Source of the DNA: Candidatus Saccharimonadota bacterium
Lineage (GTDB): Bacteria > Patescibacteriota > Saccharimonadia > Saccharimonadales > Saccharimonadaceae
Direction of reading: 5' to 3'
NCBI GenBank assembly: GCA_017548735.1
Contig: JAFYZJ010000013.1
Span: forward strand, 1 to 43,963
Length of the DNA: 43,963 nt
Of this stretch, positions 1 through 43,963 are shown one piece after another. Under the pieces are notes generated by a model. That model did not search any database, was not told the DNA's origin, and saw only the letters and a list, made by a program, of their open reading frames with translations. How positions within the stretch are numbered: the first letter of the stretch is position 1; the number at the start of each line of letters is the position of its first letter. Position numbers and translations under genes: made by a program.

Positions 1-135
1 GACAAGGAACCTAAGTCCCTGTTTGTCGCAGCCATACTTTTTCTGGAACTCTTTATAGCCCCAGCCACCTTTAATACCACTCTTGATTGCTTTCGCATCA
101 AGCTTAGGCATTGTTTGCGTAGAATTTCCTGCCAT
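1..135 (-). CDS. hypothetical protein, N-terminal fragment running off the window start
   Basis: ATG at 135 (minus strand) about 10 nt after GGAGG. Frame stays open to the window edge (MAGNSTQTMPKLDAKAIKSGIKGGWGYKEFQKKYGCDKQGLRFLV). Lies immediately downstream of the 152-514 gene. Confidence 0.3.
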   Translation of the reverse strand, partial: MAGNSTQTMPKLDAKAIKSGIKGGWGYKEFQKKYGCDKQGLRFLV

Positions 136-151
136 CGTTACTGAACCTCCA

Positions 152-514
152 TTATTCTTCAAAAACGATTTCGAAATCTTTTCCGTTCTGAATAGCCTGA
201 TCAACGGTTCCTTTGAGAGTCTTAATCTCATCACCGACGATCGCTAACTGCTTTTCAAAACCTTCTGCGTTAACCTTTTCAACTTCTCCAGTCGTTACGC
301 GAATTCCGGACATATGGTGTTCGGAATGCGGGCACTGAAGGAGCTGTTTGCGCGTATAGCCAGACTTTTTAGCAATCTCACCCAAGTGATCATAGACACA
401 CGAGTAGCTGACATTATAGATCTTTGCTATCTCTCTGGGAGTCTTTCCGTTGCGCCAATGCTCAACGTAGTTCTCCACCATTTTCAATGTTCTCTCATCT
501 TTTCCTCTAGGCAT
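152..514 (-). CDS. small helix-turn-helix protein, putative transcriptional regulator
   Basis: 120-aa ORF. N-terminal segment GKTPREIAKIYNVSYSCVYDHL looks like a sigma-70 region-4 or resolvase-type HTH. AGGAGGTGG RBS lies upstream and a consensus promoter sits at 570-598. Confidence 0.6.
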   Translation of the reverse strand: MPRGKDERTLKMVENYVEHWRNGKTPREIAKIYNVSYSCVYDHLGEIAKKSGYTRKQLLQCPHSEHHMSGIRVTTGEVEKVNAEGFEKQLAIVGDEIKTLKGTVDQAIQNGKDFEIVFEE

Positions 515-569
515 AGTGTTACCACCTCCTTTTTCTGAACTTTAGAAGAAAGAATAAGCTATGTTGTCT

Positions 570-598
570 ATTATAGCACATTATGCGATTTTCGTCAA
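570..598 (-). promoter_or_regulatory. sigma-70-type promoter for the 152-514 gene
   Basis: On the minus strand: TTGACG (598-593), a 17-nt spacer, then TATAAT (575-570) preceded by TGC. Confidence 0.6.
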
Positions 599-643
599 TA
601 GTTTTGCGGCACTTCACCCCCGTTAGCCCCGCAGCAGCTATTC

Positions 644-672
644 TTGACAATTTACGCTTTGAGTGCTATAAT
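644..672 (+). promoter_or_regulatory. consensus sigma-70 promoter
   Basis: TTGACA (644-649), a 17-nt spacer, then TATAAT (667-672) preceded by TGC. Confidence 0.65.
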
Positions 673-679
673 AATAATT

Positions 680-838
680 ACGTTCGCCCGAGGTGGCGAA
701 ATGTTCCTTAATAGTGTTTACTTGTCATTTTCCTACTATCCACGGTTCAGCCCAGCTATTAGACTAACAGCTAGACTGAACCGTGGATGCCGCGGCGAAA
801 ATCTTACCGCCGGCGGGCGATAAACGCGAGGAGGATAT
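680..838 (+). promoter_or_regulatory. long structured 5' leader of the 839-1561 gene
   Basis: About 160 nt lie between the promoter and the ATG. An 11-bp perfect stem pairs CCACGGTTCAG (740-750) with CTGAACCGTGG (776-786). A GCCGGCGGGC..ACGC..AGGAGGA motif (809-835) recurs upstream of the next gene at 1688-1710. Confidence 0.4.
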
Positions 839-1561
839 ATGCAAAACTTGATCAAGAGGTGCTTTGATGTCACGCAGCCGTTTTATCCCGATGACGAATA
901 CCACACAGAGCCCATCGACATGAGTGATATCATTTCGAAGTTCCCTGGTTGCTATGCAACGAATAACTCAACGGTTTGTTTCATTTATGATGGTAAGGCT
1001 TTCGTCGCGCCGTATACGCGTGAGTTAATGAAGGAGTTAACCCTGAATGGTTATAGGCACGATTTCTTCTTTGTGCCGTTCTCTAGCCCAGGATGTAGGG
1101 CTCCAAGCGTCGGGAAAGATCGTTGGCTCAAGATGAGACAAGATGCGAGAATAACCTATGAGCTGTACTACGAAAAAGATTGCAGAGACTGGTGCGACGA
1201 GCATGGCATCAAGGAGATTGCCCCGGACACCATGAAACGCTGTCTCAGGATTCCCAAAGAAGGCGTTCCGGTGCATCATCCCCATTACGAGGGGCGTAAG
1301 TGGCCTGCTCTTAGCGAGACTAGCTTTGACTGCATGGTTCCAGATAGACTCGGCAGCTTCAGCACGAATAACGGAGTCGTCGCCTTCGTTTACCGCGACG
1401 GCCACACCTATGTAACTCGTGGTTACTGGATTGTCGGGCTCTTAGAACGAGCCGGTTTCCGCCGGGCGCATTTCGAAGTGCCGTTTTCTAATTGCGAGAC
1501 TATCCAGGATCCGATAATTGCAGCAGAATGGCAAAGCATCTGTGACGCTTACAGCAAGTAA
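839..1561 (+). CDS. hypothetical protein with an internal two-fold repeat
   Basis: 240-aa ORF with a GAGGAGGA RBS. The two halves share the pattern NN-x-VxFxY-x-G...G(Y/F)R...F-x-VPFS. A terminator follows. Confidence 0.7.
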   Translation: MQNLIKRCFDVTQPFYPDDEYHTEPIDMSDIISKFPGCYATNNSTVCFIYDGKAFVAPYTRELMKELTLNGYRHDFFFVPFSSPGCRAPSVGKDRWLKMRQDARITYELYYEKDCRDWCDEHGIKEIAPDTMKRCLRIPKEGVPVHHPHYEGRKWPALSETSFDCMVPDRLGSFSTNNGVVAFVYRDGHTYVTRGYWIVGLLERAGFRRAHFEVPFSNCETIQDPIIAAEWQSICDAYSK

Positions 1562-1568
1562 ACACTCA

Positions 1569-1595
1569 GGTCTCCGTTTCGGCGGGGACCTTTTT
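1569..1595 (+). terminator. intrinsic terminator
   Basis: GGTCTCCG / CGGGGACC stem followed by TTTTT. Confidence 0.6.
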
Positions 1596-1600
1596 ATTGT

Positions 1601-1629
1601 TTGACAAATTTTGATATTTATGGTAAAAT
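1601..1629 (+). promoter_or_regulatory. sigma-70 promoter with extended -10
   Basis: TTGACA (1601-1606), a 17-nt spacer, then TGgTAAAAT (1621-1629). Confidence 0.6.
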
Positions 1630-1717
1630 ACTATTGAGGGCCCGGAACGGAATTCTATCCGAGCAATTCTCGCACCCTCAAAAAATTGCCGGCGGGCATA
1701 CGCAGGAGGAATACCCT

Positions 1718-2125
1718 ATGTATTCAAAGAACCTTACCGTAAAGGAGCTTTACAGCTCAATCTTCAAATCCGACTACATCGCAAAATTATTTGCCGATGG
1801 ACTCGCGATGAACAACGACGGCTTAGCCGTTTCCGCTGCTAAGGAGTTGATGGAGAGAGGCGATTACTTAATAGTCAGAGATACTCTCGACAAAGCCTTC
1901 GACTCAGGAGTCATCGTCAAAGAGAGTTCTCTTATCTCTCTGCTCGGCAGAACGCTCATGGACAATACTCGTGGGCTTGATCCGATTCTGTGCCACTACG
2001 GTGGCGGATTACTGCGTGGAGACTACATGGGACCGAGCAAATGGTACTCAATCCCCGAAAATCAGGAACGCGTCAACGGCAAAAAAGGCCGTCTCGCGAA
2101 CAAACTCGCGGGGATGCCCACGTAA
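1718..2125 (+). CDS. hypothetical protein
   Basis: I place the start at the ATG at 1718 (MYSKNLTVKE...), which is preceded by AGGAGGA. The upstream part of the 1601-2125 ORF overlaps the promoter and leader. A terminator lies downstream. Confidence 0.6.
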   Translation: MYSKNLTVKELYSSIFKSDYIAKLFADGLAMNNDGLAVSAAKELMERGDYLIVRDTLDKAFDSGVIVKESSLISLLGRTLMDNTRGLDPILCHYGGGLLRGDYMGPSKWYSIPENQERVNGKKGRLANKLAGMPT

Positions 2126-2209
2126 ACGGATGCGCTATTCGCTTGAAGGAGGCCCCCTTCTCTGAAGCGATAGCTTGAAGGTTCAACATTGCTCGATTAG
2201 ATTCGAGGA

Positions 2210-2239
2210 AGCCTCCGTTATTGAAAACGGGGGCTTTTT
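2210..2239 (+). terminator. intrinsic terminator
   Basis: AGCCTCCGT / ACGGGGGCT stem followed by TTTTT. Confidence 0.55.
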
Positions 2240-2280
2240 GAAGGCAAAAAAATAAGCCCTAAGGGCGTATTTTTCATTCT

Positions 2281-2355
2281 TGGCTGGGGATGAGGGATTC
2301 GAACCCCCGAATGGTGGGACCAGAACCCACTGCCTTACCACTTGGCGAATCCCCA
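2281..2355 (-). tRNA. tRNA-Gln (anticodon CUG), CCA encoded
   Basis: The reverse complement reads TGGGGATTCGCCAAGTGGTAAGGCAGTGGGTTCTGGTCCCACCATTCGGGGGTTCGAATCCCTCATCCCCAGCCA. It forms a cloverleaf with anticodon loop TTCTGGT and T-arm GGTTCGAATCC. Confidence 0.9.
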
Positions 2356-2368
2356 ACGGACAAATAGG

Positions 2369-2397
2369 ATTATAGCACGAGCTGAAAAAATATGCAA
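2369..2397 (-). promoter_or_regulatory. promoter of tRNA-Gln
   Basis: On the minus strand: TTGCAT, a 17-nt spacer, then TATAAT (preceded by TGC). The -10 ends about 13 nt upstream of the tRNA 5' end. Confidence 0.55.
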
Positions 2398-2451
2398 AAT
2401 ATTGTATAATAGCGGCATCCACAAGAAGTTCTTTGAAAGGGGGTGGGTTAA

Positions 2452-3447
2452 TTGAGAAATAAATACTCAATTGAATTGATCAGTCAAAAGAGTCCAAGAG
2501 AATTAATTGATGACATGAGTCAGGCCCAGTTTTCCTTTTTGAGAAGTTTTGGGTGTGGTTTCATGAATGTCATGTATGTTTGGGTACGGTTGGCGTGCCT
2601 CTTTTTTATTAGGATTGCAGAAAAGCGTGCAGATCGACTAATGAGCAAGAAGCCGAAAATGGGGCGCCGAGAGGCCCTTAAGAAGTCGCTTGGCGAGATA
2701 TTCAAGCACGGTGCGCCATCGACTATTTTGGATAAGCCGAGTTTTTCAAAACCAAAGTGCGGTTTCGTAATTGGTTTTAACCATCCGTCACTCGGCGAGA
2801 TTATTCGACTTATGGGCGTCTGTATGCTTACCTATCCAGATAATGATTATCTTTTCCCGGTAAATATTATCTGGTACGAAGCCTTAGCGCCGATAATGCC
2901 CAGACTTTCTAATTTCGGCTTTATCCTAACGCCGATAATTACGCCTTCCGCAAGGAAAACTTTGCTGAAGCATTCGAAAAAGATTGCGGCGCGCGCGCAG
3001 ATTAACCGGCTGACGCGGGGCTTTATTAACGCCTATATGGACCGCAGCGTAGATGTTATCCGCGAGGGGCAAATCGTATTGGTCGCACCTAGTGCAACGC
3101 GTAAAGCACATCTCTATCCGAACAAAAAGGTTGCTAGTGGCCAAGCACCGATCGAGCCGCAGACGATGACTATGCTCGCAATGCGCCTAATAAAGGAGAA
3201 GGTTGAGCATTTCGCCTTTATCCCGGTTGCCGTCATTGCGCCACAAGGTGCCTCGCGTGGACTTAATCTCCTTGATACCTATAAGATTGCACCTTGTTAC
3301 GCCATCAGTGAGGACATGGTGAGAAACAAGTGTCAGGAGCGTGAGCCGAATTGTGACGGGCGCTGTTTCGAGAGATATTTTCTCGATGCAATCGCTCGTG
3401 CCTTAATGGCAAACGGCGCGGGAGACAGAATCATTGGACCAGACTGA
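2452..3447 (+). CDS. acyltransferase, PlsC/LPLAT-like (lysophospholipid acyltransferase family)
   Basis: NHPSLGE resembles the HX4D/E acyltransferase motif. VAPSATR resembles the FPEGTR-type motif III. There is an N-terminal hydrophobic helix. The start is TTG at 2452, 5 nt after GGGGGTGG, and is uncertain. Confidence 0.5.
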   Translation: MRNKYSIELISQKSPRELIDDMSQAQFSFLRSFGCGFMNVMYVWVRLACLFFIRIAEKRADRLMSKKPKMGRREALKKSLGEIFKHGAPSTILDKPSFSKPKCGFVIGFNHPSLGEIIRLMGVCMLTYPDNDYLFPVNIIWYEALAPIMPRLSNFGFILTPIITPSARKTLLKHSKKIAARAQINRLTRGFINAYMDRSVDVIREGQIVLVAPSATRKAHLYPNKKVASGQAPIEPQTMTMLAMRLIKEKVEHFAFIPVAVIAPQGASRGLNLLDTYKIAPCYAISEDMVRNKCQEREPNCDGRCFERYFLDAIARALMANGAGDRIIGPD

Positions 3448-3452
3448 GAAAT

Positions 3453-3481
3453 TGGCCGTAATTTGTTTTACGGCCATTTTT
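3453..3481 (+). terminator. intrinsic terminator
   Basis: TGGCCGTAA / TTACGGCCA stem followed by TTTTT. Confidence 0.65.
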
Positions 3482-3529
3482 CATGCTAAAATAAAGACAG
3501 TTTTTAAGCATAAACAATAAAGGAAAAGG

Positions 3530-5257
3530 GTGGAAAGATTTCAGCCATTAGAGAGCGTTGAGGATGTCGAGGAGTTTTACTCGGCGATTAAGCGCGAAAA
3601 AATGACTCATAAGCTCTCGCCAGAGCGCCCTTATTGTTATTGGACGATTGAGACTTACGATAAAAGCAACGGTATCCGCGGCGGCGGCGGCCTAGGCGTG
3701 CTCGCAGCAGATATGCGCCGTGTCGCCGAACAGCTTTCCGTGCCATTTGTGCTCGTCACCCCATTCTATCCATGGGAATCACATCAGCGTATGGAAGACA
3801 TGAAGCAGATTGATTTCCATACTGAGCAGCACTACCGAGATTATGGCTTTGAATTTATCGATACGGTCCGCATTAAGACTTCAACAACTGCTGTCGAGCT
3901 CGAGGTAATTGAAAAACAACTCGGCTCTTCCCGTTTCCTTTGCATCACTGAGCCGAATTTTGGTGAGCTATATTCCGGCGAATCCGGTTCCGATCATCGC
4001 CTCTATCAAGAGGTGGCGCTGGGTTTTGGTGGCTATCAAGCACTCAAGCTCGTCGGTTTGCGCCCAGCCGTCATTCAGCTTAACGAAGTCGCCACTTTCT
4101 TTGCCGCCGTAGCCCGTCTTGATGAGCTTGTGAGCTCCGGCATGGATTTCTATGAGGCAGTAGTCTATACCCGCAAGCACACGCTCTATACGAACCACAC
4201 GCTCGTGCAGGCTGCCGAGGCAAGCTTCAATTATTCCCAGTTCGAGCAGTACGTTTTCCCGAATATCAAGAGCGTCGCAGTCCGTCGCTGGCTCTCGGAT
4301 AAATTCACGAATGGCCGCATTCAACTCTCTACGCCGACCGTTGAGATTGCTGAGCTTCGCAGTGGCGTAAGCAAATTGCACGCACGCGTCGCGAATTACC
4401 ATGATATTAACGGCAATAAGATTAAGTTCAAATCTGTCACGAACGGTATTCATATGCGCACTTGGGTGCTTCCGGAAATCATGGAGTACTTCTACGATAA
4501 GAATATTCTCGATAAGTTCGATTTGCCACCAGAGGAAAAGCTCGAAGAAGCCGTAAATGCGGTTTCCGCTGCCGATATTCGCAAGCTAAAGCTCGCTGGC
4601 CGTAAAAAGCTCAACGAGATCCTCGCAAACCGCACCGATCAGTACGGTAAGCCTGTCCAAATCCCAGAAGAAGCATTACTTTTCGATTTCAAGCGCCGCT
4701 TCGTTGATTACAAGCGCCCATGGTTGCCATTTGAAAACCCGGAGCGCCTTGCCGAGATTCTCGAGCAGAATAATGCGCACTACATCCTTGCTGGCCGCGT
4801 CCATATGGGCGACTACCGCATGTTTGACCGTCTCATGAAGCTTCTTCACCTCATCGATAAGCATCCGGTTTTGCGTGAGCGCGTACATTATTTGCCAGAT
4901 TACGATGAAGAATTAGGCTTCGCACTATCTGTTGGCGCTAATAGCTCCATCAATACGCCGATTGTTGGCCTTGAGGCCTGCGGTACAAGCTGGATGAAGG
5001 ATATTGCCAACCTCGGTCTCCTCATTTCGACCCACGATGGCGGTGTCGCCGATATGCCTTCCGATAACTATCTCAGCATTAAGGGTAAGACTGAAGCCGA
5101 AGAATGCACCGAGCTTTATCGCCAGATGGAAGCCGCCGCTGCTGCATGGAGCAATGATTTTGATCTCGAATATTGGGTCCGCAAGGAATTAGTCGCTTAT
5201 CTTGCGATTATTTCTGGCTCCCGCATGATGAAAGATTATTTGAATTATCTCTTTTAG
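3530..5257 (+). CDS. glgP: alpha-glucan (glycogen/maltodextrin) phosphorylase, GT35 family, short form
   Basis: Motifs seen: GGGGLGVLAAD, TNGIHMRTW, and EACGTSWMK (the PLP-lysine motif, EASGTSxMK-like). GTG start. Confidence 0.8.
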   Translation: MERFQPLESVEDVEEFYSAIKREKMTHKLSPERPYCYWTIETYDKSNGIRGGGGLGVLAADMRRVAEQLSVPFVLVTPFYPWESHQRMEDMKQIDFHTEQHYRDYGFEFIDTVRIKTSTTAVELEVIEKQLGSSRFLCITEPNFGELYSGESGSDHRLYQEVALGFGGYQALKLVGLRPAVIQLNEVATFFAAVARLDELVSSGMDFYEAVVYTRKHTLYTNHTLVQAAEASFNYSQFEQYVFPNIKSVAVRRWLSDKFTNGRIQLSTPTVEIAELRSGVSKLHARVANYHDINGNKIKFKSVTNGIHMRTWVLPEIMEYFYDKNILDKFDLPPEEKLEEAVNAVSAADIRKLKLAGRKKLNEILANRTDQYGKPVQIPEEALLFDFKRRFVDYKRPWLPFENPERLAEILEQNNAHYILAGRVHMGDYRMFDRLMKLLHLIDKHPVLRERVHYLPDYDEELGFALSVGANSSINTPIVGLEACGTSWMKDIANLGLLISTHDGGVADMPSDNYLSIKGKTEAEECTELYRQMEAAAAAWSNDFDLEYWVRKELVAYLAIISGSRMMKDYLNYLF

Positions 5258-5309
5258 TATGCTATACTCTTGACAGAGTCCGTACAGGACTATTTTTAAT
5301 GGAGTAAAT

Positions 5310-5693
5310 ATGGCAACGAAAGTCACCAGAATCAAGGCAAAAGACGACGGTCCAAAGACCAAGTCTGAAGATGCCGAGAAAATTACTCGCAAAGTTAGCG
5401 TCAAGGCTAAGAATAGCGAGAGCAAAAAGACAAAAATCGCCGCTAAAAAGGCCGAGAAAGCTGCCGACAAAGACGCAAAGAAGTCTTTGAAGAAAGCTGA
5501 TGGCAAAGAAAAGAAAGTTGGCTACTTCCGTGGCGCTTTCCGCGAACTTCGCCAGGTCCGCTGGCCAAATCGCAAAGAAACTTGGAAGATGACCCTTTCG
5601 GTTATCATTTATGTCGTCATCCTCGCAGCCGCAATCATGCTGCTCGATGCGCTTCTACAATTAATCTTTAACCAACTCTTGGGAGGAAAATAA
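5310..5693 (+). CDS. secE: preprotein translocase subunit SecE with a Lys-rich N-terminal extension
   Basis: The C-terminal part, FRELRQVRWPNRKETWKMTLSVIIYVVILAAAIMLLD, is a typical SecE core plus TM helix. It lies immediately upstream of nusG. Confidence 0.9.
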   Translation: MATKVTRIKAKDDGPKTKSEDAEKITRKVSVKAKNSESKKTKIAAKKAEKAADKDAKKSLKKADGKEKKVGYFRGAFRELRQVRWPNRKETWKMTLSVIIYVVILAAAIMLLDALLQLIFNQLLGGK

Positions 5694-5696
5694 TCT

Positions 5697-6248
5697 ATGG
5701 CCGTTAACCGTTATGATGGTACGCGCGCTTGGTACGCTGTGAGCACCTACTCCGGCTACGAAGACAAGGTTGCTGACTCGATTCGCCAGCGCCTCGACAG
5801 TATCGATTTCGCCGACAAGATTTTCGACGTAATGGTACCAAAAGAAAAGCAAATTGATATCAAGAACGGCAAACGCCGTATCGTTGAGAAAAAGATTTTC
5901 CAGGGCTACGTGCTCGTCGAAATGAAGCTCTCCGATGCTACTTGGTATATTATCCGCAACACCCCAGGCGTTACCGGCTTCGTCGGTACTGGCACTCAGC
6001 CAACCCCAGTTTCCAAGAAGGAAATTGAGAAGATCAAGAAGCGCATGGGCGTCGATGATCCAAAGTTTACCGTCAACTACTCTGCTGGCGAGGTCGTCTC
6101 CGTTACCGATGGTCCATTCAAGGGCTTTGAAGGTACGATTTCCGAAATCGACACCAATAAGGGCAAACTCAAGGTTCTCGTCTCCATGTTTGGTCGCGAA
6201 ACCGCTGTCGAGCTTGATGCTCTCCAGGTCAAGAAGATTGACGACTAA
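5697..6248 (+). CDS. nusG: transcription termination/antitermination factor NusG
   Basis: NGN domain motifs (WYAVSTYSGYE, FQGYVLVEM, PGVTGFVG) and a KOW motif (GEVVSVTDGPFKGFEGTI). Confidence 0.95.
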   Translation: MAVNRYDGTRAWYAVSTYSGYEDKVADSIRQRLDSIDFADKIFDVMVPKEKQIDIKNGKRRIVEKKIFQGYVLVEMKLSDATWYIIRNTPGVTGFVGTGTQPTPVSKKEIEKIKKRMGVDDPKFTVNYSAGEVVSVTDGPFKGFEGTISEIDTNKGKLKVLVSMFGRETAVELDALQVKKIDD

Positions 6249-6262
6249 TTAGTCTACCAAAG

Positions 6263-6289
6263 AGCCACCACTCGGTTGGTGGCTTTTTG
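6263..6289 (+). terminator. intrinsic terminator after nusG
   Basis: AGCCACCA / TTGGTGGCT stem followed by TTTTT. Confidence 0.7.
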
Positions 6290-6295
6290 ATGTCC

Positions 6296-6324
6296 TTGAC
6301 TTTTCCGATTGGGGGTGTTATAAT
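6296..6324 (+). promoter_or_regulatory. sigma-70 promoter
   Basis: TTGACT (6296-6301), a 17-nt spacer, then TATAAT (6319-6324). Confidence 0.6.
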
Positions 6325-6354
6325 ATTACTATCTTGTACCTTAGGAGGTTCCGT

Positions 6355-6834
6355 ATGAAACTATATATCTTTAATACCGAGTCGTTATCTTCGCAATACA
6401 GCGAAGCTAGCGACAAGATTATGAAAAAATCGATTGATCTTATCTTAGAAACACTCGGGAATATCAATGATGACGGCGAAACTTTCATTGTTGTAAAAGG
6501 AAAATATAGGCTCGGGTCAGATTTATCTGCGGCCCCAACCGAGTTGTTCTGTACTTATCTCACGAACTACAGAGATACTAGTACTAGCAAAACAAGAAGG
6601 CTCGCGAGGAGACTTGAAGAATTCTTCGCGAATGGTGACAAAAATACAATTCGTATTGCCCCGAATTTCGACGAAGGCGAAGACGTCAGACTCGAAGATC
6701 CATTAGTTTTATTAGATATAACAGTATACTATGAAACTAATCAGAAAGCCGACAAGTTGGGTGGAGTGAGTATCGTTGATTCTATCTATATACAACAGAA
6801 AATCAAGGAAGCTTTCCGCGAAAAGTACGACTAA
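6355..6834 (+). CDS. hypothetical protein (159 aa)
   Basis: ATG at 6355 follows an AGGAGG RBS, with a promoter upstream and a terminator downstream. No recognisable motif. Confidence 0.65.
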   Translation: MKLYIFNTESLSSQYSEASDKIMKKSIDLILETLGNINDDGETFIVVKGKYRLGSDLSAAPTELFCTYLTNYRDTSTSKTRRLARRLEEFFANGDKNTIRIAPNFDEGEDVRLEDPLVLLDITVYYETNQKADKLGGVSIVDSIYIQQKIKEAFREKYD

Positions 6835-6851
6835 CCCCCGTTATCAACAGA

Positions 6852-6876
6852 AAACCCGCTCAATTTGAGCGGGTTT
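6852..6876. terminator. bidirectional intrinsic terminator between convergent genes
   Basis: AAACCCGCTCA / TGAGCGGGTTT stem flanked by an A-run and a T-run. Confidence 0.65.
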
Positions 6877-6883
6877 AATGTTT

Positions 6884-8008
6884 TTACGGTAAACAGTTGC
6901 CGTTGGCGGCAATATTGCGATTGTAATACCTCTCGTCATCGGTAACTTCCTTGATGACTTCAAGATAATCAGGCACAATCAGCTTGTCATCGGGAGATAC
7001 AAATTCTACCTCGAGAATTGCAAACTCGTTAGAGGACGGATAAACATCTATCTCGAGATACTGACCCGAATCGCGCTGCATAATGCAGAATCTGTTCTTG
7101 TGAATCGAGTTCAGCCCCGGGATCGCATTCATCAGTTCGCTGACATATTCTTCGCGACTAATACGACGTTCGAGCTCGATTCTGACGGCCTTGTCGCTCG
7201 TACTACGCTTGATGGTCTTGGTGAAGATAAAGTCTCCGCCGTATGCACGCTGGCGGACACGAACTTCGTCATCAAATAAGTCACCCTTAAGATAGGTCTG
7301 CATAATCTCGCCTTCCTGGCAATTCGGCAGCGCGCGCAGATAGTCGAGATCGGGCATCTTGATCAGATACTTGCGCTCTATTTCATAGGGCATCGGCTCG
7401 CCAAGCATTACAGATATTTGCTTCAACAACGTCTTCAACTTCGTGTCGAGATCGCCTTCGTTCTTAATGATGCGCAGGTGAGGATGGCCAACCCAGGCAT
7501 TCTGCGTCTTCACGTCAAGCTTAACAGCCTCTTCGGGCGTCTCTGAGCGCGCCTCGTTATTCTGCAACGTGTAACACTCAATTGCGCCATCGGCTGTCGT
7601 GACAAGATGAAATACGGCATCATACTCGGCGACTGCGGCAGACACTACCCCGCGTCCAACACGGGTTACGACCTGTTCAAACTCGCGTGGGCTAACATAG
7701 GCCTTATTGTCATATAGGCCGCGGTCGCAAACAATCATGATTTTTTCGTTCTCCATCATGAGTGCCGCCTGCATTATGCGTTCTTCCTTTGCGAGCTGGG
7801 TCTTAAGAATCATCTCCTGAAAATACAGCGGATCCTTGAATGCCGTCGGAATTATTCCCGACGTAATCAGTTCCGTGGCCGCTTCGTTGACTATGAGGAC
7901 CTTCCAGCCGAGCTTCGTATAGAAGTTCGAAATCCAGCTCAATGCCGTTGTTTTACCGCCGCAAGGACCGCCCGTAAGTACAAACTTACAGATTTTTTTG
8001 TTCAGCAA
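6884..8008 (-). CDS. fusion protein: P-loop NTPase (NadR/AAA_28-like nucleoside kinase fold) plus C-terminal CYTH triphosphate-tunnel domain
   Basis: Walker A is GGPCGGKTT near the N-terminus. The C-terminal half begins with YEIERKYL, the ExExK signature of CYTH domains. I place the start at TTG 8008, 6 nt after AGGAGGTG. The longer ORF to 8122 has no RBS. Confidence 0.7.
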   Translation of the reverse strand: MLNKKICKFVLTGGPCGGKTTALSWISNFYTKLGWKVLIVNEAATELITSGIIPTAFKDPLYFQEMILKTQLAKEERIMQAALMMENEKIMIVCDRGLYDNKAYVSPREFEQVVTRVGRGVVSAAVAEYDAVFHLVTTADGAIECYTLQNNEARSETPEEAVKLDVKTQNAWVGHPHLRIIKNEGDLDTKLKTLLKQISVMLGEPMPYEIERKYLIKMPDLDYLRALPNCQEGEIMQTYLKGDLFDDEVRVRQRAYGGDFIFTKTIKRSTSDKAVRIELERRISREEYVSELMNAIPGLNSIHKNRFCIMQRDSGQYLEIDVYPSSNEFAILEVEFVSPDDKLIVPDYLEVIKEVTDDERYYNRNIAANGNCLP

Positions 8009-8113
8009 ATAAATCACCTCCTGTAACCGTTTTAAAGTACATTGGACAATCAATTTCCAATATCTGGATATAGTATAGCATAATTTGCAAAAATATGTTA
8101 TAATTATAGAGAT

Positions 8114-8140
8114 ACTCCTCAAGAGGAGTTTTGTTATTTT
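8114..8140 (+). promoter_or_regulatory. terminator-like hairpin in the leader of the 8179 operon (possible attenuator)
   Basis: ACTCCT-CAAG-AGGAGT stem followed by TTTTGTTATTTT. It sits between a TATAAT at about 8094-8099 and the RBS of the 8179 gene. Confidence 0.3.
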
Positions 8141-8178
8141 ACAATTTTGATTTTACATATGGAAGGAAGTGATGCAAC

Positions 8179-8991
8179 ATGAAGATTCGAGGTATCGAAG
8201 TCGACCCAAACGACTTCTTTGCACAAACGAAGAGGTTTAGGGTTTACCTTGGTAATTCGGACAAAGATGGACCTGTTATTCTGAAAGTCGCCAAGACTTT
8301 TGACGATAACGACGTCCTCAACGAAGATGCGGCGACATTTACTCGCTTAGCTGCGAACAGTCAGGAAATAGACGAGTACGAAACCAGCCTTGGTGGCGGG
8401 AATCGTTCTCGCTTTGACTTACTGTTTGCCAGCCTTTTGTCGACGTTTGTCGAAGCGTCTCAAGGTGACCGAAGGATCAATGTTTACCGCGTGCCAGATA
8501 CGAAGCTCAGCAAATTGCTTCCTCTTTCGAAGCTAAAGGCTGATTACGAAATCGACGCACGCAGCTGTGTCTGGATGATAGGGCGAATCCTGAAGTTTTA
8601 TATCTTGTTCGAGAAGGACAAAATGGATGGAAAAGAGACCGTCGCCAGATACCCGGATTTCTACCCAGAGGATTTCCTCATCGGGCCAGAACGCCACCGC
8701 GTAATCTATTACAACTATTCTGGCGGAGAAGACGACTCGATTGCCGACGGTCATATCAAGGCAATTGCGAAGTTTTTTCTCGAATGGATAGTCGTTAATG
8801 ACGAAGCCGAGCAGAGATTATACAATCTGCTCAAAGATTTTTCAGAACATGGTCGCAGTGAGTTTTACGATGCACACTCCAATCTCTATGCGCTCGCTAG
8901 TGAGCTCTGGGGACGTGGAGTGTATTATCCGTTTACTTACCGCGTCCGCGGAACAATCGCCTGGCAGAAACAGAAAGAGGAGGAAAAATAA
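8179..8991 (+). CDS. hypothetical protein, possibly a protein-kinase-like fold (degenerate)
   Basis: 270 aa with a GGAAGGAAG RBS. VILKVAK resembles a beta3 VAIK lysine. RYPDFYPEDFLIG resembles the HGDxHPxNhh catalytic loop of APH/choline-kinase-type kinases, with substitutions. The stop overlaps the next start (TAATG). Confidence 0.7.
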   Translation: MKIRGIEVDPNDFFAQTKRFRVYLGNSDKDGPVILKVAKTFDDNDVLNEDAATFTRLAANSQEIDEYETSLGGGNRSRFDLLFASLLSTFVEASQGDRRINVYRVPDTKLSKLLPLSKLKADYEIDARSCVWMIGRILKFYILFEKDKMDGKETVARYPDFYPEDFLIGPERHRVIYYNYSGGEDDSIADGHIKAIAKFFLEWIVVNDEAEQRLYNLLKDFSEHGRSEFYDAHSNLYALASELWGRGVYYPFTYRVRGTIAWQKQKEEEK

Positions 8992-10094
8992 TGGGCGACA
9001 CAACATTTTCTAAAAGTGACTACTTAAAGACACGCGAGGATTTAGGCATTACGGACGATAGAGGCGTTACTGCAATGGCAGAGCTAGAAGCCCGCGAATC
9101 CGGTATGCTAAATCCAATTGTTGACCCGGCCATCAATCCGATTCGCCGGTCAATGATAAGGCTAGTAGCCGAAAACAAGCATTGGGTTGCGAAGCTCGGC
9201 TGTCCGATGGATATCGAGGTGAGCTGCGATACTACTGCCTCAATGCAGGACGAAGTCGATAATCAAATGAGGGTTTTGCCCGATATGTATGAGGCAATCG
9301 CTAAAGTTCTTCAGGGATATGACCCGCAGCTTTGCTTGGGTATTTTCGGAGACTGTGTCGACGACTTCGTTTTATGCAGACCGCAATACGAGATGGAGGC
9401 GCCAAAGATTGTCAGATATCTGAATGTAATGGCCCCGCAGCGAGGCGGAGGCGGTAATGGCGGCGAAGATCCTCAGTATTCCATGCTGGCACGCGCTTAT
9501 CTTACAGACGCATATACAAACAACATTGGGCTGAAGGGCTACCATTTCATCATTACCGACGAGCCTTGCCATCACGATATTAGCGAAAGACAAATCAGGC
9601 GTATCTTTGGCGAAAATATCTTTGATAATGAGCTCAAAGAAATGAAGGGCGCAATAAAGTCTATCTACGGCATCGTTAGCGACCTCAAGAGCAAAGTTCA
9701 CGCGTTCGCGCTGATCGTAGACGGTCATTATCATTCAGATGAAGCATACGAATCCTACTGCAATCTTTATGGCAGAAAATCCGTAATCCGCATTGATTCG
9801 ACCGAGATGCTGCCGACGATAATATCGGCGATTATCGGGCTTACCGAAGGTACTGTCGAGATAACAGAGCTGAAAGAACGTTTCGGAGACGATATGGATT
9901 CTGAACTGATCAAGCAGCTCTCCAATATTGAGATCGGCGCACAGATGAAGCTGAGACATGCTATGAAGCGCCCAGTACCAAAGGCCGGTGACATCTTCGC
10001 AAAGAAGGGTGACCTCTGGCCGATTCAGCCGGGTGAACTCTCGGAAGATGAAGAAGCTGAGGAAACGGTAGCTGACATAATCAAGTATCTTTGA
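8991..10094 (+). CDS. von Willebrand factor A (vWA) domain protein with a MIDAS-like motif
   Basis: DIEVSCDTTASM is a DxTxS variant of the DxSxS MIDAS motif. A glycine-rich GGGGNGGED loop follows, then HFIITDEP, which is a TDG-like MIDAS Asp. Extra N- and C-terminal regions are present. The start overlaps the upstream stop by 1 nt. Confidence 0.7.
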   Translation: MGDTTFSKSDYLKTREDLGITDDRGVTAMAELEARESGMLNPIVDPAINPIRRSMIRLVAENKHWVAKLGCPMDIEVSCDTTASMQDEVDNQMRVLPDMYEAIAKVLQGYDPQLCLGIFGDCVDDFVLCRPQYEMEAPKIVRYLNVMAPQRGGGGNGGEDPQYSMLARAYLTDAYTNNIGLKGYHFIITDEPCHHDISERQIRRIFGENIFDNELKEMKGAIKSIYGIVSDLKSKVHAFALIVDGHYHSDEAYESYCNLYGRKSVIRIDSTEMLPTIISAIIGLTEGTVEITELKERFGDDMDSELIKQLSNIEIGAQMKLRHAMKRPVPKAGDIFAKKGDLWPIQPGELSEDEEAEETVADIIKYL

Positions 10095-10116
10095 TACTCG
10101 TTAGGAGGCGAAGGCT

Positions 10117-11367
10117 ATGCTCAATGAAGTCAGTATCGTTACGGACCTCGGTCCGGGTGACGGCGGTAAAGGCAAGGTCGTAAATGTTTTCTGCAACGAA
10201 GATAACATTTCATTAGTCATCAAGCGTGGCGGAGCACAAGGTTCGCACGGTGTTCGCTGTTCCAACGGTGAAAAATTTAATTTTTCCCAGTGGGGCTGTG
10301 GCACTTTCGAAGCAATTCCGACATTTCTGTCGCCACAGTTCATCGTTATGCCTGTTGGCCTAATTAATGAGTCTGAGGCACTGGAGCGCAAAGGAATTAT
10401 TAATCCTTTCCGGCTTCTCAGCTGCGACCCAGATTGTATCTGCGCCACCCCTTTCCACTGGATATCCTCACGATTAAGTGAGCTTCTCCGCGGAAAGAAC
10501 CCGCGCGGCACAATCGGTACTGGCGTTGGCCAGGCCTACCGCATGTTTCAGCAATCTGGAGACGAAATGACAATTCGCGCCCGCGAATTGACTGACCACA
10601 ATAAGATTGCTGATAAACTTTTCGCACAACTCAAATTTTACCGAGCTTGCTATCAATACAAGCCCGAAAATTATCTGGACGAAGACGCGGAACACGTCGC
10701 GGAATGCTTCGATTTGCTTAATGATGACGGCTTCTTGGACTACAACATCAATGAATTTGAGAAAGTAGGCCAAATGCTAAGCATTACATCCTTATCTGAA
10801 GCAATCAACAATCACGACGGTTCTGCTGTAATAGAATGTTCGCACGGTGTTTTAACTGACGCAGTAGAGGGCTTTAAGCCGCACACTAGCGCCATTCGCA
10901 CCCTACCGAAATTCACAGAAGAGATGATGAGAAATGCCGGTTTTACCGGTCGAATTAGGCATTATGCCGTACACCGCGCCTATGAAATTAGGCATGGTGC
11001 TGGCCCAATGTCGACATACGACCCCGAGTTTACCAAACATATGCTTCCTGACAGCCATAAAGCGAATAATCGCTGGCAAGGCGAAGTACGTGCCGGTCCT
11101 CTCGACATCAACCTCATCCAGCATGCCCTCGCGGCATGCAAAGACACGAGTTTCGATGGGTTGTGCCTGACTTGGTTTGACCAGATTCTCGAAATGGGAA
11201 GCTGGAAAATCAACGACGACATTATCCCGATCGACTCCAAACTAACCGGAATAGACCTTTGGCGTTTCGTTGAGAATATCATCGATTCGCGCATTGGTTT
11301 ATCTCTAGAATTACTCTCAATTGGCCCAACAGAGCGCGACAGATTACGCGCCCAAGATTTCATTTAG
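10117..11367 (+). CDS. divergent adenylosuccinate synthetase (PurA)-family protein
   Basis: Colinear with PurA motifs: GPGDGGKGK vs QWGDEGKGK; GGAQGSHG vs GGHNAGH; GTIGTGVGQAY vs GTTGRGIGPAY; YEIRHGAGPMSTYDPEF vs TRVGxGPFPTE. The GTTGRxRRxGW block is replaced by NNRWQGEVRAGPLD. AGGAGG RBS. Confidence 0.75.
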   Translation: MLNEVSIVTDLGPGDGGKGKVVNVFCNEDNISLVIKRGGAQGSHGVRCSNGEKFNFSQWGCGTFEAIPTFLSPQFIVMPVGLINESEALERKGIINPFRLLSCDPDCICATPFHWISSRLSELLRGKNPRGTIGTGVGQAYRMFQQSGDEMTIRARELTDHNKIADKLFAQLKFYRACYQYKPENYLDEDAEHVAECFDLLNDDGFLDYNINEFEKVGQMLSITSLSEAINNHDGSAVIECSHGVLTDAVEGFKPHTSAIRTLPKFTEEMMRNAGFTGRIRHYAVHRAYEIRHGAGPMSTYDPEFTKHMLPDSHKANNRWQGEVRAGPLDINLIQHALAACKDTSFDGLCLTWFDQILEMGSWKINDDIIPIDSKLTGIDLWRFVENIIDSRIGLSLELLSIGPTERDRLRAQDFI

Positions 11368-11378
11368 GAGGTATAGCC

Positions 11379-12635
11379 ATGAGTGAAGAGATTAAGAACA
11401 CAACAGCAGAAGAATCCGTAGTAGAAGTAGTTGCAGCAAACCCTGCAACACCCGATGCTCCGGTCGTAGATGCTACACCGGCACCCGCAATTCCAGCACC
11501 GACACCCACTGCAGCAAGCCCTGTCGAACAGAAGCTTACAGAGTATGGCGCAAACGGTGCCACAATTCAGAAAATTCTCGATCTCGGCGTCGAGTCTGTC
11601 GAAGATTTGTCGACCTTAACCGATAGCGATCTCGTAGACGCTGGCATGAAGCTTGTCAAAGCGCGCAAACTTATCGGCGACCTGAAGGCCGAAGCTAAGC
11701 CCGCAGCGACAACACCGACCGCCGCTTCTGGTTTTGTTTTCCCTAGCGCAATAAATTCAATTCTTCCGTCCGTCCCTACAGACGAAGTCTGGATGAACAG
11801 CCTGAAAACCGGTGGCGTATTGAGAATCGATGATTCTACATATATTGCCGCAATTAAGACAGCATTAGCAGCAAAGGTAGGCTTGTATAATGCGCCTCAG
11901 TTGCTCATAGACGAGATGGAGAGACATGCGAAGGATATTGGCGAGCCTGTAGATGCTGACGTATTCTATAAGCTCGTAAAGATGCTGACAAGACACGATT
12001 ATTCCGACATTTTCGCAGCCATCGATGGCTGCTCTGGAGCGTTCATCAACGACAAGCGTCGTAAAGAATTCCTCCAGGAAATCGATAATCACTTCTTGCC
12101 GGCAATCGCAGCTAGCTACCGCGCCCTCGATAGTTGGTATGAGGGATATAAGGATAGCTTTTCTGATCAAATGATGTTGATGGCCTTTATCGCCGGTGGA
12201 GCGAATTCGGGAATTGGCAGTATGATACAGACGCCGGACACTTCCGTAGTTCGCGCAGCAAGAGATACGTTCGTCGACGAGATTAATAAGACTTTTGCTG
12301 GTTGCGGCGTACAGTCCGCTTCCGCCTTAGCGCTCATCGCAAGAGATATTCTCGGGCAGTTTAACGATAATCGCCTTCCGAAATTGGTTGGCGCCGAAAA
12401 CCGCGAACTCATGCTCAAGAAGCTTGGCCTGGACGTTTCTAGTTCCTACGCGCGCCTCGAGCAGATTCTCTCGCAGTATGTTCTCGCATTTGTGAAGCTG
12501 GATGAAGCAACACCCGATACTGAAGCACGCTATTTGGCAGCGCTTTGGCAGCTCGGTTCTCAGATTGACTGGGAGAGCCTTAATATCAGAAGAAATAAAG
12601 GCTCGAAGAGTATCACAGGCAGTGATATTCTGTAA
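11379..12635 (+). CDS. hypothetical protein: Pro/Ala/Thr-rich N-terminus, HhH-like segment, large alpha-helical domain of unknown function
   Basis: 418 aa with a GGAGG RBS 11 nt after the upstream stop. ATIQKILDLGVESVEDL...DAGMKLVKARKLIGDLK looks like a tandem helix-hairpin-helix. The rest has no recognisable motif. Confidence 0.7.
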   Translation: MSEEIKNTTAEESVVEVVAANPATPDAPVVDATPAPAIPAPTPTAASPVEQKLTEYGANGATIQKILDLGVESVEDLSTLTDSDLVDAGMKLVKARKLIGDLKAEAKPAATTPTAASGFVFPSAINSILPSVPTDEVWMNSLKTGGVLRIDDSTYIAAIKTALAAKVGLYNAPQLLIDEMERHAKDIGEPVDADVFYKLVKMLTRHDYSDIFAAIDGCSGAFINDKRRKEFLQEIDNHFLPAIAASYRALDSWYEGYKDSFSDQMMLMAFIAGGANSGIGSMIQTPDTSVVRAARDTFVDEINKTFAGCGVQSASALALIARDILGQFNDNRLPKLVGAENRELMLKKLGLDVSSSYARLEQILSQYVLAFVKLDEATPDTEARYLAALWQLGSQIDWESLNIRRNKGSKSITGSDIL

Positions 12636-12664
12636 TTTCCAGAGTAAAATCAAAACATAAAAGA

Positions 12665-12690
12665 AGACCCCCAAGTACGGGGGTCTTTTT
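12665..12690. terminator. bidirectional intrinsic terminator
   Basis: AGACCCCC / GGGGGTCT stem flanked by an A-run and a T-run, between convergent genes. Confidence 0.7.
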
Positions 12691-12699
12691 CTTGCCCTT

Positions 12700-13860
12700 T
12701 TATAGCCAAACGTATTTAGCAAAGAGCATTGTGGCGATTTTACGGTATTCATCGTCGTAGAACGGACAATCGCCGTCCATTTCCTTAGGAATGCCATTCC
12801 CTTTCCAATTGTAGAATCTAGCGAATCCCTTGTGGAGCAGACGATACAGCAAAAGATCACTCTCAAGCCTTTCAATGCAGCGACGACGCGCAAACTCGTC
12901 GATATCCTTATATCTAGCAACCACGGCGCGTCGCGCAATCTCCATGCGCTCCTGCGCCTTCGGACCACCCAACCAAACACTATCATAGTAGATATGAATG
13001 CCTTCCGGGCTGCCGGGATAGTATTTCCCGACTACGAGTAAATCGTCGAGCAGATACGGATCGATGTCAGAGTTTACGCTGGCGTAACCCTTTATCAGCG
13101 AACCGTTCACCAACACGACTTTTTCCGGCTCAAGCGAAGACGCGATTTCTTCCAGCCTAGGCATTATGATGTGCAGATTATCAGAGAACGGTCCTTCCAG
13201 CTTCGCGCATGGCGTGAGAGCCACGAATGACTGCCCTTTCTCGTCAAGCCACTTCTTACGGCTTTCTGAGACGTAGAGCGGTTCCTGGCGTGTACGATTG
13301 GGCAAATAGCACAGTATCTCGCGAATTTTCTCAATCCGGTCTTTTTGCTTGATTAGTTTCTGTTCGACGCAGTAGGTCATCACATCTTTGAAACTCTGCA
13401 ACATGATGTAGTTATTTCTGCGACTAGCCCCCTCAATGATTGTCTGGAGCTCATACGCCGAAATGTAGCTATTCTTGAGCAGCCAAGGAGTCAAGTGTGC
13501 AGACTTCGATACTCGCTGTAAACCTTCTTCCGGTCGCGCATCGACTTCGAAACAGTCGCCAAAATGGAAATTTTCCCGCACGTCATAGACATACAAGAGT
13601 TCATACCATGCGTCACGGTATACATCTATAAATTCCCTGGGCGCCGCTTCGAGCGTACTAAGTGGAAGATACAGCGCAAGGCGCCTCGCTTCCGGTTTTC
13701 TCAATAGTTCGGTGCAGGCTTTGTAATAATCGACTCTCTTCGACCCTGAAGGGTCTTTGAGATAATCACAAATCCTCATCGCAGCCGACTTCCTTGGACA
13801 GGAATCCGGCTCGGCCTCTTCGTAACGTGTTTCGATATACGGCTTTAGATAGTTAACCAT
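12700..13860 (-). CDS. Pol-beta-superfamily nucleotidyltransferase domain protein with a large N-terminal domain of unknown function
   Basis: VNGSLIKGYASVNSDIDPYL matches the hG[GS]-x9-13-D-h-D minimal NTase motif. I place the start at ATG 13860 (MVNYLKP) after AGGGGGA. The longer ORF to 14127 would overlap rplK and its promoter. Confidence 0.7.
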   Translation of the reverse strand: MVNYLKPYIETRYEEAEPDSCPRKSAAMRICDYLKDPSGSKRVDYYKACTELLRKPEARRLALYLPLSTLEAAPREFIDVYRDAWYELLYVYDVRENFHFGDCFEVDARPEEGLQRVSKSAHLTPWLLKNSYISAYELQTIIEGASRRNNYIMLQSFKDVMTYCVEQKLIKQKDRIEKIREILCYLPNRTRQEPLYVSESRKKWLDEKGQSFVALTPCAKLEGPFSDNLHIIMPRLEEIASSLEPEKVVLVNGSLIKGYASVNSDIDPYLLDDLLVVGKYYPGSPEGIHIYYDSVWLGGPKAQERMEIARRAVVARYKDIDEFARRRCIERLESDLLLYRLLHKGFARFYNWKGNGIPKEMDGDCPFYDDEYRKIATMLFAKYVWL

Positions 13861-13941
13861 AAAATCCCCCTTTCTTGTAATGTGCAATAGTAATGTTATT
13901 ATGCCATATTTTGCTATTTTTTTCAATGGGGCACCTTCTCC

Positions 13942-13970
13942 TTGCAAAAAACGCCAAAATCCGGTATAAT
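13942..13970 (+). promoter_or_regulatory. consensus sigma-70 promoter of rplK
   Basis: TTGCAA (13942-13947), a 17-nt spacer, then TATAAT (13965-13970). A leader of about 70 nt follows, with ACGAT/ATCGT and GCCGG/CCGGC hairpins. Confidence 0.65.
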
Positions 13971-14047
13971 AGACCGCGTTACGCACGATTATTAATCGTA
14001 ATCGCCGGTGAAGCGCTTCAAAAACCGGCAAAAGGAAAATTAATAAC

Positions 14048-14473
14048 ATGGCAAAACAGGTTATTGGCAACTTGAAGTTGCGCATCCCTGGTGGTAAGGC
14101 GACGGCCGGTCCTCCAGTAGGTAGCACACTCGGTCAGTGGGGTCTCAATATGATGGACTTCATTAACCCATTCAACGAAGCCACCAAAGAATACATGGGC
14201 AAGAATGTGATTGTTCACATCGCTGTCTATGATGATCGCACTTTCGATTGGAAGTGCCTTGGCCAGCCAGTTGACGATTTGATCCGCGAAAAGATCAAGC
14301 TCGAAAAAGGCAGCGGTCGCCCAAACACTGAGAAAGTTGGTAAGATTACCATGGCTCAGATCAAGGAAATCGCAGAAGTCAAGAAAGGTCAGCTCAACGC
14401 TATCGACGAAGCTGGCGCTTGCAAGATTATTGCCGGCACCGCACGCTCGATGGGCGTCGAAGTTGTCGAATAA
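14048..14473 (+). CDS. rplK: 50S ribosomal protein L11
   Basis: LKLRIPGGKATAGPPVGSTLGQWGLNMMDF and full-length colinearity with L11. Confidence 0.95.
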   Translation: MAKQVIGNLKLRIPGGKATAGPPVGSTLGQWGLNMMDFINPFNEATKEYMGKNVIVHIAVYDDRTFDWKCLGQPVDDLIREKIKLEKGSGRPNTEKVGKITMAQIKEIAEVKKGQLNAIDEAGACKIIAGTARSMGVEVVE

Positions 14474-14489
14474 GACACTCTTCAAGAAG

Positions 14490-14517
14490 GCACTCCTTTA
14501 CATAGGGGTGCTTTTTT
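14490..14517 (+). terminator. intrinsic terminator after rplK
   Basis: GCACTCC / GGGGTGC stem (one G-U pair) followed by TTTTTT. Confidence 0.55.
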
Positions 14518-14574
14518 GTTATAATATGCCAATCTGAATCGTCTACGAAATTCTTAGGAAAAGAGGTGGTTTTC

Positions 14575-15258
14575 ATGAAAGGTAGATTGATTGGAGCTCT
14601 TTGGATAATTATAGCTTTGGCTATCTTTTACTTTGGGCTCAATGGCGAATGGTTCCCATTCTTCTTCTGTCTCTGCCTGATGATGTGTTTGGCCGAAATC
14701 TCTGCGATTTCCGACCTCAAGCCATACCAGGTTAAACCGAGTGCATGTAAACCACACGACGCATGGCGATTCGAATACACGATCGTCTACTTCGCTGCGA
14801 TTTTCTGCATTCTCTTAAAGAAAGAAGAGCTTCTCCTTATCATTATCGTCTGTTCATTATCCGATACAGGTGCTTTTACGTTCGGAAAGCTTTTCGGCAA
14901 ACACAAGGCGTGGTTCACGTCAGCAATTTCACCCAACAAGACCATTGAAGGATATATTGGCGGCATCGTTTTTACCCTGCTCGCAATACCGGTTTGTTTC
15001 TTACTAAAGATTGCAATCACACCGGCTTTAATTATCTATTTCCTCCTTGGTGGCTTTGCGGCAGAAATTGGTGACCTACTCGGCTCCGCTACTAAGCGTC
15101 AGCTCCAGGTCAAAGATAGCGGCGACGGGATTCGGAATATGCCCGTCTTTAAGCTAATCGAGTATCCAATCCGTGGTCACGGTGGTTATCTCGATCGAAT
15201 GGACTCGATATCTTTAAATATCGTTCTATTCACCATTATCATGGTGCCGTGGAAGTAA
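14575..15258 (+). CDS. cdsA: phosphatidate cytidylyltransferase (CDP-diglyceride synthase)
   Basis: Multi-TM protein with SDTGAFTFGKLFGKHK...ISPNKTIEGYIGG, the CdsA signature SPxKTxEG. ATG at 14575 follows GAGGTGG. Confidence 0.85.
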   Translation: MKGRLIGALWIIIALAIFYFGLNGEWFPFFFCLCLMMCLAEISAISDLKPYQVKPSACKPHDAWRFEYTIVYFAAIFCILLKKEELLLIIIVCSLSDTGAFTFGKLFGKHKAWFTSAISPNKTIEGYIGGIVFTLLAIPVCFLLKIAITPALIIYFLLGGFAAEIGDLLGSATKRQLQVKDSGDGIRNMPVFKLIEYPIRGHGGYLDRMDSISLNIVLFTIIMVPWK

Positions 15259-15281
15259 TCTACGGCACTTTTTCGTGGCCC

Positions 15282-15310
15282 TTGACTATCAGAGGTAATT
15301 TTGATATACT
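15282..15310 (+). promoter_or_regulatory. sigma-70 promoter of rplA
   Basis: TTGACT (15282-15287), a 17-nt spacer, then TATACT (15305-15310). A leader of about 55 nt containing GGGAGGCGAAUAGCC follows. Confidence 0.5.
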
Positions 15311-15370
15311 AGAACAAGTTAAATTTAAGGTCGGGAGGCGAATAGCCGTTTGTACCGCGAAAGGAATTTC

Positions 15371-16300
15371 ATGGCAACTAAGAAAGATGCCGAAAAACTT
15401 GAGACTCCAGAGGTTGAAACCCCTGTAGTCGAAGAAGCTCCAGTTGAAACTGAAGCTCCAGCTGAAGAAGAAAAATTCGCAAAAGCTGGTAAAAAATCTA
15501 AGAAGCACGTAGAAGAGGTAAAGGCTGAAGAAGAGCGCCAGGCTCGCAAGGCTGAGAAAGCCGCTGAACCAGAAAAGAAAGCTGGTCCAAAGCCAGTTAC
15601 TCGCACTCGCCTCGAACGCCGTGGCAAGAACTACCGCAAGGCAGTCGAAAAGCTCGAAAAAGGCAAGATTTACAACCTTACTGACGCTATCAAGCTCGCT
15701 ATCGAGACTAGCCCAGTAAAGTTTGACGCTACTGTCGAGATGCATTTCCGCCTCGGCGTCGATCCACGTCAGGCCGATCAGAACATCCGCGCTACGGTTA
15801 CCCTTCCAGCTGGTACCGGTAAGACCGTCCGCGTCGCTGTCTTCGCTCCACTCGATGCCGCTAAGGCTGCAAAGGCTGCTGGTGCAGATATCGCCGAAGA
15901 CGAAGAATTCACCAAGCGCCTCGACAAAGAACAGCTCGATTTCGACGTTCTTATCTCTACCCCACAGTACATGCCAAAGCTCGGTAAGTACGCTCGCTTG
16001 CTCGGTCCAAAGGGCCTCATGCCAAATCCAAAGGCTGGTACCGTTACCACCGATATCGAGAAGGCTGTTAAGGAAGCTAAGGCCGGTAAGATCGAGTACC
16101 GCGTCGACAAACAAGCTATCGTTCACGTTGGTCTCGGTAAGGTTAGCTTCGGTGCTGACAAGATTGCCGAAAACATCAACGCTTTCATCGAGAGCTTGAA
16201 GAGCCAGAAGCCTGCATCCATCAAGGGTCAGTACGTGAAGTCCGTCTTCATCAGCACCACGATGGGTCCAAGCATCCAGGTCGAAAATATCTACAACTAA
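15371..16300 (+). CDS. rplA: 50S ribosomal protein L1 with an N-terminal Glu/Lys-rich extension of about 80 aa
   Basis: The core, from KNYRKAVEKLEKGKIYNLTDAIKL onward, is typical L1 (FDATVEMHFRLGVDPRQADQNIRATVTLP). No in-frame alternative start lies between 15371 and the core. Confidence 0.9.
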   Translation: MATKKDAEKLETPEVETPVVEEAPVETEAPAEEEKFAKAGKKSKKHVEEVKAEEERQARKAEKAAEPEKKAGPKPVTRTRLERRGKNYRKAVEKLEKGKIYNLTDAIKLAIETSPVKFDATVEMHFRLGVDPRQADQNIRATVTLPAGTGKTVRVAVFAPLDAAKAAKAAGADIAEDEEFTKRLDKEQLDFDVLISTPQYMPKLGKYARLLGPKGLMPNPKAGTVTTDIEKAVKEAKAGKIEYRVDKQAIVHVGLGKVSFGADKIAENINAFIESLKSQKPASIKGQYVKSVFISTTMGPSIQVENIYN

Positions 16301-16317
16301 TCTAGATGCATCAAAAA

Positions 16318-16342
16318 AGTTCCGGTTTGACCGGAACTTTTT
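16318..16342. terminator. bidirectional intrinsic terminator
   Basis: AGTTCCGG / CCGGAACT stem flanked by A- and T-runs. Confidence 0.7.
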
Positions 16343-16352
16343 GTTTGGTTAA

Positions 16353-17438
16353 CTACTTGAGTTTGATGTAGCTATCTTTGTTAGTGAGCCACTTTTCAAT
16401 CTCAGTGATAGTCTTGGCCTCCCAATCAGCTGACCATTTGCTGGTACTATGAATCGATTGTGGATGGTCGTAGTACACGTTGCGACCGCCGTCGGAGCCG
16501 ATACCGGAAATGATTGGCGTACCGAGGAGATTGTTATCCTTGAAGGCTGGATTAACTCTACCGATAGTAATGGAACCGAGAATTACGAATCCATCCTCGA
16601 CGCCATCTTCGATAAATTCAGGCGCACTCTGATGGTCGACACCAGTAACAGCGGCGCTGACGGTGAGCGTACTGTAGTTGCCCTCAAAGGTGCTACTGCT
16701 AGCATCGCCCATGTTGAACTGGTCGTAGTTGAAGCTCAAGTAGGTGAGCGTATCAGGAACCTTGAGGGCATAATCGTAGCCATCAAGATAGATATAGCGC
16801 GTGTTAGCTGGAGCGGCGATTGGCGTATCAGTTGGCTGATCTGCCGTACCTGGGGTAGCCGGCGTCTTAGTGCCTTCAACCTTCGAAACAACCTCGCGAC
16901 CGAGGAACTTAGTCGTACCATCAAATAGGAATAGATATGCAGCGGCACCACAGCCAGCGATGGCGAGTAATGCAAAGATGATCGTTGCTACTTTCCAGCC
17001 TGCGCCGGTCTTTGCTTTTGGTTCTTCTACGGAATCAATCTTCATATATGCTTTGTTCTCCTCTTTGTCTTTCCAGTCTTCTTCTTCAGCCTTAGCATCT
17101 TCTTCGATGGCCTCTTCGGCAGCTTCTTCTGCCTTTTCGGCTTCAATTTTCTTTGCTTCGGCAATCTTCTTCTCTTCAATCGGGTCCTCCGGGTCGACTT
17201 CCGGCTCAATGTCTGCTGGATCGACAGGAACTTCTATATCATCGTCAAAGACATCAATTTTCTTAGTAGACTTCACCTCGACGCGGCCTTCATCTTCATC
17301 AAGCGCCTCAATAGCGTCTTCGAGGTCTTCGCGTGCGGTTTTTTCTTCGCGAGCATCATCTTGCCCACCATGATTGTGCAATTCGTTTGCGTCGTGGCCA
17401 CCCTGGCTTCGGACAAAACGATTTTCTTCATCGCTCAT
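16353..17438 (-). CDS. membrane-anchored protein: acidic N-terminal region, single TM helix, C-terminal extracytoplasmic domain
   Basis: 361 aa. The N-terminal roughly 145 aa are Glu/Asp-rich. The TM helix is WKVATIIFALLAIAGCGAAAYLFLF. No catalytic motif recognised. Confidence 0.7.
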   Translation of the reverse strand: MSDEENRFVRSQGGHDANELHNHGGQDDAREEKTAREDLEDAIEALDEDEGRVEVKSTKKIDVFDDDIEVPVDPADIEPEVDPEDPIEEKKIAEAKKIEAEKAEEAAEEAIEEDAKAEEEDWKDKEENKAYMKIDSVEEPKAKTGAGWKVATIIFALLAIAGCGAAAYLFLFDGTTKFLGREVVSKVEGTKTPATPGTADQPTDTPIAAPANTRYIYLDGYDYALKVPDTLTYLSFNYDQFNMGDASSSTFEGNYSTLTVSAAVTGVDHQSAPEFIEDGVEDGFVILGSITIGRVNPAFKDNNLLGTPIISGIGSDGGRNVYYDHPQSIHSTSKWSADWEAKTITEIEKWLTNKDSYIKLK

Positions 17439-17507
17439 TAAGTGATTCTCCTTATGCTTATAATTTTAGCAATAAAAAATACGCCCCGCAAGAGGCGATG
17501 GGCGTAT

Positions 17508-17717
17508 TTAGCGTTTCTTTTCCTTGACTTCGTTGCGGCCGAGGTTTTTCTTGGTCTCGGTGAAGACAACGTGCTTGCGAAGTACTGGATCGTACTTGCG
17601 AAGGCTGAGTTTGTCAGGGGTGTTCATGGTGTTCTTCTTCGTGTAATAAAGGCGAATACCAGATTCCTCAGAAACTAGACCGACAAGCTTGCGCTTGGTA
17701 TTATTTTTCTTTGCCAT
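17508..17717 (-). CDS. rpmG: 50S ribosomal protein L33
   Basis: [21 protein letters not shown] matches the L33 signature. A short basic C-terminal tail is present. Confidence 0.85.
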
Positions 17718-17747
17718 ATTGCGTACTATTTTAGCACAAATTTTATG

Positions 17748-17776
17748 TTACCGCAACAGTTCGCGGCTGATATAAT
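17748..17776 (+). promoter_or_regulatory. promoter of trxA (leaderless or near-leaderless)
   Basis: TTACCG, a 17-nt spacer, then TATAAT (17771-17776). The trxA ATG at 17783 lies only 6 nt after the -10. Confidence 0.5.
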
Positions 17777-17782
17777 GGAGTT

Positions 17783-18097
17783 ATGAAGATTATAGAAGGG
17801 ACGGCGGATAATTTCGAGGCCGAAGTGCTCGACGCGAAAGTGCCGGTTTTAGTGGATTTTAACGCAACTTGGTGCCCACCGTGCCAGGCGCTGCACCCGA
17901 TTTTGGAAGAGCTAGCCGACGAAACGGACGAATGCAAAATTGTGACGGTCGATGTTGATGCCGAAGAGCCACTCGCTGGCGCTTATGGGGTTTCTTCGAT
18001 TCCTTGTCTCGTATTTTTTCGCGACGGCACAGAATATGATCGCCGAGTCGGCCTACAGCCAAAGAAGCGCTTAATGAAGATTCTAGGAGTGAAATAA
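17783..18097 (+). CDS. trxA: thioredoxin (WCPPC active site)
   Basis: 104 aa with VLVDFNATWCPPCQ and a typical thioredoxin length and layout. Confidence 0.9.
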   Translation: MKIIEGTADNFEAEVLDAKVPVLVDFNATWCPPCQALHPILEELADETDECKIVTVDVDAEEPLAGAYGVSSIPCLVFFRDGTEYDRRVGLQPKKRLMKILGVK

Positions 18098-18966
18098 TGT
18101 ACGATATCGCGATTATCGGGGGCGGCCCGGCGGGGCTTACAGCAGCCATTTATGCTCGCCGCGCTGGCAAAAAGACGCTGCTACTCGAGGCGACTGCTTG
18201 TGGCGGCCAGATGAACAATACCGGCAAAGTCTCGAATTACCCAGCGCTCGAGGATATTACGGGGCCGCAACTTGCTCAGTCAATGCAAAAACAGGCCGAA
18301 GATCTTGGCGCCGAAATCGCATATGACAGAATTGTTCGGATTGAGCCAGGATTTAAGCTCGTCGGCGAAGAAGATGAATATTTGGCTAAGGCGGTAATTA
18401 TAGCGACCGGTACCGAACCGCGTAAGCTCGGCCTCGATGGCGAAGATCGCCTAGCAGGGATTTCTTATTGCGCAACCTGCGATGGCGGTTTTTACAAGGA
18501 CAAGGTCGTCGCGGTTTATGGCGGCGGCAATTCTGCTGTTCACGAGGCGCTCTACCTCTCTGGAGTTGCCCAAAAAGTTTATCTCATCCACCGCCGCGAA
18601 GAGCTACGTGCGGCCGGCGATGTTGTAGAAAAGCTCCGCAGTAACCAGAAAGTCGAGATGCTGCTCGGCACAAATGTCACGAAGTTGCTTGGTGACAAGA
18701 AGCTGACTGGCATTGAGCTAAGTAGCGGCAAGTCCGTCGAACTAGATGGCCTCTTCGTTGCGATTGGCCGTGAGCCGAAGTGTGATTTCTGTTCAGATTT
18801 AGCCACCGATGGCGAAGGATTTATCGTTGCCGACGAATCCTGTACGACCAGCATTCCTGGCATTTTTGTCGCCGGCGACGTGCGCACAAAAGAATTGCGC
18901 CAGATTGTTACTGCTTCAGCCGACGGTGCCGCCGCCGCCGAAGCCGCGATCAAATACTTGGCATAG
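18097..18966 (+). CDS. trxB: thioredoxin-disulfide reductase
   Basis: IIGGGPAGLTAAIYA (FAD GxGxxG), CATCDG redox centre and GGGNSAVHEA (NADPH site). The start overlaps the trxA stop (TAATG). Confidence 0.9.
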   Translation: MYDIAIIGGGPAGLTAAIYARRAGKKTLLLEATACGGQMNNTGKVSNYPALEDITGPQLAQSMQKQAEDLGAEIAYDRIVRIEPGFKLVGEEDEYLAKAVIIATGTEPRKLGLDGEDRLAGISYCATCDGGFYKDKVVAVYGGGNSAVHEALYLSGVAQKVYLIHRREELRAAGDVVEKLRSNQKVEMLLGTNVTKLLGDKKLTGIELSSGKSVELDGLFVAIGREPKCDFCSDLATDGEGFIVADESCTTSIPGIFVAGDVRTKELRQIVTASADGAAAAEAAIKYLA

Positions 18967-18994
18967 AAAAGACCCGCGTACTTGCGGGTCTTTT
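18967..18994. terminator. bidirectional intrinsic terminator
   Basis: GACCCGC / GCGGGTC stem flanked by AAAA and TTTT. Confidence 0.7.
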
Positions 18995-19000
18995 AGACAA

Positions 19001-19444
19001 TTAGCTGTCAGTGCAGCGAGCCATTCCGTTGAAGTGTTTCTTCGAGATGTGTTCATCAATTGCATCGACGATATCATCTAAATCATAATCATCGATTTCG
19101 CTTTCATCTTCGCGGAGCTTCCCTTTAATAGTGACGTCGATGTAGTAAAGATCATACTCAAAGTCCGCCGGTAATGCGATGCAATCGCAACCAATTGCCG
19201 TCATGCCTTCAATTCTAGTGCCACGATCGAAAGCAAGATTATCTCTCTCATCATTCGAAATACGGCAACTATACAAGTGTTCGCCGTCAGTAGAGTCAAT
19301 GACATCGATTTCAATTTCGAGTATCGCATTCCCAGTTACCGCCAGCGTCAGAACACAGTCGCGCTCGAGATCATTGATTGTCTCTGCGAGGTCTGTATCA
19401 AAGGGGCCTTCCGGATCATAGTAATCCTTTACGTAAACTTTCAA
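19001..19444 (-). CDS. highly acidic small hypothetical protein
   Basis: 147 aa with a TTG start 6 nt after AGAGGTGA. Own promoter on the minus strand: TTGATA, 16 nt, TATAAT (19531-19504). Very Asp/Glu-rich. Confidence 0.6.
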   Translation of the reverse strand: MKVYVKDYYDPEGPFDTDLAETINDLERDCVLTLAVTGNAILEIEIDVIDSTDGEHLYSCRISNDERDNLAFDRGTRIEGMTAIGCDCIALPADFEYDLYYIDVTIKGKLREDESEIDDYDLDDIVDAIDEHISKKHFNGMARCTDS

Positions 19445-19547
19445 GGGTAATCACCTCTTTTCATAAAATACTTGCCCGTATATTACGAGCACTAGTTAGC
19501 GATATTATAGCATGATTTTGCGGATTATCAATGAGGCGGCTTTTTGC

Positions 19548-19576
19548 TTGAATTTTACCAGAGTTTATGCTAAAAT
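19548..19576 (+). promoter_or_regulatory. promoter of tRNA-Thr
   Basis: TTGAAT, a 17-nt spacer, then TGcTAAAAT. The -10 ends 12 nt before the tRNA 5' end. Confidence 0.55.
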
Positions 19577-19588
19577 CAATGACAGGTT

Positions 19589-19663
<75 letters not shown>

Positions 19664-19682
19664 TTTTTTTAGGCATTAATTA

Positions 19683-19711
19683 TTGCATTTCTTTTTAAAA
19701 CATGATAAAAT
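19683..19711 (+). promoter_or_regulatory. sigma-70 promoter of an orphan transcription unit
   Basis: TTGCAT (19683-19688), a 17-nt spacer, then TAAAAT (19706-19711). Confidence 0.5.
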
Positions 19712-19820
19712 TGATTCCACGTTTGATCGCCCTCGATATGGGTTGGGATAGCTAACTACCGCTTTCCGGGCGCATGGCCCGTCCGACATAGATACATATG
19801 GATAGTGAGGTGAAAAGCAG

Positions 19821-20039
19821 ATGCAAGCAAGCCGTAAAGATCAAATTTTCAAATTCAAGGTATCGTTCTTTAGGACAAAAACAAGTACGGAACCACTCAA
19901 AGTGATTCCCAACTGTCCGATTCTCGCACATTCGCGTAAGGAAGCCACGTTTGGCGCCAATAATTACGCAACGAGAATCGTGAACGATCCGAGCAATGAC
20001 TTCGGGCACTATACAGTCAGCCTGAACGAGTATTGCTAG
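19821..20039 (+). CDS. small hypothetical protein (72 aa)
   Basis: A GAGGTG RBS precedes the ATG. A terminator-like hairpin (AGCCCTGG / CCGGGGCT) follows at about 20047-20072. The antisense ORF 19752-20042 looks non-coding. Confidence 0.4.
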   Translation: MQASRKDQIFKFKVSFFRTKTSTEPLKVIPNCPILAHSRKEATFGANNYATRIVNDPSNDFGHYTVSLNEYC

Positions 20040-20097
20040 CACCTCAGCCCTGGGCGACGTCGTCCGGGGCTTTATTCATGCGTGTTATAATTACCAC

Positions 20098-20991
20098 ATG
20101 GCCAAAACTACAGAATTCAAGATTACCAAGAAACGCAAAGCCGTTTGGAACGCCGAAATGAAGCTCGCCAAAGAGCTCATCCGCGTTTGCAAGAAAAATA
20201 ACCTAAAGATTTTTATCGATAGCGGCACGCTACTTGGCGCCGTCCGCCATGGCGGATTCATCCCCTGGGACGACGATATCGATTTCGTAATGATGCGCGA
20301 AGACTACGACAAGCTCCAAGAAATCGCAAAGAAGGAATTCGAGAAGCCTTTCCATTTCCAGACTCCATATACCGACAAGGGCTATTATCATCCACACGCA
20401 CAGCTTCGCCTCGACGGCACGACCGCAATTCTCGAAGACAACGGTGACGCTTTCGACTTTCATCAGGGCATCTTCGTCGATATTTTTCCGATTGACTATA
20501 TTTCCATTAACCCAAAGACCAACAAAAAGATTATTCGTAAGCTAAAGACCCTCGGCATACTTATGCGCGCCTCGGTCGATCCGCGCAAACGCGGCAATTT
20601 CGTCAAAAATGCCGCCGTTTCTGCGCTCAGAATCTTCCATTTTGACTCCGTGAAGCTTTTCAAAAAATACGAAAAGATTATTCGCAACATCCCGAAAAAG
20701 TCCTACAAACTTGCCAAGGTTTCCCTCTATGCGGACGTCAACGAATACCGCAAAGCTTTGCCAGAGAGCTACTTCGAAAAAATGATTGAAATGAAGTTCG
20801 AGAATACGACTTTGCCTGGCCCAGCTAACGCCGATGATATCCTTACGCTTTTCTACGGCAAAGATTACATGACGCCAAAACAAGTCTCGTCCGACCACAA
20901 AGGCGTACTTTTCTCCACCACCGAAGATTACAAAAAAGTCCTCAAGAAATTGCGCAGTGGCAACATCAAGAAAGAGGACTACTGGCTTTAG
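20098..20991 (+). CDS. licD: LicD-family phosphotransferase (phosphocholine / glycopolymer phosphotransferase family)
   Basis: DSGTLLGAVRHGGFIPWDDDIDF is the LicD signature. An extended -10, TGtTATAAT (20083-20091), lies 6 nt before the ATG, so the mRNA is probably leaderless. Confidence 0.8.
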   Translation: MAKTTEFKITKKRKAVWNAEMKLAKELIRVCKKNNLKIFIDSGTLLGAVRHGGFIPWDDDIDFVMMREDYDKLQEIAKKEFEKPFHFQTPYTDKGYYHPHAQLRLDGTTAILEDNGDAFDFHQGIFVDIFPIDYISINPKTNKKIIRKLKTLGILMRASVDPRKRGNFVKNAAVSALRIFHFDSVKLFKKYEKIIRNIPKKSYKLAKVSLYADVNEYRKALPESYFEKMIEMKFENTTLPGPANADDILTLFYGKDYMTPKQVSSDHKGVLFSTTEDYKKVLKKLRSGNIKKEDYWL

Positions 20992-21037
20992 TCAAAAAAC
21001 GGTGTGTTAAAATAGAATAAAGAAAAGTGGAGTTATT

Positions 21038-21469
21038 ATGAGCAAGAAATACCATGTAGGTTATACTTGTGGCGTTTTCGACGTATTCCACGTCGGTCAC
21101 CTAAATTTGCTAGAGCGTTGCAAGGATATGTGCGATATTTTGATTGTTGGCGTCTGCGACGACCGCTACGTGCGCGAAATTAAGCAAAAAGAGCCGGTTT
21201 TCCCAGCCGATCAGCGCGCCAGAATCGTTGAAGCACTCAAAGTCGTCGATAAGGCCGAGGTGGTCGATATCGAGACGACCAACGACAAGATGCTCGCGCT
21301 CAAGAAATTTAAATTCGATGTACTTTTCTCCGGCGACGACTGGAAAGGTTCCGAGCGCTACAAAAAGACAGAAGAGCAATTCGCCAAACTCGGCGCCTCG
21401 ATTGAGTATTTCCCGTACACCAAGGGCATCAGCACAACCGACATTAAAGCGAAGATGAAGAACCTATGA
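21038..21469 (+). CDS. cytidylyltransferase, glycerol-3-phosphate cytidylyltransferase (TagD/TarD)-like
   Basis: GYTCGVFDVFHVGHLNLL contains the HxGH nucleotidyltransferase motif. Size (143 aa) and layout are typical of TagD. Confidence 0.8.
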   Translation: MSKKYHVGYTCGVFDVFHVGHLNLLERCKDMCDILIVGVCDDRYVREIKQKEPVFPADQRARIVEALKVVDKAEVVDIETTNDKMLALKKFKFDVLFSGDDWKGSERYKKTEEQFAKLGASIEYFPYTKGISTTDIKAKMKNL

Positions 21470-22569
21470 CGAAGTCACGCAAAGCGGTGGCAGCGAAGGT
21501 TTTGCCAAAGATTAACTCGTTAACTGGCCTTAAAGTTCTTGCGATGCTCGCCATTTTCTGGCTGCATTCGCCAATCATAAATCCAACAATCGACTTGGGT
21601 GCCCAGGCCTGCCTATTTCTATTTGTCGCCTCCGGTTTTCTCGTTGGCTACAATAGCCTAAAGGTTAAAAATCCTAGTGAACCAACCTGGAAGGATTCGA
21701 TTAGTTATTTTCTCAAGAAATTCAAACAGGTCTGGCTCCTGCATGCGCTTTGCGCAGTCGTAATGCTATTCCTGTTTACTGTACCGATTTTCTCGGGCAC
21801 CACTTTTATTCGCTTTGTCTTGAATCTCCTTTTACTCCAAGCCTGGCAGCCAGATCCGACGAACTATTTCTCATTTAACGGCGCAACTTGGTTCCTTTCG
21901 GCATTACTGTTCTGTTATTTCATGGCGCCACTACTCTGCAAAACGATTCGCCGCGGCAAGAAACATATCATTATCGCGATTATTATCACGGTAATCATCC
22001 GTATTGCAGCCGAATTTACCATGAAGCACTATCCGAACGAAATCTTCACGGTCAGCTCGCACGTCTTCCCACCTGTACGCGCTTGCGAGTTCTACCTTGG
22101 TATTCTCGCGGTACCAGTCTGGAAGTGGCTGAAAGCGAAGTTCGATGCGCTTGCGCCAAAGAAGCGCCTCTTAACCGCTTCTGTTCTCGAGGCGGCCATT
22201 ATCGCTATTTCAGTAGCCGTCCTTTATGCCTTCAGAAGCTCCTGGCTCGTCGGCAACTATCTCTGCATTTACGTGCCGCTGATTATCATCATGGCCTGCG
22301 ATGCCGGCATTATCAGCAAGGTTCTGGGGCTCAAGATTTTCCGCCTCTTCGGCGCAATCCAATTTTCGTTCTATATTATGCACCAGGTCATCATTCGTAT
22401 CTTCAATAAATATTCCGTTCTCGGTGATCAGAGCCGTCGCGTCCGCACGCTTGGTATGTTTGTAACGACTGTCATTCTGGCCATTTTATATAACTACGTC
22501 ATACTCCCGGCAATCATTAAGTTTACAGCTTTCATCAGCGGTAAACTACGCCGTAATGTGGTAAAATAA
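21466..22569 (+). CDS. acyltransferase family 3 integral membrane protein
   Basis: About 10 TM helices. The N-terminal segment GLKVLAMLAIFWLHS is typical of acyltransferase-3 (OatA/OafA-like) proteins. ATGA overlap with the upstream stop. Confidence 0.65.
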   Translation: MTKSRKAVAAKVLPKINSLTGLKVLAMLAIFWLHSPIINPTIDLGAQACLFLFVASGFLVGYNSLKVKNPSEPTWKDSISYFLKKFKQVWLLHALCAVVMLFLFTVPIFSGTTFIRFVLNLLLLQAWQPDPTNYFSFNGATWFLSALLFCYFMAPLLCKTIRRGKKHIIIAIIITVIIRIAAEFTMKHYPNEIFTVSSHVFPPVRACEFYLGILAVPVWKWLKAKFDALAPKKRLLTASVLEAAIIAISVAVLYAFRSSWLVGNYLCIYVPLIIIMACDAGIISKVLGLKIFRLFGAIQFSFYIMHQVIIRIFNKYSVLGDQSRRVRTLGMFVTTVILAILYNYVILPAIIKFTAFISGKLRRNVVK

Positions 22570-22635
22570 TAATAAGCATTAATAGTCTGCGACTGTTTTT
22601 GTGGAGTGAAACATTGACTAAAAATAAGGAGAGTC

Positions 22636-24453
22636 ATGCCAAGCAAATCAGCTAAATCGGTCGACGGCATTAAGGGCACGCCAAAAAACAGAGTGGCAAA
22701 AACGCCCGCTGCCAAAAAGACACAGAAGTCTGCAACCAAGACTACAGACGGAATTAAAGTAGAAGTACGCCGCACTAAGAAGCCAGCTGCTACACCTGCT
22801 CCGCTCAAGAAGAAACTCGCTATTAGGGAAACCAGCGCGCCTATCGTAATTAACGACGAGCCAGCACCAGCTGAAGCGCCAGCCGATCTCCCGTCCAGCG
22901 AGAATGATGAAATTATGAACGAAATCGACCGCCTAGTAGAGTCTGATCCGGACGCAACCAAGATGGACGATATTCGTGAAATGTCAAAGGACAAAAAGAA
23001 ACTCAACAAGGCCAAAAAGCCTCGCGGTAAAATCGAGATTATTCTTTCGATTATCGCCCTCCTCGCTGAAGCCGGTGCAGGTGGTCTCCTTATTTATGGT
23101 CTCTTGAAGCTGAATATTCTTCAGGAATGGCAGAATTACGCTATTATCGTGGCAATGTCGCTGATTTTCCTTTTCACTCTCCGCAAACTCACCAAGCGCA
23201 AAGCTTTGAAAGGTACCCGCATTTTCTGCATTGTTCTCGCACTCTTGCTTGCCGGCGCCTATGGCTACGCGTATTATCACATCAATAACGTCGTGACCTT
23301 TATCGAGGAAATTACCGCAGACAACACTGAGCAGATCGAGTATTCGGTTGCTGTACTCAAGGATAGCACGATTAAGTCGAAGGAAGGCCTCGCCGGCAAG
23401 AAGCTCGGCTTCCAGCTAACTGACCTTCATCTCAAACAGGCAAAAGAGACACTCAGCAATGAGATAAAGTATACTGGCACCGACTATGAAAACCTCACGA
23501 ATCTCTTCATAAATCTCGAGAGCAAGACTATTGACGGTATTGTACTCGCTACTAGCTACCTCGATATCCTCAAGGACGATTCTCCAGAGGATTACAAGAA
23601 ACTAAAGATTGTATATACCTTTAATATTGAGGTTGAGAAGGAAGACGAGAAGATGGCTACGGTCGACATCCAGAATCAGCCGTTCGTCATGTATATCTCC
23701 GGTACCGACTCCCGCAACGGCGTTCGAGCGACCGCTCGTAGCGACGTCAATATGCTTGCCGTCGTCAATCCAAAGCTCGGCAAGATTTTGCTAGTTTCCG
23801 TGCCGCGCGATTACTACGTCCAACTCCACGGTACGACTGGCACAAAAGACAAGCTCACTCATGCCGGCATCTACGGTATCGATATGAGCAAAAACACGAT
23901 GTCTGACCTCTTTGGCGGCGTTACGATTAATAGCACTATCAAGGTAAGCTTCTCAACCGTCGAGAAACTCGTTGACGCAGTAGACGGCATCGACATCTAC
24001 TCTGACCAGAGAATAAGGACTTGGGGTAGCGATTATTGTATTATCGCAAAAGGCAACGTCCATTTGGATGGCCGCTGTGCTCTTCACTTCGCCCGCGAAC
24101 GTCACTCCTACGCGAGCGGTGACCGTCATCGCATCCAAAACCAGCAAACCGTTTTGACTGCCATCTTCAACAAGGCAACCTCCACGAAGTACATCATGAA
24201 CTACAACCGTTTGCTCGACGCAATCAAGGGCACCTTCCAGACCAGCCTTAGCTACGACGAAATCACCAATTTCGCCAAGATGCAGCTCAATACGATGCGC
24301 AAATGGGAAATCGAATCCATTAGCGTTGACGGCAAAGGCTCTAGCGCGGCCACTTATAGCGGCGGTAGTCAGAAGCTCTACGTCATGATTCCAGACCAAA
24401 AGACCGTTGACGCGGCCATCGCAAAGATTCAGGAATATCTAAAGACCGAATAG
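22636..24453 (+). CDS. LytR-CpsA-Psr (LCP) family glycopolymer transferase with a basic N-terminus, TM helices and an extra domain
   Basis: FVMYISGTDSR...RSDVNMLAVVNPKLGKILLVSVPRDYYV is the LCP core. AAGGAGAG RBS. Confidence 0.85.
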   Translation: MPSKSAKSVDGIKGTPKNRVAKTPAAKKTQKSATKTTDGIKVEVRRTKKPAATPAPLKKKLAIRETSAPIVINDEPAPAEAPADLPSSENDEIMNEIDRLVESDPDATKMDDIREMSKDKKKLNKAKKPRGKIEIILSIIALLAEAGAGGLLIYGLLKLNILQEWQNYAIIVAMSLIFLFTLRKLTKRKALKGTRIFCIVLALLLAGAYGYAYYHINNVVTFIEEITADNTEQIEYSVAVLKDSTIKSKEGLAGKKLGFQLTDLHLKQAKETLSNEIKYTGTDYENLTNLFINLESKTIDGIVLATSYLDILKDDSPEDYKKLKIVYTFNIEVEKEDEKMATVDIQNQPFVMYISGTDSRNGVRATARSDVNMLAVVNPKLGKILLVSVPRDYYVQLHGTTGTKDKLTHAGIYGIDMSKNTMSDLFGGVTINSTIKVSFSTVEKLVDAVDGIDIYSDQRIRTWGSDYCIIAKGNVHLDGRCALHFARERHSYASGDRHRIQNQQTVLTAIFNKATSTKYIMNYNRLLDAIKGTFQTSLSYDEITNFAKMQLNTMRKWEIESISVDGKGSSAATYSGGSQKLYVMIPDQKTVDAAIAKIQEYLKTE

Positions 24454-24454
24454 C

Positions 24455-24483
24455 TTGACCTCTAGAACTCCCCATGGTATAAT
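24455..24483 (+). promoter_or_regulatory. consensus promoter overlapping a terminator-like hairpin
   Basis: TTGACC (24455-24460), a 17-nt spacer, then TATAAT (24478-24483). GAACTCCCC (24466-24474) pairs with GGGGAGTTC (24495-24503), followed by TTTTTT. Confidence 0.5.
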
Positions 24484-24559
24484 CGACCAATCGCGGGGAG
24501 TTCTTTTTTATTTTGTTGAGAAATTGCCCGACTATACTATCTGAAGGAGGTACTTCTTT

Positions 24560-25081
24560 ATGAGTACTTTTGCAACTTGTACATACAACGAACTGGCGGA
24601 TCTGATTGGACAAGAAGCGATTCGGCTCGCCGAGCAACAAGGCGTGGACTACGGTGGATTACTAATCTGCCCGAGAGCCCATACTACACCTGCGCTCGAG
24701 TGGGTTCGCGAAGGAAAGCCTCAAGAGTCGTCTATCAGGCTTTATCATTTCGATCCAAACAGAGAGATGGATCTCCTGGAAAACATCCCGAATGAAGTGC
24801 TCGACGAGATTGCGACAAATACGGCGCGTTTACCGGTAATTAAGCTACACAATGAGGATCATCTCTATATATCTGATTACGGTACCAGTATTTGCTATCC
24901 AGTCCACGAGCACGAAACGAACAAGACGTCACTTGATATCGTCTTGCTAGTTTGCTGCAGAAACACGATGAGCGAACGCGAAATTTGCATCGCTCTTCGC
25001 CCGATCATAAAGAGCTGGGCCGAATTGCAGAAAAAGTGGATACCGAGGCTTCATTTACGCTGCAGAAAAGTAGCGGTCTAA
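24560..25081 (+). CDS. hypothetical protein (173 aa)
   Basis: GAAGGAGG RBS and a terminator downstream. No recognisable motif. Confidence 0.6.
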   Translation: MSTFATCTYNELADLIGQEAIRLAEQQGVDYGGLLICPRAHTTPALEWVREGKPQESSIRLYHFDPNREMDLLENIPNEVLDEIATNTARLPVIKLHNEDHLYISDYGTSICYPVHEHETNKTSLDIVLLVCCRNTMSEREICIALRPIIKSWAELQKKWIPRLHLRCRKVAV

Positions 25082-25106
25082 GCATTAGCGCGACATAATC
25101 TCAACA

Positions 25107-25140
25107 AAAAACCGGTGTTCTTAATTGAACGCCGGTTTTT
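25107..25140. terminator. bidirectional intrinsic terminator
   Basis: AAAACCGGTGTTC / GAACGCCGGTTTT stem. Confidence 0.65.
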
Positions 25141-25146
25141 TATAGC

Positions 25147-25752
25147 TTAATCAATATTGATTGTGACGTAGCTTGGCTGAATATTACTAAGCTTCACGAA
25201 CACAACGCGGCCCGAAACGTCCGCAACGGACTTGTCCTTGGTCGAAGCGAGATCAATCTGAATGTTATAGTTCTCGTCGCGCGTAACGCTCTTAACCTGG
25301 AGGTCGGTAAGACCGGCCGTCTCAAGAGGCACTACGATTACCGAGCTGGAGTTAAAGAAGCTATCTTCAATCTGATAGAACGGAGATGCGCCGCCATAAC
25401 CAGCAATCGCTTCGGTCACTTTACCGAGCTCATCCTTACTAATCACAGTATAAGAGCTCTCATTCTCGCCCACCTCAAGCTTCTTGAGTAGCGATTCGCT
25501 ACCTTCGAGCACGGTATAGCCAAAAGTATCAGCCTGGTAGTCGACGGCAATAATCTCAGTGATGTGCTCTTTCTTTTCTTCGGCTTCAACTTCGCCGTCG
25601 AACTTGCGCTGAACGTTCATGCCGAAGTTGACGAGCGCCAAAACAGCAACCGCGCCAAGAAGGACACTAAAAATTGCCGACAAAACAATCTTGTAGTTTA
25701 CGTAGTTAGTTGAAATGTGGCTGTGATTATCCTGCTGTTCTTCTTCGCCCAT
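25147..25752 (-). CDS. membrane-anchored hypothetical protein
   Basis: 201 aa with an N-terminal TM helix (IVLSAIFSVLLGAVAVLALVNF) and an extracytoplasmic C-terminal domain. Lies downstream of frr. Confidence 0.65.
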   Translation of the reverse strand: MGEEEQQDNHSHISTNYVNYKIVLSAIFSVLLGAVAVLALVNFGMNVQRKFDGEVEAEEKKEHITEIIAVDYQADTFGYTVLEGSESLLKKLEVGENESSYTVISKDELGKVTEAIAGYGGASPFYQIEDSFFNSSSVIVVPLETAGLTDLQVKSVTRDENYNIQIDLASTKDKSVADVSGRVVFVKLSNIQPSYVTINID

Positions 25753-25780
25753 ATGCCTTCCCTTTTTATGCCAAATCGGC

Positions 25781-26323
25781 TTAGATTTTCATAATCTCCG
25801 CCTCTTTTTCGGCGAATAGTTTATCAATTTCAGTATTGAAATCTTTAATCATGTCATCAATGCTGGCTTCGGCGCGCTTCTTGGCGTCCTCAGCGAGCTC
25901 GAGGTTCTTGATTTCTTTACGGGCATCTTCACGAGCCTGGCGCAAGGAAATTTTCGCCTCCTCGACCTTGCCGCTAGCAGTCTTGACGATTTCTCTGCGG
26001 CGTTCCTCGGTGAGTGGTGGGATTGGAACGCGGATTACACGACCGTCATCGGCTGGATTTAGACCCAAAGCCTGATCTGCGCGGATTGCGCTTGCGATCT
26101 TGGCGATATTTGCGACATCGTACGGGGTGATTAAAAGCATGGTTGCGCCCTGAACGGTAATGTTTGCAACCTGATTGAGCGGCATAAACTGGCCATAAAC
26201 CTCAGCCTTAACACTGGCAAGCATATCAGGGTGCGCACGACCGGTGCGAACCTTTTTCATTTCTTCTTTAAAGCGCTCGACCGTAGCGGTCATCTTGGCT
26301 TTTACGCGGTTAGTATCGAACAT
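25781..26323 (-). CDS. frr: ribosome recycling factor
   Basis: VRTGRAHPDML, YGQFMPLNQVANI and the C-terminal coiled region are typical of RRF. Confidence 0.9.
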   Translation of the reverse strand: MFDTNRVKAKMTATVERFKEEMKKVRTGRAHPDMLASVKAEVYGQFMPLNQVANITVQGATMLLITPYDVANIAKIASAIRADQALGLNPADDGRVIRVPIPPLTEERRREIVKTASGKVEEAKISLRQAREDARKEIKNLELAEDAKKRAEASIDDMIKDFNTEIDKLFAEKEAEIMKI

Positions 26324-27180
26324 AACTTCTCAAACTCCTCTTTATTCTTAAATTTTAGCACGATATCACCTGAGCCGCGAGCGGTGGTATTGATCTTGAC
26401 CTTTACGCCAAGCTTCTTGGTGATATTTTTGACATACGGTTCAGTCGAAGGAGTAGCCGCAGCAGACTTTGGCGTCTTTGGCGTGCTCGCACGATTTGCG
26501 AGGTCAGCCTTGTACTGCTCAACACGACGAGCAGACCAACCTTCTTCGATAATCTTTGGCAAGACTGCATTAATCTGAGCTGGAGTAAGCGTTACGAGCG
26601 GGCGCATCTGGCCTTCGGAAAGCTTGTGCTCGAGCATCGCATGCTTTGCTTCGTCTGGAAGATTGAGGAGGCGGAGCGTATTAATGACGGCCGTCTCGCT
26701 CTTGCCGACACGTTTAGCGATTGCGGCATTATCGAGATTAAACTGGTCATGAAGCTTCGCATAAGCCGTAGCAACCTCAATCGCATTCAAATCGGCACGC
26801 TGAACGTTTTCAATCAAGGAAATCTCGAGACGATTCTGCGCATCGAGTGTACGAATTACTGCCGGAATCTTTTCTAGGCCAGCAAGTTTACTTGCGCGCC
26901 AGCGGCGTTCACCGGCGACAATTTTATACTTGTTGCCATCTTTAGAAACGACAATAGGTTGAACAACGCCATGCTCACGAATCGAGTCAGCAAGTGCATC
27001 AAGCTGCGCCTGGTCGAACTTGCGGCGTGGCTGGTCTTCATCTGGAACAATATCATTTAGCGGCAGTTCAGAAAGCTGGCTCTCCTTGCGGTCCGCCTCT
27101 GCAGTCGGGTCAAAAACCGGGTCAAAATCGTCTGGAATCAGCTTTTCGAGGCCGCGACCTAATCCTTTGAGCGCGCTCAT
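26302..27180 (-). CDS. parB: chromosome partitioning protein ParB/Spo0J
   Basis: LGRGLEKLIP, GERRWRASKLAGL and an HTH region. The start overlaps the parA stop. Confidence 0.9.
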   Translation of the reverse strand: MSALKGLGRGLEKLIPDDFDPVFDPTAEADRKESQLSELPLNDIVPDEDQPRRKFDQAQLDALADSIREHGVVQPIVVSKDGNKYKIVAGERRWRASKLAGLEKIPAVIRTLDAQNRLEISLIENVQRADLNAIEVATAYAKLHDQFNLDNAAIAKRVGKSETAVINTLRLLNLPDEAKHAMLEHKLSEGQMRPLVTLTPAQINAVLPKIIEEGWSARRVEQYKADLANRASTPKTPKSAAATPSTEPYVKNITKKLGVKVKINTTARGSGDIVLKFKNKEEFEKLCSILTA

Positions 27181-27959
27181 TTCGTACGCTCCAAAACTTC
27201 ATCAGCGAGTGCTTTGTAGGCCTTGGCGCCTTTCGAGAAACGGTCGTACTGGCCGATTGCTACGCCATGGCTTGGCGCCTCAGCGAGGCGAACATTGCGC
27301 GGGATAGTAGTTTCGAAAACGTGATTCTTGAAATAACCCTTGATATTCGCAAGCACGTCGGAGCTAAGCGTCGTGCGCTTGTCATACATCGTAGCGAGCA
27401 CGCCGAGAAGCTTGAGTTTCGGATTGATGCCCTTCTTGCGAATTTCATTAATTGTCTTGAGGAGCTCAGTAACGCCCTGAAGCGCATAAAACTCCGTCTG
27501 GACTGGAAGCAAAACATAATCTGCGGCCGCCATGCCGTTAATCGTAAGAAGCGAAAGGCTTGGCTGGCTATCGACGATAATATAGTCATACTTGTCGGCG
27601 ATTTCCGCGATTGCCTGCTTGAGCACAAAGAAGCGATCTGGAACCGCCACATCACTCATCGCAACCTCAGCATCGGCAAGCTCAACAGTCGTCGGGATAA
27701 GGAAGAGATTCTTAGCCTTTTTCTTGTCCGGCTGAACGATAATCTTACTAATTTCAGCTTCGCCAGTCATCGCAGCAGAAATAGTCTTCGCGAACTTTTT
27801 TTCGTTCACACCAAGACCAGAGCTAGCATTACCCTGCGGATCAAAATCAATCAGCAGCGTTTTCTTGCCGGCTTTTGCGAGATAAAAAGCTAGATTGACA
27901 GACGTAGTCGTCTTGCCAACACCTCCTTTTTGATTGGTAACGGTAATCACCTTTGCCAT
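27177..27959 (-). CDS. parA: chromosome partitioning ATPase ParA/Soj
   Basis: Deviant Walker A NQKGGVGKTTTSVNLA and a size typical of ParA. Confidence 0.9.
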   Translation of the reverse strand: MAKVITVTNQKGGVGKTTTSVNLAFYLAKAGKKTLLIDFDPQGNASSGLGVNEKKFAKTISAAMTGEAEISKIIVQPDKKKAKNLFLIPTTVELADAEVAMSDVAVPDRFFVLKQAIAEIADKYDYIIVDSQPSLSLLTINGMAAADYVLLPVQTEFYALQGVTELLKTINEIRKKGINPKLKLLGVLATMYDKRTTLSSDVLANIKGYFKNHVFETTIPRNVRLAEAPSHGVAIGQYDRFSKGAKAYKALADEVLERTK

Positions 27960-27968
27960 AAGACTATT

Positions 27969-28916
27969 TTACCACAAATAAGATTCAATTATCTCAGGAA
28001 TCGGAATTTCGAGCAAAACGAGGCAGTTTTCGTCCAACCTCTGGCCGAGATGATTAATTAGATCGATATCTTCGGAGAAGAATTTGATTTTCTTGTTGTC
28101 GTTCTGGGTTTGCTGACCGCCGAGGATAAGGATTTCGCTAACGAGATCATAATCGACCTTTGCAAGCTTGCGGACATCATCGGTAACCAAGATGCGATCC
28201 GGAGCATCGATACTATAGAGCGCCTGAAGACCGTACTTCATTGAAGTCTTGGATGTGCTAGCAGAGTCGTCGAGAATAATCGAATTATGAAGACCCTTGG
28301 CTGGCGACATGCGGCCATGAACTGGGCGAATTGCGTCGACGCCCGCGAGGATATGGTCGCGGTCAACCTGGAAGAGTTTTGCGACAGCACAAGCCATCAC
28401 GACTGGGCGCATGTTATGCTCACCAATAAGCTTGACGGTGACTGGAATATGCTCGCGCTCTGGATTGACGATATCGCCCTGCTGGCCATCGAGACCAGAG
28501 TCATGATTCTCGAAGTAGAAATCTGCTGGCAACTCATCGCCATAAGTAGTAATCTCGGCATTCTTGAGATATTTGGCGAATTTCTGCGGTACGTCATTGT
28601 AGTTCACGAAAACGTGCTTGGCGCGGTTCGCGAGCGCAAAGAACTTTTGCGCCTCTTCGTCAGTCTCGCAACTCGTCACGACAACGATATCTGGGTCAAT
28701 GTCCGGGAACATCACCATCGAATTATAATCGAGCAACACAATGTCTGGATCGGCGGCTTTATTGACGCCCATCGTTACCGTAAAGACCTGGCCAAGAACC
28801 ATGCCAAGGCAGCGAATCGCCGACTTGCGGCCAAAAGAACCAGCGATAACAATCGTCTTTACTTGCGGATTGCGGCGAAAATACCGCTCCATCTTGCTTT
28901 TGGCGTCAAAAATCAT
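27969..28916 (-). CDS. short, divergent Mur-ligase-family protein
   Basis: IAGSFGRKS aligns with the Mur ligase P-loop (GTNGKTT). IGEHN, HGR and LDDSASTS (compare DDSYNAN of MurF) are colinear. At 315 aa it lacks the N-terminal domain. Confidence 0.5.
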   Translation of the reverse strand: MIFDAKSKMERYFRRNPQVKTIVIAGSFGRKSAIRCLGMVLGQVFTVTMGVNKAADPDIVLLDYNSMVMFPDIDPDIVVVTSCETDEEAQKFFALANRAKHVFVNYNDVPQKFAKYLKNAEITTYGDELPADFYFENHDSGLDGQQGDIVNPEREHIPVTVKLIGEHNMRPVVMACAVAKLFQVDRDHILAGVDAIRPVHGRMSPAKGLHNSIILDDSASTSKTSMKYGLQALYSIDAPDRILVTDDVRKLAKVDYDLVSEILILGGQQTQNDNKKIKFFSEDIDLINHLGQRLDENCLVLLEIPIPEIIESYLW

Positions 28917-29545
28917 TATTTCTTTGCCTTCCTAATTGCTTTGCGAACAGCTTTGTCTTCGAGCTTTTCGTCCTTGCTATGAACACCGAAGAAGAGGTCA
29001 GTGAGACCGTTTACCATGAGGTAAGTGCCAAAGACGAGCACCTTCGTATTGAAGAATGCGCCGACCGATTCGGAGCCGCTGGTTGCGCCACCAAGCATAA
29101 GGAATGCGAGAACTGCGCCAATTGCGCCGTTAACAATCCACATAAAGCGGTCGGTCATGTTATTGAAGCTCACGAAGCCCATTGCAATCGTGACGATTGA
29201 CGCGAAGGCGACGTAGCCAGCGAGAATTGCAATGCGCAAAGCGACGAGGCTTTCGTCTGTCATGTTTGGATCGACGGTGTATAGGAGAGCAACGCTAATT
29301 GCGAGCTCCAAGAAGCCCAAGAATAGCGGGAAGCCCCAGTTGTGCGAACGTTTTTTGCGATAGACGACGTTTGCTAACTCGACGAGCGCGAGGCCAAACA
29401 TTGTCCAGCCGAGAATCTGAGTTAGATAATGTGTATCCTGGTTGCGTGAGAACATGAGGCAGAGACCTGCCACCACTGAAACCGCACCCTTCATGGCAAA
29501 TGTAAGCCAATGACTTTCAATAAATTTTTTCGTTGTGTTGCTCAC
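28916..29545 (-). CDS. multi-pass membrane protein (possibly DUF308/HdeD-like)
   Basis: Six predicted TM helices and a basic C-tail. I prefer the GTG start at 29545, 9 nt after AAGGAG. The alternative TTG at 29602 has no RBS. Confidence 0.55.
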   Translation of the reverse strand: MSNTTKKFIESHWLTFAMKGAVSVVAGLCLMFSRNQDTHYLTQILGWTMFGLALVELANVVYRKKRSHNWGFPLFLGFLELAISVALLYTVDPNMTDESLVALRIAILAGYVAFASIVTIAMGFVSFNNMTDRFMWIVNGAIGAVLAFLMLGGATSGSESVGAFFNTKVLVFGTYLMVNGLTDLFFGVHSKDEKLEDKAVRKAIRKAKK

Positions 29546-29608
29546 TTGAAAAAGCTCCTTAATTTCTACTTTAAGGATACAATAAGCATAAGCTTTTTTC
29601 AAGAATTT

Positions 29609-30628
29609 CTAGACGTGGCGAATCTTGGCGCGGAGCTTTTCGACCGCATAATCTAGGCGATATTTTGCCGGCTTAATGACCATGTCGTGCGCATGCAGGT
29701 ATTGAAGCTCTTCAACGCCAAAGCTGCGCTTGAATTGGCTGACGCCGTAGAAGCGATGCTTAGTCTCATCAAGGCCAGTGATGCCCCAGAAATTGTAGCG
29801 TTTGATACCGCGTTCGCGGGCGTCGCGCATAGCCTGCATATGAAGAAGTGGCGCGCCAGAATACTTCGTGCCGAGCGCCGTTGACACGCCATAGTGATAG
29901 CTCGCTTCGTTGCCGTAGAAAATCATGAAGTTCTGGGCAAGAATCTCGTCGCCAAGTTTCGCAGTATAGAGTTTCACTTCGTCGTATTTTGCGAAGGCTT
30001 CGAATTGCTTGGTTAGAAAGCTTTCCGAGAACTCGACGAAACCGTGACGCTTCGCAGTTTCGAGCTCAATTTGGTAGAATTCGTGAATATCTTTTGGATC
30101 AGTGCTGGTCAAAACGGTTATCTCATTTTTCTCAGCCTTGCGGATTTTGCGACGAAGGCCCTGGGCGGCATTCGCGAGGATTTCTTCCTCTGGCTTCGAG
30201 ATATCTAGGACGCCAGCGAGCTCAACCGATAGATAGATTGGAGCAGGCCTTAGCCCTAAGTCTTTGAAGAGTTTGCGGTTCTTTTCGGTCTCAAGAATTT
30301 GTGGGCGAATACGCACAAAGACACACTTGGCCGCTTCGGCCTGCGCCTTAATGTCGGCAAAAATCGCTTCGCGAAGAGCTTTCTTGCCCCAGTCCATAAT
30401 TGGACCACCGGCAATCGCCATATAGGTGCCGCGCTTGGCGGTTTCTACCTGGCCAACATAGGCTGCGATAATATTCTCATCATTATCGAGTGCAATGCGG
30501 CGAACGACTTTTTTGCCGCGCGCTTCATGAAAATCACCCCATGCCCATGACTGCAAAAAGTTTGCATCATCATGGCTAGTAATGAATTTATCCCATTTCT
30601 TCTGGTCGGTTGCATCAATAATCTTCAT
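29609..30628 (-). CDS. FemAB-family peptidoglycan aminoacyltransferase (FemX-like)
   Basis: N-terminal FLQSWAWGDFH and a size of about 340 aa are typical of FemX/FemAB. It is a paralog of the adjacent gene. Confidence 0.8.
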   Translation of the reverse strand: MKIIDATDQKKWDKFITSHDDANFLQSWAWGDFHEARGKKVVRRIALDNDENIIAAYVGQVETAKRGTYMAIAGGPIMDWGKKALREAIFADIKAQAEAAKCVFVRIRPQILETEKNRKLFKDLGLRPAPIYLSVELAGVLDISKPEEEILANAAQGLRRKIRKAEKNEITVLTSTDPKDIHEFYQIELETAKRHGFVEFSESFLTKQFEAFAKYDEVKLYTAKLGDEILAQNFMIFYGNEASYHYGVSTALGTKYSGAPLLHMQAMRDARERGIKRYNFWGITGLDETKHRFYGVSQFKRSFGVEELQYLHAHDMVIKPAKYRLDYAVEKLRAKIRHV

Positions 30629-30635
30629 ATTTCTC

Positions 30636-31652
30636 CTATAGGTGACGTTTCTTTTTGCGGGCTTTTTCGATCGCGCTTACGAGCTTGTAGCGCAGTTTGT
30701 TTACGACGATATCCTGTGCCGGGAGATAGGCGATTTGCTCACCGCCGAAGCCAGTCTTGAAGGTCGTAACGCCAGCAAAGCGATGGTTTGGCGAATTCGG
30801 CGGCGCGATACCAAAGAGGTTGTAGCGCTTCATGCCGAGCTTCTTGGCGTCCTGAATGATCTGCCATTGCAATGCGTAGGCGCCTGGGAATTTGCGGCCA
30901 TCCGGGGTTGATGCGGCTTCATGGTAAATTGCTTCCGGCGCACTAAAAATCACCAAGCCTTGGCAAAGCTTCTTGCCATCAAGCTCTGCGGTATAGATGC
31001 GAGCCATGTCGCCATAGACTTCGTGCTGCGCGAGCACGCAGTTGCGCGAGCTAGGGACGAAACCCTGGCGCTCAGCAGTCTGGAGCTGCAAATCATAGAA
31101 ATCATTAAAAGCTTGCTTAGTTGTTTCGTAGCTGACCTTTATACCGAGTTTTGCCGAGCGGCGCACCTCGTAGCGCGTTTGGCGACGCATTTCGGTCATC
31201 AAATCTTCGTCCGATTTGCCCATATCGAGCATGATAGTATTTTCGGCGTGAAGTAACATTGGCGCTGGCACGAGACCGACTTTCTTGGCGGTCGCAAGGT
31301 GCGCTGGCGTATTGTCGATATTCGGGCGAATGCGCACAAAAACGCATTTTTCGGCCGCAGCGAGTTTTTTAATCTCGTCGATAAAGAAGCGGATTGGCTT
31401 GATTGGGCCATCCCAGTCCATAACTGGGCCGCCCGGGATTTCAAAATAGCGACCGCGACGCGCGTCTTTGCGAATAACGACAGCGGAGCCGATAATCTTC
31501 TCGCCATCATAGAGACCGAGATACTTGGCTTTTTCGCCTTCAACTTCGTGAACCTTACCCCAATTTGACATTTGCAAAAAGTTCATCTCCGGGTGCTGCT
31601 TCGAGATAAATTCGTCGAGTGTTTTCGGCTCAATCGCAACGACTTTTAACAT
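30636..31652 (-). CDS. FemAB-family peptidoglycan aminoacyltransferase (second paralog)
   Basis: FLQMSNWGKVH and colinearity with the 29609-30628 product (for example VFVRIRP, RYNFWG/RYNLFG). Confidence 0.8.
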   Translation of the reverse strand: MLKVVAIEPKTLDEFISKQHPEMNFLQMSNWGKVHEVEGEKAKYLGLYDGEKIIGSAVVIRKDARRGRYFEIPGGPVMDWDGPIKPIRFFIDEIKKLAAAEKCVFVRIRPNIDNTPAHLATAKKVGLVPAPMLLHAENTIMLDMGKSDEDLMTEMRRQTRYEVRRSAKLGIKVSYETTKQAFNDFYDLQLQTAERQGFVPSSRNCVLAQHEVYGDMARIYTAELDGKKLCQGLVIFSAPEAIYHEAASTPDGRKFPGAYALQWQIIQDAKKLGMKRYNLFGIAPPNSPNHRFAGVTTFKTGFGGEQIAYLPAQDIVVNKLRYKLVSAIEKARKKKRHL

Positions 31653-32338
31653 TTCTTGCCTCCTGCGAGCTTGACAAATTTCTCCGCAATCACATCGGCG
31701 AGCTCATTGGTCGAAACGAGATAATGCGAATGGCGCCAACCATCCTTGACGGTTAGCTCGGAACCCTTAATGAGTTCGTGAATTTTCTTGCCTTGGCGAA
31801 GCGGCGTGATATTGTCGTCCGACCCCCATATAATCTGCGTCGGCGTCGTAACTTTTGCGATATCGAGAGCCTTGTCGGAATCAAGCATATTAGTAAGGGT
31901 GACCTTCATGTTCTCTGGCGCGTTCTCATAGTCGCTTGCGCCCAAAATCTTGTGCGCCAACTTGCGGGCAAACTTGGATTTTTTGAGTGGCGAAAGCGCC
32001 TTCGAGAGACCGCGCGAAATGTCACGCTTGGCAGATTTCTCGTAATAGCCAGCGGCGTCAAGCAAGATGATTCCCTTGAGATAATCTGGCTCTTTGCTCA
32101 GCAAATTCAAGAGAATGCGACCGCCATTGCTGTGACCAAGTGCAATGCTACCTTTCGGCAAATTCTCTTTTGCCCAGGTGACGTAGTCCTCAATCGTAAA
32201 TGATTTTTTGGAAGGCTTGCCAAGGCCAGGCACACGTAATAATTCCGCATCAATACCCTGCGCCCTTAGATCTTTTATGACATCAAGCCATGGCTCTGGC
32301 TTGTAGGTCCAACCGTGCAAAATATATAACTTTTTCAT
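31646..32338 (-). CDS. alpha/beta hydrolase
   Basis: The nucleophile elbow is GHSNGG. Size and secondary-structure pattern fit the alpha/beta hydrolase fold. Confidence 0.7.
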   Translation of the reverse strand: MKKLYILHGWTYKPEPWLDVIKDLRAQGIDAELLRVPGLGKPSKKSFTIEDYVTWAKENLPKGSIALGHSNGGRILLNLLSKEPDYLKGIILLDAAGYYEKSAKRDISRGLSKALSPLKKSKFARKLAHKILGASDYENAPENMKVTLTNMLDSDKALDIAKVTTPTQIIWGSDDNITPLRQGKKIHELIKGSELTVKDGWRHSHYLVSTNELADVIAEKFVKLAGGKKC

Positions 32339-33607
32339 CTATTTGAGCCCCCAACTTGCGCGACGCTTTTTGTGCGCAGCGTCTTGGCGTGCCAATTTCA
32401 CGACATCTTCTGGATTTGCAAGCAATTTCTCAACGATCCATTCGAGATACTGGCTACCCTTGAACATCACGGTTTCTTTGCCGGCGAGATTCTTTTCAAG
32501 ATAGCTAAGTGCTTGCTGCGGTTTGTCGAAGGATTCAAAATCGCATTTGCCTTCGAGCAGCGGCGCGGTATATTTCTTCGTACGGCGGCCAATCATGATA
32601 ATCTTTTCCGCCTTGACGCCGAGCAACAAATCGGCAAGCTTCTTGTGTTCGTCGCCCTCGAGTGCGCCCTGGTCGATAATATCGCCAATCACAAGCCACT
32701 TGTGCGGCGCCTTCATTTCTTTCATCATATCAAGCACGGTCGTCATGCTAATAATGTGAGCATTGTAGCTCGAATCGATAATCTTAATGCCGTTTTTGCC
32801 CTCGAGGTAATTGCTGCGGGCTGGCGGCATTTTATAATTCGAAAGATCCGTATTTGCCTTCACGCCGAGATAATCGGCGAGCTTATCGAGCATCAAAAGC
32901 TGGGTCGTCACGTCTCGCGGCATCGGCTCGTTGAAGACAAATTTCTTTTTGCCGATCGTAAAGGTAGCCTGATTTGGCACGACCGCGTAATCTTTGAGCT
33001 GGCTTTTATGGACACCAACCACGTCAGCAAGAAGGCCTTCGCATTTCTCACGCATTACCTCGTTGTCGCCGTCGATTAAAACAAGCTTCTTGGTATTCTT
33101 TGGAATTTGCGCAAATTCGTGCGCAATCGCCTCGTCGATATTAATAAAGCGACCGCTTTTGACCTCGTTTTCATAGAAAACAGCATGCGAACGGCCAAGG
33201 CTAACCCAGAGCGAAACCTCAGGCTTGAGCCATTTAGCAACAAATTCAGCCTCATGCGGGCGCTCGCCATCACATTCGACCACATAATATTTCTCTTTGC
33301 GGCGATAGAAAAGCGAGCGAATTGGCAAACCAAAAATCAGAGCGAACCAATAGAGCTTGCTGCCGGTAATGCCGTGCATGCCGACGATATCGAAAGCAAT
33401 GCCGAAGGCGGAGTTAGCGTTGTGCGAATAGTGCGCCTTGTCGCCAAGCTGGCACTCGATGAGGTTGAGCATCGTGGTTTTGCCCGCCGATCCGGTTACG
33501 ATAATAACGCGCGGTTTCCAGCGCTTGAGCGAGTGGTTGGCAAAAAACTTGAAGTAGCCAGCCGCCACAAAATAGAATTTTTTCTTGAGTTTAAAAGCTA
33601 AAGTCAT
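32339..33607 (-). CDS. Mur ligase family protein, MurF-like
   Basis: P-loop VTGSAGKTT and DSSYNAH (MurF DDSYNANP-like). First gene of the long minus-strand operon. An extended -10 (TGgTATAAT, 33624-33616) lies 8 nt upstream of the ATG. Confidence 0.75.
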   Translation of the reverse strand: MTLAFKLKKKFYFVAAGYFKFFANHSLKRWKPRVIIVTGSAGKTTMLNLIECQLGDKAHYSHNANSAFGIAFDIVGMHGITGSKLYWFALIFGLPIRSLFYRRKEKYYVVECDGERPHEAEFVAKWLKPEVSLWVSLGRSHAVFYENEVKSGRFINIDEAIAHEFAQIPKNTKKLVLIDGDNEVMREKCEGLLADVVGVHKSQLKDYAVVPNQATFTIGKKKFVFNEPMPRDVTTQLLMLDKLADYLGVKANTDLSNYKMPPARSNYLEGKNGIKIIDSSYNAHIISMTTVLDMMKEMKAPHKWLVIGDIIDQGALEGDEHKKLADLLLGVKAEKIIMIGRRTKKYTAPLLEGKCDFESFDKPQQALSYLEKNLAGKETVMFKGSQYLEWIVEKLLANPEDVVKLARQDAAHKKRRASWGLK

Positions 33608-33637
33608 GTACTTAAATTATACCATACTTGTGCTTTG

Positions 33638-33666
33638 TTGACTTTTTAGCCGTTTCGTGATATAAT
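33638..33666 (+). promoter_or_regulatory. consensus promoter; downstream gene probably leaderless
   Basis: TTGACT (33638-33643), a 17-nt spacer, then TATAAT (33661-33666). The ATG at 33675 lies 8 nt after the -10 and there is no RBS. Confidence 0.6.
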
Positions 33667-33674
33667 TATATGAT

Positions 33675-33980
33675 ATGAAGCGTTTCAAGGACTATTTTTT
33701 CTCTCTTTACCGCGATAAGCAACAAGTCGTGCTTTTGACTTGGGTTTATTCAGCTATCGCGCTGATTTTTGTCGTCATTGCAACGCTCGTTTATCTCGCT
33801 AACCAGCCGGCTGGCGCCGCGCTCTTAATCGTTCCGCTCGTCGCCGTTGCTTCGCTCTGCATGAACGTGGTTTTCTACACTCTCGTAACTGCCCTTCTTG
33901 GTCCGATTGCCAAAAAGAAGTCGACAAAAAAGACCACCAAGAAAAAGACCACCCGCAAAAAGGCTACCAAAAAGCATTAG
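33675..33980 (+). CDS. small membrane protein with a Lys/Thr-rich C-terminal tail
   Basis: 101 aa with two TM helices and the tail KKKSTKKTTKKKTTRKKATKKH. Confidence 0.6.
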   Translation: MKRFKDYFFSLYRDKQQVVLLTWVYSAIALIFVVIATLVYLANQPAGAALLIVPLVAVASLCMNVVFYTLVTALLGPIAKKKSTKKTTKKKTTRKKATKKH

Positions 33981-34001
33981 TATTTTTGCTAGAATAAAAA
34001 T

Positions 34002-34553
34002 ATGGATTTTCAATACGTCTTATCGCAAATATTCACCATTTTAATGTACGTTGTCTTGATAGCTAGCTATCAGTTCAAAAAGCGTCGCAACATTTTGATT
34101 GCCAGCATCGTCGCGATCTTGCTAAACTCCCTAGCGTATATCTTTTTGCACGCCTGGACTGGGCTCGCAATGTGCGGGATTGCTTTACTCCGCTCCATTT
34201 ACTCCCTTTGGGACGAAAAATACCACGGTCAGTCAAAGACTATGACCGCCCGCGACGTCGTCGTACTTATTATTACGTCTGTCGCAATTGTCGCCGTCAC
34301 TATCCCGACCTATGATGGTTTCTTAAGTCTAATGTCTGTCTTTGCAACAATCGCCTACACCTATTCCATATGGCAAAAGAACACGCTTGTTTATAAAGCA
34401 ATGGGCGTGCCGGTCGGCATCCTCTGGATTATTTATAACGGCTTCGTCGGTTCATTCTTTGGCGTAGTATTAGAGGCTGTCCTATGCATCGCGTCAGTAT
34501 ATGGCTTCGTGAAGGCCTTAAAAGAGAGAAAGCATGGAAAACGACACGCGTAA
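34002..34553 (+). CDS. YgjV-like inner membrane protein
   Basis: 183 aa with about 5-6 TM helices. The pattern WIIYNGFVGSFFG is colinear with my recollection of E. coli YgjV. Confidence 0.5.
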   Translation: MDFQYVLSQIFTILMYVVLIASYQFKKRRNILIASIVAILLNSLAYIFLHAWTGLAMCGIALLRSIYSLWDEKYHGQSKTMTARDVVVLIITSVAIVAVTIPTYDGFLSLMSVFATIAYTYSIWQKNTLVYKAMGVPVGILWIIYNGFVGSFFGVVLEAVLCIASVYGFVKALKERKHGKRHA

Positions 34554-35076
34554 TCTTATCGACAAGTTCAAGGGTCTCCCGAATGAGGAGATTGTTGCCG
34601 AGCTCGATAAGTCTCGCATTCCGCTCGAAATCGCTATCGAAAACTTAGCTCACGATTTTAATATCGGCACTATCGTACGCAACGCGAACGCGTTTAATGT
34701 AGCGCGCGTGCATATTATCGGCAAGCGCAAATACAACCGCCGCGGTGCAATGGTGACCGACAAATATCTTCATATCGATCATTTTGCTGCCGTTGAGGAA
34801 TTCATTGCCGACGCCCATGCACGCGGTATGAAAGTTGTTGCCGTCGATAATAATCGTCCGGAATCCAAGCCACTAGCATCCGTCAAACTCGTGCCAAATT
34901 CTATCCTCGTATTCGGTTCCGAATCGGATGGAATTTCGCAGGAGCTACTCGACAAAGCCGACCAGGCTTTTTATATTGAACAGCTCGGATCAACCCGTTC
35001 AATTAATGTCGGCTGCGCTTCCGCTATCGCAATGTATGAAGCGGTGCGCCGCTTGGGGCTCTTGCCAGATGCGTAA
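34534..35076 (+). CDS. TrmH/SpoU-family RNA 2'-O-methyltransferase
   Basis: SPOUT motifs NIGTIVRNANAF, LVFGSESDGIS and GSTRSINVGCASAIAMYE. Confidence 0.85.
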   Translation: MENDTRNLIDKFKGLPNEEIVAELDKSRIPLEIAIENLAHDFNIGTIVRNANAFNVARVHIIGKRKYNRRGAMVTDKYLHIDHFAAVEEFIADAHARGMKVVAVDNNRPESKPLASVKLVPNSILVFGSESDGISQELLDKADQAFYIEQLGSTRSINVGCASAIAMYEAVRRLGLLPDA

Positions 35077-35620
35077 ATACCAGTTGAGCCAGCATTTCCT
35101 GCGCGGGCCAAAACTCGCCGGTTTTTTGATAGGACACAGCAATATCAAGAAACGCGACACCGTCCTTGATATCGGCGCTGGCTCTGGCGTCATTACCTCT
35201 GCGTTGAGCCGCCGCTGCAAACAAGTGATTGCCGTCGAACCGGATCACGAGACCGCCGAAAAACTCCGCAAAAATGTCGCGAAGTGCGAAAATGTCCAGA
35301 TTGTCGAGCAGGATTTTATGGAGTTCGAATTGCCGGAGGGTGAATATAAAATTTTTGCCAATCCGCCATTTCACCTCAGCTCCGCGATTCTTCATAAACT
35401 AGACGAAGCCGAGAACCCACCGACAGCAATTTATCTAATCCTACAAAAGCAATTCGCACTAAAACTACTTAATAACGACCGCCACTATACCTCGCAACTC
35501 GGCAAACAGCTTTTCGTGCACTACGCACCACGTATCCGCCTGCCAATGAAGCCGGAATATTTTACGCCGCCGCCAGCCGTGCCAACGGTCCTCTTAGAAT
35601 TAAAACGCCGCCCTGAATAG
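35069..35620 (+). CDS. Erm/KsgA-family rRNA adenine N6-methyltransferase, catalytic domain only
   Basis: SQHFL (compare GQNFL), LDIGAGSGVIT (SAM motif I), YKIFANPPFHLSS (motif IV) and IYLILQKQFALKLLN. It ends at LELKRRPE, where Erm proteins continue into a helical C-domain. ATGCGTAA overlap with the trmH-like stop. Confidence 0.7.
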   Translation: MRKYQLSQHFLRGPKLAGFLIGHSNIKKRDTVLDIGAGSGVITSALSRRCKQVIAVEPDHETAEKLRKNVAKCENVQIVEQDFMEFELPEGEYKIFANPPFHLSSAILHKLDEAENPPTAIYLILQKQFALKLLNNDRHYTSQLGKQLFVHYAPRIRLPMKPEYFTPPPAVPTVLLELKRRPE

Positions 35621-35632
35621 GGCGGCTGTTTT

Positions 35633-36226
35633 TTACAATGTGCATTCGATTTCTTTTTCGTAGAAATAACCAGCAAGTCGGTCGAGCACCTCTTGATACT
35701 TCGACCATTCGCGAATGGCTTGATCGGTGTGATAGTACGTCGGACAATACGTCGCCTCCGCCGGCACCATCAATTTGCCGCCAGCAGGACGATGCTCGAA
35801 GTCCAGCTTACAACCATTCTCGGCGAGCAGAACGCAAGGTCCGCCCCTCCTTCCGCCATAGACTGGCTCGCCAACATTGCGTACCCGCAATATTTTGTAG
35901 ATGCCGGCTATGGCGAACTGGTCGCCGTCTACTGCATCGATTGCAATATAGCCTTTCTCGATTTCAGCCTTCAGTCCTTCAAAGGATAAATCCTCAAAAT
36001 CGTCCGGACTGAAAGTACAACCGCAGTTTTTGCAGCAGCTTCCGCCACATTCTGCACAAAGCTCAGGAAATTGTAGCTCAGGATTGCTGTAATCCTTGGG
36101 GTAATGCCTATAGATTCGTGCTTGGTTTTTTCTTTTCCTTTTTAAATACTCTTCGTAACTTACTCCGAACGCAGTATTACTTTCTTCGGGTTTCTTCCCT
36201 GGCTGTTCTCCCATGAACATCACCAT
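35633..36226 (-). CDS. YkgJ-family (CxxCxxCC) zinc/iron-chelating domain protein
   Basis: CAECGGSCCKNCGC cluster. I place the start at the ATG cluster 36226-36212 (MVMFMGEQ). The longer ORF to 36622 is unsupported. Confidence 0.6.
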   Translation of the reverse strand: MVMFMGEQPGKKPEESNTAFGVSYEEYLKRKRKNQARIYRHYPKDYSNPELQFPELCAECGGSCCKNCGCTFSPDDFEDLSFEGLKAEIEKGYIAIDAVDGDQFAIAGIYKILRVRNVGEPVYGGRRGGPCVLLAENGCKLDFEHRPAGGKLMVPAEATYCPTYYHTDQAIREWSKYQEVLDRLAGYFYEKEIECTL

Positions 36227-36310
36227 CCTTTCGGCTAGAATGTTTATATCATAACATGATTTTGTCGTTTCGCAAAGTGTGGCATAATTATAGGATGAAA
36301 GGACAGCCAA

Positions 36311-36511
36311 ATGCCGCGCGCGAATAAACCTCAGCCATATGAGCCAGAGAAATGCTGGGTTGGCGACAAGCACAAGATTTGCTATCCGGACGAAGAAACT
36401 GCCGAAGCCTCGGCGCGCCTCGTCGAATATGATCACGGTCTGCCCGTCAATTCCCTGACGACCTACAAATGTGAATATGGCGACCATTGGCACCTCGCCA
36501 ACAAGCAATGA
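36311..36511 (+). CDS. small Cys/His-containing hypothetical protein (66 aa)
   Basis: An AAAGGA RBS precedes the ATG, and the ORF ends just before a strong terminator. The C-terminal YKCEYGDHWHL is a zinc-ribbon-like motif. Confidence 0.5.
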   Translation: MPRANKPQPYEPEKCWVGDKHKICYPDEETAEASARLVEYDHGLPVNSLTTYKCEYGDHWHLANKQ

Positions 36512-36514
36512 AAA

Positions 36515-36536
36515 AGCCCGCGGCATGCGGGCTTTC
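36515..36536. terminator. bidirectional intrinsic terminator
   Basis: AGCCCGC / GCGGGCT stem between convergent ORFs. Confidence 0.65.
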
Positions 36537-36537
36537 G

Positions 36538-36894
36538 TTAGCAAATATACAGAGTTTTTCCGTCCAAAACGAGCTGAACTTCTTTGTCTTTGTGTGTCGC
36601 GATGAAGATGAATACACCGCACGAAATAACCTTTTTGAGCGTTGCCGTGAAGTGATTCTCGTTCGTGATTTCAGGATCAAGAATGAGCCCGCTTGGTTCT
36701 TCGTCAAAGAACGGAGTCTCGAGCACCCATTCGACAACCACATCGTCGCCTTCAATAATGAGGTTTTCACCATTCTCGGCGGATGCGATAAAGAGTTTGA
36801 CCTCCAGATTCATCTCATGGCTTTCGAACTTCTCGTCTTTAAGCCTCACACACCAATCATCTGCTTTTATTGCTACTCTTTTTTTAGCCTTCAT
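36538..36894 (-). CDS. small hypothetical protein, cassette 1 (118 aa)
   Basis: ATG at 36894 follows GAAGGGGG. It has its own consensus promoter (36943-36971) and terminator. Confidence 0.65.
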   Translation of the reverse strand: MKAKKRVAIKADDWCVRLKDEKFESHEMNLEVKLFIASAENGENLIIEGDDVVVEWVLETPFFDEEPSGLILDPEITNENHFTATLKKVISCGVFIFIATHKDKEVQLVLDGKTLYIC

Positions 36895-36942
36895 TTTTGA
36901 TACCCCCTTCGAGCTAAAATATTCTAAATGTACATAATAACT

Positions 36943-36999
36943 ATTATAGCACACTTATGCCAAAATGTCAATGTTAACAGGGGTGAGGCAACAAAATGC
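36943..36999 (-). repeat. promoter/operator module, copy 1 (TTGACA-17-TATAAT plus conserved upstream element)
   Basis: The minus strand reads TTTTGTTGCCTCACCCCTGTTAACATTGACATTTT...TGTGCTATAAT. It is nearly identical to copy 2 at 37444-37500. Confidence 0.7.
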
Positions 37000-37028
37000 C
37001 CACCGTTACGGTGGGCAAAAAATCATTT

Positions 37029-37400
37029 TCAAGCTGCTATCTGATAGATTTTTCCGTCCTTATAAAAGAACTGGTACCCTGCGTCGAGCGCAAGGAGCAT
37101 AAATGCCCCACCGCCGCAGTTTACGATACGTTCGATCGTGGTTTCGTATTGATCGACATAATCGGTGAAATCTCTATCGCCGTCAAGGTACGGCGGCTCT
37201 TTGAATGTATACTGGAGAATAACTTGCGGCGGAACGTTCATCGTAGGAGAGGGAAAATCGATATAACTACAGATTTCTGAATTATCCATAAACGATTTGA
37301 CGGCTTCTACCATAATCAGGCTAGATTTAAACTTCGAGCCTGGCGCCAAGATGCTCCATGAGCACAACTTGTCCAATGATTTGATTACATACTTCGACAT
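37029..37400 (-). CDS. small hypothetical protein, cassette 2 (123 aa)
   Basis: It has its own promoter (37444-37472) and terminator (GCCCACC / GGTGGGC, 36998-37016), and an RBS, AAGGGGGCG. Confidence 0.65.
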   Translation of the reverse strand: MSKYVIKSLDKLCSWSILAPGSKFKSSLIMVEAVKSFMDNSEICSYIDFPSPTMNVPPQVILQYTFKEPPYLDGDRDFTDYVDQYETTIERIVNCGGGAFMLLALDAGYQFFYKDGKIYQIAA

Positions 37401-37443
37401 ATTATTCGCCCCCTTTGAAGTATTATTGTAAGGTACTATTTAT

Positions 37444-37500
37444 ATTATAGCACAAGCGCGATAAAATGTCAATGTTAACAGAGGTGAGGCAACAAAAAGC
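37444..37500 (-). repeat. promoter/operator module, copy 2
   Basis: The minus strand reads TTTTGTTGCCTCACCTCTGTTAACATTGACATTTT...TGTGCTATAAT. TTGACA (37472-37467), a 17-nt spacer, then TATAAT (37449-37444). Confidence 0.7.
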
Positions 37501-37523
37501 CCGCTTTTATAAGCGGGCTCTAC

Positions 37524-37856
37524 CTACTCGACTAGGTAAAATTTTCGTTCGCGGATTAAGAATATCAGCTGAGCTTTTTCCCCTGTGTCAACGAATTCCC
37601 CTTCAAAGATGCATATGTCGTTCGCTTTGATCGTCTTTGTGATGAAGATATTGCCATATTCTGAGGGCTGAAACAGCACAAGATCTCTTTCTTTAGGGCA
37701 ACAAGTCGCTAGCGTGTGCGATAAGTCTTTAAAGATGAAATCGTTCAGATACGGCGGAAGCGTCTTTGTCGAACAAGCCACTACGCCGCCATTTCCGGTA
37801 CTGTAGCTAAATATCCATTCACTGATCAAGTTCGGAATACTGTATTTTACATCCAT
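37524..37856 (-). CDS. small hypothetical protein, cassette 3 (110 aa)
   Basis: ATG at 37856 follows GGAGGTGA. The terminator is AGCCCGCTT / AAGCGGGCT (37498-37519). The longer ORF to 37922 overlaps the tig terminator. Confidence 0.6.
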   Translation of the reverse strand: MDVKYSIPNLISEWIFSYSTGNGGVVACSTKTLPPYLNDFIFKDLSHTLATCCPKERDLVLFQPSEYGNIFITKTIKANDICIFEGEFVDTGEKAQLIFLIRERKFYLVE

Positions 37857-37948
37857 AATTTTCACCTCCGTGCCGAGTATTTTTGTAAAGAACAGTGATA
37901 ATATTCTACAACAAAAAGCCACCTCTGTAAAGAGATGGCTTTGGCGTA

Positions 37949-39229
37949 CTATTTCTTGCCATTAAGCTGAGCAAGTTTTTCCATCGTCTTGTTGATGCGG
38001 AGGCGGTTGCGAATCGCAACAGAAGTCTTTTCGTCCTCGAGCTCCTTGAGCATGTGAGGGTCCTTCTTATACATCTCGCGGAGGCCGTCGATTTGGTCGA
38101 GAATCTCTTCCTCAGTAACTTCAATCTTGAGCTCATCACCAAGCTTAGCGACGACGAGGTGGCCAATAACGCGCTGTTCAGCAGCATCATGGACCTCTTT
38201 GAGCCACTGTTCTTCGGTCTGCTTGACCTGCTTGAGGTAATCCTCGAGTTTAGCGCCACGAGCCTCAATATTGCGAAGCATATCCTGCTTGATTGCCTCA
38301 GCCTGCTCCTTTACGAGCTCTTCTGGAGCAACCGTCTTGGAACCCTTTACGAGCTCATCGAGCATTGCGTCCTTGAATTCGCGATCAGCATTGTCTTTAC
38401 CCTGCAATTCGAGATTCTGCTTAATATCAGCACGAAGCTCTTTGAGGGTTGGAAAAGCACCAGTCTTCTTGGCGAGCTTGTCGTCAATCTCTGGAACCGT
38501 AACTTCGTTGACCTGCTTCAAAAGAACCTCAAAGACCGTATCGGCACCAGCGAGATCCTTTGCGTGATAATCCTTTGGGAACTTGAGCTTAAGCTCGAAC
38601 TTGTCGCCAACCTCGTGGCCAGCAACACCTTCTTCAAAGCCAGGAATAAACTGACCGGAACCGAGTTTGAGCTTGAAATCTTTGGCGGAGCCGCCCTCGA
38701 AGGCGACATCGTCTTTCTTGCCCTTGAAGTCGATAATAACTTCGTCACCCATTTTGGCGGCGCGCTTGACGGCCTTGGTTTCAGCAAGGCTTTCAGCGAT
38801 ACGCTTCAAGACATCGTCGATATCTTTTTCGGCAACCTTTGGTGCGACATACTTAGCCTTGAGCTTCTTGTAATCCGGAAGCTTGACCTCTGGCATAATA
38901 TCGGAAGAAATCGTAACCTCTGCCATTTCGCCAGGAACAAATTTCTTAATGTCGACATGAGGCGCGGAAAGTGGCTGCACCTTTGCTTCATCATAAATCT
39001 TTGGAATAGCCTCGCGGACGAGAATATCCAAGGTGGTCATTGCTAGTTCATTTGGATCAACGTGACTCTCAACTTTGCTGGCAGGAGCCTTACCGTTGCG
39101 GAAGCCCGGAATTTTGACATTGCGCGCGAGACGACTAAGAGCCTTGAGACGGGCTGGCTCAAAATCTGCGCTCACAAACTCCACATCGAAGGACACAGAG
39201 CTTTTCTGCTTAGTAGTAGTAAATTTCAT
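37949..39229 (-). CDS. tig: trigger factor
   Basis: N-terminal KIPGFRNGKAP ribosome-binding signature, a central PPIase-like region and a C-terminal arm domain. I place the start at ATG 39229 (MKFTTTKQ), 7 nt downstream of TGgTATAAT (39245-39237), so the mRNA is probably leaderless. Confidence 0.9.
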   Translation of the reverse strand: MKFTTTKQKSSVSFDVEFVSADFEPARLKALSRLARNVKIPGFRNGKAPASKVESHVDPNELAMTTLDILVREAIPKIYDEAKVQPLSAPHVDIKKFVPGEMAEVTISSDIMPEVKLPDYKKLKAKYVAPKVAEKDIDDVLKRIAESLAETKAVKRAAKMGDEVIIDFKGKKDDVAFEGGSAKDFKLKLGSGQFIPGFEEGVAGHEVGDKFELKLKFPKDYHAKDLAGADTVFEVLLKQVNEVTVPEIDDKLAKKTGAFPTLKELRADIKQNLELQGKDNADREFKDAMLDELVKGSKTVAPEELVKEQAEAIKQDMLRNIEARGAKLEDYLKQVKQTEEQWLKEVHDAAEQRVIGHLVVAKLGDELKIEVTEEEILDQIDGLREMYKKDPHMLKELEDEKTSVAIRNRLRINKTMEKLAQLNGKK

Positions 39230-39273
39230 GGGGTAAATTATACCACGAACAGAGAAAAACCCCAACCGTTAGC

Positions 39274-40872
39274 TTATTCCTTTTCTTCGATGCCCTGGTT
39301 GTAGTCGCTGCGGAAATGCTTGAGCGTGTTATGAACGTCAGTTTCGTGCTTGATGCCTGGATTCAAAATGCCGTTCGGATCGAAGATTTCCTTGATACGG
39401 CGATAGAGGTCGAGCGTACGTTCATCTTCAAATTTCTTAGCAAAAATCGCCATGAAGCGCCCCTCTGGCGCCTCGCCGCATGGGTAGCCTTCGACGGACG
39501 AAATGAGCTTCAGATAAGAAGTAAGGAAGCGAATAATCTCCTTGCGCCCTTCGGCTGTAGACGGTTTGAAGCTCGGGCGGACCGAGAAGGTATTGAAGTC
39601 GGCCGAGCCAAAGATGGCAAGCTTGAGTTTTAGCTCCTTCGAAAGGTCATTGAGTTTATTGAAGAATTCGACCTGGTTGGCTGGCGGAATATAGACGCCA
39701 TCCACGAGCGGCAAATGATAAGAGCCGGCAGCGCTATCGTTCAAATAGGCGTCGAGGATACGGTCGAGCTCGATAAAGTCGCGCTCATTGCTCTCGTCCT
39801 GGCGAATAATCGAAATGCTATCCGGCAAGACACGACGAAGCTTAGCAAACTTGCGCTTGCGATCGCGGAGCGAATCGTCCTTGGCGTTCGCAACTACGAG
39901 GAAGCCATCGTCGGAAACCTTGCGGAAGAAGCGGCTGAATTTTCCAGTCGTTTCGACTTCATTAAACAGTTCAGTGTCATAAACGATAATATCCGTGAAA
40001 CGAAGGCGTTTGAGTTCCGTGCAGACAGTTTTGTAAATCGTGGCAGTCTTGCATGGGATTGCTACATAATCTGGGCTTTCAAAGACCGGCTCGACGCGCA
40101 AAATCACCTCGGAAACAATGCCGAGCGTACCTTCAGAACCGCAGATGAGCGGCACGAGGCTGAAGCTATGTTTCTGCTTTACGATGCCGAGACCAGAGTA
40201 ACCGAAACGATTGAGTTTGTTGTCGATAATCTTACCGACCGAATCGCTTTCCTCTTCAATCAAATCCGCAACTTTCGCATAAATTTCATTTTCAAACTTG
40301 TCGCCAACCGTCATGCGGCGTGCAAAATGATGCGACAGAGGACGAAATTCCGCCACACTGCCATCACTCAAAACGACCTCGACGCGGTCGATAAAGTCGC
40401 TAATTGTGCCTGGATCAGTATTATTGCTGGCGCTTGCCGCTTTTGCAATCAGGCCGCCAATCGTTTCGAATGGGTTACCCATGACTGGCAAATCGAGGCC
40501 ACAAAGACTGAGAGCTTTCTTGAGCTCGCCAAGGCGCACGCCACACTGGACGCGCACGAGGCGCTGGCGAATATCTACTTCCTGAATCGCATTCATGCGC
40601 TCGGTCGACACGACGATGCCGCTGCCAATATCTGAGCCGGTCTTACTGTGGCCGGAGCCACGCATAGTAATTGGGAGATTGATCTTCTTCTGATGTAATT
40701 GATGCGAAAAACGCACGAGGCGGCGCAAGTCCATCGTATTTTCCGGCAAAGCCACCACGCGCGGATGAATTTTGAGAAGCGAGCGGTCGGTCGCGTAATC
40801 ATCCAAAATACCCGGCGCCGAATAAACAACACCGTCCAAACATTTGTTCAGATAGATCGCAATGCGATTCAT
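39274..40872 (-). CDS. FAD-binding oxidoreductase (GlcD / D-lactate dehydrogenase-like, FAD_binding_4 fold)
   Basis: HPRVVALPENTMDLRRLVRFS...ITMRGSGHSKTGSDIGSGIVVSTERMN matches the PCMH-type FAD-binding domain pattern. Confidence 0.75.
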   Translation of the reverse strand: MNRIAIYLNKCLDGVVYSAPGILDDYATDRSLLKIHPRVVALPENTMDLRRLVRFSHQLHQKKINLPITMRGSGHSKTGSDIGSGIVVSTERMNAIQEVDIRQRLVRVQCGVRLGELKKALSLCGLDLPVMGNPFETIGGLIAKAASASNNTDPGTISDFIDRVEVVLSDGSVAEFRPLSHHFARRMTVGDKFENEIYAKVADLIEEESDSVGKIIDNKLNRFGYSGLGIVKQKHSFSLVPLICGSEGTLGIVSEVILRVEPVFESPDYVAIPCKTATIYKTVCTELKRLRFTDIIVYDTELFNEVETTGKFSRFFRKVSDDGFLVVANAKDDSLRDRKRKFAKLRRVLPDSISIIRQDESNERDFIELDRILDAYLNDSAAGSYHLPLVDGVYIPPANQVEFFNKLNDLSKELKLKLAIFGSADFNTFSVRPSFKPSTAEGRKEIIRFLTSYLKLISSVEGYPCGEAPEGRFMAIFAKKFEDERTLDLYRRIKEIFDPNGILNPGIKHETDVHNTLKHFRSDYNQGIEEKE

Positions 40873-40951
40873 AAACCACCCTTCAACATCTGTAATTTAT
40901 TTTAGCATAACTATTATGATTTTTGCCGGCTTTTTGCTATAATTTTGACAT

Positions 40952-41035
40952 GCCCGAGTGGTGAAATTGGTATACACGTATGCCTTAGGAGCATATGCCT
41001 TCGGCGTGCTGGTTCGAGTCCAGTCTCGGGCACCA
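40952..41035 (+). tRNA. tRNA-Leu (anticodon UAG), class II with a long variable arm, CCA encoded
   Basis: GCCCGAGTGGTGAAATTGGTATACACGTATGCCTTAGGAGCATATGCCTTCGGCGTGCTGGTTCGAGTCCAGTCTCGGGCACCA. An extended -10, TGcTATAAT (40935-40943), lies upstream. Confidence 0.9.
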
Positions 41036-41137
41036 AGATGAAATTAAGTCCTCTTTGAGGTCTTTTTTCATCTGCTCATATAATATTGCCCTAGTATAGA
41101 AATCGGTTATACTTAAAATAACTAATAGGAGATCGCC

Positions 41138-41551
41138 ATGATCAAAAATCCATCAGCAAAGATTAACTTCTCTGATAAAGACAAGACAATCATGCTCACA
41201 AATCACAATTATTATGTCCGCACTGCCATCGCCACACTTGCGGATATTTTCTTAACTTGGATCAAGATGGCTTTCATTACAATCGGCATCATTCTCTTAA
41301 CCCTATTTATCCTCTACTTACAGAGAGATAAGATGGGCAGATACGGCGAACAGTACATGATGTACTTCATCTATTTCTGCATCGCTCTCGTCATTTTAAT
41401 GACGATTATCTTCCTCATTTATGTCATCGTTAAAATTGGCCGCATTTCTACAATGCGCAAAGCCGTCAATCGCATCGAAAGCAAGATTATCGATAATTGC
41501 ACGGTCGCTGAGCCAAAAGACGAAGAGAAAAGCGTTTTAGACGAAGAATAA
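41138..41551 (+). CDS. small membrane protein, hypothetical
   Basis: 137 aa with two long TM helices, a TAGGAG RBS and a terminator downstream. Confidence 0.6.
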   Translation: MIKNPSAKINFSDKDKTIMLTNHNYYVRTAIATLADIFLTWIKMAFITIGIILLTLFILYLQRDKMGRYGEQYMMYFIYFCIALVILMTIIFLIYVIVKIGRISTMRKAVNRIESKIIDNCTVAEPKDEEKSVLDEE

Positions 41552-41561
41552 TTCCGCCAAC

Positions 41562-41590
41562 AAAAAGCCGGGCTTTATTGCCCGGTTTTT
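41562..41590. terminator. bidirectional intrinsic terminator
   Basis: GCCGGGC / GCCCGGT stem flanked by AAAAA and TTTTT. Confidence 0.65.
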
Positions 41591-41592
41591 GA

Positions 41593-42354
41593 TTAGATAC
41601 AAGTATAACCGCCGTCGACTGGCAAGATTGCACCAGTGACGTAGCGCGCCTCATCGGATGCGAGGAAGACTGCGGCAGCATCGAGCTCACCCGGCTTGCC
41701 ATAGCGCTGCATTGGAACATGAGTCTTGGCAAATGCCTGGAAGCTTTCCGTATCAAGCACGGCTTTCGTGAGCTCAGTCTCGAAGTAGCCTGGGCAGATT
41801 GCATTGCAAGTAATACCGTCAGTTGCGAGCTCAGCGGCCACGGCGCGCGTAAAGTTCACGACAGCGCCCTTTGAGGCGTGGTAAGCGACTGTATGAATCT
41901 CGGTATTGCCAACGAGGCCATACATCGAAGCGATGTTGATAATGCGGCCATACTTATTCTTCTGCATGATGCGCGCGAAGGCGCGAGTCATCTTGAAGAC
42001 ACTCGTTTCGTCGGTGGCGATGGTGAAATCCCATTCTTCGTCAGTCATGTCGACGACGCCTTTATCTTTGGAGGAACCGGCGCAGTTGAGTAAGATATCA
42101 ACCTTGCCAAATTCTTTTTCGGCAGCCTCAGCAGCGGCATTAATGTCATCAGTGGAGGTGACGTCGCACTTCACTGGCAAAACCTTTACTTTGAATTCCT
42201 TGCGCAATTTTTCGGCAAATTCCTCGAGACGCTCAACGCGGCGAGCGAGAATTACGAGATCAGCACCCTGACGAGCAAAGGCAGTCGCCATTTGAACGCC
42301 GAGGCCGGAGCTGGCACCGGTCACAACTGCTACTTTTCCAGACAAATCAAACAT
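41593..42354 (-). CDS. SDR-family oxidoreductase (FabG / gluconate 5-dehydrogenase-like)
   Basis: TGASSGLG cofactor motif, YHASKGAV catalytic YxxxK and NAICPG. ATG at 42354 follows GGAGGA. Confidence 0.85.
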   Translation of the reverse strand: MFDLSGKVAVVTGASSGLGVQMATAFARQGADLVILARRVERLEEFAEKLRKEFKVKVLPVKCDVTSTDDINAAAEAAEKEFGKVDILLNCAGSSKDKGVVDMTDEEWDFTIATDETSVFKMTRAFARIMQKNKYGRIINIASMYGLVGNTEIHTVAYHASKGAVVNFTRAVAAELATDGITCNAICPGYFETELTKAVLDTESFQAFAKTHVPMQRYGKPGELDAAAVFLASDEARYVTGAILPVDGGYTCI

Positions 42355-42405
42355 TGTTCCTCCATTTTTTTTAACTCTTTTCAGTATAGCCCAATTCTCG
42401 CTAAT

Positions 42406-42434
42406 TTGCAAGCCGCGGCGCCCTGCTTTACAAT
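42406..42434 (+). promoter_or_regulatory. promoter; downstream gene probably leaderless
   Basis: TTGCAA (42406-42411), a 17-nt spacer, then TACAAT (42429-42434). The ATG at 42441 lies 6 nt after the -10. Confidence 0.55.
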
Positions 42435-42440
42435 AGAATT

Positions 42441-43127
42441 ATGAGCAGTTCAAAGAAATATCTTATCCCAATTATTACTTTAATTGCACTAGCCGCAAGC
42501 TACTTCTGCGGATGGTTCATCGCGAGCAATCAAGGCTTGCCGAATCTACCAAAACCAGAAGTCTCCGAAGGCCAACGCGGCGAACTTGGCATCGACAAAA
42601 ACATCAATGAATCTAATATCGACAAATACCTCGGTCGCAGCGACTCCGTCTATCGCGACATGCGCATGCTCGAGGATCCAGCCAATTACGAAGCAATCGG
42701 TGGCGACCGCTATCTTTCCGGCCTAATCAAAGGCTTCGAGGTCGTTCCGCTCCCATACCTCGTGAACGTCGATTTGCCACCGGAAGTCGGCAAAACTTAC
42801 ATCGGCACCACGCTTTTCACGCGCGACGCAGGTGGCAAGCTCACCGCTAATTACGACGAGTCGCTTCAAATCCTCAAAGATCTCTTCCCGCAGGACAAAA
42901 TCATCTTCTTGATGTGCGGCGGCGGCGGTTATGCCGGCATGACTAAGCAGCTCCTCGTCGACCTCGGCTGGAACGGCAACAATATCTACAACGTCGGCGG
43001 CCACTGGTATTACGAAGGCAAGAATAACATCGAGACAATCACGCAGGACGACAACGGCGTGAAGAAATTCGCCTTCTGGAAAATCCCATACCACGATATT
43101 GACTTTTCGAAGTTAACCAAGAAATGA
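42441..43127 (+). CDS. membrane-anchored rhodanese-like domain protein
   Basis: N-terminal TM helix. The C-terminal IIFLMCGGGGYAGMTKQLLVDLGW..IYNVGGHW resembles the rhodanese active-site loop and C-terminal motif. Confidence 0.5.
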   Translation: MSSSKKYLIPIITLIALAASYFCGWFIASNQGLPNLPKPEVSEGQRGELGIDKNINESNIDKYLGRSDSVYRDMRMLEDPANYEAIGGDRYLSGLIKGFEVVPLPYLVNVDLPPEVGKTYIGTTLFTRDAGGKLTANYDESLQILKDLFPQDKIIFLMCGGGGYAGMTKQLLVDLGWNGNNIYNVGGHWYYEGKNNIETITQDDNGVKKFAFWKIPYHDIDFSKLTKK

Positions 43128-43597
43128 AACGCAAACACATCGTCATTATTGCAACTTCGCTGACCTTGTTTTTCGCAGCTGCGGCAACCATTGCTCTACT
43201 CATCCCGTCACTCACGAGCAAGCAATTTCGTCTCGAAGACGAGTATTACGGCGAAAGCGAATCAATGTTAATCGACAAAGACGAATATGAGCGGCTCATC
43301 AGCGAAAAGAAGTCTTTTATCGTGATGATCGACAAGCCGGGCTGTCTCAAAACCGCCGAAATGAGCGTCAGTCTATCCGGTTTCCCGGACGACATGCAAT
43401 TCAAGTATTACCATCTCTACTGGGACGAGGCGAAGGAGAGCTCACTCCATGAAAAAGTCAAATACACGCCATCAGTCGCCCTGATTCACGAGGGCGAAGT
43501 CGTTGATTGGCTCGATGCCGACGCAAAAGAAGACGAGCCGCTTTATAACGATTCAAAAGCGCTCCAGGACTGGATTCGCGAATATATTCTCTTCTAG
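43124..43597 (+). CDS. membrane-anchored thioredoxin-fold protein with a single Cys
   Basis: N-terminal TM helix. FIVMIDKPGCLKT sits where the CxxC of a thioredoxin-like fold would be, and YTPSVALIHEGEV is a cis-Pro-loop-like segment. ATGA overlap with the upstream gene. Confidence 0.5.
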   Translation: MKRKHIVIIATSLTLFFAAAATIALLIPSLTSKQFRLEDEYYGESESMLIDKDEYERLISEKKSFIVMIDKPGCLKTAEMSVSLSGFPDDMQFKYYHLYWDEAKESSLHEKVKYTPSVALIHEGEVVDWLDADAKEDEPLYNDSKALQDWIREYILF

Positions 43598-43963
43598 AGT
43601 TTTTGATACATTTTGATGTGAGCTGCGGCATAGCTTTTGTCGCTAAAGAGGCTTAGGCCCCGGAATTCCCACGGTGCCGGCGATTCTGGGTGCGAAAGCA
43701 CGAAAATCCCGCCATGCTTGAGAGATTTTAGAATTTCCTCAATGTATTCGTATTGCGGATTATCGTAAGGCGGATCGGCAAAAATGATGTCGTATTCTTT
43801 TTGGAGTTTGCGCACGATTTTGCCCTGCGCTTCGAGCTTGAATTTTGCCACGTTGGCCTTGATGACTTTTGCAGCCTTCTGATTGTTCTCGAGAAAATCT
43901 ACACTATCGGCACCAAGCGACAAAGCCTCGAGACCAATCGCGCCACTACCGGCAAATGCATCA
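43594..43963 (-). CDS. rsmD: 16S rRNA (guanine966-N2)-methyltransferase RsmD-like, partial (N-terminus beyond the window end)
   Basis: DAFAGSGAIGLEALSLGA (SAM motif I) and FADPPY (motif IV). The frame stays open to the window edge. Confidence 0.8.
   Translation of the reverse strand, partial: DAFAGSGAIGLEALSLGADSVDFLENNQKAAKVIKANVAKFKLEAQGKIVRKLQKEYDIIFADPPYDNPQYEYIEEILKSLKHGGIFVLSHPESPAPWEFRGLSLFSDKSYAAAHIKMYQKL

Follow-up and report, generated by a model that had tools for sequence, protein, structure and literature searches.

Genomic islands and hot spots for variable genes, signalling modules that pair a vWA protein with a Ser/Thr kinase, the purine enzyme PurA with phage PurZ of the 2-aminoadenine pathway, and a gene trio of Bixzunavirus (cluster C mycobacteriophages) are the described systems closest to the locus analysed here. 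The TerY-P triad is said to consist of a vWA protein, a kinase and a PP2C phosphatase. A bioRxiv abstract describes the Deinococcus DRA0331-0334 operon as a vWA and Ser/Thr kinase signalling module. For the Bixzunavirus trio, which in Tonenili runs kinase gp106, gp105 and PurA-like gp104, the literature searched reports no function. Our window is a 43,963-nucleotide stretch of a ruminant-gut Candidatus Saccharibacteria genome, Nanosyncoccus-like, in which about 7.6 kb with seven intact genes (g1 to g7; limits about 6289-13934) separate nusG from rplK. As in genomic islands and hot spots, this block is lineage-specific between two conserved genes, at a junction whose cargo differs by species, and it has mosaic, recombination-exchanged alleles and self-contained modules. 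Unlike islands, it lacks an integrase, transposase, att repeat, tRNA target or compositional deviation, it sits inside the normally contiguous secE-nusG-rplKA string, and its largest component, the cassette g3-g7, is not foreign but common in the same phylum. With a little more confidence than doubt, we read the locus as a species-level insertion at a recurrent landing site that probably arrived by homologous recombination and carries a putative conflict or takeover cassette.

The left flank is formed by secE (5310-5693) and nusG (5697-6248), both on the forward strand and assigned by Pfam SecE and NusG matches of the identical genes in a conspecific contig (L081); NusG is 78-98% identical across 80 Saccharibacteria loci. 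As the sequence-only reading had stated, nusG ends in an intrinsic terminator of its own (6265-6289, forward), a GCCACCA/TGGTGGC hairpin with a 7-bp GC-rich stem and a T-run, and its count of seven genes in four units of alternating orientation is also right on direct inspection. A TTGACT-17-TATAAT promoter (6296-6324, forward) precedes g1 (6355-6834, forward), a 159-aa ORF with an AGGAGG ribosome-binding site that converges on g2 (6884-8008, reverse; 374 aa, with the TTG at 8008, after GGAGG, chosen as start). The hairpin between them (6846-6882; 11-bp stem at 6852-6876, inverted repeat I13) is likely a bidirectional terminator. The first gene of the cassette, g3 (8179-8991, 270 aa), is followed by g4 (8991-10094, 367 aa), whose start overlaps the g3 stop, g5 (10117-11367, 416 aa) and g6 (11379-12635, 418 aa), all forward. 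These converge on g7 (12700-13860, reverse, 386 aa) across a second hairpin (12660-12694) that lies between an A-run and a T-run and likely terminates transcription in both directions too. The longest ORF of g7 extends into rplK; the start backed by a ribosome-binding site (GGGGGA) is the ATG at 13860, and g7 likely has its own promoter at 13926-13898. On the right, rplK (14048-14473, forward) follows a TTGCAA-17-TATAAT promoter (13942-13970, forward) and a conserved leader of about 75 nt (13971-14047, forward). The promoter is where it had been placed, but it is not perfect, as TTGCAA is an imperfect -35 and 10 of the 12 positions match the consensus. A cdsA-like gene (14575-15258, forward; Pfam CTP_transf_1 at 1.6e-29) between rplK and rplA (15371-16300, forward) is a second, separate interruption of the ribosomal cluster.

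The initial view of secE-nusG-rplK-rplA as an inviolate string does not fit this clade, in which nusG and rplK have their own terminator and promoter. Across 74 related species, nusG and rplK lie a median of 135 bp and at most 2.7 kb apart; the 7.8 kb of the window exceed them all. In 20 of the 74 the gap is longer than 360 bp and holds other, mostly unrelated, small genes (the 25 ORFs identified there form 21 sequence clusters). In 11 species rplK has the opposite orientation; rplA is not followed by rplJL-rpoBC, and the cdsA-like gene, usually found between rplK and rplA, is missing in L003 and L004 and present or duplicated in other relatives. The junction is a recurrent insertion site for variable genes. 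Homology to relatives ends at 6247-6288 and restarts at 13935-13978, breakpoints that fall precisely in the interval from the nusG terminator to the rplK promoter. An equivalent hairpin and T-run can be seen by eye 3' of nusG in block-free L003, and the block-free junctions of L003 and L007 align with the promoter and leader of rplK; the terminator, promoter and leader are ancestral, and the terminator is no product of the insertion. As nusG and rplK were transcribed separately beforehand, DNA inserted between terminator and promoter leaves both genes undisturbed.

The synteny comparison proposed with the sequence-only reading found the block at this junction in none of the 74 related species-level genomes examined, among them the closest relatives (L001, L003, L004, L007 and L028; NusG 94-98% identical). 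Native-like composition and the same genes at the junction in all relatives had been named together as marks of an ancient arrangement; of these, only the composition is found. Since the block is missing from the junction in all 74 relatives, it is a lineage-specific insertion rather than an ancient arrangement of the clade. That it is old, vertically inherited and since lost from the junction in every sampled relative is highly improbable, as many independent and precise losses would be needed. The nearest species, L004 and L001, have the cassette elsewhere and in far more divergent form (35-47% identity), and none of 80 related loci has a homologue of g1 or g2. Such inheritance would agree with the native-like composition, the presence of the block in all conspecific assemblies, and the position of the cassette, which in several species (L001, L004, L054, L063 and L073) tends to be no more than 10 kb from nusG.

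The composition and codon usage of the block are native-like: GC is 47.2% against 48.0% in the rest, tetranucleotide distance lies inside the range of equal-sized windows and RSCU does not differ from the rest (p=0.42); GC3 of the block genes is slightly low (0.514 versus 0.563, p=0.013). The earlier remark that integrase, transposase, tRNA and flanking repeats are missing was upheld throughout. Searches with Pfam, NCBIfam, PHROGs and PADLOC gave no integrase or transposase domain in the block and PADLOC matched none of its genes to a defence family; no tRNA lies in or beside it (the nearest is tRNA-Gln at 2281-2355), and its borders have no direct or inverted repeats beyond short chance-level matches. 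Of the proposal that the block is accessory cargo, the lineage-specific insertion stands, but not arrival as one foreign piece, given the native-like composition, its presence in all conspecifics and its make-up. Three units that evolve independently, g1, g2 and g3-g7, make up the block, each with its own promoter and terminator.

Conspecific assemblies bear on both the reality and the history of the block, which is present at the same site in every one examined. The source is a metagenome-derived genome, and contigs of such genomes can be chimeric, yet an assembly or binning chimera joining unrelated DNA is effectively refuted because conspecific assemblies of independent samples, made with different assemblers, share the same seven genes at the same junction (L081, L082, L089 on a 601-kb contig, L090, L091 and L099); composition is also continuous over both borders. 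Across these contigs the flank proteins are 97-100% identical and divergence within the block is mosaic. Compared with the window, L089 has g2-g4 at 84-87% identity and g1 at only 33%, against 99-100% for the flanks, and L090 has g6 at 74% but g5 at 95% and g7 at 98%. dS is raised exactly in the divergent tracts (0.56-0.81 and 0.72), with flanking genes mostly at 0.05-0.28 and up to 0.32 for g361, and dN/dS of 0.06-0.38 for all block genes indicates that they are functional. The rest of the window has mosaic tracts too (positions 2500-3500 and 18000-19500), so recombination is genome-wide and not peculiar to the nusG-rplK site. From this pattern, arrival and ongoing remodelling would most likely have proceeded by homologous recombination with other Saccharibacteria DNA, the conserved neighbours serving as anchors, and a site-specific mobile element would be the less likely vehicle. 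No donor or intermediate arrangement was found.

The small protein g1 is hypervariable and has no recognisable family, as family searches gave no match. The other gene outside the cassette, g2, is predicted to join an N-terminal P-loop AAA_28 domain (Pfam, 1.1e-19; NadR-like kinase/NTPase) to a C-terminal CYTH (triphosphate-tunnel) domain; its C-terminal half matches phrog_6660 at 2.2e-15 and PDB 2fbl/3typ, entered as 'hypothetical protein NE1496' and 'uncharacterized protein', which we take to be CYTH proteins.

The five-gene order g3-g7 recurs at other sites in L085, L093, L105, L106, L004/L001 and L063/L073, and in one MAG the nusG-rplK junction is intact at 45 bp (L065) and a different contig holds the cassette (L106). 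The cassette is part of the Saccharibacteria gene pool, at a site that varies by genome, and its divergence is incongruent with species relationships: L004, with NusG at 96% identity, has g4 at only 47%, and L063, with NusG at 79%, has g4 at 59%. Nearby tRNA genes (tRNA-Gln and tRNA-Leu, within about 2 kb) in L004/L001 and L085, and the viral-catalogued IMG/VR contig L093, on which the neighbours of the full cassette include a ParB-N6/N4 methylase and a GH25-CW_7-LysM lysozyme, allow for an origin on a mobile element. What is left of an integrative element (prophage fragment, satellite or defence island) that came in by site-specific recombination and no longer has its integrase and att sites would also account for the variable presence, the mosaic alleles and the core of the cassette in real phages. 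We nevertheless consider such a remnant unlikely, since the block has no integrase, transposase, recombinase or structural phage gene, its borders and composition are as described above, no hallmark PHROG was matched by the L093 ORFs outside the cassette, and what other species have inserted at this junction is mostly unrelated small genes rather than elements.

Adjacent vWA and PurA-like genes are found as well in Mycobacterium phages, Vibrio phages and a phage-like metagenomic contig from IMG/VR, and the kinase-like gene is present in two of these, the IMG/VR contig carrying the whole kinase-like/vWA/PurA-like trio. The Bixzunavirus trio is homologous to g3-g4-g5, in the same order and orientation: g3 reaches Tonenili gp106, annotated as a Ser/Thr kinase, by BLASTP at 3e-9, and hhalign pairs gp105 with g4 (probability 97%, E 1.6e-11). 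It differs in that its kinase carries a DnaJ-like region as an N-terminal addition and is recognised by Pfam Pkinase, no g6 or g7 equivalents are recognisable beside it, and identities are only 23-30%. Vibrio phage phiKT1024 has 250 bp, with a single 60-aa ORF, between its vWA and PurA-like genes (hhalign 95.5%, E 1.4e-8), and a kinase-like partner is not recognisable there. Two distant vWA homologues, P0353 and P0345, are encoded directly upstream of a PurA-like gene.

The first cassette protein, g3, matches phrog_3043 'kinase' at 6.4e-5, and one member of its alignment (A5), inferred to be Tonenili gp106, matches Pfam Pkinase at 8.5e-9. The HRD-type Asp is absent from the alignment and the DFG Asp is replaced by Asn, so that g3 is probably a divergent, catalytically dead kinase-fold protein. 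The g4 family (582 representatives) has an invariant MIDAS-like D80-T-T-x-S84 motif, and an AlphaFold2 model of g4 (pLDDT 70, pTM 0.74) retrieved integrin I and vWF A domains at 3e-6, and viral VWFA proteins, with Foldseek; on this model g4 is a predicted vWA-fold protein. As in the vWA and Ser/Thr kinase modules, a MIDAS-type vWA protein here adjoins, and is translationally coupled with, a kinase-fold protein, and P0296 is a natural fusion of the two. In contrast to those modules, the cassette has neither a PP2C phosphatase nor an FHA protein, its kinase-like protein lacks the catalytic aspartates, and its constant third partner, a PurA-like ligase, is absent from them.

This third partner, g5, has the PurA fold and family signature (Pfam Adenylsucc_synt at 3e-27; PDB PurA at 6e-13), and its best phage-family match is a PurZ-named PHROG (phrog_1211, 1.5e-34). 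In all, g5 matches 232 phage records, of which 201 are Mycobacterium phages. All members of the family keep the P-loop (G12-D13-x-G15-K16-G17) with the catalytic Asp, and H41; D333 is kept in all except the Vibrio phage enzyme, which has Asn. The aspartate ligands T301, R303 and R305 have given way to a shared x-Q-G motif, the IMP-phosphate ligand R143 is lost and T129 is lost except in the Vibrio phage enzyme, K331, which confers guanine specificity, is W or H (W in g5) and V273 is H. By these residues, g5 is a predicted PurA-superfamily ligase with its catalytic residues kept and an altered substrate pocket.

A housekeeping role, in which g3-g7 would be a purine-salvage operon and g5 the adenylosuccinate synthetase of a parasite without de novo purine synthesis, could draw on the Pfam match, the conserved D13, K16 and H41, the wide occurrence of the cassette in Saccharibacteria and its purifying selection. 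It is nonetheless improbable: g5 scores 60-62 bits against NCBIfam purA equivalog cut-offs of 395-402, the substrate ligands are not conserved, and there is no purB in the cassette, nor datZ or mazZ as for PurZ. In addition, genes for vWA and kinase-like partners always accompany that of g5, lytic phages carry a homologue, and between close species alleles are exchanged and differ by 45-60%.

From gene neighbourhood, one model of medium confidence and the residue patterns of a distant alignment, our best guess is that the cassette would perform a nucleotide-linked ligation in conflict or takeover. In its core, g5 would keep the phosphoryl-transfer machinery without the aspartate and IMP-5'-phosphate ligands, always with a vWA partner and usually with a dead-kinase scaffold. 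Tentatively, g5 might activate a purine-like carbonyl with an NTP and couple it to an amine other than aspartate; equally tentatively, it might be controlled by, or complexed with, the vWA and kinase-like proteins. Because unrelated large lytic phages carry this core, its role is most likely nucleotide-level conflict or takeover and not housekeeping purine synthesis.

To this core the Saccharibacteria would add an HhH DNA-binding protein and a nucleotidyltransferase. The former, g6, has a low-complexity N-terminus and a helix-hairpin-helix domain at about residues 48-105; Pfam HHH_5 is recorded on two homologues. Foldseek with its AlphaFold2 model (pLDDT 65) gave local matches only, to the N-terminal HhH domain of RAD51/RadA, and none outside the HhH domain; the C-terminal domain is all-alpha. 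The latter, g7, is a probable nucleotidyltransferase, judged from invariant C-terminal columns (G253-S254...S264-D265-x-D267) that form a Pol-beta-type signature and from weak Pfam matches in its family, to MTPAP-like palm in 8 of 34 members (best 0.0033), NTP_transf_2 in 4 of 34 and Polbeta in 1 of 34.

Our comparison of the nusG neighbourhood across related genomes indicates that the seven-gene block (g1 to g7, ~7.6 kb, ~6289-13934) lying between nusG (5697-6248, forward strand) and rplK (14048-14473, forward strand) was gained in the lineage of the window's species. The window's NusG is 78-98% identical to that of 80 species-level Candidatus Saccharibacteria genomes, mostly ruminant-gut MAGs and including several named Nanosyncoccus, which were compared over ±10 kb around nusG; nusG, rplK and rplA were located in 80 loci. 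Across the 74 loci having both nusG and rplK, the gap between the two genes has a median of 135 bp, is below 230 bp in 54 and reaches at most 2.7 kb, against 7.8 kb in the window. None of these 74 related species has the block at the junction and conspecific contigs do, a variable presence that agrees with the sequence-only reading, which had taken the block for an accessory island splitting secE-nusG from rplK-rplA. The closest species (L001, L003, L004, L007 and L028, with NusG 94-98% identical and glgP-nusG at ~72-80% DNA identity) align with the window up to 6247-6288 and again from 13935-13978, and in L003 about 100 bp stands in place of the block. Because the block is absent at the junction in related species and the alignments break at both of its borders, it represents a gain on the branch leading to that species. 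A chimeric assembly is excluded, since assemblies made independently from other samples, one of them a 601-kb contig, show the same gene arrangement.

The insertion falls exactly between a pre-existing nusG terminator and a pre-existing rplK promoter, so that neither had to be created. The terminator that nusG had been said to possess is read directly as a hairpin with a T-run at 6265-6289, and a terminator-like hairpin lies 3' of nusG in the L003 and L007 junctions (by eye in L003). Neither of these junctions has the block, and both carry the rplK promoter found in the window as well as a conserved ~75-nt leader. The promoter, TTGCAA-17-TATAAT at 13942-13970, is present as had been described but is not perfect, matching the consensus at 10 of 12 positions with an imperfect -35 element. 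Within the block, the earlier count of seven genes in four transcription units of alternating orientation is correct: g1 (6355-6834, forward) follows a TTGACT-17-TATAAT promoter at 6296-6324; g2 (6884-8008) is on the reverse strand; g3 (8179-8991), g4 (8991-10094), g5 (10117-11367) and g6 (11379-12635) are on the forward strand; and g7 (12700-13860) is again reversed, with its start placed at 13860, an upstream GTG that overlaps rplK having been dismissed. Strong hairpins at 6846-6882 and 12660-12694 lie between the genes of each of the two convergent pairs, as had been proposed, the second having an A-run on one side and a T-run on the other. Upstream of the block, a glycogen/starch-phosphorylase-like gene (glgP-like, 3530-5257, forward) lies directly 5' of secE (5310-5693, forward), and this linkage is kept in most of the 80 related loci, making it an unusual yet stable neighbour of secE-nusG.

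No signs of a mobile element were found, in line with what had been noted from sequence alone. An integrase, recombinase or transposase domain is absent from all seven proteins (Pfam, NCBIfam, PHROGs and PADLOC searches), and a repeat search over 5200-16500 for att-like sites gave scattered imperfect matches at chance level and none at the borders. Similar 'CCTTGAC...TATAAT' strings at 6294, 13940, 14495 and 15280 were considered as att repeats and rejected, being merely the promoter consensus of the lineage. There is no tRNA or tmRNA gene next to the block, the nearest being tRNA-Gln at 2281-2355, ~4 kb away, unlike the equivalent cassettes of other genomes, some of which do lie near tRNA genes. 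The deviation in composition that an accessory island might show did not appear, and the composition of the block is essentially native: GC is 47.2% versus 48.0% elsewhere in the window, its tetranucleotide distance of 0.0203 compares with a mean of 0.0156 (sd 0.0030) for equal-sized windows, 11% of which are at least as distant, and the RSCU distance of the block genes does not differ (p=0.42). The sole compositional difference is a slightly lower GC3 in the block genes (0.514 vs 0.563, p=0.013).

The block is composite, with g1, g2 and the cassette g3-g7 as separate units. g1 is the most variable block gene and belongs to no detectable family, and neither g1 nor g2 has homologues in the 80 related loci. 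The cassette, by comparison across other genomes, keeps its gene order and orientation at other chromosomal sites: in L085 it is flanked by tRNA-Leu with small ORFs at one end and by DUF6088, secG and uvrC at the other; in L106 SpoU and pentapeptide genes border one end and a Fic gene the other, and two additional genes interrupt the cassette; in L004 and L001 ~2 kb past tRNA-Gln, upstream of glgP; in L063 and L073 downstream of rplK; in L105 at another chromosomal site; and in L093 on an IMG/VR-catalogued contig. L106 comes from the same MAG as contig L065, and that genome combines a 45-bp nusG-rplK junction with a cassette elsewhere. The divergence of the cassette is incongruent with genome relatedness: L004, with a NusG 96% identical to that of the window, has a g4 only 47% identical, and L063, with NusG at 79%, has g4 at 59%. 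A second cassette was sought in the window's species upstream of tRNA-Gln, its place in L004 and L001, and none was found within 10 kb upstream of the window. As for L093 (IMGVR_UViG_3300028454_000294, 1134-4404 and 7192-12911), which is catalogued as viral, all five cassette genes are present, and genes for a ParB-N6/N4 DNA methylase and a GH25-CW_7-LysM lysozyme lie within a few kb of them; no hallmark phage genes were found in the 16 kb searched, and the contig may be a Saccharibacteria phage, an island or a miscall.

Comparison of conspecific contigs points to recombination within the block. The flanking proteins of L089 and L090 are 97-100% identical to those of the window, and their block genes diverge as a mosaic, with amino acid identities for g1 to g7 of 33, 84, 84, 87, 94, 95 and 92% in L089 and of 91, 96, 97, 86, 95, 74 and 98% in L090. 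An identity profile in 250-bp steps resolves this mosaic into sharp tracts. dS peaks in the divergent tracts, reaching 0.56-0.81 in g2-g4 of L089 and 0.72 in g6 of L090, compared with 0.05-0.28 for most flanking genes and 0.32 for one of them (g361), and dN/dS of the block genes is 0.06-0.38. Since dS is raised in the mosaic tracts and dN/dS stays low, the divergent tracts are best read as imported alleles of functional genes, a signature of homologous recombination. Similar mosaic tracts occur outside the block, at window 2500-3500 and 18000-19500, which argues that recombination is a genome-wide habit of this population. The first region contains a 331-aa protein (2452-3447) that is 53% identical, with saturated dS, between conspecific contigs otherwise 95-99% identical; the second (~18000-19500) is a hypervariable region near thioredoxin genes with ~64-79% DNA identity between conspecific contigs.

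The conserved nusG-rplK-rplA cluster is generally eroded in the gut Saccharibacteria clade. The junction exceeds 360 bp in 20 of the 74 species, and the 25 ORFs within enlarged gaps fall into 21 sequence clusters, mostly unrelated; their products are small proteins of membrane or coiled-coil type, apart from a membrane protein of 571 aa in L001. In 11 species (L009, L013, L023, L025, L039, L048, L049, L051, L060, L064 and L078) rplK is on the strand opposite to nusG, at a position of about 10.6-13.7 kb in most of these loci, and the neighbourhood is prone to rearrangement. In L013 the entire rplK-cdsA-cdsA-rplA segment is inverted. Between rplK and rplA there is usually a 700-1000 bp gene, which in many cases is cdsA-like and is at times duplicated; in the window a cdsA-like (CTP_transf_1) gene (14575-15258, forward) occupies the 14474-15370 interval before rplA (15371-16300, forward), a second, independent interruption of the cluster. 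This gene is missing in the nearest species L003 and L004, occurs in one or two copies in some others, and is flanked in the window by two similar promoter-like sites (14497-14525 and 15282-15310). Downstream of rplA come a 361-aa ORF on the opposite strand and then rpmG and trx genes; rplJL-rpoBC is not there. L003 and L007 share with the window a strongly conserved rplK 5' leader (13971-14047, ~75 nt; GTTACGCACGATTATTAATCGTAAT...CCGGTGAAGCGCTTCAA...CCGGCA), which could be an r-protein autoregulatory site; it has no Rfam match and its predicted fold is no better than that of shuffled sequences (z = -0.7), and Rfam found only tRNAs here. The secE-nusG-rplKA string in gut Saccharibacteria is a set of independent transcription units rather than a fixed one, whose spacers take in variable genes without mobile-element machinery, and this bears on the ways in which CPR genomes, reduced and recombining as they are, acquire and reshuffle accessory functions, and on whether the locus can serve as an anchor in synteny comparisons. 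We consider it well supported that recombination inserted the block, at the level of the species, as three self-contained units into a spacer that is permissive and has been used repeatedly.

None of the seven block proteins matched a PADLOC-DB v2 defence family at E<=0.01, and g1, g4, g6 and g7 had no direct hits in PADLOC, Pfam, NCBIfam or PHROGs. g2 has an AAA_28 P-loop domain (residues 46-226, Pfam 1.1e-19) followed by a C-terminal CYTH domain, the same domain order as in CYTH/triphosphate-tunnel enzymes fused to P-loop kinases; its C-terminal part matches phrog_6660 (2.2e-15) and PDB 2fbl and 3typ (~3-5e-5), which we take to be CYTH proteins deposited as hypothetical or uncharacterised. 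g3 matches phrog_3043 (6.4e-5) and, by BLASTP, a phage Ser/Thr kinase (3e-9). It has no Pfam kinase match itself, and one member of its alignment, presumed to be that phage kinase, matches Pfam Pkinase at 8.5e-9, so that g3 is supported as a kinase-fold relative through transitive homology. Active Ser/Thr kinases have a catalytic-loop and a Mg-binding Asp, whereas alignment with the phage kinase shows both the HRD Asp and the DFG Asp to be missing in Saccharibacteria g3 proteins, the latter position being Asn. g6 combines a HhH domain like the N-terminus of RAD51/RadA with an all-alpha domain with no fold match, Foldseek finding nothing for its AlphaFold2 model beyond the HhH domain. In g7, G253-S254...S264-D265-x-D267, a GS...SDxD signature that would correspond to the palm-domain motif hG[GS]-x9-13-Dh[DE]h of Pol-beta-type nucleotidyltransferases, is invariant in 34 homologues, of which 8, 4 and 1 have weak Pfam matches. 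Family profiles of g3, g4 and g7 gave nothing significant against PDB.

g4 adopts a vWA fold in its AlphaFold2 model (pLDDT 70, pTM 0.74), which matches integrin I and vWF A domains in PDB (Foldseek E 3e-6, probability 1.00). Like vWA/integrin I-domain proteins, the model has a Rossmann-like fold with a DxSxS-type metal site, in the form of an invariant MIDAS-like D-T-T-x-S (D80, T81, T82 and S84). The N-terminus of g4 (8991-9030) reads M-G-x-x-[TVA]-[FW]-x-x-x-x-Y, common to Saccharibacteria and to Mycobacterium and Vibrio phages, and its C-terminus (10080-10094) usually has an aromatic residue (or Arg) followed by Leu. The Met-Gly was considered as an N-terminal amine substrate, being present in 8 of 8 aligned members, but it is absent in the distant proteins P0320 and P0353 and internal in the fusion protein P0296, and the idea was therefore lowered to speculation.

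g5 belongs to the PurA superfamily (Pfam PF00709 3e-27, PDB PurA 6e-13) and scores far below the cut-offs of the NCBIfam purA equivalogs (62.3 bits vs 402 for NF002223, 60.1 vs 395.55 for TIGR00184). Mapped onto E. coli PurA, every cassette and phage homologue retains the P-loop GDxGKG, D13, K16 and H41, and D333 is Asn in the Vibrio phage enzyme but kept in all other relatives. A common x-Q-G motif (N-R-W-Q-G in Saccharibacteria) stands in place of the aspartate ligands T301, R303 and R305, the IMP phosphate ligand T129 is lost except in the Vibrio phage enzyme, R143 is lost, K331 is replaced by W (H in Tonenili) and V273 by H. In g5 itself T301, R303, R305, T129 and R143 correspond to Q, a gap, V, I and S, the alignment being distant and single positions uncertain, and the same ligand losses are common to the vWA-linked PurA-like clade. 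Compared with PurA (EC 6.3.4.4), g5 thus has the family domain and catalytic residues and not the aspartate and IMP-phosphate ligands; it has probably retained the catalytic chemistry of the family and changed its amine substrate, perhaps its nucleotide substrate as well. Phage PurZ of the dZ pathway was considered for g5 and rejected: the aspartate ligands are absent, the phrog_1211 match reflects family membership only, and the block encodes neither an HD nor a MazG domain, unlike PurZ systems, whose partners are DatZ (an HD dATPase) and MazZ (MazG-like).

The trio of g3, g4 and g5, or at least its vWA/PurA-like pair, is shared with large phages. Searching phage genomes with g4 and g6 by tblastn gave no match, and the link surfaced only from the matches of g5 and from comparing profiles. 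Among phage genes, those that g5 matches best are the 'PurA-like' ones of Bixzunavirus mycobacteriophages (~30% identity), and 201 of the 232 phage records that match it are Mycobacterium phages. In Mycobacterium phage Tonenili the order is kinase gp106, hypothetical gp105 and PurA-like gp104, where gp106 is a g3 homologue and gp105 a g4 homologue (hhalign 97%, E 1.6e-11). In ~190-kb Vibrio phages a g4 homologue (hhalign 95.5%, E 1.4e-8) lies 250 bp upstream of an 'adenylosuccinate synthase', with one 60-aa ORF in between; the gene preceding the g4 homologue showed no detectable similarity to g3. A phage-like contig (L094 507-10571 / L095, IMGVR_UViG_3300042731_008311) also carries the trio, and upstream of it are genes for a protein with a phosphoribosyltransferase domain, a Pol-beta NTase and three unknown proteins. 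The PurA-like protein of this contig aligns with the Pfam model over its full length (4e-37), and farther along are an HNH endonuclease and strong matches to phrog_1703 and phrog_624. The NTase and two large upstream ORFs of L094 were rejected as g7 and g6 homologues, the similarity not being significant. The vWA family comprises 582 representatives at the 50% identity level; two distant members are directly upstream of a PurA-like gene and one short-class member is not. One member, P0296 (679 aa), joins a g3-like kinase fold and a g4-like vWA in one ORF, which would support a physical partnership of g3 and g4; given the overlap of the g3 stop with the g4 start, a frameshift artefact is another possible origin. 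Unlike TerY-P triads and other vWA-kinase-phosphatase modules, which include a PP2C phosphatase, the block and cassette neighbourhoods searched contain no PP2C or FHA domain, and our literature search found no paper on a PurA-like/vWA/kinase module or its defence role.

The constant vWA/PurA-like pairing, the altered pocket and the dead-kinase partner with its vWA fusion suggest a nucleotide-linked ligation system acting in parasite-host or phage-host conflict and not in housekeeping AMP synthesis, and the added HhH protein and putative nucleotidyltransferase, the occurrence in lytic phages that are unrelated, the changes of position and the exchange of alleles suggest the same. The overall explanation, insertion and functional part together, we hold to be somewhat probable. 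A full mechanism, in which the trio is an unrecognised nucleotide-based conflict or takeover system, is improbable as a whole and is offered as conjecture. The PurA-type ligase, having lost its aspartate pocket, would activate a purine nucleotide with NTP and join it to a new amine, which its obligate vWA partner might supply as a protein amine, and the product would be a modified nucleotide or a protein-nucleotide conjugate. Its users would be large lytic phages (Mycobacterium phages, Vibrio phages and uncultured phages) and epibiotic Saccharibacteria, whose version would have gained the HhH DNA-binding protein and the nucleotidyltransferase and would move between hot spots such as nusG-rplK. 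What the comparison brings out is a conserved, unstudied module, a vWA protein and a PurA-like ligase with no aspartate site, usually with a dead kinase, that is common to two kinds of parasite, an obligate epibiont lineage and three unrelated large-phage groups (Mycobacterium, Vibrio and uncultured), and that raises a testable question, namely what a PurA-type enzyme ligates once aspartate is no longer bound. In Vibrio phage phiKT1024 (L096, 110753-121382) the vWA/PurA-like pair is found amid genes for an anaerobic ribonucleotide reductase, NADAR, an exonuclease and a TROVE (Ro60-like) protein, a neighbourhood of nucleotide and RNA metabolism.

What the first reader, a model, noticed from the sequence alone, without database searches (positions are those of the whole stretch)
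6884..8008. P-loop kinase-CYTH fusion transcribed divergently from the candidate operon
An N-terminal NadR/AAA_28-like P-loop module (GGPCGGKTT) is fused to a C-terminal CYTH domain that starts with the ExExK signature (YEIERKYL). CYTH enzymes act on triphosphorylated substrates as triphosphatases or nucleotide cyclases.

The gene shares a 170-bp control region with the 8179 operon, which suggests co-regulation. It could produce or degrade a nucleotide or polyphosphate signal for the neighbouring proteins.
Basis: partly seen in the sequence, partly recalled or inferred. Interest (0 to 1): 0.6.

Follow-up and report, generated by a model that had tools for sequence, protein, structure and literature searches.

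The report
Bacterial TTD14-like P-loop–CYTH enzyme gene
This gene really encodes a nucleotide-binding kinase-like domain fused to a triphosphate-cleaving tunnel domain, but it belongs to a large uncharacterised bacterial family related to the insect protein TTD14 and is not a conserved partner of the operon beside it.

Summary
Window 6884-8008 (-) encodes a 374-aa protein with an N-terminal AAA_28 P-loop domain and a C-terminal CYTH/TTM domain. AAA_28 scores 72 bits in Pfam, and the best fold matches are the NadR ribosylnicotinamide-kinase domain (Z 16.7 and 16.1). The CYTH domain is below Pfam's cut-off here but matches NeuTTM (family profile E 3.5e-12) and is confirmed by fold. All acidic and basic tunnel residues are conserved across the family.

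By the published motif rules it is a phosphohydrolase-type TTM, not a class IV cyclase or a thiamine triphosphatase.

The family is large (5920 cluster representatives), mostly from gut and rumen Bacillota, and about half of the sampled members carry an extra N-terminal HTH. It is a full-length homologue of insect TTD14, a GTP-binding protein whose CYTH domain has lost the metal-binding glutamates.

The proposed link to the PurA-like operon is not conserved. The operon module occurs in 24 of 59 genus genomes and the fusion family in 9 of 59. They are adjacent only in this genome and a 97%-identical sister. None of the 77 non-Saccharibacteria loci has the operon.

Substrates remain unknown. This is an ordinary, uncharacterised member of a known architecture.

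The parts
6884..8008 (-). Coding sequence of the 374-aa P-loop-CYTH fusion protein (stop codon included), with a TTG start.
   Evidence: ORF list and translation. Homologues of 373-377 aa begin at the same position.
8017..8022 (-). Shine-Dalgarno AGGAGG, 8 nt upstream of the TTG start.
   Evidence: Read directly from the sequence.
7445..7987 (-). AAA_28 (NadR/Ttd14-type) P-loop kinase-like domain, residues 8-188. Walker A GGPCGGKT is at 7949-7972. The Walker B-like IMIVCDRG motif holds D95 and R96, invariant in A1 and A3 and at least 90% conserved in A2.
   Evidence: Pfam 72 bits. Own-genome scan finds the same coordinates. VIA-align top hits are the NadR RNK domain, 8x7f Z 16.7 and 6gye Z 16.1. 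Conserved columns.
6899..7393 (-). CYTH / triphosphate tunnel metalloenzyme domain, residues 206-370. ExExK lies at 7370-7384 and ExE (E333, E335) at 7004-7012.
   Evidence: PDB phmmer and family profile to NeuTTM. Foldseek and VIA-align fold matches. Conserved tunnel residues.
6852..6876 (.). GC-rich 11-bp-stem hairpin between the convergent genes 6334-6834 (+) and 6884-8008 (-). It is a likely bidirectional terminator, which would make the fusion gene monocistronic.
   Evidence: Terminator scan. A T-run follows on both strands.
8009..8178 (.). The 170-bp intergenic region shared with the divergent gene at 8179. It holds a promoter-like site for the minus strand at 8101..8072 (ATAACA-18-TATACT, 9 of 12 matches).
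   Evidence: Consensus scan only, 6 sites found against 3.4 expected. This is not evidence of function.

Best explanation
The gene encodes a soluble, monocistronic, two-domain nucleotide/phosphate-metabolising enzyme of the bacterial TTD14-like family.

**N-terminal domain.** It is a NadR-RNK / thymidylate-kinase-fold P-loop module. It binds a purine NTP. I infer that it transfers the gamma-phosphate to an unidentified small acceptor.

**C-terminal domain.** It is a catalytically intact triphosphate tunnel metalloenzyme. I predict that it hydrolyses a triphosphate-bearing substrate (inorganic triphosphate or an NTP-like compound) by the two-metal mechanism. I do not expect it to cyclise a nucleotide.

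**Coupling of the domains.** A conserved linker (LGEPxP) runs straight into the ExExK strand, so the two sites probably act as one unit.

**Genomic status.** It is an accessory chromosomal gene, patchy among Saccharibacteria and common in gut and rumen Bacillota. It is not a conserved component of the neighbouring PurA-like five-gene module.

**Shown versus inferred.** Shown: domain identities, fold, conservation of catalytic residues, distribution and lack of conserved linkage. Inferred: hydrolase activity, kinase activity, donor nucleotide and substrates.
For: **Domains and fold**
- AAA_28 scores 72 bits.
- The family profile matches NeuTTM at E 3.5e-12.
- The AF2 model has pLDDT 90.4 and pTM 0.79.
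- Foldseek finds NeuTTM at E 2.7e-9, thymidylate kinases with TMt about 0.7, and AtTTM1 kinase+TTM (7z67) at E 4.9e-8.
- VIA-align finds NadR RNK at Z 16.7 and 16.1, TMPKs at about 15.5, and TTMs at Z 12-13.

**Catalytic residues**
- Invariant or nearly invariant in 35 sequences and 83 sequences: Walker A TGGPCxGK[TS]T, CDRG, E209/E211/K213, R250/R252/R254, K267, E278/E280, K304/R306, E319/D321, E333/E335.
- Linker residues L202, G203, P205 and P207 are invariant.

**Motif rules of Vogt et al. 2021** (PMC8233210, section 10 read)
- There is no HF six and five residues before the first Glu of ExExK; those positions are G203 and E204.
- Both arginines of xRxR are present, and E248, not an aromatic residue, sits before them.
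- ExE is present, not ExA.
- Together these give the TTM hydrolase type.

**Homology to TTD14**
- Insect TTD14 is a full-length homologue at 31-33% identity.
- TTD14 binds GTP through the same Walker A. Its P75L mutation abolishes binding, and P75 corresponds to the invariant P15 here (PMC4624897, passages read).

**Independence from the operon**.

**Monocistronic layout**: own RBS, promoter-like site and hairpin terminator.
Against: - No member of the bacterial family has been assayed, as far as my literature searches show. All activities are therefore inferred.
- This protein's own CYTH score is below Pfam's cut-off.
- In the two characterised kinase+TTM proteins (plant TTM1/2 and insect TTD14) the TTM domain is catalytically degenerate and acts as a binding or regulatory module. 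A regulatory role here cannot be excluded, even though the residues are intact.
- The P-loop domain could be a plain NTPase or sensor rather than a kinase.
- Near-adjacency of fusion and operon recurs in a second lineage. In L037 they lie 1.9 kb apart, which is more than expected for two unrelated genes in a genome of about 0.8 Mb.
- Local co-regulation through the shared 170-bp region in this genome was not tested.
Confidence: 0.65

Rival explanations
1. One reading: the fusion is co-regulated with the divergent PurA-like/vWA operon. It makes or degrades a nucleotide or polyphosphate signal for those proteins.
For: - The two share a 170-bp divergent intergenic region.
- The same arrangement occurs in G061.
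- In L037 the fusion lies 1.9 kb from the operon.
- RNA-library contigs touch both genes, but they do not show transcription.
Against: - The five-gene module is conserved without the fusion. The PurA-like gene is in 24 of 59 genus genomes and the fusion family in 9 of 59, with both in only 5.
- 5 of 5 other operon loci have a different upstream neighbour.
- In G007 the two are 32 kb apart.
- Full-length fusions occur in G044 and G021, where the PurA-like gene was not found at E <= 1e-20.
- 0 of 77 non-Saccharibacteria loci carry operon homologues.
- In L037 an SPFH gene separates them and the orientation differs.
- G061 is 97% identical, so it is not an independent case.
- PADLOC recognises none of the genes.
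Confidence: 0.1
2. The CYTH domain is mainly a phosphate or ligand sensor that gates the P-loop domain, as proposed for plant TTM1 and implied for TTD14. Under this reading the protein is a regulated kinase/NTPase, and in the HTH-fused forms a NadR-like enzyme-repressor, rather than a triphosphatase.
For: - AtTTM1's TTM is inactive and inserts into the kinase acceptor site (PMC9582702, abstract and passages read).
- TTD14 keeps the basic tunnel residues but lacks five acidic ones.
- 42 of 83 family members carry an N-terminal XRE-type HTH, which recalls the NadR architecture.
- pTM 0.79 suggests a fixed interdomain arrangement.
Against: - Every acidic metal ligand lost in TTD14 and AtTTM1 is at least 90% conserved in the bacterial family. 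Such conservation is what purifying selection on catalysis would produce.
- Standalone CYTH homologues of the C-terminal half exist in relatives (G068, 44% identity, 185-aa frame).
Confidence: 0.15
3. The enzyme acts on RNA 5' ends. Under this reading the P-loop domain is a polynucleotide kinase and the TTM is an RNA triphosphatase, working in an RNA or tRNA repair or processing pathway.
For: Rare longer homologues are fused to RNA-end enzymes:
- Tpt1/KptA RNA 2'-phosphotransferase (P0275).
- tRNase Z (P0276, an oomycete).
- THUMP plus methyltransferase (P0280).

TTM is also the fold of the Cet1-type RNA triphosphatases, as stated in the papers read.
Against: - Each fused form is a single sequence on a single contig and may be a gene-calling artefact.
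- Other rare fusions point elsewhere: guanylate kinase (P0137) and RelA/SpoT synthetase (P0140).
- The best fold matches of the P-loop domain are small-molecule kinases (NadR RNK, TMPK, dNK). No polynucleotide kinase appears in the 50 rows shown, though an unlisted family is not thereby excluded.
Confidence: 0.05
4. The CYTH domain is a class IV (CyaB-like) nucleotide cyclase that makes a cyclic-nucleotide second messenger.
For: CyaB-type cyclases share the fold. 2fjt scores Z 11.1.
Against: The three cyclase-specific features of Vogt et al. are all absent:
- There is no HF before ExExK.
- The first Arg of xRxR is retained.
- ExE is present instead of ExA.
Confidence: 0.03

Closest known systems
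Drosophila TTD14 (TRPL translocation defect 14; the 'NadR/Ttd14 AAA domain' proteins of invertebrates)
   Same: - It has the same two-domain architecture, a P-loop domain followed by a CYTH-like domain.
- It is a full-length homologue, 31-33% identical to the window's protein in five insect sequences named TTD14. The pairwise E-value with P0277 is 6e-50.
- The Walker A is identical (LTGGPCGGKTT), including the proline whose P75L mutation abolishes GTP binding.
- CDRG, AWVGHP and the basic tunnel residues are shared.
   Different: - TTD14 lacks E209, E211, E280, E319 and E335, so its CYTH-like domain is probably non-catalytic. The bacterial family keeps all of them.
- TTD14 has N- and C-terminal extensions and acts in channel trafficking in photoreceptors.
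- I compared orthologues that the databases name TTD14, not the D. melanogaster protein itself.
NeuTTM (NE1496, PDB 2fbl/3typ) and CthTTM-type inorganic triphosphatases
   Same: - It is the best sequence and fold match for residues 206-370, at 28-29% identity.
- ExExK, RxR, K, ExE and the C-terminal plug-helix motif (DERYYNRNIA against DKRYKNKALA) are shared.
   Different: NeuTTM is a stand-alone protein of about 150 aa. Here the domain is welded to a P-loop domain. Substrate specificity has not been tested.
NadR ribosylnicotinamide kinase domain (PDB 8x7f, 6gye)
   Same: - It gives the top structural matches for residues 5-206, at Z 16.7 and 16.1.
- It belongs to the same Pfam family, AAA_28.
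- Half of the sampled family also has an N-terminal HTH, as enterobacterial NadR does.
   Different: - There is no NMN adenylyltransferase domain.
- Sequence identity is only 13-14%.
- Thymidylate kinases score within about 1 Z unit, so the acceptor substrate cannot be read from the fold.
- No PnuC was found in the own genome, which is 78.7% complete.
Plant TTM1/TTM2 (PDB 7z67): tandem P-loop kinase + TTM
   Same: It has the same order of domains, kinase then TTM. It was recovered by Foldseek at E 4.9e-8 and by VIA-align at Z 10.2 for the TTM part.
   Different: - The plant kinase is of the uridine-cytidine/phosphoribulokinase type (PF00485), not AAA_28.
- Its TTM lacks ExExK and ExE.
- The plant proteins are tail-anchored in the outer mitochondrial membrane.
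- The whole-chain superposition is poor (rmsd 21 Å, TMq 0.27), so the domain packing differs.
- The paper calls this tandem plant-unique. The bacterial and invertebrate AAA_28-CYTH family is a separate instance.

Membership tests
CYTH / triphosphate tunnel metalloenzyme superfamily | Eight-stranded beta-barrel tunnel fold | tested here: met
   The AF2 model shows beta strands across residues 209-354. Foldseek matches NeuTTM at E 2.7e-9, plus AtTTM3, SaTTM and YgiF. VIA-align gives PH1012 Z 13.0 and NeuTTM Z 12.5.
CYTH / triphosphate tunnel metalloenzyme superfamily | N-terminal ExExK signature | tested here: met
   E209-I-E211-R-K213. E209 and K213 are invariant and E211 is at least 90% conserved in A1. 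All three are at least 90% conserved in A2.
CYTH / triphosphate tunnel metalloenzyme superfamily | Basic tunnel residues and the C-terminal ExE metal ligands | tested here: met
   R250, R252, R254, K267, K304, R306, E278, E280, E319, D321, E333 and E335 are conserved and align to NeuTTM.
CYTH / triphosphate tunnel metalloenzyme superfamily | Score over Pfam PF01928 gathering threshold | tested here: not met
   The C-terminal half alone scores 16.5 bits against a cut-off of 23.2. The own-genome scan gives no hit at E <= 0.001. However, 56 of 83 orthologues hit at E <= 0.001 and the family profile hits NeuTTM at E 3.5e-12. This reflects low sensitivity of the model, not a failure of homology.
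Class IV (CyaB-like) adenylyl cyclase | HFxxxxExExK, first Arg of xRxR replaced by a small residue, and ExA instead of ExE (Vogt et al. 2021) | tested here: not met
   G203-E204 occupy the HF position. R250 is retained. E333-V-E335 is present.
25-kDa thiamine triphosphatase type | Aromatic residue in W/YxRxR (Vogt et al. 2021) | tested here: not met
   In the profile alignment the position is E248, giving EVRVR. In the single-sequence alignment it is R250. It is aromatic in neither.
AAA_28 (NadR/Ttd14 AAA domain) P-loop kinases | Pfam model over threshold, with Walker A and a Walker B-like hhhhD | tested here: met
   72 bits against a cut-off of 27, residues 8-188. GGPCGGKT and IMIVCD are present. 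83 of 83 family members hit AAA_28.
NadR (bifunctional NMNAT/RNK) | NMN adenylyltransferase domain plus RNK activity on nicotinamide riboside | tested here: not met
   No CTP_transf_like/NMNAT domain was found in the protein. Only the RNK-like fold is shared. Kinase activity cannot be tested with these tools.
TTD14-like proteins | AAA_28 P-loop domain followed by a CYTH-like domain, homologous over the full length | tested here: met
   The alignment covers residues 6-367 at E 6e-50 with P0277. P0277 is 57-66% identical to many insect proteins named TTD14. The multiple alignment gives 31-33% identity. The architecture of TTD14 comes from PMC4624897.
Plant TTM1/2 kinase-TTM tandem | PRK/UCK-type kinase (PF00485), degenerate TTM and a C-terminal membrane anchor | tested here: not met
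   The kinase domain is AAA_28, with no PF00485 hit. The TTM motifs are intact. The protein ends at residue 374, directly after the plug helix, with no hydrophobic tail.

The most novel reading that the evidence does not exclude
The bacterial TTD14-like proteins may be active, GTP-using kinase-triphosphatase couples. They would act on a guanine-nucleotide or alarmone-type compound, or on a vitamin-like compound taken up by a dedicated ECF transporter. The HTH-fused half of the family would then work as NadR-like enzyme-repressors of that uptake. The animal TTD14/UNC-132 proteins would be catalytically dead descendants of this bacterial enzyme.

Leads:
- TTD14 binds GTP and not ATP.
- Rare fusions exist to guanylate kinase and to a RelA/SpoT synthetase domain.
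- A borderline HD_4 neighbour occurs in 3 of 80 loci.
- An ECF S-component gene lies directly adjacent, on the same strand, in 9 of 80 loci, all of them HTH forms.
Probability: 0.12. Interest if true: 0.6.

Novelty: new member of a known kind. Interest (0 to 1): 0.3.

Why it matters
The fusion should not be counted as part of the PurA-like module when that module is analysed.

Three smaller points may be useful:
- This large bacterial family (5920 cluster representatives) is a full-length homologue of the animal trafficking protein TTD14. It keeps the catalytic residues that TTD14 has lost, so a bacterial member would be a tractable model for what the TTD14 fold originally did.
- The CYTH literature I could read treats kinase-TTM tandems as plant-specific. 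It does not list this family among the multidomain CYTH clusters, perhaps because many members fall under the Pfam CYTH threshold (and the 27 of 83 without a hit).
- The HTH-bearing forms next to ECF S-component genes offer a testable regulator-enzyme-transporter unit.

Tried and rejected
**Searches and checks that gave nothing**
- PADLOC gave no hit for the fusion or for 9 neighbours (0 of 10 proteins). There is therefore no support for a known defence system.
- NCBIfam gave nothing meaningful for the fusion; the only row was a 14-bit RecD2 P-loop match.
- Phage records: 1 of 50,697 had a match, to the CYTH half only.
- Plasmid records: 1 of 72,556 had a match, a megaplasmid gene annotated 'AAA family ATPase'. 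There is no association with mobile elements.
- GC content is even across 1-24 kb (0.43-0.53). The gene sits at about 0.50, so there is no sign of recent transfer.
- Rfam found no riboswitch in the nine loci where an ECF S-component gene abuts the fusion; the 3 hits were RNase P, a Clostridiales sRNA and a tRNA. In window 5000-15000 the only hit was a sub-threshold rsmX match, 30.9 bits against 56. This gave no clue to the substrate.
- NCBIfam places the ECF S component below the cut-offs for both the FolT family and RibU. PDB phmmer found nothing for it.
- No PnuC (PF04973) was found in the own genome, which is 78.7% complete.
- PDB phmmer of the operon proteins at 8179, 8991 and 11379 found nothing below E 0.2.
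- The Atlas gave only sub-0.8 scores for the 418-aa protein.

**Sequencing runs**
- The DNA holders are animal-gut metagenomes, labelled bovine or sheep where the record says.
- Four RNA-library runs gave nine short contigs of 151-257 nt at about 93-99% identity and low depth.
- These contigs cover 7122-7310 and 7890-8037 of the fusion gene and parts of 8133-8972.
- The tool states that this does not show transcription. It cannot rank or link genes, so I draw nothing from it. Uncovered parts mean nothing.

**Phylogeny (quick IQ-TREE, all 83 rows kept)**
- The 77 non-Saccharibacteria rows lie on one side of a 99* branch. The five fusion rows from Saccharibacteria and the 27%-identical G021 paralogue lie on the other side.
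- The loci are the 80 best hits to a Saccharibacteria-anchored query and the root is arbitrary, so I make no claim about the direction of transfer.

**Longer fused homologues**
- The extra domains are guanylate kinase, RelA/SpoT, Tpt1, tRNase Z and THUMP-methyltransferase.
- Those listed (all but the guanylate-kinase form, P0137) are singletons, and the fusions point in different directions. I keep them as leads only.

**Things not run or not available**
- A CobA-like adenosyltransferase idea (a P-loop enzyme releasing PPPi for the TTM domain) was considered and dropped. No CobA-type chain appears among the 50 rows shown, and the Pfam family is AAA_28.
- Supplements are closed. Table S1 and Figures S7-S8 of Vogt et al. 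2021, which may show where AAA_28-fused CYTH sequences fall in their network, were not seen.
- Iyer & Aravind 2002 (PMC138802) is not held. What I say of it rests on citations in other papers.
- The absence of a paper on bacterial AAA_28-CYTH proteins rests on searches of the held library only.
Full report
**What is there.** Window 6884-8008 on the minus strand is an open frame of 374 codons. It starts with TTG at 8008, 8 nt downstream of AGGAGG. Homologues of 373-377 aa begin at the same point, so the longer 412-aa frame is not the gene. A GC-rich hairpin at 6852-6876 separates it from the convergent gene at 6334-6834. A weak promoter-like site lies in the 170-bp spacer (8009-8178) before the divergent gene at 8179. 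The gene therefore looks monocistronic.

**Domains.**
- Pfam finds AAA_28 at residues 8-188 (E 8.5e-20, 72 bits, cut-off 27).
- The CYTH model reaches only 16.5 bits on the C-terminal half, under its cut-off of 23.2. It gives no hit in a scan of the whole genome.
- Homology of the C-terminal half to CYTH is nevertheless solid. phmmer finds the inorganic triphosphatase NeuTTM (3typ/2fbl) at E 2.5e-5 over residues 206-367. A profile of 35 family members finds it at E 3.5e-12. 56 of 83 family members hit PF01928 at E <= 0.001.
- An AlphaFold model built on the 35-sequence alignment has pLDDT 90.4 and pTM 0.79.
- Foldseek matches the model's C-terminal half to NeuTTM (E 2.7e-9), AtTTM3, SaTTM and YgiF. 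It matches the N-terminal half to thymidylate and deoxynucleoside kinases, and also finds the plant kinase+TTM tandem 7z67.
- An exhaustive VIA-align search puts the ribosylnicotinamide-kinase domain of NadR first (8x7f Z 16.7, rmsd 2.6 Å, 175 residues aligned; 6gye Z 16.1). Thymidylate kinases score within about one Z unit. TTM domains score Z 12-13.

**Are the active sites intact?** These motifs are invariant or at least 90% conserved in alignments of 35 and 83 sequences:
- In the P-loop domain: Walker A (TGGPCxGK[TS]T), CDRG, and several further motifs.
- In the tunnel: E209/E211/K213, R250/R252/R254, K267, E278/E280, K304/R306, E319/D321 and E333/E335.
- The linker L202-G203-x-P205-x-P207, which leads straight into ExExK, is invariant.

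Vogt et al. 2021 (PMC8233210, sections 4 and 10 read) give three motifs that separate CYTH activities. Class IV cyclases have HFxxxxExExK, a small residue in place of the first Arg of xRxR, and ExA. Thiamine triphosphatases have W/YxRxR. Here the corresponding residues are G203-E204, E248-V-R250-V-R252 and E333-V-E335. This is the pattern of a phosphohydrolase TTM. That is an inference from sequence rules; nothing was assayed.

**How big is the family, and who has it?**
- A full scan of 1.84 billion cluster representatives finds 5920 at E <= 0.001 and 1105 at E <= 1e-30. Most of the 150 listed are full-length proteins of about 360-380 aa.
- The 80 best loci are 72 Bacillota, 3 Saccharibacteria, 2 Mycoplasmatota, 2 Bacteroidota and 1 Chloroflexota, largely gut and rumen MAGs.
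- 42 of 83 members carry an extra N-terminal XRE-type HTH.
- Names supplied by sources are only 'AAA family ATPase' or 'CYTH domain-containing protein/predicted ATPase'.
- Within the window's own genus the family is patchy: 9 of 59 genomes have a match at E <= 1e-20. Full-length copies occur in G000, G061 (97% identical), G007 and G044. G008 has a copy split over two frames, and G021 has a 27%-identical paralogue.
- G068 has a stand-alone CYTH frame 44% identical to the C-terminal half. G032 has a P-loop-only frame.
- The fusion is thus neither a ubiquitous housekeeping gene nor lineage-specific.

**Closest characterised relative.**
- A search for longer homologues turned up arthropod 'NadR/Ttd14 AAA domain' proteins that cover 97% of the query. 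One of them, P0277, aligns to residues 6-367 at E 6e-50. It is 57-66% identical to many insect proteins named TRPL translocation defect protein 14.
- Cerny et al. 2015 (PMC4624897, passages read) describe Drosophila TTD14 as a P-loop domain plus a CYTH-like domain. [quoted passage not shown] Its P75L mutation in Walker A abolishes GTP binding.
- In my alignment of four bacterial and five insect proteins, the Walker A is identical, including that proline (P15 here). The basic tunnel residues are shared. The insect proteins lack E209, E211, E280, E319 and E335.
- The bacterial family therefore looks like the catalytically competent form of the TTD14 architecture.
- Plant TTM1/2 (PMC9582702, abstract and passages read) are an analogous kinase+TTM tandem. 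They differ in having a uridine-cytidine-kinase-type P-loop, an inactive TTM and a membrane anchor. That paper and the network analysis of Vogt et al. list no AAA_28-CYTH cluster.

**Is it tied to the operon at 8179?**
- The four operon genes (270 aa, 367 aa, PurA-like 416 aa, 418 aa) and the convergent 475-aa gene form a module. It is conserved in gene order in all five other genomes I inspected: G001, G017, G007, G022 and G013. In none of these is the upstream neighbour the fusion.
- Genus-wide, the PurA-like gene is in 24 of 59 genomes and the fusion family in 9 of 59. Both are present in 5 (G000, G061, G007, G008, G045), where about 3.7 would be expected if they were independent. Related genomes are not independent samples, so I apply no statistical test.
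- The two are adjacent and divergent only in G000 and its 97%-identical sister G061. In G007 they lie 32 kb apart. G044 and G021 carry a full-length fusion, but the PurA-like gene was not found there.
- ORFs flanking the fusion in G007, G008, G020, G021 and G032 match no other ORF of the window.
- Among the 80 public loci, only L037, a Saccharibacteria MAG from outside the 59-genome genus set, has the operon within 8 kb. There the fusion is on the same strand as the operon, and a 574-aa SPFH/Band-7 gene lies between them and diverges from the operon.
- 0 of the 77 non-Saccharibacteria loci has any operon homologue.
I read it as residual synteny: another window gene, 41593-42411, is also near the fusion in L036 and L037. 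I cannot exclude a loose link.

**Clues to substrate (leads only).**
- The commonest neighbour is an ECF-transporter S component (PF07155, E 1e-11). It lies directly adjacent on the same strand in 9 of 80 loci, all of them HTH forms, spread over several branches of the tree. Its specificity is not assignable, and no riboswitch accompanies it.
- Other neighbours are rarer: an ABC ATPase in 6 of 80 loci, a VTC/DUF4956/Cthe_2159 trio in 3 of 80 closely related loci, and a borderline HD_4 protein in 3 of 80.
- Rare fused forms add guanylate kinase, a RelA/SpoT synthetase domain, Tpt1, tRNase Z or THUMP-methyltransferase. All of those listed are single sequences.
- Together with GTP binding by TTD14, these hint at guanine nucleotides or RNA ends, but they do not agree with one another.

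**Verdict.**
- The best-supported account is an accessory, self-contained, two-domain enzyme with a NadR/TTD14-type NTP-binding kinase-fold domain coupled to an intact triphosphate-hydrolysing tunnel. It belongs to a large but unassayed bacterial family.
- The proposed partnership with the PurA-like/vWA operon is not supported by comparative genomics. The cyclase alternative is disfavoured by motif criteria.
- The finding is of modest interest: a new member of a known architecture. Its main value is the link between an abundant bacterial family and animal TTD14.

Noticed in passing
window 8179-14127: This is a conserved five-gene module: 270 aa, 367 aa, PurA-like 416 aa and 418 aa on the plus strand, with a convergent 475-aa gene.
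- Gene order is the same in 5 of 5 other genomes inspected and in L037.
- The PurA-like gene is in 24 of 59 genus genomes.
- The PurA-like protein scores only 62 bits against the adenylosuccinate synthase equivalog (cut-off 402), so it is not a housekeeping PurA.
- The 367-aa protein has Atlas look-alikes at 0.97 in unnamed clusters. The few members with a taxon record include Uroviricota and Minisyncoccota. vWA is only a 0.83 lead.
   Followed up: partly
L050, L051, L059, L060, L068, L076, L091, L109, L114 (directly beside the fusion gene): In 9 of 80 loci an ECF-transporter S-component gene (PF07155) abuts an HTH-AAA_28-CYTH gene on the same strand, upstream in 3 and downstream in 6. This may be a regulator-enzyme-transporter unit of unknown substrate. 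No riboswitch was found.
   Followed up: partly
proteins P0137, P0140, P0275, P0276: Rare longer relatives fuse the AAA_28-CYTH module to other domains:
- guanylate kinase (P0137);
- a RelA/SpoT synthetase domain (P0140);
- Tpt1/KptA RNA 2'-phosphotransferase (P0275);
- tRNase Z, in an oomycete (P0276).

P0140, P0275 and P0276 are each a single sequence. The cluster size of P0137 was not looked up.
   Followed up: partly
G008:C29:302-1400: The fusion homologue in G008 is split over two frames, covering residues 7-314 and 305-374. This is a frameshift, so either a pseudogene or an assembly error, on a 3.1-kb contig.
   Followed up: no
G068:C1:19186-19683; G032:C7:13403-13969: Single-domain relatives exist in related Saccharibacteria. 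One is a stand-alone CYTH frame of 185 aa, 44% identical to the C-terminal half. The other is a P-loop-only frame of 223 aa, 38% identical to the N-terminal half.
   Followed up: no
L037:9204-10928 (-): A 574-aa SPFH/Band-7 protein gene occupies the position divergent from the PurA-like operon in this Saccharibacteria MAG. In the window, the fusion gene sits in that position.
   Followed up: no
L082:9175-12949 (also L083, L093, L098 clade): A VTC-domain protein, a DUF4956 membrane protein and a Cthe_2159-domain protein follow the fusion gene in 3 of 80 closely related Lachnospiraceae loci. VTC is itself a polyphosphate-related tunnel fold (recalled, not tested here).
   Followed up: no
window 5310-6248: secE and nusG lie just upstream, but the usual rplK-rplA genes do not follow. 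Instead come an unassigned 166-aa gene, the fusion and the five-gene module.
   Followed up: no

What the first reader, a model, noticed from the sequence alone, without database searches (positions are those of the whole stretch)
8179..12635. Four-gene coupled operon (kinase-fold? / vWA / PurA-like / HhH-unknown): candidate undescribed nucleotide-centred system
Four ORFs are packed head-to-tail. The first junction is a TAATG 1-nt overlap, and the next two are 22-nt and 11-nt gaps that each carry a GGAGG RBS. One leader lies upstream and one strong bidirectional terminator follows at 12665-12690.

The encoded combination matches no pathway or named defence system I know:
- a 270-aa protein with degenerate protein-kinase-like motifs;
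- a vWA/MIDAS protein;
- a full-length but substrate-site-divergent adenylosuccinate-synthetase homolog;
- a 418-aa protein with a low-complexity linker, an HhH-like module and a large uncharacterised helical domain.

No other purine-biosynthesis gene is present in the window. The operon is flanked by a P-loop-kinase-CYTH fusion and a Pol-beta nucleotidyltransferase, so five of the seven genes in the block plausibly bind or modify nucleotides. vWA domains recur as sensor or scaffold parts of NTP-dependent conflict systems. From this I infer a nucleotide-modifying or nucleotide-signalling system for defence, conflict or host interaction. I cannot establish function from sequence.
Basis: partly seen in the sequence, partly recalled or inferred. 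Interest (0 to 1): 0.9.

Follow-up and report, generated by a model that had tools for sequence, protein, structure and literature searches.

The report
Phage-derived pseudokinase–vWA–PurA-like gene module
The four-gene operon is real, but it is the Saccharibacteria version (five genes, including the convergent nucleotidyltransferase) of an undescribed pseudokinase / vWA / remodelled adenylosuccinate-synthetase-like gene set that is widespread in large phages and whose chemistry is unknown.

Summary
Four tightly coupled ORFs lie at 8179-12635, with the stated junctions, ribosome-binding sites and terminator. All four fold calls were confirmed: degenerate kinase, vWA/MIDAS, PurA-like, and HhH plus an unknown helical domain.

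The boundaries need correcting. In 65 Saccharibacteria loci exactly five families travel together. These are A-D plus the convergent Pol-beta nucleotidyltransferase E (12700-13860, minus strand). The genomic contexts vary and include an integrated prophage.

The evolutionary core is smaller and much wider. The vWA-PurA-like pair occurs in 76 of 80 IMG/VR phage loci, the pseudokinase in at least 35 of them, and all three genes stand in the same order in mycobacteriophage Tonenili, one of about 200 mycobacteriophage records that carry the PurA-like gene.

The PurA-like enzyme keeps the catalytic and GTP-binding residues in all 92 sequences. Its L-aspartate site is replaced by an invariant [WFY]-Q-G motif with R303 deleted. 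It retains Asp13, which PurZ replaces with Ser. It is therefore neither PurA nor PurZ.

There were no PADLOC hits, and I found no literature describing this gene set. The function remains inferred: a GTP-driven ligation of a non-aspartate amine, carried out with the vWA partner and used in phage-host conflict. Interest is high; confidence in the mechanism is low.

The parts
6334..6834 (+). 166-aa ORF at the left edge of the island, followed by a terminator-like hairpin at 6852-6876. Lineage-specific cargo; not part of the conserved module.
   Evidence: No family hit. Found only in the near-identical locus L005.
6884..8122 (-). P-loop NTPase (AAA_28, NadR/dNK-like) fused to a CYTH domain. Loosely associated neighbour.
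   Evidence: PF13521 1e-19; CYTH weak in Pfam, but phrog_6660 2e-15 over residues 244-409. Near the module in 7 of 62 loci only.
8179..8991 (+). A: protein-kinase-fold pseudokinase.
   Evidence: phrog_3043 'kinase' 6e-5. Family profile versus CK2-alpha 1.4e-3, in register. hhalign to the Tonenili Ser/Thr-kinase-like gp106: 98.3%, 2e-14. None of the common residues at the HRD Asp position is Asp in 32 viral and 24 Saccharibacteria sequences. The VAIK Lys and DFG Asp are only partly kept, and the DFG position is Asn in the window protein.
8991..10094 (+). B: vWA domain protein with a DxTxS MIDAS motif, a conserved N-terminus (M-G-x3-[FWY]-x4-Y) and an acidic C-terminal tail.
   Evidence: AlphaFold pLDDT 89, pTM 0.89. 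Foldseek PDB vWA hits with E down to 7.6e-7. Invariant D80, T82, S84 and D190. hhalign to the phage partners of PurA-like: 98.6% (Tonenili), 98.6% (Vibrio), 98.0% (Rhizobium).
10117..11367 (+). C: PurA-superfamily GTP-dependent ligase of a distinct subfamily. Catalytic D13, K16 and H41 and the guanine-binding D333 and S414 are kept. The L-Asp site is replaced.
   Evidence: PF00709 3e-27, but only 62 bits against the 402-bit NCBIfam purA cut-off. Residue census over 71 viral and 21 Saccharibacteria sequences. Best annotated relatives are the Bixzunavirus 'PurA-like' proteins, 30% identity, 4e-31.
11379..12635 (+). D: low-complexity N-terminus, then a RAD51/RadA-type (HhH)2 domain, a linker, and a roughly 290-aa all-helical domain with no detectable relatives. 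Specific to Saccharibacteria.
   Evidence: SAM_TNK/HHH_5 hits in 21 and 9 of 26 members. Foldseek: 63 residues onto the RAD51 N-domain, rmsd 3.3, prob 1.0. No PDB or BFVD hit at E<=0.001 for the rest of the protein. Absent from 80 viral loci and from GenBank phages.
12664..12687 (.). Shared bidirectional intrinsic terminator between the convergent genes D and E.
   Evidence: 10-bp stem with 6 G-C pairs and T-runs on both strands.
12700..13860 (-). E: Pol-beta-superfamily nucleotidyltransferase (GS-x10-D-x-D motif) with an uncharacterised N-terminal domain and a helical C-terminal domain. Fifth fixed member of the Saccharibacteria module.
   Evidence: Adjacent to A-D in most of the 59 of 65 loci that have an E match. 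Invariant G253, S254 and D265, with S264 and D267 nearly invariant. Family profile versus the HI0073 MNT-type NTase 1.9e-4, and versus GLD-2 poly(A) polymerases 0.1. Not RlaP: hhalign probability 0.2%.

Best explanation
SHOWN.
- The operon is the Saccharibacteria form of a mobile, phage-associated gene module.
- Its ancient core is an obligate pair: a vWA/MIDAS protein (B) and a PurA-superfamily enzyme (C). A catalytically dead protein-kinase-fold protein (A) usually precedes them.
- Saccharibacteria added a (HhH)2 + novel-helical-domain protein (D) and a Pol-beta nucleotidyltransferase (E).
- In this genome the set sits on a roughly 7.8-kb island inserted between nusG and rplK.

INFERRED from established PurA enzymology (Asp13 as base, His41 as acid, gamma-phosphate transfer to a purine C6 carbonyl, then displacement by an amine).
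- C is still an active GTP-dependent 'phosphorylate a carbonyl, then aminate' ligase.
- It no longer uses L-aspartate. It probably does not bind IMP in the canonical way either, because the 5'-phosphate ligands are changed.
- It works in a complex with B, which either presents the acceptor or is itself the acceptor or regulator. A acts as a non-catalytic scaffold or nucleotide sensor.
- In Saccharibacteria, D (nucleic-acid binding) and E (nucleotide addition) couple this chemistry to a nucleic-acid or nucleotide end product.

BIOLOGICAL ROLE, also inferred.
- A phage-host conflict function: host takeover or counter-defence in phages that look lytic, and lysogenic-conversion or exclusion cargo in Saccharibacteria.
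- It is not purine housekeeping.
For: Co-occurrence in Saccharibacteria:
- Five and only five families co-occur across 65 Saccharibacteria loci. No other family occurs in more than 9 loci.
- More divergent metagenome loci keep A-B-C with E and, in at least one, D, in shuffled arrangements.

The core in phages:
- The B-C pair is present in 76 of 80 IMG/VR loci. A is in 35 by HMM and in 40 by clustering. D and E are in none.
- The same A-B-C order occurs in Mycobacterium phage Tonenili; the PurA-like gene is in about 200 mycobacteriophage records.
- The B-C pair occurs in the 196-kb Vibrio phage TDDLMA and in Rhizobium phage RHph_Y65.
- A natural A-B fusion protein exists (P0307).

Residue census of C:
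- D13, K16, H41, D333 kept in 100% of the 21 Saccharibacteria and 99-100% of the 71 viral sequences; S414 in 66 of 71 viral and all 21 Saccharibacteria sequences.
- N38->Q and V273->H almost without exception.
- T300-T301-G-R303 becomes [WFY]-Q-G with R303 deleted.
- R305 becomes hydrophobic.
- T129 and R143 are not kept.

Mobility:
- In L066/L007 the module lies inside a prophage, between the terminase/lysin genes and the integrase that abuts queA.
- The surroundings of the window are housekeeping genes.
- Viral neighbourhoods carry Nampt, RNA ligase, RlaP, Pnkp and NADAR, which are auxiliary or counter-defence genes.
Against: - No biochemical datum exists. The substrate, the acceptor and even the requirement for B are inferences from conservation.
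- Conserved adjacency could reflect co-regulation rather than a complex.
- PADLOC gives nothing, and no toxin-like effector is recognisable.
- The function of the module in a chromosome with no phage genes around it (this window) is not explained by a purely phage-benefit role.
- The helical domain of D and the N-terminal domain of E are complete unknowns. Either could carry the key activity.
Confidence: 0.5

Rival explanations
1. An anti-phage defence or abortive-infection system of Saccharibacteria. The triad senses infection and makes a nucleotide-derived signal or conjugate, and D and E act as effectors.
For: - A self-contained module in variable contexts.
- Prophage cargo next to the integrase, a typical position for exclusion or defence morons.
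- An island inserted into a conserved ribosomal-protein cluster.
- D and E are additions specific to cellular genomes and prophages.
Against: - No PADLOC hit for any of the seven proteins.
- The core triad is overwhelmingly carried by large phages, of which the best-known carriers (the Bixzunavirus mycobacteriophages) are, to my knowledge, lytic.
- No recognisable toxic effector domain.
Confidence: 0.25
2. A nucleic-acid base-modification or RNA-repair module. The PurA-like enzyme activates an O6/O4 carbonyl of a base in RNA or DNA (for example inosine or guanine) and aminates it. The vWA protein acts as a Ro60-like platform. D binds the nucleic acid and E adds nucleotides to an end.
For: - The IMP 5'-phosphate ligands (T129, R143, N38) are lost, as expected if the substrate is not a free 5'-mononucleotide.
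- D has a RAD51-type (HhH)2 domain.
- E resembles MNT and GLD-2 NTases.
- RlaP, a CCA-adding enzyme and DUF2828 lie downstream in L003.
- Pnkp and RlaP lie within about 3 kb in Tonenili.
- RNA ligase occurs in 5 viral neighbourhoods.
Against: - None of these RNA-repair neighbours is conserved; each is in at most 9 of 80 loci.
- No PurA-family enzyme is known to act on polymers.
- No structured RNA was found in the island.
Confidence: 0.12
3. A nucleotide-pool rescue enzyme. It would re-aminate IMP/ITP (or dIMP) to adenine nucleotides in one step, using ammonia or another donor. This would counter deaminase-based immunity (RADAR RdrB, Cad1, KomA) or feed a purine-auxotrophic host.
For: - The catalytic machinery and the GTP site are intact while only the Asp site is remodelled.
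- No purB lies nearby.
- It sits among auxiliary-metabolism genes such as Nampt in phages.
Against: - It does not explain the near-obligate vWA partner or the pseudokinase.
- The IMP phosphate ligands are also changed.
- The idea rests on my own knowledge of those defence systems and was not tested here.
Confidence: 0.08
4. An ordinary adenylosuccinate synthetase (PurA) or a PurZ of a Z-genome phage, with unrelated neighbours.
For: - PF00709 hit.
- RefSeq and PHROG label relatives '2-aminooxy adenylosuccinate synthetase'.
Against: - 62 bits against the 402-bit equivalog cut-off.
- The Asp-binding residues T300, T301, R303 and R305 are all replaced or deleted.
- PurZ has Ser at position 13 in all 147 phage sequences studied (PMC12884076). 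All 92 sequences here have Asp.
- No datZ, mazZ, dpoZ or dutZ-like family is conserved nearby.
Confidence: 0.03

Closest known systems
Adenylosuccinate synthetase PurA (EC 6.3.4.4; PF00709, TIGR00184)
   Same: Same fold over about 350 residues. P-loop GD-x-GKG with Asp13 and Lys16, His41, and guanine-specificity Asp333 and Ser414 are all conserved. Hence probably the same GTP-dependent carbonyl-phosphorylation chemistry.
   Different: - About 24% identity.
- Far below the equivalog cut-offs.
- The L-aspartate site is replaced by [WFY]-Q-G with a one-residue deletion.
- N38->Q, V273->H, and T129 and R143 are lost.
- Always paired with a vWA gene.
- Phage or island context, with no purB.
PurZ / PurZ0 (2-aminoadenylosuccinate synthetase of Z-genome phages)
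   Same: A phage-borne PurA paralogue. PHROG and RefSeq use the same label for both.
   Different: PurZ has Ser (Gly in archaea) at position 13 and keeps aspartate as substrate. This subfamily has Asp13 and has lost the aspartate site. No DatZ, MazZ, DpoZ or DutZ partners.
Bixzunavirus (mycobacteriophage cluster C1) 'PurA-like adenylosuccinate synthetase' with the adjacent 'serine/threonine kinase' and hypothetical protein (Tonenili gp106-gp105-gp104)
   Same: Homologous trio in the same order. C: 30% identity, 4e-31. B: hhalign 98.6%. A: hhalign 98.3%. Same C-subfamily signature.
   Different: - The phage kinase-like protein has an extra N-terminal J-domain-like segment with an HPD motif, and keeps Lys, Asn and the DFG Asp.
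- No D or E.
- The phage genes are annotated but, as far as I could find, never studied.
TerY-P triad (vWA TerY + Ser/Thr kinase + PP2C phosphatase; candidate defence system)
   Same: A vWA protein encoded next to a protein-kinase-fold protein in a three-gene cassette found on mobile DNA.
   Different: - No phosphatase.
- The kinase lacks its catalytic Asp.
- The third gene is a PurA-like ligase.
- The PADLOC TerY-P models do not hit A or B.

Membership tests
Adenylosuccinate synthetase PurA | PF00709 fold with the catalytic Asp13, Lys16 and His41 | tested here: met
   PF00709 3e-27. D13, K16 and H41 are present in 92 of 92 sequences.
Adenylosuccinate synthetase PurA | Reaches the curated equivalog score (TIGR00184 / NF002223) | tested here: not met
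   60-62 bits against cut-offs of 395-402.
Adenylosuccinate synthetase PurA | L-aspartate-binding residues Thr300/Thr301, Arg303, Arg305 | tested here: not met
   Replaced by [WFY]-Q-G. R303 is deleted in all 92 sequences, and R305 is Leu, Phe or Val.
Adenylosuccinate synthetase PurA | IMP 5'-phosphate ligands Asn38, Thr129 and Arg143 | tested here: not met
   N38->Q (91 of 92). T129->Cys, Val or Ile. R143 is not conserved.
Adenylosuccinate synthetase PurA | Catalyses IMP + Asp + GTP -> adenylosuccinate | not testable with these tools
   Needs an enzyme assay or purA complementation.
PurZ / PurZ0 | Ser (not Asp) at PurA position 13 | tested here: not met
   Asp in all 92 sequences. The criterion comes from PMC12884076.
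PurZ / PurZ0 | Co-occurrence with DatZ/MazZ/DpoZ or DutZ/DmtZ | tested here: not met
   No family other than A-E is conserved near C in cellular loci, and none other than A-C in viral loci. These partner families were not searched for by name.
vWA / MIDAS domain proteins | Rossmann-like vWA fold | tested here: met
   Model with pLDDT 89. 171 PDB matches at E<=0.001; the listed top matches are vWA / integrin I-like domains.
vWA / MIDAS domain proteins | MIDAS motif DxSxS plus downstream Thr and Asp | tested here: met
   D80-x-T82-x-S84 and D190 are invariant. Phage homologues have D-[VF]-[TS]-G-S. Metal binding itself cannot be tested here.
Active Ser/Thr protein kinases (Pkinase) | Kinase fold | tested here: met
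   Weak but in register: phrog_3043 6e-5, CK2 1.4e-3. The homologous Tonenili gp106 passes the Pfam Pkinase gathering score, 35.6 against 31.7. No structure was predicted for A.
Active Ser/Thr protein kinases (Pkinase) | Catalytic Asp of HRD, VAIK Lys, DFG Asp | tested here: not met
   - None of the common residues at the HRD Asp position is Asp in 56 sequences (mostly Ala or Gly in phages).
- Lys in 20 of 32 viral and 9 of 24 Saccharibacteria sequences.
- DFG Asp in 19 of 32 and 11 of 24.
- The window protein has Lys, but no HRD motif, and Asn at the DFG position.
TerY-P triad and other PADLOC-DB v2 defence systems | Match to any component model | tested here: not met
   No family at E<=1 for all seven proteins of the island.
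Pol-beta nucleotidyltransferase superfamily (protein E) | hG[GS]-x9-13-Dh[DE]h motif | tested here: met
   GGSRLKGYG-x3-SDxD is invariant or nearly so. Profile hit to the HI0073 NTase at 1.9e-4.
RlaP (PF10127) NTases | Profile similarity beyond the active-site motif | tested here: not met
   hhalign of the E family against the Tonenili RlaP: probability 0.2%. No Pfam hit for E.

The most novel reading that the evidence does not exclude
The PurA-like enzyme has swapped free L-aspartate for a macromolecular amine. One candidate is the alpha-amine of the conserved N-terminal glycine of its vWA partner. The enzyme would then covalently join a purine nucleotide, through C6, to a protein. In Saccharibacteria the Pol-beta NTase could extend that nucleotide. 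This would be a previously unknown base-linked protein-nucleotide conjugation, used by hundreds of large phages.
Probability: 0.1. Interest if true: 0.92.

Novelty: categorically new. Interest (0 to 1): 0.78.

Why it matters
- It defines a third, coherent branch of the adenylosuccinate-synthetase superfamily, after PurA and PurZ. The branch has intact catalytic machinery but a different, strictly conserved acceptor site.
- The branch is almost always encoded next to a dedicated vWA/MIDAS protein, and often next to a pseudokinase.
- The set is abundant.
- It bridges large phages and the ultra-small epibiotic Saccharibacteria, whose hosts are Actinobacteria.
- Mycobacteriophages of this group, such as Tonenili and I3, grow on M. 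smegmatis, so the question can be tested directly by genetics and biochemistry.
- Whatever the product is (a new nucleotide, a modified nucleic-acid base or a protein-nucleotide conjugate), it would add a new reaction to phage-host conflict biology. It would also correct a widespread mis-annotation ('2-aminooxy adenylosuccinate synthetase').

Tried and rejected
- **Apparent A-B gene fusions in L016, L023, L024, L035 and L047.** These came from a bug in my ORF extension. The stop codon is present and is followed by K-M-G.
- **Apparent B-C fusion in L061.** It is a run of N bases.
- **Searches that found nothing for B and D.** Pfam, NCBIfam and PADLOC on single sequences and on every family member, and PDB profile searches. 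The fold of B only emerged from structure prediction.
- **Helical domain of D.** No match in PDB or BFVD. No phage tblastn hit. No remote homologue in the 5.8-billion-sequence search.
- **D and E homologues in Bixzunavirus.** Not found. gp102 and gp099 do not match D, and the RlaP gp003 shares only the NTase motif with E. tblastn of E and of B against GenBank phages was empty at that sensitivity. B homology needed profile comparison.
- **Idea: the invariant N-terminal Gly of B is the nucleophile.**
  - Initially attractive, because nearly all viral B proteins start M-G.
  - Only 50 of 88 full-length representatives start M-G.
  - A divergent metagenome sub-clade (probably Saccharibacteria or other CPR) starts MA/MS and still keeps the module.
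  - The natural A-B fusion P0307 buries that end.
  - I keep it only as a low-probability reading.
- **Rfam scan of the island.** Only a sub-threshold rsmX match, taken as chance.
- **Literature.** Nine searches, eight aimed at this gene set; none produced a paper describing the gene set.

Full report
**1. The observation**

The four ORFs exist exactly as described: 8179-8991, 8991-10094, 10117-11367 and 11379-12635, all on the + strand.
- The first junction is TAATG.
- The next two gaps are 22 and 11 nt, and each carries GGAGG.
- A strong hairpin with T-runs on both sides lies at 12664-12687.

The window is a piece of a Saccharibacteria (TM7) genome.
- The best relatives of every gene are Saccharibacteria MAG proteins.
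- The surroundings are housekeeping genes: glucan phosphorylase, secE, nusG, rplK, cdsA, rplA, thioredoxin reductase, LicD and LytR.
- The operon and three further genes form a roughly 7.8-kb island (about 6250-14047). The island splits the normally contiguous secE-nusG | rplK-rplA cluster.

**2. What the proteins are**

*A (270 aa)* has a protein-kinase fold.
- Supporting hits: phrog_3043 'kinase' 6e-5, a family profile against CK2-alpha at 1.4e-3 in the correct register, and hhalign at 98.3% to a phage Ser/Thr-kinase-like protein.
- None of the common residues at the HRD catalytic Asp position is Asp across 56 aligned family members.
- The VAIK Lys and the DFG Asp are only partly conserved.
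- It is therefore a pseudokinase.

*B (367 aa)* gave no sequence-level hit.
- Its AlphaFold model (pLDDT 89) is an unambiguous vWA domain. It matches integrin beta-I, SpaC, TFIIH p44 and RGLG with E down to 7.6e-7.
- It has an invariant DxTxS...D MIDAS motif.

*C (416 aa)* is a PurA-superfamily protein (PF00709, 3e-27). It scores only 62 bits against a 402-bit equivalog cut-off.

*D (418 aa)* has three parts.
- A disordered Ala/Pro-rich N-terminus.
- A domain that superposes on the N-terminal (HhH)2 domain of RAD51/RadA: 63 residues, rmsd 3.3 Å.
- A well-predicted helical domain of about 290 residues with no match in PDB or BFVD.

*E*, the convergent downstream gene (12700-13860, minus strand), is a Pol-beta nucleotidyltransferase. 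It carries GGSRLKGYG-x3-SDxD, and its family profile hits the HI0073 NTase at 1.9e-4.

**3. The real unit**

I fetched 61 loci from one-genome-per-species GTDB representatives, all Saccharibacteria, and four more through exact-protein look-ups.
- tblastn and all-against-all clustering show that exactly five families (A, B, C, D and E) occur together. The order A-B-C-D is almost invariant, with E usually convergent behind D.
- No other family is present in more than 9 of 62 loci.
- More divergent metagenome relatives still keep A-B-C with E and, in at least one locus, D, in shuffled arrangements.
- The module is therefore a self-contained five-gene cassette that moves between genomic contexts.

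**4. The phage connection**

One locus comes from IMG/VR (L066). Its flanks encode a large terminase, a ParB-methyltransferase and an endolysin.
- The syntenic MAG contig L007 continues past the module into a tyrosine integrase and then queA.
- There the cassette is prophage cargo, close to the integrase end.

The closest annotated relatives of C are the 'PurA-like adenylosuccinate synthetase' genes of about 200 mycobacteriophage records; the one examined, Tonenili, is a Bixzunavirus (30% identity, 4e-31).
- In Tonenili the gene order is kinase (gp106), hypothetical (gp105), PurA-like (gp104).
- Profile comparison shows gp106 is homologous to A (98.3%, 2e-14) and gp105 to B (98.6%, 5.6e-16).
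- The B-C pair also precedes the PurA-like gene in a 196-kb Vibrio phage and in a 207-kb Rhizobium phage.

- In the best 80 loci, mostly contigs of 100-490 kb, a B homologue lies within 5 kb in 76. It is usually directly upstream.
- Three of the four exceptions are contigs cut just before C.
- An A homologue is present in 35 loci by HMM and in 40 by clustering.
- D and E are in none.
- No further family is conserved around the triad. Occasional neighbours are Nampt, RNA ligase, a glutamine-synthetase-like gene, Metallophos, NADAR, RlaP and Pnkp.

A natural A-B fusion protein exists (P0307). The B family has 715 representatives at E<=1e-3 among 1.84 billion cluster representatives.

**5. The enzyme**

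I aligned 71 distinct viral and 21 Saccharibacteria C proteins to E. coli PurA.
- Kept: Asp13, Lys16 and His41 in all 92 sequences; Asp333 in 70 of 71 viral and all 21 Saccharibacteria; Ser414 in 66 of 71 and all 21. So are Gly12, Gly17, Glu221, Gly225, Arg272 and Gly274.
- Changed in a uniform way:
  - Asn38->Gln (91 of 92).
  - Val273->His (92 of 92).
  - The aspartate loop A-T-T-G-R303-R-R305 becomes x-[WFY]-Q-G. Arg303 is deleted in all sequences, and Arg305 becomes Leu, Phe or Val.
- Thr129 and Arg143, which hold the IMP 5'-phosphate, are not kept.

From established PurA enzymology, the machinery that moves the GTP gamma-phosphate onto a C6 carbonyl is intact and guanine-specific. The amine-donor pocket, and part of the nucleotide pocket, have been rebuilt and then frozen.

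PurZ is excluded. A 2026 survey reports Ser at position 13 in all 147 phage PurZ/PurZ0 sequences (PMC12884076). All 92 sequences here have Asp.

This is a third, coherent branch of the superfamily.

**6. Mechanism: what is shown and what is inferred**

Shown:
- the composition, conservation and mobility of the module;
- the fold of each part;
- the residue signature of C;
- the pseudokinase state of A.

Inferred:
- C is an active GTP-dependent ligase with a non-aspartate amine acceptor.
- C functions together with B. The support is near-obligate adjacency across very distant phages, plus an A-B fusion.
- A is a scaffold or sensor.
- D and E connect the chemistry to a nucleic acid or a nucleotide end in Saccharibacteria.
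- The biological role is phage-host conflict rather than purine supply.

I considered a specific idea: that the N-terminal glycine of B is the acceptor.
- For it: nearly all of the 64 distinct viral B proteins start M-G, and 50 match the fuller M-G-x(2-4)-[FWY] motif. The Saccharibacteria, Mycobacterium, Vibrio and Rhizobium versions share that N-terminus at only 22-24% overall identity.
- Against it: only 50 of 88 full-length representatives start M-G. A sub-clade that starts MA/MS keeps the module. The A-B fusion buries that end.
- I keep it as the most novel reading, at about 10%.

**7. Rivals**

- A defence or exclusion system (25%). This fits the prophage-cargo position and the island behaviour. 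PADLOC is silent, and the core belongs to phages that look lytic.
- A nucleic-acid base-modification or RNA-repair role (12%). This fits the lost 5'-phosphate ligands, the HhH domain of D, the NTase E and occasional RNA-repair neighbours. None of those neighbours is conserved.
- One-step re-amination of IMP/ITP to counter deaminase immunity (8%). This does not explain B and A.
- Plain PurA or PurZ (3%). The residue census contradicts it.

**8. Comparison with what is known, and novelty**

The nearest described entities are:
- PurA and PurZ: same fold and chemistry, different acceptor site and different partners;
- the annotated but unstudied Bixzunavirus trio;
- the TerY-P triad, loosely: vWA + kinase + phosphatase, with no model match here.

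Nine full-text searches and readings of the jumbo-phage and NTP-dependent conflict-system surveys found no description of a vWA-PurA-like pair or of the pentad.

I therefore rate it as categorically new as a system. The caveats are that its parts have known folds and that subscription literature was not searchable.

**9. Verdict**

The finding is larger than stated, because it points to a widespread phage triad. It is also less settled: defence is not demonstrated, and the four-gene boundary was wrong. Interest 0.78.

Noticed in passing
window 6250-14047; also L001, L008, L023, L032, L060, L062, L155: The island interrupts the normally contiguous secE-nusG | rplK-rplA cluster. In several other Saccharibacteria or CPR loci the module again lies within a few kb of nusG, rplK or rplJ. 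This region may be a recurrent insertion hot spot.
   Followed up: partly
window 6884-8122 (-): Fusion of a P-loop AAA_28 (NadR/dNK-like) NTPase to a CYTH domain. It recurs near the module in two lineages only (7 of 62 loci). Function unknown.
   Followed up: partly
window 8991-9025 (N-terminus of B); L067 5950-, L069 4031-, L070 2977-: The N-terminus M-G-x3-[FWY]-x4-Y of the vWA protein is conserved between Saccharibacteria and Mycobacterium, Vibrio and Rhizobium phages at 22-24% overall identity. Nearly all of the 64 distinct viral homologues start M-G. A divergent metagenome sub-clade does not.
   Followed up: yes
protein P0307 (679 aa, metagenomic): A natural fusion of the pseudokinase (A) and the vWA protein (B) in one polypeptide. 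This supports a physical A-B partnership. Its genomic context was not examined.
   Followed up: partly
L067 4841-5914 (Tonenili gp106): The phage kinase-like partner carries an N-terminal J-domain-like segment with an HPD motif (Pfam DnaJ 1e-3, below threshold). This hints at recruitment of host Hsp70. The segment is absent from the Saccharibacteria A proteins.
   Followed up: no
window 10040-10094 (C-terminus of B): The Saccharibacteria B proteins end in a disordered acidic tail that finishes with an aromatic residue plus Leu (…KYL, …EYL, …DWL). This is not conserved in the phage homologues.
   Followed up: no
L003/L004 12489-17332; L068 467-1318; L067 3587-4111: RNA-repair-type genes sit close to the module in some elements: RlaP NTase, CCA-adding enzyme and DUF2828/TROVE-like vWA in L003; RlaP and polynucleotide kinase in Tonenili. 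They are not conserved partners.
   Followed up: partly
window 12700-14127 (-) versus 14048-14473 (+): The longest ORF for the NTase (GTG at 14127, 475 aa) overlaps rplK by 80 nt. Homologues are about 390 aa. The ATG at 13860 (MVNYLKP…) is the probable start.
   Followed up: yes
L088 2598-4124 and eight other viral loci; L069 2483-3133: Nicotinamide phosphoribosyltransferase (9 of 80 viral loci) and a NADAR-domain gene (Vibrio phage TDDLMA) lie within a few kb of the triad. NAD-salvage and ADP-ribose-reversal genes are typical of counter-defence regions.
   Followed up: no
window 6200-6288 (+): Sub-threshold Rfam match to rsmX (30.9 bits against a gathering score of 56) in the nusG-downstream spacer. 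Most likely chance.
   Followed up: no

Follow-up and report, generated by a model that had tools for sequence, protein, structure and literature searches.

The window, a stretch of 43,963 nucleotides, is a fragment of a Candidatus Saccharibacteria chromosome. It contains an operon encoding, in order, a predicted pseudokinase, a MIDAS-type vWA protein, a PurA-like protein and a 418-aa protein, followed by a convergent gene for a Pol-beta-type nucleotidyltransferase. The genes and associated features are as follows.

8179–8991, plus strand: kinase-fold partner, 270 aa (PHROG 'kinase' phrog_3043, E = 6e-5)
8991–10094, plus strand: vWA-fold partner, 367 aa, with its start overlapping the preceding gene's stop; MIDAS residues D80-T-T-x-S84 and T189-D190
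10103–10108, plus strand: Shine-Dalgarno sequence AGGAGG, read from the sequence, 8 nt 5' of the PurA-like ATG
10117–11367, plus strand: PurA-like gene, 416 aa, ATG start; vWA-linked 'RHG/WQG' subfamily of the adenylosuccinate synthetase superfamily
11379–12635, plus strand: fourth operon gene, 418 aa; Ala/Pro-rich N-terminus, a conserved domain and a possible helix-hairpin-helix or SAM-like segment
12664–12687, no strand assigned: 10-bp GC-rich palindromic hairpin AAGACCCCCGTACTTGGGGGTCTT between the convergent genes
12700–14127, minus strand: convergent Pol-beta-type nucleotidyltransferase, 475 aa; core G342-S-x3-G-Y-x4-S-D354-x-D356 with conserved helical regions on either side

The hairpin is likely a bidirectional terminator. 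The genes carried by the window are cellular housekeeping genes; a phage origin was rejected on this basis, and because there was no DNA match to phages and the nearest relative is a Saccharibacteria MAG (95% identity). Neither purB nor any other purine gene was found within the window. The module is kept in 61–66 of 68 loci, and the genes flanking it vary. The nearby AAA_28 gene (6884–8122) is present in only 6 of the 68, indicating that it is not conserved with the module. None of the five module proteins of the window matched a PADLOC-DB v2 defence model at E ≤ 0.1.

The PurA-like open reading frame was confirmed at exactly the coordinates and strand given in the earlier note, and every motif quoted there is present in its translation: GDGGKGK (residues 14–20), GAQGSHG (39–45), GTIGTGVGQAY (131–141), IRHGAGPMSTYDPEF (291–305) and NNRWQGEVRAGPLD (317–330). 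The proposed colinearity with adenylosuccinate synthetase is borne out by Pfam (PF00709, E = 3e-27), by a match to E. coli PurA in the PDB (E = 7e-13, residues 12–363) and by an AlphaFold2 model (pLDDT 85.6, pTM 0.87). In Foldseek comparisons, this model matched long-form PurA structures with TM scores of 0.70–0.74, compared to 0.48–0.60 for PurZ/PurZ0 (normalised to the query), and the protein is predicted to have a complete long-form PurA fold. However, its scores against the NCBIfam PurA equivalogs TIGR00184 and NF002223 are 60–62 bits, far below the cut-offs of 395–402. Source annotations call the protein adenylosuccinate synthetase. Its best PHROG match is phrog_1211, named '2-aminooxy adenylosuccinate synthetase', and RefSeq labels some phage homologues PurZ.

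In PurA, an Asp/His pair moves the GTP gamma-phosphate onto the C6 carbonyl oxygen of IMP. L-aspartate is held by T300, T301, R303, R305 and R131, the IMP 5'-phosphate site includes R143 and T129, N38, T239 and Q224 are further phosphate or base contacts of IMP, and V273 contacts the nucleotide ribose. We compared these positions, using E. coli PurA numbering, in 61 Saccharibacteria and 73 viral sequences of the subfamily (n = 134). The corresponding features of the window protein are listed here in its own numbering.

10156–10176, plus strand: P-loop G14-D15-G16-G17-K18-G19-K20; D15 is the catalytic Asp13 of E. coli PurA (Asp in 134/134)
10246–10248, plus strand: His44, the catalytic His41 of E. 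coli PurA (134/134)
10990–10998, plus strand: R292-H293-G294, which is R-V-G in PurA and PurZ; the His is a subfamily hallmark
11068–11091, plus strand: rewritten aspartate loop N318-R319-W320-Q321-G322-E323-V324-R325, replacing A299-T300-T301-G302-R303-R304-R305-R306 of E. coli PurA
11170–11181, plus strand: T352-W353-F354-D355, equivalent to the PurA guanine-specificity motif T-K-L-D (D333), of which it retains the Asp but not the Lys

The window protein shares with long-form PurA (EC 6.3.4.4; E. coli, PDB 1ADE and 1CG0) the fold, the P-loop, Asp13, His41, Asp333 and the C-terminal SxGP; aligned to the E. coli enzyme, it keeps D13, K16, H41, D333 and S414, together with R272, G274, G276 and P277. 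The first five are found in all or nearly all members of the subfamily (D13, K16 and H41 in 134/134, D333 in 132/134, S414 in 126/134). The second lysine of the P-loop (K18), although present in the window protein, is not conserved across the subfamily. By sequence the GTP site is intact, with the P-loop, the guanine-specific Asp and the SxGP all present.

The substrate-binding positions are very different. In the window protein, N38 is replaced by Q, T129 by I, R131 by T, Q224 by H, V273 by H and K331 by W, and R143 is absent; within the aspartate loop, T300 is W, T301 is Q, R303 is deleted and R305 is V. Most of these changes extend across the subfamily: N38Q is found in 132/134 sequences, T301Q in 133/134 and His for V273 in 134/134 (Val in E. 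coli PurA and in both PurZ proteins aligned), T300 is W, F or Y, R303 is deleted, R305 is hydrophobic, R131 is never Arg, R143 is absent and T129 is I, V or C. The TTGRRRR loop of PurA thereby reads x[W/F/Y]QGxxR in both the Saccharibacteria and the viral sequences. Q224H is restricted to Saccharibacteria. All four substrate arginines (R131, R143, R303 and R305) are therefore lost, together with T129, T300 and T301. Parts of the nucleotide cradle are retained, namely T239/S (Ser in the window protein) and T128/S. The TT..R loop was found in 0/83 viral homologues and, among the matches listed, in none of 150 + 120 cellular homologues. Since they are invariant in hundreds of homologues, these changes do not represent decay. 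In one lineage the PurA-like protein has Glu in place of Asp13 and a degenerate P-loop.

The rewriting of two substrate-binding blocks that had been noticed from the sequence alone (GTIGTGVGQAY and the replaced aspartate loop) is upheld by the alignment, in which IMP- and aspartate-contacting residues are lost. Mapping of the contact residues against PurA and PurZ, which the earlier note had called for, gives a consistent picture: the GTP-binding and catalytic residues are kept, and, far from all being conserved, the aspartate contacts are lost completely and the IMP contacts largely so.

The same note had likened the protein to PurZ. To our knowledge, PurZ is the only known neofunctionalised branch of PurA, and its study led to the discovery of Z-DNA biosynthesis. 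Both PurZ/PurZ0 (PDB 6FM1, 7ODX and 7VF6) and the PurA-like proteins are neofunctionalised PurA paralogues, both are found in phages and both fall in phrog_1211. They differ in most other respects. Asp13 is replaced by Ser in 100% of phage PurZ and PurZ0 (PMC12884076); in our alignment, the phiVC8 and S-2L PurZ proteins have Ser at this position, compared to Asp in all 134 sequences of the PurA-like subfamily. PurZ keeps the aspartate-contact loop (T273–T276 in S-2L) and uses aspartate (PMC8342488). Furthermore, the Asp that PurA-like proteins keep at position 333 is N or Q in PurZ, which is a short, archaeal-type protein of about 340–360 aa, in contrast to the long-form, 416-aa protein described here. 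No PurZ entry reached E ≤ 1e-3 in the PDB search. The genomic companions of PurZ are DatZ and MazZ (or DutZ, DmtZ and DUF5664) and a Z-selective polymerase, whereas those of the PurA-like gene are vWA and kinase-like genes, and no DatZ, MazZ, DpoZ, DutZ or DmtZ was found within the window. In PurZ the nucleotide has changed and aspartate has been kept; in the PurA-like protein the aspartate pocket and the IMP-phosphate arginine have been removed. The idea of PurZ-type neofunctionalisation therefore stands insofar as the protein is a PurA paralogue with retained GTP machinery and rewritten pockets, but PurZ serves only as an analogy, given the retained Asp13, the missing aspartate loop, the long-form architecture and the lack of DatZ, MazZ and DpoZ.

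The vWA identity of the upstream partner comes from structure prediction, as searches of Pfam, NCBIfam, PADLOC and, with the single sequence, the PDB returned nothing. The AlphaFold2 model (pTM 0.79) has as its top Foldseek matches in the PDB only integrin I-domains or vWA domains, with probability 1.00. By BLASTP, the protein matches gp105 of mycobacteriophage Tonenili (E = 8e-8), and the MIDAS motif D80-T-T-x-S84 is invariant among its homologues. Its N-terminal tail, which is probably flexible given its low pLDDT, is also conserved: it begins with Met1-Gly2, and positions 6, 7 and 11 are occupied by an aromatic residue, Ser and Tyr, respectively. Met1-Gly2 is present in 60/61 Saccharibacteria and 67/70 viral homologues.

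The kinase-fold gene lies approximately 1.9 kb upstream of the PurA-like gene in 63/68 loci. Its product matches the Tonenili kinase gp106 (BLASTP E = 3e-9), and an HMM of the kinase family recovers both gp106 (2e-44) and the active DnaJ-Pkinase encoded by phage L071 (1e-12); kinase partners also have a weak match to Pfam TCAD9. Alignment shows that the window protein has neither the HxD catalytic Asp, the metal-binding Asn and the DFG Asp nor a J-domain, and by sequence it appears to be a pseudokinase. Viral kinase partners keep HxD..N in only 3 of 42 cases, and the phage partner is usually a J-domain pseudokinase.

The remaining two genes are more restricted. The gene for the 418-aa protein is found at about +1.4 kb in 63/68 loci and is specific to Saccharibacteria; the protein has no Pfam, NCBIfam, PADLOC or PDB-profile match, is absent from viral loci and showed no homology to the product of the gene downstream of the Tonenili PurA-like gene. 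The nucleotidyltransferase is present in 61/68 loci. Single-sequence searches of Pfam, NCBIfam, PADLOC and the PDB gave nothing for this protein, which was identified through its motif, through profile matches to MNT HI0073 (E = 0.003), GLD2 and MntA, and through a gene fusion. The fusion is seen in one lineage: in P0285 the nucleotidyltransferase is joined C-terminally to the PurA-like domain (probability 100% and E = 2.7e-43 by hhalign), and the genes immediately upstream encode kinase-like and vWA proteins. Because neither the 418-aa protein nor the nucleotidyltransferase is found in phage and cyanobacterial versions of the module, their role may be lineage-specific.

The kinase-vWA-PurA-like triad itself is not confined to Saccharibacteria. 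It also occurs in Pleurocapsa (Cyanobacteria), Chloroflexia and large phages, so the suggestion that the PurA-like gene sits in a vWA-containing, non-purine context is supported well beyond the window. In IMG/VR, a vWA gene lies upstream of the PurA-like gene in 77/80 loci, and the remaining three have the PurA-like gene at a contig edge; vWA and kinase-like genes are the only recurrent neighbours in viral loci. Across groups of GenBank phages, co-occurrence was exact in those of Mycobacterium (201), Rhizobium (10) and Vibrio (6). The partnership is not absolute, since Reticulibacter carries a PurA-like gene on its own, with neither a vWA nor a kinase partner encoded within 7 kb. Members of the subfamily are also present in Cyanobacteria, Chloroflexota and Planctomycetota with multi-Mb genomes. 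At phmmer scale, we infer a subfamily of about 900 clusters at 50% identity. A profile-search count of 6,526 proteins was rejected as a measure of family size, as the subfamily profile gives E. coli PurA itself 149 bits, compared to at least 180 for viral members; family counts cited here refer to motif-verified sets only. We found no description of the subfamily or the triad in the literature, including a Patescibacteria Tn-seq paper, and Kaur et al. 2020 (PMC7159879) make no mention of a PurA-like triad.

The module resembles the TerY-P triad (vWA TerY, Ser/Thr kinase and PP2C) and the ternary systems of Kaur et al. 2020, in which a MIDAS vWA protein is likewise encoded beside a kinase-fold protein and a third enzyme. 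Phages and bacteria of filamentous or multicellular habit are where both the vWA-kinase triads and the PurA-like module are enriched. In contrast to TerY-P, the PurA-like module has no PP2C and no MoxR AAA+ protein, most of its kinase-fold proteins are pseudokinases, frequently carrying a J-domain, and its third component is a PurA-fold GTP enzyme. No AAA+ MoxR ATPase gene was found beside the vWA gene, which also distinguishes the module from MoxR-vWA chaperone couples.

Taken together, we think it probable, with some reservation, that the PurA-like proteins form a large third branch of the adenylosuccinate synthetase superfamily, apart from PurA and PurZ/PurZ0, that combines GTP-dependent activation with a non-aspartate amine and functions in a complex with its partners. 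The retained catalytic residues suggest that PurA-type phosphoryl chemistry is still carried out. The enzyme would use GTP to phosphorylate a carbonyl or lactam oxygen on a nucleotide-like acceptor, and the phosphate would then be displaced by an amine other than free aspartate, with the reaction taking place in a complex with the vWA protein and the pseudokinase, outside purine biosynthesis. The nucleotide pocket is also altered (N38Q, T129, R143 and Q224H), and therefore the acceptor may be something other than IMP, or no nucleotide at all.

The subfamily has a sharply defined alternative active site and near-obligate protein partners, and it ranges from giant phages of Mycobacterium, Vibrio and Rhizobium to the ultra-small Saccharibacteria, Cyanobacteria and Chloroflexota. 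Public annotation of these proteins distorts metabolic reconstructions of Patescibacteria, which would be credited with an AMP-synthesis step that they probably lack, and because of the PurZ label over 200 mycobacteriophages of cluster C would be mistaken for Z-genome candidates. The substrate of the PurA-like protein could reveal new nucleotide or protein-modification chemistry, and experiments on it are feasible, since mycobacteriophages can be manipulated genetically.

Two alternatives follow existing annotations. A divergent but genuine adenylosuccinate synthetase, serving purine salvage in a reduced genome, would agree with the annotation, with the retained fold, GTP site and catalytic residues, and with the reliance of Saccharibacteria on nucleotide interconversion (PMC7786006, PMC11665869). 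We consider this very improbable: the aspartate-binding residues and R143 are lost family-wide, the equivalog scores are about 60 bits against cut-offs of about 400, the near-obligate linkage to vWA and kinase genes is alien to purine operons, no purine gene lies in the window, and the subfamily also occurs in phages and in multi-Mb Cyanobacteria, Chloroflexota and Planctomycetota that are expected to have a canonical purA. A PurZ/PurZ0-type enzyme making the 2-aminoadenine (Z) precursor from dGMP and aspartate is scarcely credible. While phrog_1211 and the RefSeq phage labels point to it, this identity was rejected on the defining residues and context: Asp13 is retained where all phage PurZ and PurZ0 have Ser (PMC12884076), the aspartate loop (PMC8342488) is absent, the architecture is long-form with no PurZ structure among the significant PDB matches, and the gene lies in a cellular genome without Z-pathway genes in the window.

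The other two alternatives retain the module and change what the PurA-like protein does within it. One, which is possible though on balance doubtful, is a small-molecule enzyme regulated by the vWA protein and the (pseudo)kinase, which would convert a nucleotide or nucleoside-like metabolite with the help of ammonia or another small, less anionic amine, with the nucleotidyltransferase processing the product further. Such an enzyme might aminate IMP directly, or make a purine derivative that acts as a signal or a toxin, and its partners would be sensors or regulators, as they are in vWA-kinase triads of conflict or stress. Retention of the Asp/His pair, the GTP site and the phosphate cradle (T239/S and T128/S) is consistent with such an enzyme, and the nucleotidyltransferase fusion fits a two-step nucleotide pathway. 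Furthermore, occurrence in phages and filamentous or multicellular bacteria is typical of conflict systems, but no PADLOC defence model was matched. In phage L071 the kinase-vWA pair precedes a PK-barrel, phosphotransfer-type enzyme, suggesting a regulatory pair with swappable effectors; however, a phosphorylation switch is unlikely because most kinase partners are catalytically dead. Use of ammonia would predict a small, polar pocket rather than the aromatic and hydrophobic one observed, and the vWA Met-Gly invariance is left unexplained. An outright non-enzymatic role, in which the PurA fold is a GTP-binding or GTP-hydrolysing switch or scaffold subunit of the vWA/pseudokinase complex with no acceptor chemistry (assisted in phages by the J-domain and Hsp70), is improbable. 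Loss of the substrate arginines, remodelling of the pockets and the lineage with Asp13->Glu and a degenerate P-loop would all fit such a subunit, and its partners are protein-interaction modules (MIDAS vWA, pseudokinase and J-domain). Yet Asp13 and His41, which in PurA serve acceptor activation and not GTP binding, are invariant in 134/134 sequences, and H273, Q301, the aromatic residue at 300 and Q38 are equally invariant. These new invariant pocket residues argue for a defined ligand site under selection.

For the favoured reading, a GTP-dependent enzyme of a third PurA branch using a non-aspartate amine, one speculative and rather unlikely source of that amine is the vWA partner. Its N-terminal Gly, exposed after Met removal, would provide the attacking alpha-amine, and the product would be a protein-nucleotide conjugate. 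The aromatic, hydrophobic former aspartate pocket would hold the vWA tail, G-x3-[F/W/Y]-[S/D/N]-x3-[Y/W/F]. A fuller version, which we regard as a long shot, is that the PurA-like protein is a protein-modifying ligase that couples a GTP-activated purine nucleotide or similar lactam to this Gly, a previously unknown N-terminal 'purinylation' of a protein. The scaffold would be the pseudokinase, joined in phages by a J-domain and Hsp70. In Saccharibacteria the nucleotidyltransferase, whether fused or adjacent, would lengthen the adduct or modify it further, and what the module delivers, in bacteria as in giant phages, would be the modified MIDAS-vWA protein. Alternatively, conservation of the vWA N-terminus could reflect Met excision, stability or docking. 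It should also be noted that two vWA proteins with no Met-Gly have unusual partners, a PK-barrel protein in place of the PurA-like protein in phage L071 and the Asp13->Glu PurA-like protein in L155. Both exceptions fit the idea of a glycine nucleophile, each as a single case.

The open reading frame of the PurA-like protein lies where the earlier note had placed it, at 10117–11367 on the forward strand (416 aa, ATG start), with an AGGAGG ribosome-binding site 8 nt 5' of the ATG, and all motifs quoted there were found in its translation. Colinearity with adenylosuccinate synthetase (PurA) was also borne out, by an alignment with E. coli PurA over residues 12–363 (E = 7e-13); the protein matches Pfam Adenylsucc_synt (PF00709, E = 3e-27). 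Its AlphaFold2 model, built with 12 homologues, is confident (pLDDT 85.6, pTM 0.87) and resembles long-form PurA structures (TM 0.70–0.74) more closely than PurZ/PurZ0 structures (only 0.48–0.60). Low-confidence segments of the model are the loops that become ordered in PurA upon ligand binding.

To score the PurA ligand-contact positions (E. coli numbering), we placed 61 Saccharibacteria and 73 viral homologues in one alignment with the PurA of E. coli and the PurZ of phiVC8 and S-2L; residue roles follow established structural work on E. coli PurA. Across these 134 sequences, GTP and catalytic residues are kept and substrate-contact residues are rewritten. D13, K16 and H41 are kept in 134/134 sequences, D333 in 132/134 and S414 in 126/134; G12, G15, G17, R272, G274 and G276 are also kept, as are T128 and T239, both as S/T. 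Changes at substrate-contact positions, among them those in the two blocks noticed before, are family-wide: R131 is T/S or hydrophobic, R143 is missing, R303 is deleted, R305 is V/L/F/I, and T300 is W/F/Y, with T301 replaced by Q in 133/134. T129 (I/V/C) and K331 (W/C/H) are replaced family-wide, N38 is Q in 132/134, and V273 is H in 134/134 (roles of R303 and V273: PMC8342488). Q224 is H in Saccharibacteria only (61/61), the viral members keeping Q.

PurA is the closest known enzyme in working, by fold, but the PurA-like protein departs from it at the substrate site. Canonical PurA is rejected, since NCBI PurA equivalog models score the protein at about 60 bits against cut-offs of about 400 and substrate-site residues are lost; we consider a divergent true PurA very improbable. 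PurZ, the 2-aminoadenylosuccinate synthetase of Z-genome phages, is more improbable still. Its hallmark, Asp13 to Ser, is found in 100% of phage PurZ and PurZ0 (PMC12884076), and PurZ retains the aspartate loop (PMC8342488). The PurA-like protein has Asp13 rather than Ser, a rewritten aspartate loop and D333; where PurZ has N or Q at the guanine-specific Asp position, the subfamily keeps Asp. Thus, of the "PurZ-type neofunctionalisation" proposed in the earlier note, the neofunctionalised paralogue stands, and is the only likeness to PurZ; the PurZ features do not. In a published tree (PMC12884076), a further set of PF00709 homologues, several hundred from phages and about 50 from prokaryotes, falls in neither the PurA nor the PurZ group and is not commented on; we infer that these are the same clade as our subfamily.

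RefSeq labels the PurA-like proteins of cluster C mycobacteriophages (e.g. gp104 of Tonenili, L007 4980–6308) and Vibrio phage pv27 as "2-aminooxy adenylosuccinate synthetase", the PurZ label. As these proteins keep Asp13 and lack the aspartate loop, this is probably mis-annotation and not a sign of Z-DNA. The practical consequence of the subfamily assignment is that database labels on phage and bacterial members are probably wrong: the PurZ label for cluster C mycobacteriophages and some Vibrio phages, and "adenylosuccinate synthetase" for Saccharibacteria, Chloroflexota and cyanobacterial members.

Five genes, including that of the PurA-like protein, travel together across Saccharibacteria loci, with variable flanking genes. 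The other four, and the end of the operon, are as follows in the window.

8179–8991 (+), 270-aa kinase-like protein; about −1.9 kb from the PurA-like gene in 63/68 loci
8991–10094 (+), 367-aa vWA protein; about −1.1 kb in 66/68 loci
11379–12635 (+), 418-aa protein (~400 aa across loci); +1.4 kb in 63/68 loci
12700–14127 (−), nucleotidyltransferase-like protein (400–475 aa across loci); convergent in 61/68 loci
12664–12687, GC-rich hairpin; operon end, common to the convergent gene

The vWA-containing context described before is conserved across these loci. In the window, the kinase-like, vWA, PurA-like and 418-aa genes form a tight operon, in which the first two overlap and the other gaps are 22 and 11 nt. 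The 367-aa protein is predicted to have a vWA fold (AlphaFold2 pTM 0.79; top Foldseek matches all integrin I-like/vWA domains, probability 1.00), and its MIDAS motif, DxTxS...TD, is invariant in the family. The 270-aa protein has a kinase fold: its family HMM matches the Pkinase-positive gp106 of Tonenili (2e-44) and the active DnaJ-Pkinase of a 485-kb phage (1e-12). Saccharibacteria members have lost the catalytic Asp, and the window's subclade also the metal-binding Asn and DFG Asp, so the window's protein is a pseudokinase. A Pol-beta nucleotidyltransferase motif, GS-x10-DxD, is present in the convergent protein, whose profile weakly matches MNT, GLD2 and MntA. Profile search gave no identification for the 418-aa protein, which has weak SAM/HhH-like matches at residues 55–100. 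It is 74% identical to its counterpart in a close relative (L008), though that locus is otherwise 95–99% identical; its N-terminal region, rich in Ala and Pro, seems to be fast-evolving. Immediately upstream of the module, a 412-aa protein (6884–8122, −) that combines an AAA_28 P-loop domain with a phrog_6660 domain at its C-terminus is probably unrelated, since it accompanies the module in only 6/68 loci.

At their extreme N-termini the vWA partners have a common motif, M1-G2-x3-[F/W/Y]-[S/D/N]-x3-[Y/W/F], in a tail that is predicted flexible; a [V/L]DPx5RxS element comes next. In cases where the called ORF extended too far upstream, the internal "MG" marks the real start. Of the vWA proteins, 60/61 from Saccharibacteria and 67/70 from viruses begin with Met-Gly. 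Two proteins without it are informative, yet one case each. The uncultured 485-kb phage LR745208 (L071, 3815–6778) encodes an apparently active DnaJ-Pkinase and a vWA protein that lacks Met-Gly, followed by a pyruvate-kinase-barrel-like gene (PF00224, E = 6e-8) in place of the PurA-like gene, which suggests that the kinase–vWA pair can couple to different phosphotransfer enzymes. The other vWA protein without Met-Gly (L155) is paired with P0285 (1129 aa; 3421–6810), in which a PurA-like domain is joined to one homologous to the nucleotidyltransferase encoded convergently in the window (hhalign probability 100%, E = 2.7e-43). Kinase-like (4e-37) and vWA (4e-43) genes lie directly upstream, and this Rosetta-stone fusion argues that the nucleotidyltransferase is a genuine functional partner in cellular versions. 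In the fusion lineage (P0285, P0287) the P-loop is degenerate, reading GIGEETKS or GIAIGEETKG, and Asp13 is Glu. Other C-terminal extensions are present in P0287 (700 aa) and in P0317 (794 aa), the latter with a possible transmembrane segment.

The triad of kinase-like, vWA and PurA-like genes is also found in phages. In Tonenili the order is gp106 (kinase), gp105 (hypothetical) and gp104 (PurA-like), with gp105 and gp106 homologous to the window's vWA (E = 8e-8) and kinase-like (E = 3e-9) proteins. In GenBank, the phage groups that have the vWA partner (phrog_2971, "unknown function") are exactly those that have the PurA-like protein (Mycobacterium 201, Rhizobium 10, Vibrio 6). IMG/VR holds at least 483 viral contigs with relatives, mostly on 100–500-kb genomes. 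A vWA gene is present in 77/80 fetched loci, nearly always immediately upstream, and the PurA-like gene is at a contig edge in the remaining 3; a kinase-like gene is present in about 50/80. No other gene family recurs in these loci, the next commonest being in 10. An N-terminal HPD (J-domain) motif is found in 32/42 viral kinase partners, and the canonical catalytic core in only 3/42.

When 1.84 billion representatives were searched exhaustively with phmmer, 904 clusters came up at E ≤ 1e-30, and the canonical loop is absent from all 150 matches listed. Totals from profile searches are not specific to the subfamily, because its profile also gives E. coli PurA 149 bits. Among 120 cellular matches listed, which include Herpetosiphonaceae, Anaerolineales and Tepidisphaeraceae, Asp13 is present in 120, RHG in 119 and the TT loop in 0. 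The full triad occurs in Pleurocapsa (Cyanobacteria) and one Chloroflexia genome. Reticulibacter mediterranei has a solo member (L156, 7001–8398; GFGDAGKG, TRHGAGP) that has neither a vWA nor a kinase-like neighbour within 7 kb; upstream of it, the opposite strand carries an APH-family kinase-fold gene and a DEAD helicase. Thg1-like tRNA-His guanylyltransferase-family genes lie a few kb from the module in the giant phage (L071, 8281–9174) and the Chloroflexia genome (L158, 1–502, adjoining an AAA_33 kinase), and a Tonenili polynucleotide kinase lies ~1 kb upstream of the triad; this nearness may be coincidence.

In PurA, the Asp13/His41 pair serves O6 phosphorylation of IMP. Judged by residue conservation, the PurA-like protein has an intact pair and an intact GTP site with guanine specificity; the arginines that bind anionic substrates are gone, and H273, aromatic 300, Q301 and Q38 make up a new invariant pocket. 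Its gene is coupled to those of a MIDAS-vWA protein and a pseudokinase. The protein probably catalyzes GTP-dependent activation of a lactam-type acceptor, which a non-aspartate amine would then attack, with this chemistry carried out in complex with the partner proteins. The most specific reading, in which the nucleophile is the alpha-amine of the vWA N-terminal glycine, is speculative and quite unlikely, though it would fit the missing carboxylate-binding arginines, the aromatic nature of the pocket and the invariance of Gly2. A regulated small-molecule enzyme is a possible, if improbable, alternative, and a pure GTP switch is distinctly unlikely.

The pairing of vWA and kinase resembles TerY-P triads and vWA ternary systems, but the PurA-like module lacks PP2C and MoxR. 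Kaur et al. 2020 (PMC7159879) do not mention it, no PADLOC model matches its proteins, and our literature search found no description of the subfamily or triad; the module appears to be undescribed.

A phage origin for the window is rejected: comparison with 50,697 phage records showed no similarity at the DNA level, its gene content is cellular (SecE, NusG, ribosomal protein L1, RRF, ParA/ParB, Mur ligases, FemAB, trigger factor, CdsA and a thioredoxin-reductase-like protein), and its relatives are Saccharibacteria. The nearest relatives of the PurA-like protein (>800 proteins, 47–59% identity) are labelled Candidatus Saccharibacteria and lie on contigs as long as 408 kb. Scanning a single genome for each species gave 61 loci, all from Saccharibacteria or Saccharimonadia; among them are a closed 1.19-Mb chromosome and one locus that is 95% identical. 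Two tandem FemAB-family genes (29609–31652, −) with Mur-ligase-like genes on either side, within 27969–33607 (−) and adjoining parAB, make up a Saccharibacteria gene cluster for peptidoglycan cross-bridges. The 575-aa protein at 3530–5257 may be a phosphorylase that has diverged: its only matches, weak and partial, are glycogen/carbohydrate phosphorylase (PF00343, E = 1e-14) and an unknown PHROG.
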